Of a stretch of 64,000 nucleotides of DNA, positions 1 through 64,000 are shown one piece after another (position 1 is the stretch's first letter; each line of letters begins with the position of its first letter). The stretch comes from Haplodiscus bocki (taxonomy: Eukaryota). The stretch covers positions 1-64,000 of the forward strand of contig CBFHFQ010000250.1 in assembly GCA_965655095.1 (NCBI GenBank), given 5' to 3'. The notes below the pieces were generated by a model. It did not search any database. It was not told the DNA's origin and worked only from the letters and a program-made list of their open reading frames with translations. A program made the translations under genes and the position numbers.

Positions 1-13460: not shown

Positions 13461-13890
13461 ATGACAAGAGGTGAAGACTTTATTAATAAGGGAAATTGTA
13501 AAAATAATCATTTTTTAGCTATGTAAAATTCACCATGCTGTGATCTAAATAGTAAGGGTGATTTAGTTAAATTACTTGATCTTTGTCATAATCCAAGCTG
13601 CAAATATCAAAAACAAATTATTTTTTCAAGCAATCAGATGCAACTTCAAAGAGCAGGATTTAAAAATACCATGAAAGAATTTAAAGGTAGTCAGAAAGCT
13701 TAGAATTCTTTTCTTAAACCAACAATAGACACTCTAGCACCTGTCACTGGCATGGCTGTTGGAGCTAGGAGCAAAAATCCACAAGTTGCACAAGCTACGA
13801 CAATTTTCTTTGAAAGTATACCAGGAGGTAAGATTTTGAGTGTAAGCGACATGCACTCAGGTACTGGTTTAAGATTACGAAACATGTAAA
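13461..13890 (+). pseudogene. P1 basic core-like protein
   Basis: AGFKNTMK...FLKPTIDTLAPVTGMAVGARSKNPQVAQAT...HSGTGLRL; P2 homolog ends DEQGSGLRLKV. Confidence 0.4.
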
Positions 13891-13917
13891 TCATTCCGAA
13901 TAAAGTTAATATTACAA

Positions 13918-14518
13918 ATGAGTAACCTAAATGAAATTTTACAGAAAAGTTCTAGTAGTGAATTTATACAATTGATTGCAATTTTCAACAAAGATGAACA
14001 TAGAAAAGATGGTGATTTTCCCCAATGGATAGATTGTCGTAAGGATTTCTTTGTAAAAAACTTGGACAAAGTTGAAAATAATAATGAACAAAAAAGAGAA
14101 AGAAAGAAACACATATCTTAAAAACAAACGAAAAACGAATGTTAACTTTCGTTTGATCAGCAATACAAAAAATTGGGTTTATAAATCCTGAAAAGATATG
14201 ACAAAACAATCAACATCGAGAAATATATTAGTTTTAGATAATAATACTTATAGGAGGTTGATTGAGTATCAATTTACACCAGAGATGATTTGGTCTAATG
14301 AAGAAAAAGATCAGGTAAAACCAATATGTTTATTTGATGTCTCTAAAGACGAAGAGTTAGGGGAAGCATTTCATTGCAAAAACACACAACCAAAACTCAA
14401 AGAAGCTCCTTCTCAAAAAGGAAATAGAAATGTTTTCCTAGATTATCAATTACAATTTATTAAAGCTTATCAATTTATCAAAGTAAAAGAAGAAGGACAT
14501 AATGGAGATATTTATTGA
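13918..14518 (+). pseudogene. P1 HNH/endonuclease-like gene
   Basis: PEMIWSNEEKDQVKPICLFDVSKDEELGEAFHCKNTQP matches the degenerate (W)xIDHxxP...FD...FHxxNxQP pattern; P2 homolog reads EIDQSIPDSSFNLSNENEMRKC..INLRPM. Confidence 0.55.
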
Positions 14519-15313
14519 TGCAACATATAGTAAACCTCCGATGAGAAGTTATCCAACCAATAAAATAACATACAATCATATTGATGAAATATGGAGTATT
14601 GATTTAGCAGACGTGATTGATTTTAAATTATCTAACAATAAAGGATTTAGGTATGTATTCGTTGTATTTGACAATTTTTCAAAATATACTTGGTGTATTC
14701 CAATCAAAAACCAAAATATTAATACCATAACAAAAGATCGAAACAATCTACTGTTAAATTAGAATCTGATAGAGGGACAGAATTTTAAAGTTCTTTTTTT
14801 CAAAAATATTCAAAGGCTAAAAACATAAATCATTATTCAAGATTCCCAGATAAAGGCTCGTCGATAGCAAAACGAGTCATTGGAACTATACGTAATATAT
14901 TAAGGAAACCAGTATTTGCAAAAAGAAATGCTGATTGGGTATCTGAATTTTCACCTGTTATTAAGGAATACAATATAACAAGCCAGAGCTCAATGAAATT
15001 GCTTCCACTTGAATCTTGTTAGAACTTAAAGGTAAATATTGTATTTTCAACATTTCAAATCAAGAGAAAAAAAATTAAATTTTACTTAGCAGAATTAGTT
15101 AGAACATCTGATATTTTAAAAGTTTTTTCGAAAGGAGATTCAACAAATTGGTCTTCTATGTTATATACAATAACAGAATTAAAACACGACATAATCCCTT
15201 GCTAACGGCTCATCTTTTTACCTGCTAGATAGAACAAGAATCTATCAAGATCAAAAAGACCAACACCAGATGAAAATAATCAAGTTATGAAGAAATTAAG
15301 CTTAATTGAATAT
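14502..15313 (+). pseudogene. P1 retroviral-like (rve) integrase
   Basis: IDEIWSIDLAD...GFRYVFVVFDNFSKYTWCIP, ESDRGTEF (second catalytic Asp), VFSKGDSTNWS. Confidence 0.9.
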
Positions 15314-16748
15314 AAAAGGACTTCATAAATGGAACTATCAGATGATGAAAATATTCATAAATAAGGTAAAAGAAGTGGGAATTGTAGTTGAAAAACTCTT
15401 CTACCATACGAATATGAATTAACCTGTATTGCCTTTGGGTATAATGTAATTAAACGAAAAAATGAACTCGTTAAATTTTCAAGAAAAGAAATTTTACTGA
15501 ATGATTAGAATATGTCGAACAAAAGAAATTTGTATTTGTATAGATGGTTATAAAAGAATCAAGGTTATGATTATGATAAAACACATGAAGTTTTAAGCAA
15601 ATTAAAGAATAAGAATTTAAAAAATAACAATATCTTTATCGAAAAAAGTAAAGATAAGAGCCAAAACCCTGATTTTGAACAAATTTCTTATTCAAGAATA
15701 ACTGAAGATATTTAGAAAGTTGGTCATGATGGTATTAGACCACTGAAATGGCTTGCTTATTATGATAGATCTCATTAGGAAAAAATAAATTACTATGATT
15801 TGATGGTATCTGTTTCAAAACATTCAAGTGAAATATCTGAACGGTATATATTATCTTGAAGTAAAAGACAAACGATTTAGCATTCACCCAGATGGAAATA
15901 TTTTATTACGAAAACGAGATCCACCAAAACCTCCTAGAACTCAATAACAAATTCAAAATGGAACGGAGATTAGAAAAAATCAAAAAGTTATTAGAAAGGA
16001 TAATGATCAATTAGTAGTTTAAAATTATCCTAAAAAGTAAAAAGCAATTATTCATCAACTACAACCTAAATTTAAACCACCGAATTGATTTTCCTGCAAA
16101 CGAAATATTTGAAGAGAATTCAGTCAGGGTTTGAATTGCCAAAGTCCAGAATGTGAATTTATTAACAATGAACAAAAACATCAAATAGATAAAATTTCTT
16201 AGAAAAGATCATTTTCTTTCTACAAGATAACTTATGCTAATAAAAAGATAAGAGAAATATATTATTCTATGGTTAATACTATATAACTTTCAACTGGAGA
16301 TATGATTAAAAATTTACAATGTTTAAAAGGAAAAACAACACTGAAATTTTGTCAAAATCTAAGTAGTTCTTTTGATGAAATGAATTATAGAAGACAAAGT
16401 GGAAAGTTTCAATTTGAAGAAGATCCATTTGCTAATGAAGCCGAAGGAATGAGTATAAATTATCAAGAACATATTTTCTTTGAAATTCCCACAAACAAAG
16501 CCACCGGTTAAAAGTATGAATATTATGTATTAATATTTATACTATACTGTTTTTAAGAACAGAGATGAGAAAGAATTTAGAAAGGATGAATGTAATTATA
16601 TTACTTATTATACTTTATATGGGAAACTTTTTCTACCAAATCATGATATAAGAATTAAACCTCGTGAAACAACATTAAGGTAGAGTAAAATGAGATATCA
16701 CATAAATCTTTTCAAGCTTTTTATCCTAAACTTAAATAGAGGCGGAAA

Positions 16749-19526
16749 ATGGAAAATAGCTGCAGATAAGACATTTGTAAAATTGATGTTCATCGGGCAT
16801 CTATGAGTAAACACTTGAAAAGTGAACAACATGTTGAAAATTTAAACCAAGACTAAAGAATTAGACCCCCTTGCTTATTTGGAAGAGAGGAAGGACCCGT
16901 TAAATATAAATTTTTAAAAATGTACAATACTGAACGCTTACGACATATGGCTGGAGAAATTGATTTAAAAAATGATAAAGAATTGAATATAAAACTGGCG
17001 ATAAAAATTGATTAATCCATATTTTTGTACATATGAAAATTTAAAAATAGGGTTCAAAATTAATCTAGATGGTCATGATATTAATCAATATATCATTTAA
17101 CTTTTTTTACAAATGAAAATACTTTAATAGATCCTAATAATAAATGTGAGCAACAAGCAATAACCACTATAAGAACTTCAAGTGAACCATATCTTCAATG
17201 GAAAAAAAAACATTTTTATTGGAATCCAATGTATTTTAGGATTAATGCATATTTTGAATATGAAAATGAAATCGGTTATTCTAGTTTAGGTATTTAAACA
17301 ACTGAAATTTATAAACAAAATCCAGTATGTAATAGTTATCATATAATATCTGAAGTGGAGAATGTTTTAAAGAGTGGTTATTATAGTTCTAATTTAGATT
17401 ATGACCATTTAGATTGGTTTGTTAATGAGGTTAAAAATTTAGAAAATAAAATGGCAATCCATTTTAAAAACAGTAATTAGGATATTATAATGACTGAGGA
17501 TGATAAGGAGGATTTTATAAATAATACTAAATGTCACTTTTGAGAAAAAGAAAATTTAATGGGAAAAGTTAGAGATCATTGTCATTTGACTGGTAAAAAT
17601 AGAGGTCCAGCTCATAATAATTGTAATATTAATGTCACACAGAAACAAAGTGATATTACACCATTTTTATTTCACAGTTTTAGTATTTATGATTGTCATC
17701 TATCCTTCAGGAAAATATTTGATGGATTGAAGGATAAGTAAATTTTGCTATTATACCTGACACAAATGAAGAATACGTGTCAGTATCATATGGAATTATT
17801 AGATTCATTGATTCTTATTGATGTTTATCATGTAGTCTAGATAATTTAGTTAAAACATTAGGTAGTGATGATTTCAGTGTATTGAAAAAAGAATTTGCTG
17901 ATAATTGGCAATATTTAAAAAAATTAGCATATACCTTTGAATATTTTAATGGTATCCATGATTATAAAAAACCGGTTGATAATTTGAAAAGAGAGGTCTT
18001 TTTCAACTAACTAAAACACAAATATCCTGATTATGGAGAAATAGAACGAACAAGGGAAGTTATTAAATTATTTGATATTAAAAATGGAGAAGAACTAACA
18101 CAAATATATTTGAGAAGTGATATAGTTATTTTAGTGGACGTTTTTGAAAAATTCTTTAAAGTATCAGTTGAAAAGTTTGACAATTATCATCTATGTGGTG
18201 TGAGTTTGCATTCTTATACTTATCAATGTGGTTTAAATTATACTAGTATTAAATTCAAACACTTCAAGAAAAAGATTTGATTTTATTATTAGAAAATAAT
18301 ATTAGAGAAGGTATAGGCTCAGTTATAGGTAATAGATATGTAAAATCAGATGAAAATAAAAAGATCTTGTTTAATGATGCTAATAATTTATATCGTCATT
18401 CAATGTCGAATGTCTTACCTCACGATGGAAATGAAATGAGCTATGGTCATCCAAACCATTATTCGAAAAACTTAGAAGAATTTTTAAGAACTCCTGATGA
18501 TAGTGAAGTTGGTTAGTTCCTTGAAGTTGATATAAAATTTCCAGATGGAAAATAACAAAAAACTAGAACAATTCCCTTTTGTCCAGAAACTAACGTTAGT
18601 CCTAAAGATAAATTTAGTAAACATATGAATGTTATAAAACCGGATAATCAATCACAAGTTATACATATTTGATTCATTATAGGTTGTTAGAATTTTATGT
18701 TGGACATGGGATGGTAGTTGGTAGTTCATGAGATAATTTCACTTAAACAAAGTACGTGGTTGGGAAAGTATACAAAAAATAATACTCAGAAGAAAACTTC
18801 GGCAAAAAAATGATTTTGAAAAAAAATTCGGTAAATTACTTAAAAACTCCTTCTATGGAAAAACAATAGAAAATGATAGAAGTCGAGTGAGATTAGAATT
18901 TATAGAAAAATGATACTGAAAAAAATATTATGAAACAACAATCAAAATTAACTTTCAACAGAAATTAAAACCCATATGAAAATTGTGATAGTTTTATATT
19001 TAAGAGAAATGAATTTCTTATGGACAAACCAATTTATTTAGGATTCGCAGTATTAGAATTGAGTAATTTATTATTGTATGAGATATATTTTGATAAACTA
19101 CAACCATATGTTGGTGACTAAAATCTACAATTACGTTATATATATACTGATAGTTTCATATTGAGTGTGAATTCACATGATATTTACAAAGACTTACAAA
19201 ATCTTGGAGACTTATTTGATTTCAGCAATTTAAACAAAGATCATGAATTAGTCAGAAATAAAAAACCAAAAATTAATTTGTATATTCAAATTAGAAACTC
19301 CTAAAAACATTTGGATTGATGAAGGTATTTGTTTAAGATCAAAAACTTATTCATTTAAATGTGGAGATGATAATGAAAGTAAAAACAAATTGAATGGTAT
19401 TTCTAAATCTCAAATCAAACATCCTAAATTTGAAGAAAATAAAAAATATTTAGATGGTGAAGATTATCTCCCTTCGATGATAAAAAATGTTATGTCAAAA
19501 GAATTGAAAGTAAACTTTGGAATTGA
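16749..19526 (+). pseudogene. P1 protein-primed family B DNA polymerase (pPolB)
   Basis: N-terminal zinc finger; KVRDHCHLTGKNRGPAHNNCN; NIREGIG...FNDANNLY (motif A); KLLKNSFYGKT (motif B); YIYTDSF (motif C); PFDDKKCY tail. Many stops and frameshifts. Confidence 0.93.
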
Positions 19527-20131
19527 AAGTGAAATTTCATCTACTTCTAGAATATAACATAATTATATAAAATCACCTAATCTAAAAATTTCTTTTTTGA
19601 ACGATATTATGAAAATAGATTCATAAGTTGATGTAATCTTATAATTTGATAAAGATTTATAATTTCACTTACTTTTATAATTTCATTTAATTTTTTAATT
19701 TAACAAAATTTTATAAATTCGTTTCCACTTACTTTTATAATTTCCTGTATACCGCCACTCATATGGTATAAATTTTTAGTTTTATTCTAATTTCTCGAGT
19801 ACCCTCTTGATAAAACTACTCAAATTGTTTTTACAAAATTAATTTTTCACTCCTGTGTACCCCGCTGATATAGTATTATTTTTATTAATTTTCACTGTTT
19901 TCGAATAGTTTTACTTAATTTTTTTTTCCTGTGTAAACCCATTGATATAGTATAATTTTGGTTATTATTTTTCTTTTGTGTACCTCCATTGATATAGTAT
20001 AATTTTTTTTGAATTTTTACCTAATTTTTTCCGGTGTACTCCCAGTGATATAGTAGAATTTTTATTAAGTTTTTTAACTCAATTTTTACTGCGTTCGCGG
20101 CTTTTGGCGTCAATTTTTTTTACACACAACT
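19465..20131. repeat. P1 right terminal inverted repeat
   Basis: Reverse complement of the left TIR; copies of tcctgtgtacccc..tgatatagtat at ~19745, 19851, 19927, 19977 and 20031. Confidence 0.88.
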
Positions 20132-21633
20132 CATTACTATTGATTCAGAGTTGCTCATACAGTAGTACTTTGAAAGAATCGAGATTAGGATCTTTCATTG
20201 AAGGTTTTTAGCCAATTAGATCTCGTTGTTTGCTCTCAAATCGCAATGTCAGTGCAACTTAGTATTTGCCAGTTTTGGTAATCTCTTTCGTTTTTTTTAA
20301 GTTTGACCAAGTTGAGAACAATTTTTTTTGAGAATATGTACATCACAAAAATTCCCCAGAATTTCTTGAATCCTGTGATATTTTTTGATTGACGAAATAT
20401 TTTGAATTTAAACAGATATTGCAATTTTTCAAAATACATTTCCTAAACCTATCTTAGAACATGTAACTCCAATGTTCATTGTACAAAACAGCAATTTTGT
20501 ACAATTTGAAACATTTTGAAAACTAAGCATAGAAATAGTTTCAGGATGTTTAGTGCAACTTTTACGTACAAATTTTGTCCGAAACAATTTTCTTTGAGGA
20601 CTTTAAATTTCAAAAAAATAGGAAATTCATTCAAAATTGTATAAAAATTGCCAATTCTAATTTTTGCTTTTTTTGGTCCCAAAGTTCTGCAACAAGAACG
20701 ATTGTTAACTAGCTAAAAATCTAAGAATATTTTTTCTATTGAAATTAATCGCTTCGAGTAGTTTCAAAAGTTTTGTCGACTAAAGTTGGAGTTGGTCAAA
20801 TAATGCATAGAAGTTCCATTCTTTCAAAAACACTTTTGGTTTTTTTTCCTTGACGTTTTGACCATTAAGCTATTATTTCCTGACAAGTTACTCGACGCGG
20901 GCAGTTATAAACTTAATTGTAACGTTGTAAGTTTGCCTGTCACCTGTAAAACTAATTAATTTGCATCTAAAAACTTGCAAAGCTTCTTTTGTTTTTCGTA
21001 TGCCAAATTTTGAAAGCAAACTACAAAACCCCGCCTATTTTTATGAAATTCTTTGAAAAAATATGAAAGACAACATCACAGCAGGAGATAAAGTTTAGGC
21101 ACGGGAAGTTTTATATGAATGATCCAAAATGATTCAAAAATTGTTTGGTAACATATAAAATCTTTCTTGCTTTTTAGATATAGATATACCGTCATGGGAA
21201 AAAAATTTTGACTAAAATAATTAGGAGACGAATTTCCCAAATTTGATTTGAAAACACTCATCGCAGGGGCAGATTCGACATTTTGATGTGAATTTCCGAC
21301 AGAAAATGTTTAGTTTGTAAATGAATTATTCGTCAAGTACACAGTGAAAAATAATGAAAATTACAGTAATAGTCGGTCACTTTTATTGGAAGCGCCAACT
21401 GGAAAGGTTTCGAATTTTTTGCTTGAACATGAGACTCATCCGAAAACTCTCAAAAACGGTTTCCTTTCAGCGTTACTTTCTCATATTTTCTGTAGACAAC
21501 TTAGGAAAGTGGAATTAAGAAAATCAAAAGATCTCGTTATAGACACTACCTTTGGTTTCCCATGCTTTTTGAACTAAAACATAAGTTGATAGTGCTACAA
21601 AAACAAACTTGATGAAATACATTGCATTTACAG

Positions 21634-21836
21634 ATGGTAATACTGTTCCCACAATTTCCCAATTGTCAGTAATCCACGATGAGTTTGGGGAAAGTTGGGC
21701 GGTATCCGAAGAAGACTCATTGTTTTCCCCCGAAGTGTCTGCCATGATACATGAAGACATCTCCAAAGGTAGTCCTTACACACCTGTGTACACAGCGCAG
21801 TTTCAAAGTGAAGAATTGAAGACAGCAGCTGAAGAG
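21634..21836 (+). CDS. Host gene exon C: end of VWD domain
   Basis: Acceptor tttacAG (21632-21633); phase-1 join gives ...NDLLAK-DGNTVPTISQLSVIHDEFGESWAV, the FGESW motif that ends VWD domains; donor GTTAGT at 21837. Confidence 0.85.
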
Positions 21837-23697
21837 GTTAGTGTGACGTATTTCCTCAGCTCAGTTCAGTCTGAAGATTTTGGTCACAATATCTCATTTT
21901 CATATTACTTAACATCCCGAATTCAATCTAAAACTCAAGAGCGATGGAGCTTTCAAAAATTCTGCATACAAACCAAAGCACACAAGAGCAAAGTTTTTTC
22001 AAAAATGACGTGTTTCTCTTTTTTCCGTATTTTCGACAATGACAATCCTCTGTAACGCTTGGTACAGTTGAGTGATAAAAATAGTGGACTTTTATAAACT
22101 CTGAATAAAGTTTTCTGGTCCAGTAAAATCAAGCAATCACGCACAATATAGGACGTAAAATAGGAAGTGGACCTAAAAATAGGACGCATAGGACGCACAG
22201 TGTGCATAGTATTATAGAGCGTGGACCTAGAACGTACAAATGATATTATATGTAAAAAAGGATATGCTAACATACCTGTGATTGTGTTTGGTAATGTATA
22301 CGTTATTGTGATTGTCTTTGGTAACACGCAAGCTTACAATTTTGAAAACATGTACTTCCACATTTATATGAACAAAAAATTGAGGAGAAATTGTTGCACG
22401 TGCACTTTTATGACTACGGGAAAACAAAAAAACACCGTTTTTGTAGATCAGAATTGAACGCATTCCCACGAAGCTGACAGTATGATATGTATGTAAACTA
22501 GTTTTTCTCTTTTTTTATTTCGTCTCCTCTAGCAGATTGGCAATGAGAATGACATTGACTAGAGTTAGGGCTTTGCGCATAGTCGTAGTATTTGTGGTTC
22601 ACTACTATCCAACGTCCCACTATCTTTGTCGTGCAATGTTCATGAAGCTATAGGAAAACTGTCTACATCACGAAGCTTGAAAAATATGACTTGGTCGATG
22701 GGGAACTTCACCAAGAATGCCCACTCGAAGATGCCTGAAAAGAATAGAAATGAAAGTTGGTCAGTGATATTTTTGTTTGTGATTGATTGATTAATTAAAG
22801 ATGAAAAAAATGTGATTTCTCAGAATTATGTTCGCGATACGAACTGTTGGCAAAGCCAGCATGATGACTGGCACATGGTTTTTAGGTATATCCCAATGAA
22901 TATTTGTCGAATTGGTGTCAAGTACGTAGTGTTGTATTTATGATTGAAATAGAATTTTTTTCCCGAGAAAAGTTATAGGAAAATAGGGAAAAATATGTGA
23001 AAAACACACATTGTAACATATCTCCACAAGGTTTGGTATTGGACTTACCATCTCATCATGGTCAGGTCGGAAGTTGGCGATCTTGGTTTCGACCACTTTC
23101 TCATACCCTAATTAGTCTGCCCTGTAAGTTTGAGCTTCATATCTACCAAAGTTTTCGAAAAAAGTATTTTTGACAAAGATCAAAAGCGCAAAATTAATTT
23201 AAAATCAATCAAGTGGAAACCTCTTCTTTTTCCTTTCAAACTTTTCCACGGTCACTCAAAATATGTATGGATTATTGAATCAACGAAAATTTGACTTGGA
23301 ATTAACTACATAATACTCTTGAAAAGCTCTTTAAAAGGCCAATTAATTGGTTATTTTGTCAGAAAATTCGGCAGATTTTTCTACCATCAAAGAACCTGAA
23401 ACTAACCTCGATCAATGTCTTTCAATGAAAAAAGTGTGAAATAATAGTGTTAATTTATATATCACTAAAAAGGCCTCGACAAGGCCATTCTAATGAAAGA
23501 ATTTTTTGGAACGTTGGTTGAAGTTATCAGCATCAAAACTCTAAGACTGGCTTTAAAACATGGTATGTCAATGAAAATTTTCATTATTTGTGGCGTTTTT
23601 CAAAACGATTAAAAAGGTCTTGAAGAAGTCGATTAATTGTAAAATTTTCCGAGAAAAATTTTTCTTTATGAAAACCTAAACCTCCAAAACTTAGGAT

Positions 23698-26600
23698 CAA
23701 GGCTTTTTTTTGATAATATTCAAACACTTACGTTTGTCATCGGATGCATTCAATGTAAGTTTGCTAACTCTTCGTGAGAAAATTTCATGACTTTTGGTTC
23801 AAAGAACATAATTGTCAGTTTTTTCATTGACATTCTTTCCACTCGTTGAAAGGACCCAATACAGACATTTTATAAACTCATCAACTTTTTAATGTTTTTG
23901 TAACATTTCTAGTAATTTCGTTAAGCTTTTTCTTTTGACCAACCTTATCAGGTTTGCTATATGCAAATGCTCTTTGATCATATTACACGAAAGTTCATCT
24001 GTGTTTATTTTATCAAACTTTTTTGTTTTGAAATTACCATCTACAACTGTATTCTTATTACATTATAAAGGATGATCATTAGCAGTTTTTTTATAATCAA
24101 ACAAACCTTTTTCCTCTTGTAATTTAGGTAAGTCCTTAATCAACTTTTCTTTTCTCTTGAAACCAATTACAAAAGAATCTCAACTCATGTAATGTAATTG
24201 CATATTTCCTTCTAGCTGGGGATCAACGAATTATTGCAATATATCATAATAGGTTTCATGCATAATTAACTTCGAGAGTTCCAAAGTTGTGAAATCTAAA
24301 AAGATGGTTTATCGAACATTAATTCTTTATTCTTTAAGGTATACACATCAAAACCTTGGTATGACCTTGCCCCATCAATTTGTATTTCATTATTCGATTC
24401 TACCATTCTGGTTCCCTCAATCGCAGTTTTAATTTTTAATTAATTTTCATTCCTAACAATATCCATAGTCTTCCCATGATTTGCCTTGTTTGACAAATTA
24501 TAAAAAGAAAGTGTTTTGGAATAGGTCTGTTGTTGCAGTCGATTTTTTCTTGTGTTTAGGTCAATGTATGGGGCCAACAATGGTGTTTGTTTGAACGAAT
24601 CTCTGTATTCAGTTTCTTGTTTTTCGTTCCCATTCTTTTTAAGGGTTTTAGATGTCCTTACGGTTTTAAAAAGTTTTTCTTCTCACGCCAATCTCATTTT
24701 AGTTTATCACTTGATCTCAATCTTTTCAGCTTCATGGAATTCCAATAATCAGTGAAATCACTAATGTTTGCTTTTTGTTGTCAGTAGAAAGTGGGAAGTT
24801 TTTACTTGTTTCTTTAACAAAATCAGGACATGAAATATCAACTTCTACACTGTAACCCGATCCTGCAAAATCATCAGTCTTTAAAAATTCTTCTAAATCA
24901 ACTGATTTGGTGAAGTTTTCATCTTTGTAGGGTAAAAGATGACTCATTTACCAACCAGAGAGAGTGTTGGAGTCATTATAAAATATTTTCAGCAACAGAG
25001 ACGATTGCAGATTGTTCAACGATTTTTACCAGTTAGATGACAATGATCTCTCACCCTTCGATTAACTTTATCATGCATGAATATCAATCAGAAAAGATAA
25101 AGGTGCGGAAGGTTGATTACATAATCAACATTCAGTAGCATTCCCGGAATTCATCTTCAAATTCTTCAGTCATAGCTAATGGAACATTTGCGTCATCAAA
25201 GTAAAATTTCATTTTGTTTTCAAGTTTCATCTTTTCATTAACACACTATTCATCATTACGTTATCCAAAAAGTTCCTGATAGCCCGATTTAACACTATCG
25301 GTAATTCAGGTTTGAAAAATCAACCGGGATCAAGAACTTTCGGGTGATGATTATTCTGGGTCTTTGATATCACTCTGCAATTTTTAGGTGTTTTTTCACT
25401 TAGATCTAAAGGAAGCTCGGTGCTAGCGTTTAAACACACAAAATAACAGTAAACTCTAATAGGAACAGAACCCTCATACTCTTTCGGTCTGAAAGAGAGC
25501 CAATCTTCTTTGGGAAAATCCATTGTACAAGAACCATTTGTCAGACAATTTATTTGCACTTTTCTTATTTAAAACTAATCTTCAAATGAAATCAAACAGT
25601 TTCAACATTCATGATTTTTAATAGAACTGCCTAGGAATATATGTAACTTTTTAATCAAACAATATTGATTTTCCTACCATAACAAGTCTAATGGTTCACT
25701 CTCACTATCTGAAAAAAAAATGGTAAGAGTTTAAACATATGTAACTTTAACGTTGAGTTCAAATAAATCAGGTTTTAATTTATTCTTAGGTCCTGACTTC
25801 GCAAAATCTTCAATTCTCAATCCATAAGTAAAATCATTACTTCCTATATCCAGTCTGTTGAAGTATGGTTCATAATTAGATGTACTGTTTTGATTGGTTG
25901 TTGAATGGAAAACATTTTGCACAAAACTAATTCCTTTTTATGTTTAAAAGGGCTTGGTTGTTAACAGTTAACTCTTTGTATGTCTCACCCACGAGAGAAT
26001 TTGTTTTATACATTTTTTTTTGCATTGAAATGTTTTTTTTTTCATTTCCCAATCCATATCCTTCTCGCTTCAAATTTTCAATTCCTAATTCCATTTTATG
26101 GTTTATCGAAATTTTCGATGATTCTAATTCTATTTGAATTTTAAATTTTTTTCTAACCTAATGTCATGATCTTCTCTTCCACATTTTCCTGCATCACATG
26201 TTTTTTCCACAGTGGCAAAGTGAGCTCAATTGATACTTGAAGTTTGGTTGAATTAGTAATCTAGCCAAGAGTGCTGTTATTTGTTCAGTTAGTTGCACAA
26301 TATCACCTCTTAATATTCGATCGTCTTGTGGTTAATTTGTAAATTTTGATGTAGTTGTTTGCCCAAATGAATCTAGAGTATGGCTCTCAAGAGTTATATG
26401 GTACAGTATATCATTGTAATATCTATTGATAGATGTAGTAATACCTGGGGTTGGTATGTTATTGTTCCCTGATATTTTGAAAAGCTAATTCTTTCAGTAA
26501 TGGGGGTTGTAAAATGTTCACTTCTTCCCTTACTCTCAAAGAACCTTGATTAACTATATCTTTCTTAGATCTTATATGTTTATCGCAAAATGTCCTTCTA

Positions 26601-26920
26601 AGTTCAATATTACAAGTTCCACAACTTTTCCATTCCAGTTTATCTCTAATTCGATTGTTGATGTGAGTTTGAGATCTTGAAGGGTTTTCATTGACTTTTT
26701 CAAGAAAGTCTTTATTACATGTTTCACATTTTCTTTTAGGTCTGTGGGCTTGCGCTTTGAGCTTAGAAAGATGTTGTTCACTAAGCAGATGGTTATCATA
26801 ATCAGGAACGGAATTAAGAACAAACTTACAAACTGCACACCTCACCTTACCTCCAAAATTAAGTAATTGATTGTTCCCAAATGTTTTGCAAAACAACTCC
26901 GATTAACATCTTGCTCCCAT
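23698..26920 (-). pseudogene. P2 pPolB with several N-terminal zinc fingers and an internal deletion
   Basis: CAVC...HLLSEQH, CETC, CGTC...HIRSKK fingers; RDHCHL; YNDSNTLSGW (motif A); LNASDDKRKC tail. Confidence 0.88.
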
Positions 26921-27479
26921 ACGTTAAAACATTCAAAAATTATCTATTTTTCTCCATTCAATAAACAGGAATTAACTGAAAGGATTTTCATTCCTGAAAT
27001 CATTTCAAACTGACTCCCTTAATTCAAAATTATTTGTTCTTTAAAAAAGTCTATCAAAAACTTTCCAGTTCATTAACCTTATTGCTTTTTATCCGTCTTC
27101 TTATAAACCTTTTTGTGTTTTGGAAAACTGATTTTGTTATTCATACATTTTTTTTCATTTTTCAACTGAGTCATTTTGTACTTTTTTCCTATTTTTTGAC
27201 GTTGATAGACAGTCAGTCAATTTATCATTATCATTAACATTTTACAATCCATCTACGTCTGTACAAACACATACGATTTTCTTTTCAGCGTGTTTTTTTT
27301 AATAATTCATTTTACTTTTTCTCGTTGAAATCTTTAGGTTCTCTGCTTGTTTTGTAACTCTATATCAACTTGAAAAGCAACTCCGCTCACATTCATATAG
27401 GAAAAGTGTATTTCTCATACGATGAACATATGGTTCACCATCTGTGGCAATAACTTCATCTTCGGTCAATTCCTTTTAT

Positions 27480-28190
27480 TATCGTCTAAGATCCGGGATA
27501 TTAAATGGAATTAAATAAACCGATTTGTAGTACCTCTTTTTCTGATAACTCTTTAGATATCTGCAGTCGTAACGAAAAATCCTGATTAAAAATTTGGTTT
27601 TCGTTCTTGTCTTTTATCTTGGATGTTTCAAAAGACTGTTTTCATTTACTTTCTTAGATGGTTGAATGGGTGTCAATTTTTTGAGTGATGAAAGTGTTGT
27701 TACTTTTTTTGTGGCAGTTGGTAATTCGCGTATACAATTAGCATATCTTTTTTATGTTAATGGCTTCTTTAAAAATCATCATGGTTCTATTAAATTCTTC
27801 AGCTATTGAAGGTCGTTTAGCCGGAAAACGAGAAAAATGATGTACACTATTGAGTTTTATGAAATTATGAAAATAATATTACAAAATTCCTTACCTCGGT
27901 CGGATTTTTATTTATTGAATCTTCGATTTGATGTATTAACAGTTTTCGAGAATTCATTTTTTTGTTTCAATGCAACTGTTGTTTTTTCAATGCAACACAC
28001 CATCTACGTTTGCAGAAGTTATCGATAATATTGATATCAAATAAATGAATCCGTCATTGCTTGAAACTCCATTTTGTGCTACATCCAACAAATCATTACC
28101 CCAAATATCGTCGCTCTGTTTAAACACCAATTTATTAGTACTATAGTTTTTTTTTAGGTCGGGGCAAGTAGATTGCCTCAATGAGAATTT
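27480..28190 (-). pseudogene. P2 rve integrase
   Basis: SDDIWGNDLLDV...GFIYLI; KSDRGKEFCN; homologous to the P1 integrase. Confidence 0.8.
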
Positions 28191-28199
28191 CCTATAAGC

Positions 28200-28905
28200 C
28201 CTCTTCAGTTAGCTTGGGAAATTTAGGAGCCTCAATATCCTGTAAAAGATTACGATGTTGATTAACTTCCGCCTTTTCCGAGTTAGTTTCAAAAGACACA
28301 TTGGACGCAAGTTAATCTAACTGACACATTTCCTCATCTCGTTTTCATTTGATAAATTGAAAGATGAGTCTGGGATACTTTGATCGATCTCCCTAATAGA
28401 ATTATATTTTTCTACAGTGAAATCACCCTTCGGTTGACACTTTAGCCCTTTTTTTGAAGACAATTGAGAACCTCCGAGTGAATCGAAAATTTAAACACTC
28501 TGTGATTTTGAAGCGTGATTCTTTTTTATTCCTATGTCGTGACCTAATTGAAAATACAAATCTGATTGCTTTCTTTTTCTAACAGTTTGATTTTTTTGTC
28601 TCTGTTGTCACTCTGATGCCAATTACGATGAAGTTTTACTTTTTCAGAGTTTTCTCTATTCCAGTCCATTGTTCTTTGAATCTTTCTCTCAGAATTTTCT
28701 GAGTAATAACTGATAAGATAAATTTTTTTTTGGGGACTTTTTTCTTTTCCTTTTGTTTTTGATTGATTTTCTCGGATTGATTCGGGGGATAGGTTTTCGT
28801 ACAATTTTTGCACTACGAGTAGCAACCATCTTTTTTGTATTTATCTGTGTAAATATTCAAAAACAATTCTAAAGTTAAACACTTGGAACAACTTATAGCT
28901 GAATC
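28200..28905 (-). pseudogene. P2 HNH/endonuclease-like gene with N-terminal CxxC...CxxC
   Basis: CSKC...KDGC..CKNC followed by EIDQSIP...NLRPM. Confidence 0.55.
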
Positions 28906-30589
28906 ATTTTCGAAAAAATCTTGAATCCAAATGCTCATTTAATAAGAGATTTTCATTGAAAAAAATATACGTAACTTTCAATCTAAGACCACTACCTTGT
29001 TCATCTGCTATGGTTAAAATTGGCCCACCTAGTATATATTGTAGAAATTTAGTTGTAGCGTGACCAACCTTAAATTTTTTAGTTATCAATTTGAAAGCTC
29101 TCCCAACAAGCCGATTTTCATTTAACTCAGATTTCTGACTTTGATTTGATGTTTTTTGAGTGCCTTCGAAAATTTATACCGGTTGATTTTTGAAAAACAA
29201 TCTGATTCTAAATTAAATTCTTTCGGAAAGCGTTATTTATGTTCTTGGCATTTATGTTTACTATTAGGGCATACACAAATACTGCAATTGATTTTAATAT
29301 GTTTGACGAGCTTTTCCGCTGCGAGGTTTAGTTTTCCATGTTCCTTTGGGTTATTGTATTCGAGTAATGACGACCTCCAACACAAAATGTTTCTTTCCTT
29401 TAATTTCTACAAAGTTGATTATTCAAGAATTACAGTTGTTTCCGATTTTTCATTCCTTTTATGTTTGAGAAATTCAAATTTTCAATTCAAAAAAAATTTT
29501 ACATCATTCTGGTCAAACTACTCTTAGATTTAATTATTGGCTCCTCATTATTACATTTTTTCCGAAAAATATTTCTCAATTTTTATGTAATATGATCCTT
29601 CAAAATTTCTCATAATCTCATTTTCTTCATCAAAATAGTGATTGTAAATCTTCTTAAGTTCTTTTCGTTCTTTCTCATCCATTTTTTCATCAGTCATTGA
29701 TTTTTTTCCATGTTTTCTCATTAAGTGTGTTAATCATTTTTATCCAATCTTTAGGTTTTGTATATGTCAGTTTAGGTTTTGAAAAGTATTTATATGTAAT
29801 CAATGTTGCAAGACTAACTACAAATAAGTACAACCTACGATAGGGAAACCTATAACTGTTCCAACTTCAGTTAAAGATAGGGATGTACCAACTGTTGACC
29901 CGCTACCCCCAACTAAAACTGTTAAACTCGCCATATATGTTTTTTTCTGTTTTTAATGCAAAGTTTTTTATTATAATCTTCTTTAACAAACCTAAGAGGC
30001 TTCGAAAGAATTTGGTTATCATATTTTCTTGTTTTGCAATTTATTATTCCAAATTCATCATCTTTCATTGTCATTTTCAATAGGGTTGGGTCTTTTTTCA
30101 AGTTAGGATATGACAATATTTATTAAGCAGAAATTGCTACTGAATCAGTTGTAAGGGGAGGTTTTCCTTCAATATTTTTTCACTGTGAGGTTTTTCTACA
30201 GCAAAAGTTTTCATCATTTTATTCCATGATCCGCAAAACCTTTGTATTTCGAAAACCCTTCGTGTGTTTTTCATAGTAATAGTTGTTCAGATATCTCATG
30301 TCTAACATCTTCAGAATAGTTGTGAAAAAGTTCTCGGTTTTTGTTTCTAAAAACTTTTGCGGTGATTGATTATTCCTCATTTTTTATGGTATCAAAATAG
30401 TCTTCGCTTTCTTCATTCACTATTTTAAAATTTTTCAGAACGTTGTTGCTTACCGTTTTTTTCAAAAGTTACATTCTCTCAAAAATTCATCGTCTTTTTG
30501 AATGATAATTCTTATTAACACAGACTTTTTAAAATTTGGGATCGATTTTATTATGATTTTGATGTAATTTACATAATCGACTTTTTAAA

Positions 30590-31860
30590 CACAAATAGTT
30601 ATCATAACATTACTAAGACACATCTTTTGTTGCGGTGTATCTATTTCATCACAAACAAATTCAATTCCAAAATTAGTTTCAGTGATATTCAAATTTAATA
30701 AACTCCATTGTGCTGATGTGGCGCTTTAGTTAATATTCTTATCAATTACGTACTTTTTTCCATTGCTCATTAAAGAAAAGTTGCATTCCAAGTCAGCAAA
30801 AGACTCAATACTATCAAAAATTTAATATGAAAAACTTTTTCAACTAAAACAAAATTGGGAATTTGAATGAAAACTGTTATTTCATAACCAAGGAGACCAA
30901 CTCCATCTCCTGAGTTCTTCGGACTTGTTTTAACGCACAAGAATGATAATCCAATATGTGGCAGAGATGTCGTTTCTGACTGTCAAGTTGGTGAATTTTT
31001 GATTTTTGAAGAGTTTTTGTAATTTTCCATTCAAGGTTTTATCCTTACATTTTATATTCCGTTACTGTGAAGGATAACCACCTGTTTTTGGGGCTAGAAA
31101 CCTTGTTGTGTCTCTGTTTTGTTCTCTGGTTTTTAATGAATATACACAATGTTTCCAGCAATAAGTTTTAAACATTTTTCTAAAGCTGCCAGAAATATGA
31201 AAATAGTATTTTCTATTGTTTTCTCAAGATTATTTTTTTCAATGGCTCCTTCAACTAACAATGGAATTGTTTTGGACGTAAAACTACCTAAAAGTGTCAG
31301 TTTGTTAATATTGAAATCATCATCACGATCTTTCATTACTAAAGGTAAATTACGTTTACCTCTTTCCTTTTCAAATAAGGATTCAGCAACAAAAGATTTG
31401 TTTGAGGCGTGATTATCATCAGTTGGTTCACAAGTTACAATTCTCTGTGATATTTTAAATAAAGATTTAATAATGAGATTAATATTAGGAATTTTTTTAA
31501 CAATGTTGGCTCTTCTATTTTTGATCAATATATTCATTTGGTCTAAGACGTTCTCGGACAGCTGGTAGACTGCTTATTTCCACAAAACAAAAGTTATCAA
31601 GATTTTTTTTCTGTAAATAAAACATGCTCAGTGTATCTTGTTCCACTAATATCGTTTACGTTGTGATCTACACAAGATTTTGTAACAACATCCTGAGAAT
31701 CAACGGGATGTGTAACTTAATAAAAGCATGTGTGAGTGTCTCCTTCAGTATTTTTTTTCAATATAGTTAGTTCTTAAAAATTGTCTGGAACAAATAGGGA
31801 ACTATCAACTTCACTTTGTCTCTCAAGCGAGAAACAAGATATGCTACCAAACACTTTCAT
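30590..31860 (-). pseudogene. P2 fibre/spike-like repeat protein
   Basis: EPTDDNHASNKSFV, DDDFNINKLT repeats; same position as in P1. Confidence 0.5.
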
Positions 31861-31869
31861 TGGCTTTTC

Positions 31870-32276
31870 CTACAAATGAGTTTTAAAACTACTTAATTGT
31901 TCCATTCTTTCATTAGATTGGAAGAGTAACAATAATATGTTCCACATAAAATACAACATATGTTTCGAATGTTGAAAATATGAAAACTGATTGTCGTTGC
32001 TAATTGTTGAACTATATTTTGATCGGGGGATCAGCCAAAAAAAAGATTTTTTGTCTTTTAATCAAAAGCAATTCCAATATGTTCTAACCTTCGCTGCTCT
32101 ATCGATAATTTTGAATCCTTTCTTGGTTTTTATTTTTGAATCTCTAAGGTAATTTGTAATTTTCAATACTTATCATTCTAGCTGAATTGCTCTCTTCCGT
32201 TATTTGATTGTTTAACCCTTTTTTTCATCAAACTTTTTTATTTCAGTGTTGTCAATTGACTGTACTTGAATTTCAT
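31870..32276 (-). pseudogene. P2 adenain-like protease
   Basis: Frameshifted H-WNC ... FG.SP ... CGTYC-like segments; same position as in P1. Confidence 0.55.
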
Positions 32277-32284
32277 TATTTTTT

Positions 32285-33495
32285 TTCTATCTGAAATCAT
32301 TTCAATTTCACTCTTTCTGATTAGAATACTAATTTATGTAGTAGATGAACTGTATAAACCTCAACTATTTGAAGTTTCTTATGGTGTACTTGATCCTTTT
32401 GATTTCCTAAATCAATGAATCGAATAGGAAAAGAAGCCTTGAGATCAGTATAAGTTTTAAATGGTTTCCGAATTGGTTCGCCAACTTACTTTTTATAAAA
32501 TAATTCAAGATCTCTGTATTGATCGAGATAATTGATTGTACCATATTGGATATGGAAGGAACTTTTCAGTTACCGAACTTCATCAATTCGAACAAACGAT
32601 TATCTAGCAACAAGAGTAACAAGATTTGCAATTCTGATTTGTTTGCTTGCTGCTCCTACTCTGGCTTTTGTTTGATATGTTACTGTCAAACAAATTGATG
32701 AATTATTATTTGCTGCTGGTCCCTTATCAAGTTGATACTCTAACCCTGTAATAAGAACTTTTCTATCTTTAGTCCAAGAATCAAATCAAAGTGTTAAAAA
32801 ATTTTGATAGATTCGTTAAACATTACTTGTGTTTTTTCATCTGGAATACTGTTGGGACATGTAGATATAAACTATTAATTGTTACATTCTTATTAACACC
32901 TAAGATTTTGTACTTAATAACTCGTAAACTTGAAGTTATTTGAAAACCCAATCCTTTGGTAACCATTTTAAATGTCTCACTGAAACTGAAAATGTGTTGT
33001 TTTGGTAATTGTCTAGTTTTTTTCCTTTGTTTACAGCTACTTTATGATCATTATTAATTCTTCCTTTTATTGATGTAAATTTAATTAGTTTTCATGAATT
33101 TCATCAAAGTAGGATAGTAATTCTCCGTCTTTATTTTTTGAAATTCGTGTAATGTTCGAAAGAGGACAAACAAATTGACAAATTTCAGTTTCACTAGCTC
33201 CTGTCGTTGCTAGGGTAGGATGTTTCAATGTGTAGGCAAAGGCAATATTTAAAAATCCGATAGCATCACCATCAAGAAACTTAGCACCAACTTCTCCTTC
33301 CTAAGGTTTGATCCCATTGAAGGTATGCATTACTTGTTTGGTGATAGTTGTTCTTCTCTACAGAAATGAATTCAATAATTTGACCGGGATTATATAGTTG
33401 AGCTCCTGTTGATGATAAATCTGAATGTATTCTCTTTTCATAACTGGACTATGAACCGTTGTGTCATCTGAAATTTGATACTCTTCAGCAATCAT
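32285..33495 (-). pseudogene. P2 major capsid protein
   Basis: MIAEEYQISDDTTVHSPVMKREYIQIYHQQ and LATTGASETE align by eye with the P1 MCP. Confidence 0.7.
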
Positions 33496-33689
33496 TTTTA
33501 TACTATGAAACCATTTCCCGGCAGGATATTCTCGGTGAATGATCGTGGATATGGAGGCAACAGAGATGTAGTACCTTGAATTTCAGAGTTAGGCTTAGAT
33601 TTATTAAAGTTTTCTCGTGATTTTATAAAGGTCCTTCAAATTTTACAAAAGTCAATTGAATTTTTCTTTATGATAATAGGAAATTTATT

Positions 33690-34441
33690 GATTGTCATTT
33701 AATTGATTTCATATTTCTAATTTTATGAAAAAAAGAAAATTGACTTTCGAAACAAAATCTTCATTTTCCATCAAATAGCATTGAGCTTCCTCTCTAAATT
33801 TTTTCACTTGTAACCAGGATCTACATCCATTGTGAGACTAAGAATTATTCCCGTTCGCCCCCCCTTCGAAAGCACTGCATTAGCAACATCAGTTCCGAGG
33901 AAAGTATTATCAAAAGATAGTATGTCAACAGATAACATGTCAATCGTATTTGTCAAAAAATACAACTGGCTCAAACACTAAAAGATCTCGTATTCTATCA
34001 CCATGAACAAAAATAATTAGAGTACCTACCTTGTTTGGTGACCCAATAAATTTATGTAATACTACCTGAAGTTGAAAATTTCAGCTTTATTAGAAACGGA
34101 TATTTTGTTGGTAAAATAGCTGTTTTGAGTATTAGTTCGGTCAACTTCTTTGTTTAGGCTCTCCGGTTCGTAGTTTCTCGGTGGATTAGTAATCTGAGTG
34201 AAAATCTCAACATTACCTAATGTTTCGAGGAAAAATTCAATTTTTTTAGTGGCAACACGAAAGATGCCATTATTAACAGTTAGAAAAGTGACAGCCGTTT
34301 CGAATTATTCTTTATCAAATTGTAATGGTTGAGATAATTTTTCTTCTTGTGAAGATTTATTCGAAACAATCAACATATCTTCTTCATTTTCAGGTTTTGC
34401 ATTGAAAACTTTTTCTCCTAAAACTTACTTGAAGACTCCAT
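33690..34441 (-). pseudogene. P2 minor capsid (penton)
   Basis: EEKLSQPLQ...AVTFLTVNNGIF and LTMDVDPGYK align with the P1 penton. Confidence 0.68.
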
Positions 34442-35325
34442 TTAGGTGGGAAGACACTCAAAGCTCTTCAAAACTTTTTATATTTATCAAGAACATTTCG
34501 ACATTGTTGTCCGTTTCGTATTTCACCTTTCTTAACAATCGGATCAATTAATTTTGATGCTTCTGTTAAAGTATCAGTAAGTCCGCTTTGGTTTAGTCCT
34601 AATTAAATTTCTTACCTGGGCCAATTGTCAATATTATCGGAGGGGGTGATATTTTTCATTCCTTCACCTTCAACTTCTTTCAAATGATTTTGCACTCTGG
34701 CTATACAATTTGAAAGATCTCTTTTGAACCATATTTGTCGAACTAATTTTTTTCTCCACGAATATCTTCATTTGGGTTGAAGCTGACACTTTCTAAGATT
34801 TCCGCCAAATTCATTCTACCAACAACACTAAAAATTTCTAAATCGGTATGTGTTGTACTATTTAGGACCTCCTGAATCTCAGTAGGTAAATCATACTCGT
34901 TACCTTTAACCCCAGCTCGATTTCCTCCTAGTGGTGTAAAGACTTAACCTTTTCATGAAAGCTTACCTTCAAGGTTTCGAAATATTATGAAGAAGTTCTT
35001 ACTCTCATTCATGGATCCAAACGTTTTAACTAATGCGCCACTAATTGCTACAACTCCACCATCATCTTCAGGCTCACAACCACTCGCTAGTATTTGATAA
35101 CCTGTGGATAATTGATTACCTTCAACCCACCTTTGTCTTCCTCCTCGGTATCATTAGGTTTTTCCAAACTATTAGTTATGCGTTTAAAGGTTACTGCTAA
35201 TTGTTATTTAAGGTTTTGTTTTGAAATTCTTTTTTTATTTTGATTGTTCTTTTGTTTTATCTCTTGATCTGATAAGAAAGCTGGTTTTATTGTATATTCT
35301 TCAGTCACATTATGGTAAAGACTCA

Positions 35326-36062
35326 TTTAAAGTGTTTAAAAGGATTCGCATCTTCAACGAATATAGAATTTAGTCCTAAACGATAACGTCCTGTATAAAT
35401 GTAATTTGCCAGATCAAAAGTTAATGGTTGACTTGTTTCATTCTAGCAAGTAGAAGGTCATTATTTAAATCCTTTCTAGGTAATGTCTATACGTGCTTTG
35501 TCCCGATACAGATTTTGGACATACTTGAATTTGTTTGGTTTGAAAATGTGATAATTTTTTCCAATAGTCCCGATAGGTTTTTTTTAGTTTTTAATAAATA
35601 TGTTGGCTGATTATGAAAATAGATATAACACTTTCCCTAGAACGTTTAAATATTGCTCTAATTAGAAGATCTGTCAATTCGTTTTCGCTTAAATTGTCCA
35701 GAATAAAAACAAATGGAGAAACCGAATTATAGTCATGAGGGTATTTTAGGTTTGTTTTTGAGTCTTATGTTTTTTGTCTCTGCTTTTTTAAATTTTCGTC
35801 ATCAACAATTTCCTCAATCAATAGATTTGAAAGTTCTTCAAAGATGATGTTTCGGGTTGCACCTAATTACATGAAATTTTTGAAATATTTTAATAATTAT
35901 CGATATGAGTATTGAGGTAGAGATGGTGAAGAGGTAAAAATTTTTCGAAAACCATTGTTTTTCTTTTGAAATTAACTTGGTTAGAAAACATGTTTTTCCA
36001 CACCATGAAGGTGCCGTATTAATTCTTCTAACAGGATGAGATGGATATGAAACTTTACCCAT
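35326..36062 (-). pseudogene. P2 packaging ATPase
   Basis: YPSHPVRRINTAPSWCGKTCFLTKL (degenerate Walker A); ends YTGRYRLGLNSIFV. Confidence 0.8.
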
Positions 36063-36208
36063 TCTTCATTAACTGATAAACGTCGAACAGTTTTCCATAT
36101 TATGAAACTTAGAAAAGATAGAACTACCAACACTCCTGGGTTGATAAAAGTGTAGTTATAAGAATGTTATCAATTTTGCTGTTTTCTTCTTCAGAATCAT
36201 AATTTATT

Positions 36209-36408
36209 NNNNNNNNNNNNNNNNNNNNNNNNNNNNNNNNNNNNNNNNNNNNNNNNNNNNNNNNNNNNNNNNNNNNNNNNNNNNNNNNNNNNNNNNNNNN
36301 NNNNNNNNNNNNNNNNNNNNNNNNNNNNNNNNNNNNNNNNNNNNNNNNNNNNNNNNNNNNNNNNNNNNNNNNNNNNNNNNNNNNNNNNNNNNNNNNNNNN
36401 NNNNNNNN
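36209..36408. other. Assembly gap (200 N)
   Basis: Run of N. Confidence 1.
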
Positions 36409-39400
36409 TAGCTCACATGTAGCGGTTTTCTATATCTTCCCGGATCTTTTTTTCAAAACTTCTCCATACTTTTGTTTTCAATTTTGTTGTTTCGAAAAGA
36501 GAGCAAGGAAGGTTTTTTTCCGACGAAAATCAAAGTTGTTTGATGAATGGTTTTTTTTTCAAATTTTTTGATTTTCCTACCTTACTATAAGATTTTGTTT
36601 CGAATTTTTTTCTGAAGTGTTTTTCATGTTTTCAAAAAACGAAAAAAAAAAATTGATTCAGTTTCATGAGAGGTTTTTAATATTAAAGTTAAACGAACTT
36701 TTTCTTCTTCTTGTTGAAATAAGATTTTCCCTCTTTCTTAGTTCTCCAGGAACCAGAAACCGACAACATGTCGGTGTTTTTTGAAACAAACTGCCCCCAG
36801 CTGCAACAGCTTGCTCTGTGAAACCTGCTTAACCAAAAGGACTAATTGTTTTTGATATTGCTGGATGTTGACACTCACGTTTCTCGGAAAGTTTCAAAGC
36901 ACTCAGTATCTCATTCAGCAGCTTTTCACATACTGAGGATTTTTTTAAAAAATAACATCATTTTTCTTTTTGGCGTCTAAAACTTGACAGGCCCAAAAAT
37001 GTCAAAAAGTAGTTCCAGATCTGGGTGTTCAAACTCAAAATTATCCAAAATGCAACCTGTAATGTTTCCATCACGGGCTCAATTGACAGTTTTCTACTTG
37101 AAGAAGACTATTCAGTTGATCTATTATGGATCTCAATCCTTGCGTCGGAATCCTGTCACTCCGAGAAGACAAAAAAAATCAAAAAAATGATGAGACTTTT
37201 GATAAATCGCCATTTTCAATTTCAAATTCCTCCATGACTACAGGCTTGACTTATTCCATTGAAATGCTAATTTGCAGCTTTTTGTTTTTACAAAGCTCTT
37301 TGATTTGAATTTTCTCGAAATTTCCACAAACAGCAAATTTTCATGACACACCAAGATTGCCGAAACGTGCAATTGTTTTTGTTACTGATATTTTATCGAT
37401 TTTCGAACTTTTATTTTTCTAAAGCTCTCGGCCCGAATTCCCCCAACAAAGTTCTATCGCCAACGTTCTATTAAGCCACAGATTTTGCGAAAATTGTTTG
37501 TTTTATGGTCGATCAGTCATTTCATGGAAAAGTTCGCAGAGCCATTGCGCACTTGTTTTTTTTCTAATTGCGTTAAATACTGACAGTTCCGCATTTTTAG
37601 GAATTTCGACCCGAATAAAACAACCAACTTTCCTAGCTAACAAAATTGATACAAAAATTGAATCCTAATCCCCCGCAACTTTTGCAACAACACTGATTTA
37701 TGTTCAAAAGTGGCAAAAACAGAAGAATTCAAAATTTTTTTCGGGTATTCTCGCTTGTCTGCTCCCATAATTGGTTTTCACCAAAAAAATTCTTCCGAAG
37801 AACGCATTTTTTGTCTTCCTCGGCGATGTCTCAAAATTTCACATGATTTCCATGAAAACCAAAATAGCTAGTCAGTTTTTCAAAATTTCCGGTATGTCAC
37901 TTCCAAGTCATTTTGTTTGCTACACATTTGAAAAGAACTTATACGTATTCAGCATTTTGTTGGAGTCAAACTTTCGGGAAAAGGAAGCTATAGTTGATTT
38001 TCAGAAAATTTTGTGAATATTTGATTGTTCCAATTGTTGGTTAGTTGTCGTTTCCGAGTATGTTTTAGAGGTACTGATAGATTTTTTGGAACAGTCAAGT
38101 TCTTTCATATTCCGCAAAAGTTCATTGTTGCAAGCCGCCGCCTTTGATGGACAATTCTGTCAGTAGCGTCTGGAAAACCCCGATTAGGATCACAAAGAGT
38201 TTTCTCTATTCCTTTTGCAGTAATGGGACTATGATGATATGTATAAACACATATTTCTGCGTATATATTCTTACGTATATACACTACTTTTTTCTAGTTC
38301 ATACTTTTGACTATTAAGCATTCTATTCACGATATTAGAAGGAAATGCATAAGGATGTTATCAAAGCAGAGGCCATTTGAAAGCTAGAGTGGCAAAAGTT
38401 ACATGGTATTACCTGTGTGCGAGTTTGTTTACCAATCTTCTCAAGTCTTCGTAGCTGGTTTATTAAAAACCTGCTTTTCTCAAAATGTTGATTTTAAAAT
38501 TGCCTTACAACTGCCGCGTCAAACTGTAAAACATGGACTCAATTTTGACGTCGCTGACGGCAGCTGAGTTTCTACTTCCGCTACTCCGCCTCAAAACGAC
38601 ATCAAATCAGAGGAAAGTTGGCGTGATAAAAAAGTGATTTTTAAAAAAATAAATTTGAAACTGAGATGTAATTTCTGGTTCTAAAACACTGTTAACAATT
38701 AACTCATGCAGCAATAGACGTAAATCGACTGTCAAACGTATGTAAATTTAATTCAAATTTTTTTCCGATTCCTCATCAAAATCCAGTCGTGACGTCAGTT
38801 TTTGACGACTTATCTTAAATTAACGCTACCGTAATTTCAAGTTAAAACTAAGTTAATATACTTTTTTTTATCCAGTTTTCGGGAGATAAATAAAATTTCT
38901 AAGTTTTCCACGAATAGTAAATTAATACTATGTCAAACTCCCTTCACATGCGTTCATTTCTTAATATAGTGTACACTCGATTCAATCATTCAATCATCAC
39001 CTCTATCTTCAGAAAAGGTCCCTACATTGCTCTAGCTACTTAATGAGACCTCAGACGTATGTTTTTGTTTTTGTACATATGAGCTTTTCGCCTCAAATAG
39101 CTTAAACCACACTTGTATAGCTACATGGAACTAAGCAATCCTCGTATGTTACCATCGATATTCAATCAGTGTCACATATGTTACAAACACAGTTACTTTT
39201 TTCAAAATTACTTGAAAATGATGTCATTTAAAAGTGGGAGTAATTTCACTTTGATCTTTGTTTGAGTTTTAGTTACAGTTAAAGTTGCTGTGATAACGTC
39301 ATCATCAAGAAAAGCAGATTGGCAGGTGACAAAATGAAGTCTCCCAGAAAGGTGGCAGTTCAAATCTGAGGGATGCTATCTCAATTCTCCGCGATACAAA

Positions 39401-39565
39401 CCAGCAAATTCACAAAACTTTCTCACCGTTCCTTTTGTCACGCTAATTGAGTTCTTGCCAAACTGCTGTTTTCATACAATTTGAACCTATTCGAGATGAT
39501 GAAAGAAACATGGTTTTAATTCAAGAGAAGAAGAGGCAAAAGAAAAAGTATTTCAGCCAATTGAA

Positions 39566-40441
39566 TGAGTTCTTGAGAAATCCGTATTTTTCGAGTAGTA
39601 CTAGTTGTCTCGAAATCTAGCAAAAAAACATCCTTCAAAAACGCACCCACAAAAAAGAGGAAAAAAATCCTGGTTTTATTCAACCACAATACGTTTTTCC
39701 GTAAAAGCATGGTTTTTTTTACTCATTTGTATGCTGTGTTTAATAAAAAAGAGTTTTTTTTCAAGCACGAAAATTTACACTTTTTCAACCAACCAACCAT
39801 ACACATACTTTGCAGCGGTAAAGAGACAACTTTTTTGCTGCGAATTATGCTGGAGTATTTCGCACAAAAAAAATTGACTGGCCAACTCTATCGAGCATTC
39901 CTGGTAAAGAACGTAGTTTATTACGTTTTGTGCAGATTCGCCGGTGCACCATCTTTTAACCTCACGGTGGAATAAACCACAGAACCTGAGCTAATGCACT
40001 GTATCTGTCTGCTAGTGAGACGGTGATTGGCTAACTAAACCTTTTAAGTGATATTAGCTGGTCAAAACACAATAATTTGTCCCAAACCAGTATCAATCGA
40101 GTGATATAGGCTAACAACCGTCTTTTTCTATCGATTTTGGTGGAAACATGTGTATTGACCACATTGCAACTCCTCAAAAATGATATAACAAAGAAATGGA
40201 TACAAAAAGTTTTTAATTCATCTTTTAATTGTGAATTTTTTGAATTGCTTAAATTGTAAAAATAAGAAAACATCCTTGCATTTAAATTTTACTTGTAAGA
40301 AGTAGATTTTCGGCAACTTCAACCCTTTTTTCAAACATAATTTTCTTCTTAAGCTTTTTTAGGCTGTCTCACAAATCAGCATTTAATTGAAGATTTGTGT
40401 GCAGCAAGAAAAAAATTGTACAAATGGAAAAAGTTGATGTT
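39566..40441. repeat. P3 left inverted-repeat arm
   Basis: Near-identical reverse complement at 46543-47416; the ORF track shows mirror ORFs 39709-39975(+) / 47004-47243(-) and 40031-40273(-) / 46802-47017(+). Confidence 0.93.
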
Positions 40442-41049
40442 GACTTGAAAAACTTAACGTTTTTCGAAAAATATGCTCTAGAGCAATGGAAGGACTTATT
40501 CGTGATATTTGTACTAAGAATTTTATTAGAAAGTGTAATTACAAACAACTAAAATGAAATATTCTTCTATTTCAAAGCGGCGATAAAATTGAAAGTGAGA
40601 AATGTCAAAAGTTTAAAAAAAGTGACACAATTGTCAAATAAAATGCACTTTGTCGTTTTAATTTGAACATAACCGATTGGGAACAACATAAATTATCGAA
40701 ATTTCATATGGAAAACAAATATCTAGTGTGTTTTTTCTTTGAAGCAGTAATCTCTCCAAAAAGTGAATCATTTATTCCATGTCACATTGGAAACTTACGC
40801 TGAATACAAGCTGAATAGGAGAAAAAACAAAGGTACAAGGAAAAAAGATGAACCAAATTTTAAAAAAATTATTTCTACACAAGAAGAGAAAAGAAGAGTT
40901 TTGAAAACAAAAGAACAAAAAACGAAAAAAGCATCGCGATCGATAATTAAAAAGCTATTGGGAAATTGGCTGAAACGATTGAAAAAGAAAATTAACAGCT
41001 AGAAAGAAGTTAGAACCTAAAAAGACACTTCCAAATACTCGAAAATTTT

Positions 41050-41640
41050 TCGGTAGTGATACAACTAAGAAACATTTCGAAAAATCGCTTTTTTTGAGAT
41101 ATGACAGTTAATAAAACCTATGACGACAAGTTGTTTCATCAGAGGCACACTTAAAATTGGAAAAGTGGTCAAGAAAACATCTGTGCGTTTTAAAGACGTT
41201 GAAGCTTACAATAAATACATAGATCAAATTCAAATAAAATATGGCGTTGATGATGTTGTTTTTACTGGATATTTGATTGAGTTTTATGGTCCTGGTTTTA
41301 GAGAATATAATCATAGTGATTATGGTGAGGAAAGTGATTTTTTTTAAAAAATTAAATAATAAGCCAAAAAAATGCTCTATTCCTACAAGACAATTTTTTT
41401 CAAAATGCTTTTGTGTTTTGACCGTAAAATTTTCAAAAGAATAATATATTGAACGTTCTAACGGTTTCAGCAGAAAAACAACAGTCACGCCTGAAGCGAG
41501 AGTTAGAGCAATTTGTAATAAGATGATGGGTATAGATATTGGATATTTCAATTGTGAAGAGATATTACCTAGATCATGTAAAGAAGAAAATAAATGTCTT
41601 CATTTCTAAAAATCTCGTTTTTTTTTGTGATGTCTCAACT
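41050..41640 (+). pseudogene. P3 truncated pPolB N-terminal (terminal-protein side) fragment
   Basis: TSVRFKDVEAYNKYID...FTGY...YG...CSIPT...KC...ARV..C...IDIGYF...ILPRS resembles, from my recall, the N-terminal region of invertebrate Polinton pPolBs; no catalytic motifs follow. Confidence 0.5.
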
Positions 41641-41884
41641 GACTTGTTCCTCAGACAAAATAAAGACTAGCTTTAAAATTTCAAAATTTCATAAAGGTTT
41701 TATATTTCTCTTAATATTATTGTAAAGGTTACAGTTTCACCATTGAAAGCAGCCGAACATAGCATTATTTTTTTGTTAAGTTTTTGAAAACTCGATTCGA
41801 GTAGAATTGTATATATGTTCAAACATAACGCAAATTGAAAAAACTTATCGATGAGTAGGTGCTCAGATTTTTTTGATTTGATAA

Positions 41885-42970
41885 TTAGGTAAAAGTTATT
41901 GTTTCACCCTTGAAATCAAAAGAATTTCTGTCATTGTGTTCCAAGTAAATTGTTACATAATTCAAAACAGATTTATTTAAGTTTTTATAATGTTCTGTTT
42001 CTGGCTGAGATAATATTTTGAAGGCAGTGGGTGTATCGACAGTAAAACTATAAAGTATTGGTTCTCGAATACCATTCAAAATTGATCCGTCTATAAAATC
42101 GCACTTTTTAAGTTTTTCATCTATTGTGGTTTTAGTCATTTTTCTAACTAAATTTTCCAGTCTTCGGTTTATACTCCCAAGTTGTATTATGTGTTAGTTT
42201 TGTAAGACGAATTGTTTTTTCATTCAAATGTGAATTTGCTGTGGAGGCGATGTTTTTTGTTTTTATTTTTGATTTCTCATTAAAAATATCTATAGAAACT
42301 TTAGTTTTTAGAAAAGTAACTAAAGTGCTTTCAATATCTTATACTTTTTTTATAGCTGGTGATATCCCGTTAGTCTCAAAAGTAGAATTACTTTTCTGTG
42401 AAGTGAAAATAACATCATCTTATTCTATTCGGATTGTTCTAAGAAAACTTTCAAGGTCTTTGAAAATGGTTTGTTCAAAATCCTATATACTTTCATCACA
42501 TACTGAATCTTTACCTTTGTTACTATTTCCAGGAGCTTTTTTTTCTTCCTGTGTTGAACGAAATATTTTCTTCATTATGTTAATGTCATCAAACTCAATG
42601 TCTTGTAATTTATCAATTACAACTGGTCTCAAAAATTCGTCTTTAAGATCTCTTGGGCGAAAATTTTCATCATCTTTTCATAGTCTTCTAAGGAAGAACG
42701 CCTGTGTTTTTTAATGGGCCTAGATATTTCGAATTTATTGTTTTCGTTTGTTATATTGAAATTAGAAAAAATTACTTTTAAATTAGTTAATCGTAACATC
42801 CTTTGACCAATTTGTAACTGTAAAAGTATATCAAATGAGAAGGATTATCTTGATTTCTTGTCAAGTTTTGAATTCTTTTGTGCTTTTGTTTAAACTGTTG
42901 AATAAGTGCACCGGTTTTTCTAGTAACCAAAAAATACCGAATTTTCAGCTGTTTTTCTTAGTTTATAAGC
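41885..42970 (-). pseudogene. P3 penton-like gene B
   Basis: RLTNL...FNITNENNKFE; CDFIDGSILNGIREPILYSFTVDTPTAFKILSQPETEHYK...ITFT. Confidence 0.7.
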
Positions 42971-43004
42971 ATTGAGATGAATAGTGAATTCACAAAAATC
43001 GGAA

Positions 43005-44040
43005 TTATGTTTGTATTACTAATAATAAAACTCAAAAATTTTCCATTGATATATAACTGCTATTTTATTCATCTTCTACATAAAACCTTTTCCTCTCCAA
43101 TATAGTTTGGTTTCTTTTTTTTGTTAAGTTTTATTCTAGATCTTTTAGTTGTTTTATGACCGGGAGGCAAAGTTATACTAAATAAATTGTCTAATTCCTT
43201 TTGCAAAAAAGTCACATTTCAAAAAAATCTTATCAATTCCATTCATTTCGTAAGGTTTTTGTTGCTGGTGTAACTTCCATTAGTGTTTTCAACTTTTGTA
43301 AACCCTAATATTTTACGAGAAAATGTTTTTTTTTTAAATTGTAACAACTCATTATGAATGGTATCTATTGTCATAACAGTTCTCATTGTAAAATCATTTA
43401 CAATAAATTCAATTTTTGTGTTTCGCGTTAAAACAACTTTTTTAAGAGTTGTTTATTTCTCTGACTTTGTATGTTCCATGTGGAAGTGAAGAGGTTTTGA
43501 GTTCAACACCAATATGTTTTTTCTTTATTATATATTCTCTTTCATTATATGTTAAGTTCTTTCTAAACACCATATCTTCCGGATAATTACACTTCATAAT
43601 TTTCAAAGCTTTGTAGAACTCATTTGTTTGAAAAATCTTGGTGGTCTGTGAATTGATATAAATCCTACTTTTATTACCAATCCTCTTTTGTTGACTTCGT
43701 TTACATGTATTTTTTTGATTCACTTTGCTTTGTTCTATTAATTCTTCAAGTTTTATAATAGTAATAGGATCTAGCCCAAATCTATGCGTATAAATTGTAA
43801 ATCTATTGTTGTGTTCAGTTATATTGGAAACTGAATTATTTACTGCGAATTTAGTTACAGTGATTGTATGTTTTCCCTATTCTACTTCTAATGGAAGTTT
43901 TTTTCAGAAAGTATCCATGGATTTTGTCAAGTTGAACTCTAAGGTCTCTCTCTAGTAGTCCTGTTTTCCTTCATTCATTTAAGGTGTCAGTTTTGTTTAA
44001 ATTACAAGTAGTAAATCATCTGTTTTTTTTTCAATTTCAT
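43005..44040 (-). pseudogene. P3 penton-like gene A
   Basis: ETLEFNLTKS...NNSVSNITEHNNRF; LPHGTYKVREINNS; LFSITLPPGHK...FYVEDE; paralogous to gene B. Confidence 0.62.
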
Positions 44041-44269
44041 TTGTTAACTCTAAATCCATTACCATCCATTTTCGTTATATTTTTTTTCAATAATTTGACT
44101 TATTTATCCTTTGTTTTGTTGAATTCTTTTCCGAAAACGACTGAAGTTAACATTCACAGTTTCACTATTGTAAGTGCGTTCGCTTTGTGGTCGGTCAGCT
44201 CCGCTGACATACTTTACACTGCTTTTTTTCTGTTTTTCTTTGTGACATTGTTTAATATATTACAAATGA

Positions 44270-45130
44270 AATGCTGCAAATTTTAAATCTTTTTTGAAAT
44301 TTTTTGATCAGGTAAAAACATATAAACAATAAACAGCACAATATCGGTCTTTTCAACTTCTATTCTGAAAAAAAACACATTTTCCATTTCCTTAAAAAAA
44401 TTTTAAACAGTTTCTGTTGTGAAAATCTGTTAGAGTCAAAATAACTTTCGTTTATGTATTCTATTCATTGTGTTCCTATAATTGAATGAAATTTTAAAAA
44501 ACCATGTTTTGTCCTTTTTTTGCTGTCTCACATTTGAATTTTTGTAATTAATCCTATTTTGTTCAGTATTTCTTTTATTTTTATATTTAACATTCCTTGA
44601 TTGTTCAGATCAAATTTTATACCAAGTTCAGAAATCCATTGTAAATTATCTACTTCTAACTGCCTTCTTTGTTTTGTTTTGAATGTAATGTAGTTTTCAA
44701 AGCTTTCTTTTCTTTTTTCAAATCTATCAAATTGACCCAACAAAGAAAGAACTTTTATTGTAGCTTTAGCCGAACGATCAAAAAAATTAGTGTAGTCTAA
44801 TAGCAAAATATTGAAAGACCTATCAATAGCTTTTGAAGATGCTTCTGTACTTCCCTTTATTGAAATATTAGCTTCCCTCATTTCTTTAATCTCTTATAAA
44901 AGTATTTTTTCCTTACAATATTTAAAGGTTTTTTCTATAATTTTGATTCTACCAATTGTGTTCGCAAAGCAAACAGTCTGCTCTGGAGACATGTCTGGTA
45001 ATTGTTTTGATAATTCACATACTGAAATTTTAACTTCATCAATGTCTTCATCGTGAAGTTTACCTTTTCCAGATACTTTATAAAAAAAGTTCAATTCTAC
45101 CTTTTTTGTCTGAATTTATATACCTCATTT
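44270..45130 (-). pseudogene. P3 hypothetical protein (~280 codons)
   Basis: Colinear ORFs 45094-44894 and 44881-44528 separated by a single stop. Confidence 0.4.
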
Positions 45131-45569
45131 ATAACTGGTGTTATGTACAAAAATAGAACAGCAATAAGATAGTTAGGACTATATAATACTTTTTGACAAA
45201 AAAACAAAAAAACTGTGTACAAATACTTTCAGTTATTCTTGCAGTTGTTTTAGTAGTTAATTTGTTTTGTTTTTTGAATAGTTTTTCGTATTTTTCTAGG
45301 CCTATCTGATCCATCGTAATTTTCGGTTGAAAGTGCAATTTTCATTTCCTTTATAGTTTTTTCATGAGATTTTCTATTTTTGAGAGTGTAAAAGTTAGTT
45401 TTTTTTTGGTATTAAGTACAAGTTGTATGTCCATAGCCTCATTTGTTGCTCCCGTTATATTTTTTGCTTCTTGAAAAATAGTCTTTGTGTTAAAGCAGTA
45501 TGACTTTTTCGGGATTGAGTTTTTTTATGATTCATTTGAACCTTTGTTAACAATTGTTTCCATATCTCT

Positions 45570-45963
45570 GTGTGTCTCTGGATTGCTTTCAATTGTTTCG
45601 TTAAATTCCGTCATTTGGTTTTCTTAGGAGTTTTATCAACTATATCTTCACCAGAAAAAATCTCCTTCTCAGTCTCACGTTTTGTGCTTTTCACAGTCAA
45701 AAAACCATCCGGTGAGCTGATCTTCTTTCTTTTAGTAGTCTTTCTTTTTAGGGACTAGGCATGTTCATTTGGTCTCTGTATCTTTTAATTGTTGAATCTG
45801 AATAACTTAATTGCTGTGCTAGTTATTTTTGTGTCAATTTTGAATTATTAGGTTTATTTTCATTAAATCTATACATTAGATCTAACTTATATTCACGTAA
45901 AAATGAACTAGTTAAAAGTTTTCTTGTTTTAGATATTTGTCCTAACGAATAAGTCTTCGTCAT
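45570..45963 (-). pseudogene. P3 helix-turn-helix protein
   Basis: MTKTYSLGQISKT...KLTQK*LAQQLSYSDSTIKRYRDQMNMPSP: classic HTH pattern (TQxxLAxxLxxSxxTIxRY). Confidence 0.62.
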
Positions 45964-46542
45964 TTAATATTTAATTAAAATTGATTTTTGTTTCTATTAA
46001 TTAAGAAAATGTTATTAATTCCGGAAAAAGAATTGTTGTACAGAACAGAAGGAAATATGTGTATTAATCAAAAACATAAGGAAAAAAAACAAACTTGATT
46101 GATAAAACAATATTAAAAGTTATTCATGAAAATCGTCTTCAAAAAAGTATAACGAAAAGTTTTTTACAGTCCCTGCAATCAAATTGTAGTTAGTTTTCCT
46201 ATGGCTTCTCATGTACTTTCTAAAGATCATTTTCCGAAAGCTATTAAACTTATGAGGAGAAATTTTAATTCTGTAAATTTTGTGATTTTTTTAATGATAA
46301 AGAAGATAAAGAAGATCATGAAAGTAGACGAGATGTTTATGGAAACGCTAAAACACACTTAGGCTATTGTAATAGTCCTCCTGTTTTTTTGAAATGTTTG
46401 TAAAATTTTAATTTGTAAAAGCAAAATTGATAGACATTTTTAAAACGAAAGAAAATTTTTATTTAAAAAAAGAAAGGTTATTGAACGACAAAAAATTGTT
46501 ACAACTGCTTCTAGTTCGGTAAATTGAGAAAAAAACCAAAAC

Positions 46543-47416
46543 TAACATCATGTTTTTCATTTGTTTTTTTTCCTTCTTCACACAAATCTTCATTTAAGTG
46601 CTGATTAGTGAGTAGGCTTAAAAAAGCTTAAGAAGAAAACTATGTTGGAAAATAGGGTTGAAGTTGCCGAAAATCTACTTCTTACAAATAAAATTTAAAT
46701 GCAAGGATGTTTTCTTATTTTCACAATTTAGGCAATTCAAAAAATTCACATTTAAAAGCTGAATTAAAAACTTTTTTATCCATTTCTTTGTTATATCATT
46801 TTTGAGGAGTTGCAATGTGGTCAATACACATGTTTCCACCAAAATCGATAGAAAAAAACTGTTGCTGGCCTATATCACTCGATTGATACTGGTTTGGGAC
46901 AAATTTTTGTGTTTTGACCAGCTAATATCACTTAAAAGGTTTAGTAAGCCAATCACCGTCTCACTAGCAGACAGATACAGTGCATTCGCTCAGGTTCTGT
47001 GGTTTATTCCACCGTGAGGTTAAAAGATGGTGCACCGGCGAATCTGCACAAAACGTAATAAACTACGTTCTTTACCAGGAATGCTCGATAGAGTTGGCCA
47101 GTCAATTTTTTTCGTGCGAAATACTCCAGCATAATTCGCAGCAAAAAAGTCGTCTGTTTACCGCTGCAAAGTATGTGTATGGTTGGTTGGTTGAAAAAAA
47201 GTAAATTTTTGTGCTGGCAAAAAATCTCTTCAATATTAAACACAGCATAGGAATGAGTAAAAAAAACAATGCTTTTGCGAAAAAACGTATTGTGATTGAG
47301 GAAAACCAGGATTTTTTTCCTATTGTCTGTGGGTGTGTTTTCGAAGGAAGTTTTCTTCGTGTGATTTTAAGAGAGGTAGTAGTACTCGAAAGTTACGAGT
47401 TTTAGTGCAAGACTCA
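46543..47416. repeat. P3 right inverted-repeat arm
   Basis: Reverse complement of 39566-40441; a Polinton-like ACTACT lies at 47436-47441. Confidence 0.93.
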
Positions 47417-48502
47417 AAAATTCGTATTTTTCCGCACTACTTTCGTTGTAGTTTAACCGAAATTATAGAGTTTCATTGGGTGGCTGAACAGACTGTGTTT
47501 TGCACCTTAGGTAAGATTTGATTCTGTTGGGTTTCCACTTGGGCTTCGTTCCCCATCGATAATTTTCTTCAGGTTTCTATACACAACCTTTTCACTTTCA
47601 AAATTTCTCACGGAGGTATTTTTTCACTATTTTCTGATTTGCAGACTAATATGGTTGCTTCCAATAGTTCAACATTATCCATCATTCATTAGCAGTTTTC
47701 GCAAGCAAACAGTTGTCTATAAAATTTTCCTCAATTATCTCTTCTATATTGTGACATCTCAACAACTCTTTGACTTGTTAATATATTTGTAAGAAAAAAA
47801 AACAAAGAATACAACGTATAAAGAAAGTTTAATTATCTGGCGAAATACTTCTGTGTGAGTAAAATATTCCAATATTCTTAGCAGTCGTTCCCTTTTTTTC
47901 CGCGATTGTAGTGTATTGCCCATTTGTAACTTTTACCTTAGCGTACTATGGCTGTGTCATACCTTCGCTTCATTGCCTTCTTGCGTTTGCCATAATGATT
48001 GATATGGAGACCTTTTAATAGTTCTGACACTCTATAGAAGTCGTATCACTCCATTGACGTCAAATTCACATCAGCATCAAAACTGCAAATATTACGACTG
48101 TATATTTGTGTTTTACGGAGCTGTGGTTTATCATCTTGTATAATTTCAAATTACTGTATTTCTACGAATTTTCTTCGGTTCTGCTGTCCTCACAACCCGG
48201 GTCAAAATTTCGATTGAAATTTTTCTACGATAACGGCGGAAGAAAAATTGCAAAACCGACGGTAATTCGTAGAAAAATAACGGCAGTTACCGGCGTTTCT
48301 TGGAAAAATAACATCGATTACAGCCGTTTCTTAGGAAATTTCTGCCGATAAATTACCACCCATATCCTAGAAAAGTAATGGCGGACTTCGAATCGCCACT
48401 ATCTTAGCAAAAATTAGCCGATAACTTTTTCACCACTGTCGTTCAACATTATCAGCGAAAGTTTCCAATTTTCGAACACCTCAACTAGTTAGTCAAAGGG
48501 AT

Positions 48503-49720
48503 TTAAAAAATTATACCAAGTTGTCGGACAACGTTGCCTTCCACAAACCAAGTTTGCAGATGATGGGAACAACAGTCCTTATGTTTCAAATTGGAGGCTC
48601 TCAACTCGCGGGCACAATTTAGCCCACTTGACAGGATCCACGACGAAAACGTGGCCTCCATAGTACCCCAATAACAGACAAACAATCGAGATAACACAAA
48701 AAAGACAACAAATTAAAAATCAAACAGTCAGATTCCGAAATGGAACAAAATGGAAAAGGCTCAATAAATACATCTAAAAAGACAAAAAGTGTGAGTCAAG
48801 AGAAGAAAAAAAAGTAGATATTATTTTCGAACTAGGCTCTCTTCCACAAACAATGTTTGCAGATGATGGAAGCAGGAGTCCTTGTCTTTCAAGTTGGAGG
48901 CTCTCAGTTTGTGAGCGCAAGATAGCCCATTTGACAGAATCCACGACAAGTCCACTGGCATGTATATACATCTTCGTTCCCGGAAACTCCCGCAATCGTT
49001 TCGGCATCACCTGGAAACAGAAGGAAAATGAGCCACTGATAGGACCAAAAACCTGCAATGTAGAAAAGAGAGCAACCAATTCTCAAGAACATCCGTGAGA
49101 GGACTCTTTGGAGCGCGGATGTCCGACCCTTTTTTCTCTCGAGCTCTTCTTTCGAAGTCGGCGCGCCAACCTCAAACTCGGAACAAGACACATATGTCCG
49201 AGGCAATCCAGGCTATTTTTATAAAACTACTGGTTCTCCAGAGCGATCAGACACTAAAGCACAACAGCCTAACGAAGTCATCTTCATGTTCCAGCGCGCG
49301 CAGCATAACTAGCACAATAGAATTCATTGACTGGCCAGCAAGGAAATTCTAATTGCAAGGCTAATGGTAATTGATGAAGATTTGAAGACTCACATTGTGG
49401 AAGGTGAGCGGTGTCAACAACACCCTCGGACACTTTCTTCTCCAGTGTCTTGCGACGAAGGATCTCTCAGAGCGTGAACCCCTCAGACTCGTACCCAGAG
49501 ACTCCAACCTCGTCAACGCCACCAACAACATCAACGTCCTCATCTTCGTCCTCCACATCTGCCTCCGTGCCCGCCTCTGTCTTGCACACACCGCCTACTT
49601 CATTTGGTCCCTATGAACCTCCCACAGGACTCTCCTCGCCTCCCTCTCCAGCAAATTTCTCTTCGGGGACATCAAAAGGGAAGGGAAACGGCAGCTTGAA
49701 CAACTGACTTACAGTCCGTT
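48503..49720 (-). pseudogene. Decayed acidic ORF of an unidentified repeat, with a duplicated C-terminal module
   Basis: EDEDEDVDVV acidic run; SWILSNGLSCAHKLRASNLKDKDSCFHHLQTLFVEE (48841-48950) is repeated as SWILSSGLNCARELRASNLKHKDCCSHHLQTWFVEG (48537-48650). Confidence 0.4.
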
Positions 49721-50147
49721 TGGGACAAGCTAGTCTCCTCAAGCAAGATGAGGATTTCTTCAGACATATTTCGAAACACAAATCGAAGAACGTGACTAAC
49801 CGGCTATTGCATGGTGGATTTATAATTTCATTTACGAAATTCAAAATTATTTAATTTTTTTTATTACGGATCTGTCTGCCAGCATTGACTTTATCATAAT
49901 ATTTTCAAGGACACATTGAAGAAAAAACCTGAATTTCCTGATTTTTAAATTTCATTCCTTCATTTGTTTACAAGTCATCAACTCCAAATAAAAAAGCAAC
50001 TTTTTGACTTCAGCAATTGGAATGATACCGCGGGAACTGCAAAGCATATCCCGCCTGGCAACAGATGCCGACTAACTTCAGCTTATATCATCACTTATTC
50101 AAATAACTTCTTCAGATTTAATAGCTCATATTATATCTCAAACTTCC

Positions 50148-50600
50148 TTGTCTTTGACAATTGCGATTAACACACTTCTGTCTTTGGATTCTCCATCCAC
50201 AGAATCAGATGTTTTCTTTGCGGAGCGCTCATTAGAAGAAGGTAGTCCTGCTCGTAAAAATACCCCAGCCGTCCTCAATTCAACACGATTATTCGGAGCA
50301 ATGGCAAGGAAGACAATTACTATCTCCTCCGTAGCCTCGCTGGAGCCACAGATCCTCACAATCGATTCGGACTCCAATGAACCCACAATTCCATATGGGT
50401 TTGGCAGTCAACAACCAATTGTGCCACCCAGCCTGAATTATCTCAACTTGCCGCCCAACCTTTTCAATGTGTTGGCTACTATGACCAAAATTCGAGCGGA
50501 TGAAGTAGTACAGCCCCCAATCACCGGAGCCATCCATTCCGTGTCCAATTTCGACGCCCCTAATGAATGTGAGTGCCATTGAAGGCTGAGAGACAAGACC
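50148..50600 (+). pseudogene. Ser/Pro-rich ORF fragment, probably of repeat-element origin
   Basis: 144-codon GC-richer ORF; abruptly followed by unrelated sequence beginning TGTTCCG at 50602. Confidence 0.3.
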
Positions 50601-51010
50601 GTGTTCCGTACGTGTTTCGTCGCTAATAGTCGGGTGGCGCCACTAATACTACTCTTACTATGCCGTGCTGTCGTGAGTACGGAATGACTCCGGAATCACT
50701 CCTCCATTGAGCACAGACTACTACCACTACAAGTGAATACGGCATTATCCGGAAACCACTAGTTGCAACTCGTATGAATGAGGAGTAAACTAGTAGTGAT
50801 ACTAGTTTCTCTTCATTTCCAAAGAGTAAAGACTATTGAACCAATACTAATATTGATGAAGTGAGCACAAGTGTGATGATTATTTATAGCTTCCATATTA
50901 TGCACAAATTTAAAGTCATGCATTTTGAATTTTTTATTTTATTTTATTTCACTGTTCTAACTAAGGAAATATTTTTTCCTTTTCCATCTAGGGAATATAT
51001 CTTGTTAGAA

Positions 51011-51857
51011 TGTAAGCGAAACGTCAACGCGGGAAAAAGCACTTTGATGTCCATCTGTGACGGATTAGGACCGTCCATTTTCTGTCGAGTGATGGGAAAG
51101 GCGCGTCCTTTGAGGGAAGAGATGGATGGAAAAGTTGTTTATTTCCCGCCAGATTCGGCATTTTTTAACTTTGATGCTATACTTTATAAAGTATTTTCCC
51201 TATTTGTTCCTTCGATTTGGCGTGTGAACAATTATGTTTCCCCCAGGAAAAGGTATAAGTAGGCGAAATGAAAATACAAATTTAGAACTTTTGAGAACCC
51301 TGTAATATTAAACTTGCATTCTGCTGTACTGACGATATTAAACAGTATTCATTCATTAATTATTTTCGCTAGCTAAAACTGTAAACTCCAATTTGATTTT
51401 CCCTTCGAGAAAATACAATCAAATAATTATCACTGAAGGACCCTTTTCCCGTAGAAATGGCAACTCGAAACCAGAGGAAGCTGGCAGCACTAAAAAAAAG
51501 AAAACTGTGAGGAAAATCCTTGGAGTAACTTGGCGAAAAACCCCGATGTTCCCGGATCGCAAGAGGACTACATAACTCAAGTTTTTGAGGAAATTGAGGG
51601 AAGAGTCGCAAAGAAGTTGTCACAAGAGTTTAGCAGAACAAAATACCGAATACTAGGCGCACTAGCACGTCTTGACGACTTTCTCATGAACCCGCTAATT
51701 CCGGGCCACTCCGGAACCGCTCTGGAGACGTCCACCAACGTATTTAGTATAAGCCAGGGAACGAATGAGGATGACTCCCAGAGTGACCCTCATGCTGAAG
51801 CGGGCATCTTCAACAACCAGATGACACAAAACTCTGGTCCAGAAGATCGCCCCGACA
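51011..51857 (+). mobile_element. LTR-like remnant ending CCCGACA and containing the start of a gag-like ORF
   Basis: ATG 51457 MATRNQRKLAAL...YITQVFEEIEGRVAKKLSQEF...GPEDRPD ends at ...CCCGACA, like the 54006-55711 solo LTR. 5' end (TGTAAG at 51011) is tentative and no TSD was found. Confidence 0.55.
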
Positions 51858-52399
51858 ATAGCCAACCTTAATACATTGCCGAACTTTAACCTATCTTGAT
51901 ACATCACCGTCGACTCCCGGCAGACAATCAAGTTCGAGCACCAAGGCTTCGTCAGCCAATCAGAATCGAATATTACGTCACCCCAGAGCTCTCGGCTACG
52001 GTGGAAGACTCGTCTCGGCTATGTTCTTGCTATAGACTATCTTAATACATAGGGTCTTCCCCCCGCCCGTCTGATCAGCTCACTCTTCTACTACTGTGGT
52101 ACTAGAGTATTTCGCAAAAAATGAAATTTCCAGATATGGTGACATCGGGATGGCATCAAATTACAGCGTCCAATGCAAAAGAAGTGTTTGAGTTTGCAGC
52201 AATCTAAATTTGTGTACGCTCAAAGAACTTTGAAGAATCTAGAAGGCAATTATCTGTTGCTTGTCTTTATCTGAACCTAGACTTATGACTGATGCGAAAA
52301 ATTGTTACAAAAAATGGAAGTAGCGTAGATGAAAGTTGCTTTGTTCAAATCCACTAAATTCATCACAACATCCCGATGACATGGACAAAATGGTACACT

Positions 52400-53414
52400 G
52401 ATCACTCCTCACTCCTCCACTTTTGGTGAATCTGCGTCTGGGGCTTGTTGTTACAAATATACACCGTTTTATCGAGTACACTCCAAAGAAATGTTTCAAT
52501 AGGTTTGTAGAGTCAGCAGTAGATGCCAGAAAACTGGTGGATGAGAATCCCAGGTGTTGTGTCGTTGCGGGGACAATAAGACTGCTAGCCAGTAATGTCT
52601 ATGGCTATCAGATTATGGATCGCAGTCGACACACTGTATCGGAGTACCTCAGCGACAAAAAAACATGCAGCTAATATTAATTTGTTCAAAAAACCAAGTC
52701 AAGTGAACACTTCATTTTTTGAAGTTGAACTCAAAAACGCACAGGTTGAACACAAAGAGTCTATCATTGTCCGGTTCTTCATTCTTCAATACGCAAAACT
52801 GCGAATATTGGAGCTGTACTACAACTTCTTCACCAAATTGTGTGGTGTAAACAAGTTCGAAAAGTTGGAAAGACCCATATTCGCTGTATCTTGCTCTTGC
52901 CGAGAAAGAACAGGAAGATTGTATCAGAACTAAAATGAGAGCGGAAGGGCAGCGGTTACGATCAAATCACTGTGTCAGTAGTTTTACTGCCGATGCTGAA
53001 GCAATTTTTTTCCGTCGAACATGTTCTGTAAAACACAAACAACAAGATAAGAGAGAGCTTGGCCTCTTCAAAGTAAAATTCAGATGTAGAGAGATGTTAT
53101 GTCTGGGTAGTAAGACATACTGTTGCTATGACGTCACCTCTAAGAGACTTAAACTTAGCAGTAGTGGTTTCGACAAACGTGTAGCGAATCAGAGCGGCAA
53201 AGGACCACGGGAAAAGTATCGTAGAGCCTTGAACGAAAAGGTTAACGTCACATCCAAGAATAAAGGATTCCGATCACACAAACACTCTGTTAGTACCTCC
53301 GAGCAAGTCAAGAAATGTCTGTCCTACTTCTACCCAGAACGAATAGTCGAGAGTGATGGATATCACACTCAACCACCTAAGTTGTATATTGTTCATTCAT
53401 TTTTCGTTTTATAG
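52400..53414 (+). pseudogene. P4: C-terminal pPolB fragment of a different Polinton lineage
   Basis: RLLASNVYGYQIMDRSRH (motif B variant), ILQYAKLRILELYY, DKRELGLFK..F.C.EM.CL.SKTYCC, LSYFYPERIV. Confidence 0.82.
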
Positions 53415-53502
53415 TGTCGTGTATTTGTCAAAGTTTATACATTCTAATCAATGCCTTTAATCTATTACACAATATTTTAACATAGCATTAAGTCATATCG
53501 GT

Positions 53503-53600
53503 ATCCGCACGCGTTATGAAATATCCGCACACGTAATAAAACATCCGCACCCGTAATAAAATATCCGCACGCGTGATAAAATATCCGCACGCGTAAAAAA
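53503..53600. repeat. 20-bp tandem repeat (ATCCGCACnCGT...), 5 copies; probable subterminal repeat of P4
   Basis: Directly visible; follows the pPolB stop; candidate terminus TACAACT at 53631-53637. Confidence 0.8.
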
Positions 53601-53732
53601 AGATGCAAGCCCGCAAAAGTTGAGAAAATTTACAACTAAGTAAGGATTAGACCCGTTGTAAGCCCCACATCTGCAAAGGACCCCCACCCTGTTGTGAAGA
53701 CCCTCATCCCCTATACCAGTTAGGAGCATTGC

Positions 53733-53872
53733 CTATCTTATAACATTACCGAACTATACCTTATCTTAATACATTGCCGGGCTGTACTCTATCTTAGTAC
53801 ATTGCCGAACTACACACTATCTTAAAACATTGCCGAACTTTACCCTATCTGAACTCATTGCCGAACTATACC
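53733..53872. repeat. ~29-bp tandem repeat (TATCTTAATACATTGCCGAACT...), about 5 copies
   Basis: Directly visible; a related unit occurs at 51867-51905. Confidence 0.85.
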
Positions 53873-54005
53873 TGTCGCAGCACACCTGCGAGGCATGCGA
53901 CCAGCTCCTACCAGCCAAAAAGACACCCTAACGCTCAGGAGAACTCAAACATTACATACTTTTAATCAAACTCTAACTGTCACTATAACATGTATTTTTG
54001 ACTGT

Positions 54006-55711
54006 TGTGCATATAGACGGATACGTATAAAAAACGTATCCCTACCAATGCATATATATTTGGGTACGTATTTTTACGGAACCAAACTGATCCGGACTAA
54101 GACGGAACCGCTACGGAACAAACAAGTGTTCAAAAAGTATTAATAACTATGTAATATATAAAAATGCTATGTAGTATGTGAAACCAAATATCGCTGAGCA
54201 TATTATAAATTAGCTGTTACTCAACATCAATACCAATAGTGCAGAAATGACAAGATAAAACAGATTCGACAGGTGCTAGCTTCTGATTCAAGCTCTAAGA
54301 TGAAAATACACATTAAGAGACTAGAAGACACCATTAAGCTTCGGCCGGAAATCTGCTACAAATACATGTGTCCTCCGTAATGCAGTAAAGTGACTATATA
54401 AACTTGTATTGAGCTGAATCTACACTACATCCGTCCCTATGTTTCCACTCCAAAATCCATTCTGCTATCAGCGCACAAGGAGACTCTCAGTTAGAGAGAG
54501 ATATAGCAGTAGATAGGACAGAAGTAGAATGGATTTGGGAGAAAGTAAAGATTTACATAGTTTTCCACCTTTCCAAGATGGAAAACGGTAGACATTGACT
54601 CTGCGACTGAGCTACCGACAGATGCCGATGAATAAAACACACATGAGTATATGCTAGACAACACACATCGGTTTCGGTCGGGAGAACAGCTTGCACCAGA
54701 TTTCAGACATTTTACGATGTCTGAGGACTTGATACTAATGCTGAAAATTTAAATACATGTAAACATACATTTTCCAATGTCTGTTTAATGAATAACTTGA
54801 TGTATCAGTACTCAGACGTATTCCGATGTACCATGCTCAGAATAGCACTACAAAAGAGTACATAAGATGTAAATTGGAAAATTCTGTAAAACACCCCCAA
54901 GGAACATATGAAACCATGTACCATGCAATTCGTCATATTTAGCCTTTATTTCAAAGAATTGCATAAAGTTAAGGTTTTATCGCTCTAGCTGTGGATTCGC
55001 GCGTCATGCAGTAATTAACTAATTATCATCTAGGCCGACGAGCCAATGAGAACTCACCGATGGTAATAACTGCGTCTAACCATCGGTCACGTGACCGCGC
55101 AAACCCAACCGCGGAAAGTTAGTAATTATAACTAGAAGAAGCGAGAGAACCACCGGGCAGACTACGTGCAAGCCAGGAAGTTTTAACGATTCTCATCATC
55201 TACCGTGACTTATATTTTAATACGTCGTTGTACCTCATGGGTAAAATTTGATTTTCTAAACTTTCCAAAATATACTCTCTGAATAAATATATCGGCCCAA
55301 GTTCTAATTTACCTCCTGCCAATTGTATGAGCTTTTCATGTGTGTTTAAAACACTAAGAAGCGAAAATTCGTACTAATTGAAAACGCAGCCCAAAATGTC
55401 GACGTATGGAGATGGAAACACAGAAGAAGGGGAAACGGGAGTAACTGAAGACAGCGAGGAGAATTACTTTGGACTCTCTCCAGAGTAAGTGGATGAGAGG
55501 ACGAAGATTAGCCTTGATCCTCTACATGCACAAATCTCTACCCTCACCGCGATGGTGGACAAATTACTTCAAAGCAATTTGACCACGGAATCTACGACGA
55601 CGAGTACCCGAGGGTCCGGACTCCAACAAGAGTCACCTTTCAGTGAAGGACCGGGATCATCTAAGTTCCCAACAGTAGCACCTCTGACCACCGCGGGATA
55701 CTCGCCCGACA
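54006..55711 (+). mobile_element. Solo LTR (1706 bp) with 5-bp TSD
   Basis: Starts TGT, ends ACA; ACTGT at 54001-54005 and 55712-55716; gag-like ORF start from 55396 runs to the LTR end. Confidence 0.78.
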
Positions 55712-56644
55712 ACTGTTTATATGGGAACTGAATAGGAACTATTATTTTTTTTTACTTTTGCATTGCTTAATCCATTGTTCTTCAAGAAATCATCTGTTTT
55801 CGAAGGTTAACGGCTTCTCAGTTTCTACACCCAGCTTAAAATTCACAAAATTTGAGAAATGCGCTTGCTTCTTCGGATAACGTTACTATAGTATGAGGAT
55901 GTTTGATTATAGCTCTGTAGAAACCAGCAAGCGTGGAAGGAGTTTTTGAAAATTTTGAGAAGCCATAGTGAGGATATAGAAAAACATCAAGTAAGGAACT
56001 GACAAAGTTCCAGTAGTTGATAGTTCCGGTTGCGTGTATTGACGAGTAAAGCAGAAATGTCAATGGAATTAGAGGTATACGCTAGAATCGAAAGTTTGTA
56101 ATCTTCGCTATCTCCAATTGTGAGGATGTGTGGCATTACTTCGATTAATTTGAATTTCAAAAAATTTTTTAGTGGATTTGTTTGTTCAGTTTGATTAAAT
56201 GCAACAAAAAATAATTTAGGCTGAGTGTTTTTGAAAGCAGAGCATACCGAAACGAATAAAATCCCAATCGTTTCTTAGATAGAGTTCCCATTTCAAGTTT
56301 CAGGGGATTCAAGAAGGTGGAGGGAGAAAGTGGCCTTTAAGTATTGTCAGGGACCTTGGTTGCCGCTGCTAACATGCTTGGTACAAGCCAATTTCCTATT
56401 GGTTGCATGATATGGCAGCAAGCTGTTATTTTGGAGTCGATCTGCGAAACCAACTCGATCAAAAATTTCTTTCTCGCTGAATGGACGAGACTCCTTACTC
56501 CTCATGACTTTTTCTCTTCTTCTTTTCTCCCTTTTACTTAGACAAATTATTTTATGTCCAACTCCAATTTTTCAAAAAAAATCCAAGTCAAAGTTTCTGT
56601 CTGACTTAGGATATTTCTTTCTTTTTGCTTTCCCATTCCATACT

Positions 56645-56906
56645 CTTGCCACTGGAGTCTATACAGTGTCCACTAACGCCTGCTTCGGTATTGACTTATG
56701 CAGATTCCGTGGACGAATTTCGGTTCTGAAACAGGAGTGAATTTTAAGCCGTGCAACCAAATTCCCTATTTTTACTCACCTATTTCGGTGTTGTTGCCAC
56801 TGGAGTCTAAACGATGTCTACTCAAGCCAGCTTGAGTATTGGCGTGTGCGGTTTAAGTGGACGAACTCCGGCTCTGAAGCAACAGTGAACCCTAAACTGC
56901 AAAACC
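56645..56906. repeat. Diverged direct duplication (~110-bp unit, 150-bp period)
   Basis: ttgccactggagtcta...gtggacgaa...tctgaa...agtgaa occurs twice. Confidence 0.7.
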
Positions 56907-57429
56907 CTCAGGAAATTCCTTGGAAGAGATATATTTGGCATTACATAATAGACCAAGTCTCACTTCGTCTGCTGCCGTGGTAATTTAGAGTTCATTCTAT
57001 TTTCGTAGATACGGACTAAATTTACAGAAACGGTCCCTTTCTGCAAACATCCTAGAACAAAGCTCTTCCTTGTTAAAACTTAAACATCCCCGTTCGATCC
57101 TATTGCAAGTCAGATTGACAAGAGGAAAGTACCAGAACAACACGCAGAATAAACTACTCCATCACCAGTGTCCGTTAGTTACCAAGTTTTCTAGTCCAGA
57201 ATGAGTACATCTCTCTGGTCAATCCTAATTTTTATTTTTTGAGTCCTCCTGTGGAATTGGCCGGACAATAGTCTCGGTTGGAGAAAGAGGGACCAAGAAA
57301 AAATCACCAGGTTGCCGCTAGAAGCGAGTTTTCACGTGAGTCTTAGATAAAACCTACAACACCCCAAACCCCGCGAATAAATCCGGAGATTTATTCACGG
57401 TTTGGAAAATGGGGAAAGTTAGGATCTTT

Positions 57430-57629
57430 NNNNNNNNNNNNNNNNNNNNNNNNNNNNNNNNNNNNNNNNNNNNNNNNNNNNNNNNNNNNNNNNNNNNNNN
57501 NNNNNNNNNNNNNNNNNNNNNNNNNNNNNNNNNNNNNNNNNNNNNNNNNNNNNNNNNNNNNNNNNNNNNNNNNNNNNNNNNNNNNNNNNNNNNNNNNNNN
57601 NNNNNNNNNNNNNNNNNNNNNNNNNNNNN
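57430..57629. other. Assembly gap (200 N)
   Basis: Run of N. Confidence 1.
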
Positions 57630-57842
57630 AACAAATTTCAGTTTCAAAGCCAAGTACGTCCCAAATCAACGTAAGAGCTCCGATCCGTTTGAAGCTCAAA
57701 TTCTATGCAGTATTCATCGAGTGACGTAGTAGAATACCTTTTTTTGTTCGAGGGACGACAAAACATCGTCAACTACTGGGACTTTCCATCCAAGTTTCCC
57801 AAAAACTGCCACAAAAGGTTGGTACCTAAAATTGGTCGACAT
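57630..57842 (-). pseudogene. P5 major capsid protein N-terminus
   Basis: MSTNFRYQPF...PVVDDVLSS...TTSLDEYCIEFELQTDRSSYVDL..TYLALKLKFV, matching the Polinton MCP start (IEF.....Y.DL..T.L.LK.K). Confidence 0.75.
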
Positions 57843-57844
57843 GA

Positions 57845-58185
57845 TTAATGAAAAATATTTGTAAAAATGTCTCCTCGCGGCCAACTAGTTTGATTTGCAG
57901 ATGTTGTTGGAACGACTCCGCTTGGATTTCGTTTCCTGCTACCATTACCCAATTGTTTTCTCAAAGTTCGTCTCCCACACACCTTGCAGCTGTCTTGATT
58001 CTTTTCAACCACCAACAACAACTGCAATTTCTAGCGCAGCAAATTTCAAAAAATCAGCACCCACGCAGTTTGCAGCTGAATATAATTACGCAAAAAGGCA
58101 ATTGCGGTTCTCCCAATACGTTGTGCAAATGCACAAAATTCCGGCCCAGGTTGTCGACCAAAACCTCTATTGAATGGAATCTCCA
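57845..58185 (-). pseudogene. P5 basic core (pVII-like) protein
   Basis: Frameshifted GRQ.G..F.A.AQ..GRTAI.F.R...GADF start; ends RTLRKQLGNGSRKR; lies directly upstream of the MCP. Confidence 0.55.
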
Positions 58186-58254
58186 CTTGTGTTGAAGCAA
58201 CCATCTTGCAACGTCTTTTAGGTTAGAAATGAAAGATGGAGTCTTTTTTAAACA

Positions 58255-59023
58255 TCAAAACGAGATGAGTGATACCAACAGACACAAAAAGTTTTTTTCA
58301 CCGCTCGTGTCTCGCAAGTTAATATGAACACTGTGGAAAGAACATTTGAGCAGTGGTCTGGATGACAGGTTGATAAATGTCTGATAGTCCATGTACTTTT
58401 GTCCTGTAGTTATAATGTCTCCAGATTTGAGCTTTGAAATGAAAAAAAGCAACGCAGCAGTGGAACTTTCGTGCCGCCAACAATATTCTACTCAATCAGG
58501 TCCGTGTATATAATGAGAGAGTGTGTGCGGACAATTTCGTAAGCCAAAACTGGTCTGTGAGGCCCTTTTCCTCTCGAAACTACTACAAATTCACTGCCAA
58601 CATTGCTACTGAAAACGTGTCCGATGTCCGTACCAAAAAATGCAAGACCAAATCATTCATTTGCAAGGTGAACTTCAAATTCTTGCGTTCGTCGAGAGAC
58701 TGTGATACAGCTTTCGTTGTGATTGTGTATTTCTTGAATGAGACTGTTCATAGCTTTAACAATATCCGTAAATTTGGGGTAGAGAATGGGTTCCAGAAAG
58801 TAAAATTCAGATAGTTTGAAAGTTTTTTTAATAAAGAACATAAACTTTCCCTCCGTGACATTTTGGTACTTTGATGGGTAAGACTTTTCCAAAACTGCAA
58901 CCTCCCACTGACATTCCAGAATCAGTTGCTTCAACAGAAAAAAATTGTAAAAGGGCTGAGTGTATTGTCTGAAAATAGTTGTGCAGATGCATTAGAAACC
59001 AACTGTAATGTAAACGATTCCAT
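58255..59023 (-). pseudogene. P5 minor capsid (penton)
   Basis: MESFTLQLVSNASAQLFSDNTLS...QWEVAV.E.SYP; SLIIYTDLIE..IVGGTKVPLLR; INLRDTSGEK. Confidence 0.82.
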
Positions 59024-59025
59024 CG

Positions 59026-59880
59026 TTAAATGACTTTGATCAATTCTTTTTGATAAAATTTACAGCGGATAATCTCATCCTGTTCATCCTTTATTGTGTA
59101 TGTTGGAGGTTTTTGGGAAGAAATTGCAAAAATTTCAAATTTTTCTAGTGTAAACGGGAACCTGAAGAGTAAGCCATACTTGGAGATGCGAACTCTTTCT
59201 CCAATCTGAAGCTTGGGTTTCTTATTTTCTTGTAGCGACTTGCTGTACACAATGGACAAGAAGTTGGAACTCTTGACATCTGTTGACATCAAGCCTGTCG
59301 AGCAATTTTTTCTAGCTTTCAGGATTGTGACGAATTGAGACATTTTGTGAATCCATATCCACATTCACCATATCCATATCCATATCCTATCCATAGTCTT
59401 CCAAGTAACGGTTAAGTATATTTTTCAAGGATCGTATTGTACGTTCAGCAAATGCAGCTTTAATTTCAGTCATTGTAGAGTGAATTTGTAATCTTTCAGT
59501 TTTGCATAGTTTTTGTAATCATAGTCAAAAATTCACGAACCGTTTCGTTGGAATCTTTTGTTTTTATTCCTTTTGCATCTACGGTTCTATCACACAGGTT
59601 TTGACGAATTAGTGTACTCGTTACACCGTTGTTATTTTTGGCTTGTTTTTCAAGGTATGCTGGGTCCATACACCAAATGTCATTTTTAAATCAGGCAAAT
59701 GCTTTCATTCTGTTGAAGTTACGCGTAGTAAGAGTAAAGTTTGTGGACGGAGGTTTCGAATGTAAAAATTGTCTCACTTTTGATACTGACAGGGTGCTAT
59801 TTTTAATTAAATTGCGTACAGACCCAAAAGCGGCAAAGCTCTCCGTGTACGGTTTTTGCAGCTTCTGATGTTCATATTTT
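59026..59880 (-). pseudogene. P5 rve integrase
   Basis: AFGSVRNL...NDIWCMD; KAAFAERTIRSLK; IGERVRISK...PPTYTIKDEQDEII..KFYQKEL. Confidence 0.88.
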
Positions 59881-60403
59881 GATAGGAAGCCAGCTCCCTC
59901 TCTCTTTGATTTTGACATTTTGATTCAGAACCACAGTTGCAGATATACCAGCGGCATCAAGTACAGTAGAGTAAATGTCAAAAATGTCTGCGTTTTCACA
60001 ACGAAGATGTTGAGCAAAGTCTGAGAGTAAAGCTCCAGTTCCCTTATCATCCAATATTAAAGTCTGCGAATTTGAGAGCTTGATACGAATACAAGACAGA
60101 ATTTTGTCGACTAAAGACTCTGCTTTGGCAAGAAGTTTTTTCTTTAATTCCTTTTTGAGCGAAACAATTTGCTACGTGGGATTTTGTTCAGGACAGCTAT
60201 TTGGAAGCACCTGCTATGTAACTGTCAGAGTAGTCAAATTCTTAGTGTTGTTTTGCACAGAAGCGGGGACGAGAACAAACTGCTGCATATCAAGACAAAT
60301 GCATAATGACGGGACGGTTAATTACCTTCATGAGTTGTAAACATTTTTTGGATGCCAGAACGTCTCTTCCTTGCTTCTATGTGATTTTTTCAAGAAAGAG
60401 CAA

Positions 60404-61030
60404 TCAAACTGCATTTTGAAATTTTGTCACGTGATGTCTTTCAATGCTTTGCAGGTTTCCTTTGAGAAGATTTCCTATAATTCGCAGATGAACATGATAA
60501 GATTTCTTTGGCAAGACTAAGGGAAAAGACTTTGGCACTTGTGGGAAAATGATTGGAACACTTGGAGAGTAGATATATTTTGTGAGTTCATTGTTCAAAA
60601 ACTTTGTCTGTTTCAGTCGGTCCGAGATATAAAACTTCAAAGAAATGGATCCGGTGTTTGAAAAAAAATGTGATCGATATTCTGTTCATGGGGACAAGTT
60701 AATCAACGAATGACCGTAGGGTACAGACGTAGCGTCTCGATGTCAGTCAACTAGTTCTAAACTGAGACCCAATTGTTGGACCGTTGTTTCTTAGCGAATC
60801 TATAAAATCAAAGTTTACACCTTGAACAAACTCGAAATTTTCAATCTCTTTCTGCATAACATCGTAAAGTGGCTGAGAGTGTTGAAAAAAAAGTAACTTT
60901 TGTCAAATTCTGGTTCAAATCCACCCGTTTTCAGCAAATTGCAAATAAGTTTTGATTTTCCCGTCTCGGACGGACCAACCAATGATGATACAAAGATGCA
61001 ATTTTTTGTGGGAATTATGCTGTGTGTAGA
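60404..61030 (-). pseudogene. P5 packaging ATPase
   Basis: LVGPSETGKS Walker A at ~60950-60982; FEFVQGVNFDFIDSL. Confidence 0.78.
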
Positions 61031-61394
61031 TTTGGTAATGGTAAAATGTGTCCAACTGCACTACACAAAAGTCCTACCTAAACAGTTGATTCGCCACAGG
61101 GTTCTGATAGTTTGATTTTCCAAAAGCAATTGAAGATAATCAACAAAAACACAAAAAGTTGGTACAAAAACACAATAAAAGATCTCGAACACGTTTGTTC
61201 CAAACAGGCCCACGTTTTCTTCTCTTGATTGTTGCGTCAAAGACAAGTTCACCTAAATGAAAACTATATTTTTGATCCGTCATCTGTCTTGTACGCTCAG
61301 TTTCTCAATATTGAATCTTGAAAAAACGATTGAATCAATTTGAAAGATTTCAATTCGTTGACGTCGACAACACAATGCACAATAAAAAAAATTT

Positions 61395-61845
61395 GCAACA
61401 TTAAATGCTGCATCATCCGGCTTCCACATAAATTTGTTTGCGCTCCGCACAGTGAAGTGTGTGGCCTTGTGTCTGAATGGCTAACTCGAACAAATCATTA
61501 TTTCTTCAAAAGCGAGACCTTGAACTTTGGGACAGCCATGATCCTCCAAATCTTCCACCTCCTTACCCTTTAATCTGCCAAGAATCTTGCTTTTTTTGTT
61601 TCTTCTGCAAAAATTTCTCCCTTTACATCACTGGGAAAAATTTTGGCAAGCTCACTGTAATTCAAACGTCCACTGTTCCACACCATTCCGTGCAAGTTTT
61701 CTGTACACCAAACTGCTTGCTTTGTGGGTTTGTAAGTTCTTGGAGGGCGATATGGGTATCCCTGGACATTCTCAATAATGAAAACTCCCAACTCCGTAAT
61801 ATTATTTTTCTCTGCAAAGTCAACATCTAGTACAATGCAAGACAT
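61395..61845 (-). pseudogene. P5 DEDD-like 3'-5' exonuclease remnant
   Basis: MSCIVLDVDF...ITELGV...WCTENLHGMVWNSG resembles a DEDD exonuclease N-terminus. Confidence 0.5.
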
Positions 61846-61859
61846 ACTGCTTCAAGGGT

Positions 61860-62300
61860 TGATAGAGTTGAACATGGAGGGTAGAAAGAGTTTTACGTGA
61901 AAGCAAAGGAGTAGTCCAGTCCAATGACCAAGCAAACTTGATATTTGTCCTCGTCCAATCATGTAGGAGTAAAAAGTCCTTTGCCACTACATGGTCTTAG
62001 TGCTCCACCAACCTCGTGTAAAAATGCATGTAGTCTAAACTCATTGAAATGAAAAAATATAAATCCCAAGCACGAGTCGCCATAACCAAAGGTTCCACCG
62101 AATTTAAATTTTTGATCCATCTCAAGTAAAGAAATTCTAGAACCCCAACAGAAACATGCACTTAGAAAGAGGTTTTTGCGCGCACTGTTGTGTTTAAATG
62201 ACAATTTTAATCCCAGATACAATCAGAAAACGCTCATTAAAAGGAGTACATCCATTCCTGACAAAATTTGTTTTATTTATGAACAGTTGTTTCTTCCAGT
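61860..62300 (-). pseudogene. P5 candidate phospholipase A2-like protein
   Basis: GGTFGYG...FRLHAFLHE (HE where PLA2 has HD). Motif-level resemblance only. Confidence 0.3.
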
Positions 62301-62744
62301 ACAATACACCGCTTGTAAAATATGTCGTTGTAGCTCAATACATAAATTTGTTTTGCCAAAAGTTACTGGTATTCTGTCAGTTTTAGATCAACATCATTGT
62401 CCACGAAGTACGGATTGTTTCGGTAACGGTACACGACAAAAGTGAGATTGTCTGTATCAGTCTTGAAGTTTACACATACTTCTCTTCTACCATTTTATAT
62501 CGTTCATTTTAGGCAGGAAAATTCTTCTATGGAATAAATCTTTTCACTTTCTGGAAAATGCTGCATTTCAACTACAGTTTGAGTGAGTTTTTCGGGAGAA
62601 GTTCTAGGAGTTGTAAGTACAACAAGATAAAGTCCCAAGTTTGATTTCAGCTTGAGGAAGAGGTTTCTATTATCTCCAAGGTTCCGAATAATCCTGAGTG
62701 GAACAGAAAGAAAATGATAAGGAGCAAGAAATTGCAATCAGTTT

Positions 62745-63323
62745 TTATGGGGCAATACAAAGCCGTTTTTTACCAATAACGTTATCATTCACAGAGTTTA
62801 TTAGAATGAGTACATAGATAATTTCTTCAAGTTTATATTTCACAAAGACAACTTGTTGAAATTTCTTGTCTTCCTTCTTCCTTGCAAAAATTCGGACTTG
62901 AGCATAACAATTTTTTGGTTTGTCGTTACTGTAACGCAGCAGAGACACAAAAAGCCTTCTGTTAGCTCGGTCCAGTACGTCAACCACCTCGTGAGCCAGT
63001 TTAAGTTGTTCAGCCAAGTCTTTAGACATTGTAGGTATCAACATTGGGAGATGTCTTCCTCTCTAGCAACGTTTTCTGCCGCAACGACCAGCTAATTCCA
63101 CCACCGCATAAACTGGATGAAGTCTGCTTCTCCCATTGTAAGATTTTATACCTGTCCGAACTCTTTGTTGTCATCTTTCTTGAAAACTTTGAATTTTACA
63201 TCCAAGTAATTGGAATCCTTTTTTTACCAGGAAAACTGTCCAAATCTGTCTTGGCATTTGCCAAAAGTTCACATAGTTGGTAAAAGTCAGATTGTCCAAG
63301 GAAACAGTAGTGTCATAAGTCAT
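62745..63323 (-). pseudogene. P5 candidate PC4-like ssDNA-binding protein
   Basis: Two similar modules: NYLDVKFKVFKKDD...LTMGEADF and CYAQVRIFARKKED...YKLEE. Confidence 0.35.
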
Positions 63324-64000
63324 GACTGAACGAGATAAAAAAGCTGGTAGCTGGAAGAAATGATTCATTTTTGTGAATGAATGTTGATGAATGACTTTAG
63401 AGTTGAAATTTCGTACCTATAAACGCTATTTTTTTGGTCGTTGTCATGTAAAAATTCCATATGAGGAGATTCTTTCCCTTTTTGGCCATTGTCACGTGAC
63501 GTGTCCATATATGGAACCTCTTTCCCTTTTTGGTAGGTTTGTAGAAAAAGTAATGGTATGGTTTTTTCAGATTCATTTGATCAGAAAACGACTGAACAAT
63601 TAGATGGCAGCTGTAATGTTACAAGTGATTCCCAGCTTTTGCACAAGTTAATCAACAAATAGTCTTTTTTTTTACTGCAAACACTTATGAAAAATACATT
63701 GTGAGTAAAATATACTGTTTTGTTGGCCACGATGACAAGGTGTGCTTCCTACCCAAGTGCAGATATCACATTAAACAATTAGGCGACATTGAAGATTTGC
63801 TAAAAAAAACTGGATGCATTCTGTTACAACAACCAACACGTGGACTGTCTGTCTACACTTTTTAAGTACCGATTGAGTGGTAAAATTGTTGTCAAGAATG
63901 GAGAACTCTTTGATAATTTGCCGAGCGTAGTTCATTTCAACCACCAACACAGATGAGTGGACAGAATGCGTAGCGTTGCGACAAAGAGACTCTTGAGGAA

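Follow-up and report, generated by a model that had tools for sequence, protein, structure and literature searches.

The 7.8-kb unit described here is probably an old, integrated and broken copy of a Polinton (Maverick) whose family had three pentons, and both deletion and mutation have eroded it. It most likely represents a dead single copy whose middle was lost by deletion, rather than a satellite or a segmented virus, and it now functions not at all as a virus. It lies in a window of 64,000 nucleotides, which is the whole stretch of Haplodiscus bocki DNA analysed (contig CBFHFQ010000250.1). Both arms, the broken genes, a polymerase cut ahead of its exonuclease, a third penton without its front and an exact sequence at single-copy depth were all observed directly. 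Autonomous Polintons/Mavericks being taken as elements of 13-25 kb with intact ORFs, the unit, with its short length, its broken ORFs and a longest stop-free stretch of 144 codons on its coding strands, is classed as a derived remnant. The arms and enclosed gene set described in the earlier note were recovered.

Table 1. Features of the unit, in positions of the window.
Feature	Position	Strand	Remarks
Whole unit	39566..47416		7.8 kb; inverted arms and 6.1-kb interior
Left terminal inverted repeat	39566..40441	+	AGTAGT motif at 39594; ATG near inner end at 40424
Broken ORF from inner end of left arm	40424..40800	+	three-frame reading; Pfam PRS2_N E 4e-5, below cut-off
N-terminal stub of protein-primed B-family DNA polymerase	40982..41683	+	1-3 stops, 1-3 frameshifts; profile of homologs
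Inferred deletion junction A	41684..41700		stub adjoins stop codon (41700-41702) of third penton
Probable third penton, C-terminal ~37 codons	41700..41814	-	rest of gene absent
Inferred deletion junction B	41815..41865		between penton 2 end and penton-3 tail; site approximate
Penton-like pseudogene 2, full length	41865..42960	-	3-4 stops, 3-5 frameshifts
Penton-like pseudogene 1, full length	43007..44062	-	4-6 stops, 7-9 frameshifts
Short broken ORF with CxxC motif	44090..44248	-	sequence only
Broken hypothetical gene, ~200 codons	44528..45130	-	sulfotransferase-like by language-model features only
Broken hypothetical gene	45140..45610	-	Pfam rows weak, sub-threshold
Helix-turn-helix-like pseudogene	45750..45963	-	Pfam HTH_11/24/31 E ~0.02; PHROG repressor families E 0.016-0.03
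Possible broken ORF from inner end of right arm	46120..46560	-	sequence reading
Right terminal inverted repeat	46544..47416	-	AGTACT at 47381-47386, one change from ACTACT

Gene decay and two truncated genes

Both penton-like paralogs reported earlier are matched along their length by proteins of 350-360 aa. When decay was simulated, at least 4 stops per 350 codons were reached in 0.5% of runs with 1% divergence, compared to 62-90% with 6-9%; the pseudogene state of the unit's genes is a point which the earlier note had left unstressed. Fold searches were done with the homolog P0008, whose model is modest (pLDDT 56) and whose matches have low TM-scores (0.2-0.36). In the PDB the mavirus penton (6G41/6G42) occupied ranks 1 to 6 (E 1.7e-3 to 8.6e-3), and the top BFVD matches included adomavirus LO5 (E 5.5e-4) as well as minor capsids of virophages. 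The two full-length pseudogenes are thus assigned to single jelly-roll pentons on the modelled fold of a homolog that matches pentons.

The third penton-like C-terminus was also found (41814-41703, 37 aa, 41-43% identity to homolog C-termini). In alignment to the C-terminal region of the homolog P0024, 0 of 60 shuffles equalled its best score; hhalign gave a probability of 63% (E 7e-5), while the penton HMM alone failed to detect it. The tail may instead be a mere copy of the end of penton 2, but its score against penton 2 (55) is no better than that against the short-type penton end of a nearby dead full-length Polinton (58; hereafter the neighbour). The two penton C-termini on either side of junction B lie only ~50 bp apart.

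The convergent N-terminal stub of a protein-primed polymerase (pPolB) gave a profile match, and it is cut ~30-35 codons ahead of the ExoI motif. The stub aligns at 36-37% to residues 81-240 of the L001 protein, which continues into the ExoI/II motifs and Pfam PF03175 (DNA_pol_B_2); when proteins were searched by word index for its second half, none of 12 candidates matched. By its position only, the stub is predicted to be the terminal-protein/vOTU region. Polymerase and third penton are both cut mid-gene, and no exonuclease or palm remnant was found in the unit. Placing the stub in the neighbour's polymerase family was considered and rejected: homologs of the neighbour's polymerase gave no match to it, therefore the unit belongs to another polymerase family.

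The helix-turn-helix gene of the earlier note was weakly recovered, with three Pfam families below their cut-offs. The sulfotransferase likeness of the ~200-codon gene scored 0.94 in the Atlas on a mere 113-118 shared features out of 256. Neither Pfam nor PHROGs nor PDB sequences supported it, and the fold modelled from the single sequence was unusable (pLDDT 39). The ORF with the CxxC motif had no Pfam or PHROG match. The ORFs reaching inward from the two arms are unrelated, their local alignment being no better than shuffles.

Core genes and relatives

As the earlier note had said, no integrase, ATPase, major capsid or polymerase core was recovered. The missing core genes were sought with five pPolB homologs and with five queries taken from the neighbour (one ATPase-like, one capsid-like, two ORFs of the integrase region and one hypothetical); none of these matched in the unit at E<=0.05. 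For integrase, neither the neighbour's pieces nor the Pfam rve family matched, the latter among 28 ORF pieces of the unit and in the same scan that scored the neighbour's rve match at E 1.6e-5. The major capsid and packaging ATPase queries, which gave no match, came from another family, and their sensitivity is limited accordingly. No Pfam protease match was found among the 28 ORF pieces and Rfam gave 0 matches at E<=1.

The six-frame unit had no match at E<=0.002 in the rest of the window, and scans of viral contigs and a first scan of metagenome contigs found no relative of it. One of 70 candidates in a second metagenome scan is related, on a contig of 2.4 kb that is too short to show gene order. 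No full-length member of the unit's family was seen; diverged relatives are present in the same genome.

Inverted arms

The arms align by BLASTN over 860 columns (39583-40441 against 46544-47397) at 91.6% identity, a length within the 100-1500 bp given for Polinton terminal inverted repeats in 10.1101/2023.08.22.554363. Inverted similarity extends ~30 bp past the AGT motifs (39594 and 47386), with 0 of 1000 shuffles reaching its score; therefore the earlier bounds of 39566-47416 and arms of ~870 bp are fair. The motifs may accordingly not stand at the very ends, where (AGT)2 or (AG)3 is expected of a Polinton/Maverick, and the right one is altered.

Divergence is uneven along the arms. The outer arm, with 35 mismatches in 199 positions (17.6%), is the most diverged part and is similar in this to the neighbour's arms (107/614, 17.4%), which speaks for an old insertion; the arm core has 10 in 400 (2.5%). 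The ends needed for replication and integration are thus the most decayed part of the arms rather than preserved cis-acting sequences. Kinship of the unit's arms with those of the neighbour is not clear, 5 of 200 shuffles being equally good. Assembly collapse as the origin of the identical arm core is unlikely: independent contigs break at 39810 and 47169, the mirror positions where the arms turn near-identical, and X4 depth doubles there.

Proposed course of decay

The parent would have integrated long ago as a full-length virus-like element, probably with two convergent parts: a polymerase read inward from the left arm, and structural genes, three tandem pentons among them, read inward from the right arm. 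At least two deletions likely took the middle while the remaining genes decayed. To account for the layout, two separate cuts are required: cut A would have removed the polymerase core and cut B most of penton 3, and one or the other would also have taken the genes for major capsid, ATPase, integrase and protease. Deletions are routine in the window, since the neighbour's polymerase has itself lost homolog residues 110-376 (at 17088/17097). The arm core being far less diverged than the decay of the genes would suggest, gene conversion is invoked, and the arm middle was probably re-homogenised later in this manner.

Copy number and alternative origins

Read depth was taken from four runs (X1-X4) of one study and two samples. 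Two contigs carry the exact sequence of the unit (1646 bp, 42047-43692; 2103 bp, 43676-45778) and were compared to the contig running into the right flank. Their depths were 33.4 and 38.1 against 33.8 in X1, 28.6 and 34.1 against 36.1 in X2, 11 and 11.2 against 11.6 in X3, and 34-35.7 against 34.1-40.5 in X4, where the arm core reached 78.6, about two arms. The exact unit sequence is therefore at single-copy depth in all four runs, with no near-identical copy. In the flank, a very high-copy repeat lies at ~48200-48950.

An old non-autonomous subfamily is the first alternative, though an unlikely one. The deletions would have come first, and the short element would then have gone through several rounds of copying and integration, its arms being recognised by the polymerase and integrase from full-length relatives, before all copies decayed. 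The unit would be a survivor of this ancient helper-dependent subfamily; derived from a virus with three pentons, 8 kb long and deprived of polymerase, integrase and major capsid genes, it would have been mobilised in trans through its 870-bp ends. Both arms are retained, and the arm core looks much younger than the genes. Summed depth at 80% likeness, which is not a copy number, never falls below ~4-6x single copy inside the unit and reaches ~50-115x in the arm core. The interior floor could also come from a handful of old sibling deletion copies, yet full-length relatives account equally well for the summed depth. Against this subfamily stand also the lack of a near-identical copy at the depth of the exact contigs, the strong divergence of the arm ends and the altered end motif on one side. 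Moreover, none of the 15 joints listed, of 975, lies at the unit's junction. The joints listed suggest other deletions in relatives (41213-41532 and 43949-44228), a weak indication with short sides. Among the contigs listed none spans 41226-42046, which limits the case for a one-off deletion.

It is more doubtful still that the unit is a chimera, in which the left part (arm and polymerase start) and the right part (arm and structural genes) would stem from separate but related insertions, brought together by ectopic recombination or by a deletion spanning adjacent copies. The strongly uneven arm divergence would fit such an origin, as would the lack of a convincing target-site duplication to tie both arms to one insertion. 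None of the 5-8 bp expected was found at the AGT motifs, and the one in-register 6-mer (39548-39553 and 47424-47429) is matched by chance in 10% of shuffles (P ~0.10). However, an old duplication can decay past recognition, that of the neighbour matching at 4 of 6 bases. The two arms also share a rare letter at each of three checked positions (39964, 40028 and 40106), which among dozens of relatives has a depth of only ~1-4 copy-equivalents; these letters tie the arms together, yet conversion would give the same pattern.

It is highly improbable that the unit is one segment of a multipartite Polinton-like virus, with vertex proteins only and with complementary segments of the same ends packaged alongside it. 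The gene content is biased to pentons, and in bidnaviruses, whose polymerase is related, the genome consists of two segments that match at their termini (PMC8502044). But an evolved segment would not hold a polymerase cut mid-gene and a penton without its front, and the broken genes leave no intact self-contained gene set. There is also one copy only, the layout of both neighbouring Polintons is monopartite, and no segmented Polinton is described among the literature matches listed.

Of the two options raised in the earlier note, the one-off internal deletion of a third Polinton family thus fits. The mobilised satellite or genome segment does not, given the single-copy depth, the broken pentons and stub, the decayed arm ends and the two mid-gene cuts.

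Relation to known elements and significance

The dead deleted copy resembles the degraded animal Maverick/Polinton fossils described by Barreat and Katzourakis 2021 (PMC8097293), where 96% of 3,511 vertebrate loci are degraded and a convergent two-module layout is the norm. Its terminal repeats fall within the 46-1,447 bp of these elements and carry an AGT motif like their end motif, and its two gene modules lie on opposite strands, point inward and hold stops and frameshifts. Unlike the intact Mavericks of the same account (12.7-24.6 kb), the unit is 7.8 kb long; it also differs in its several penton genes and in the lack of a clear 6-bp duplication, and no remnant of integrase, ATPase or major capsid was found in it. 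The pPolB order of Polintons is given as TP-vOTU-EXO-PALM by Krupovic et al. (10.1101/2024.03.18.585575). The stub, matching the L001 region ahead of the exonuclease, occupies the place expected of TP and vOTU, a likeness by position only, and differs in being broken and cut before EXO. Compared to the pentons of mavirus, adomavirus LO5 and adintovirus/MELD, the unit's penton family has a helical insert of ~90 residues and the unit has two copies and a tail.

The Tlr1 elements, sometimes called non-autonomous Polintons (PMC5499653), are likewise Polinton-related and without a complete pPolB. They differ from the unit in having ~30 copies and in retaining capsid, ATPase, integrase and helicase, while the unit is a single exact copy in which none of these four is detectable. 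For defective Polintons mobilised in trans, the parts of the literature consulted give names only (Tlr1, Polinton-N1A_NV).

Because most animal Polinton loci are fossils, a dead deleted copy matters little in itself. The unit nevertheless documents a lineage of Polintons in which penton genes stand in tandem, and the literature search found no paper describing such a lineage. Should its junction recur at other sites, the sequence itself would show that defective derivatives can be mobilised in trans by Polintons.

Boundaries and arms of the unit

The bounds that an earlier note had proposed for the 7.8-kb inverted-arm Polinton remnant (the unit) agree with the inverted similarity, which extends about 30 bp beyond the AGT motifs at 39594 and 47386 (a score reached by 0 of 1000 shuffles). 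Its arms are 91.6% identical over 860 alignment columns, with an ATG close to the inward end of each. When compared by segments picked after data inspection, they differ at 35 of 199 sites in the outer 200 bp (17.6%, about 9% per arm), 10 of 400 in the core (2.5%) and 20 of 253 in the inner part; a stretch of identity as long as their longest one (125 bp) came up in 5 of 10,000 permutations. The core had no Rfam match and may be where a promoter or origin is conserved in this family. The true age would be the one read from the outer arm, with the core homogenised later, in line with rare letters common to both arms at 39964, 40028 and 40106, which have about 1-4 copy-equivalents of depth among relatives (best 40 of 1112 rows). 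Such letters are equally expected from a founder that carried private variants.

Features of the unit and its surroundings
Feature	Positions	Strand	Description
Host gene pieces	2221-4519		NIDO/AMOP/VWD domains
Element 1	4968-20131	+	Arms; ATPase-like, penton, capsid-like, integrase and polymerase remnants; decayed, full-length
Polymerase C-terminus copy	5610-5489		Inside left arm of element 1
Element 2	about 23700-36050	-	Decayed Polinton, gene order as in element 1
Unit	39566-47416		
Unit arms	39583-40441, 46544-47397		
Arm core	39783-40182, 46800-47200		GC-richer, 41%
First ORF inside left arm	40391-40549		Pfam PRS2_N, E 4e-5, 23.5 bits, under cut-off 27
Stub profile alignment	40982-41683		
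Stub ORF	41105-41344	+	
Putative deletion A	41684-41700		Junction of stub and penton-3 stop
Third penton C-terminus	41814-41703		
Putative deletion B	41815-41865		Junction of penton 2 and penton-3 tail
Penton 2	about 42960-41865		
Penton 1	about 44060-43010		
Sulfotransferase-like ORF	44528-45130		Language-model likeness of 0.94 to viral proteins with a sulfotransferase domain, low count of shared features
High-copy repeat	about 48200-48950		Immediately right of unit; >1000x single-copy depth in one bin; internal direct repeat, spacing 303 bp
Polinton-like fragments	52400-54150, 58400-63100		Presumably remnants of structural genes and of a polymerase C-terminus from a family richer in GC; no Pfam support
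28-bp tandem array	53725-53863		

Gene content and decay

The stub ORF matched 66 proteins, itself included, and the profile from its matches (<400 aa, self-match excluded) aligns to 40982-41683. The contig L001, retrieved with an alignment of seven stub homologs, encodes a protein that further on has exonuclease motifs and a match to Pfam PF03175 (E 5.7e-9). Since the window matches residues 81-240 of this protein, in which ExoI begins at 294, the stub represents the N-terminal part of a polymerase, broken off ahead of the exonuclease; the earlier note had listed it as a pPolB N-terminal stub. By position, this region is predicted to be the terminal-protein/vOTU part, following the order in 10.1101/2024.03.18.585575.

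With 41888-42193 as query, 25 proteins 200-360 aa long were recovered out of 166 candidates; they map onto two full-length genes and, more weakly, onto the penton of element 1, the neighbouring Polinton. The AlphaFold model of one homolog, P0008 (pLDDT 56), placed the mavirus penton at ranks 1-6 against PDB (best E 1.7e-3, none <0.001), while adomavirus LO5 and virophage minor capsids were at the top against BFVD (one match <0.001). Given these ranks and E values, the assignment of both genes as putative pentons, claimed beforehand as tandem paralogs, is well supported but not strong. The third penton-like C-terminus reported with them is real, if short; since penton 2 ends just about 50 bp away from it, the front of the third penton is gone.

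Ten core-gene queries had no match in the unit, and for these ten the claimed lack of core genes stands; the HTH gene can be retained only as weakly supported. The sulfotransferase likeness received no backing from other searches; if real, it would be an unusual cargo gene.

Frameshift-aware alignment to natural homologs, just 28-43% identical and hence giving approximate counts, found 4-6 stops with 7-9 frameshifts for penton 1 and 3-4 stops with 3-5 frameshifts for penton 2 (three homologs each), and 1-3 of each in the stub (five homologs). In simulation, at least 4 stops per 350 codons require roughly 6-9% divergence.

Copy number and read depth

The unit stretch is present in four runs (X1-X4) of one study and two samples (S1, S2), with 0.89-0.95 of sampled words shared; these may include the assembly's own source and are not independent support. 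In X1-X3, window-identical contigs of 1646 and 2103 bp match the depth of contigs entering the flank; in X4, the unit's interior has a depth of 34-35.7, its flanks 34.1-40.5 and the arm core 78.6. This implies no recent sibling copy. Summed depth at 80% likeness, which is not a copy number, is 4-41x single copy in interior bins, 50-115x in the arm core and >400x in the bin with penton C-termini, showing that diverged relatives exist for every part of the unit; among the matches listed (best 15 of 975 joints, 24 of 9428 loose ends), no piece spans 41226-42046. The contig at 38000-39810 (left flank and outer left arm) had about 1/4-1/3 of the interior depth in three S1 runs and no such lowering in S2, which suggests other haplotypes there.

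Genomic setting and origin of the unit

The window is probably nuclear DNA of an animal. Besides the unit it contains two other decayed Polintons, and it is interrupted by two assembly gaps of 200 bases that lie outside the unit. The arms of element 1 differ at 107 of 614 sites (17.4%), and its 6-bp duplication has decayed (4 of 6 bases match). In its polymerase homolog P0031, the Polinton polymerase is interrupted by an intein that contains a LAGLIDADG endonuclease (Pfam E 7e-10, 6e-7). For most of the pieces that match, element 2 shares 26-58% protein identity with element 1; it showed no arm pair, and there is an assembly gap at 36209-36408.

The arms, the broken genes, two mid-gene truncations and a single exact copy are direct observations, and the unit is quite probably a full-length integrated Polinton since deleted and decayed. 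A full-length Polinton with convergent modules would have integrated, deletion A would have taken out the polymerase core and deletion B most of penton 3, with the capsid, ATPase, integrase and protease genes lost along with them; point mutations and small indels would have built up, and the arm core would have undergone conversion. Such deletions are locally common: the polymerase gene of element 1 is without about 267 codons (about 800 bp deleted).

An old non-autonomous subfamily is an unlikely source. Repbase has further 'N' families besides Polinton-N1A_NV. In the literature, the latter is named as a non-autonomous Polinton (PMC11296320), Tlr1 is termed one (PMC5499653), and in a lizard non-autonomous copies are apparently absent (PMC3014272). 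A chimera from two insertions is more doubtful again, and a virus segment is highly improbable; no description of a segmented Polinton, or of tandem penton arrays, was found among the open-access papers listed.

For comparison, of 3,511 Maverick loci reported from vertebrates 96% are degraded, intact ones having 12.7-24.6 kb and two modules pointing inward (PMC8097293); in insects and nematodes, fragmented copies have been described along with remnants (PMC8504770, PMC11414722). Taken together, the feature is real and its explanation ordinary: the unit is Polinton-like in origin and does not belong among autonomous elements.
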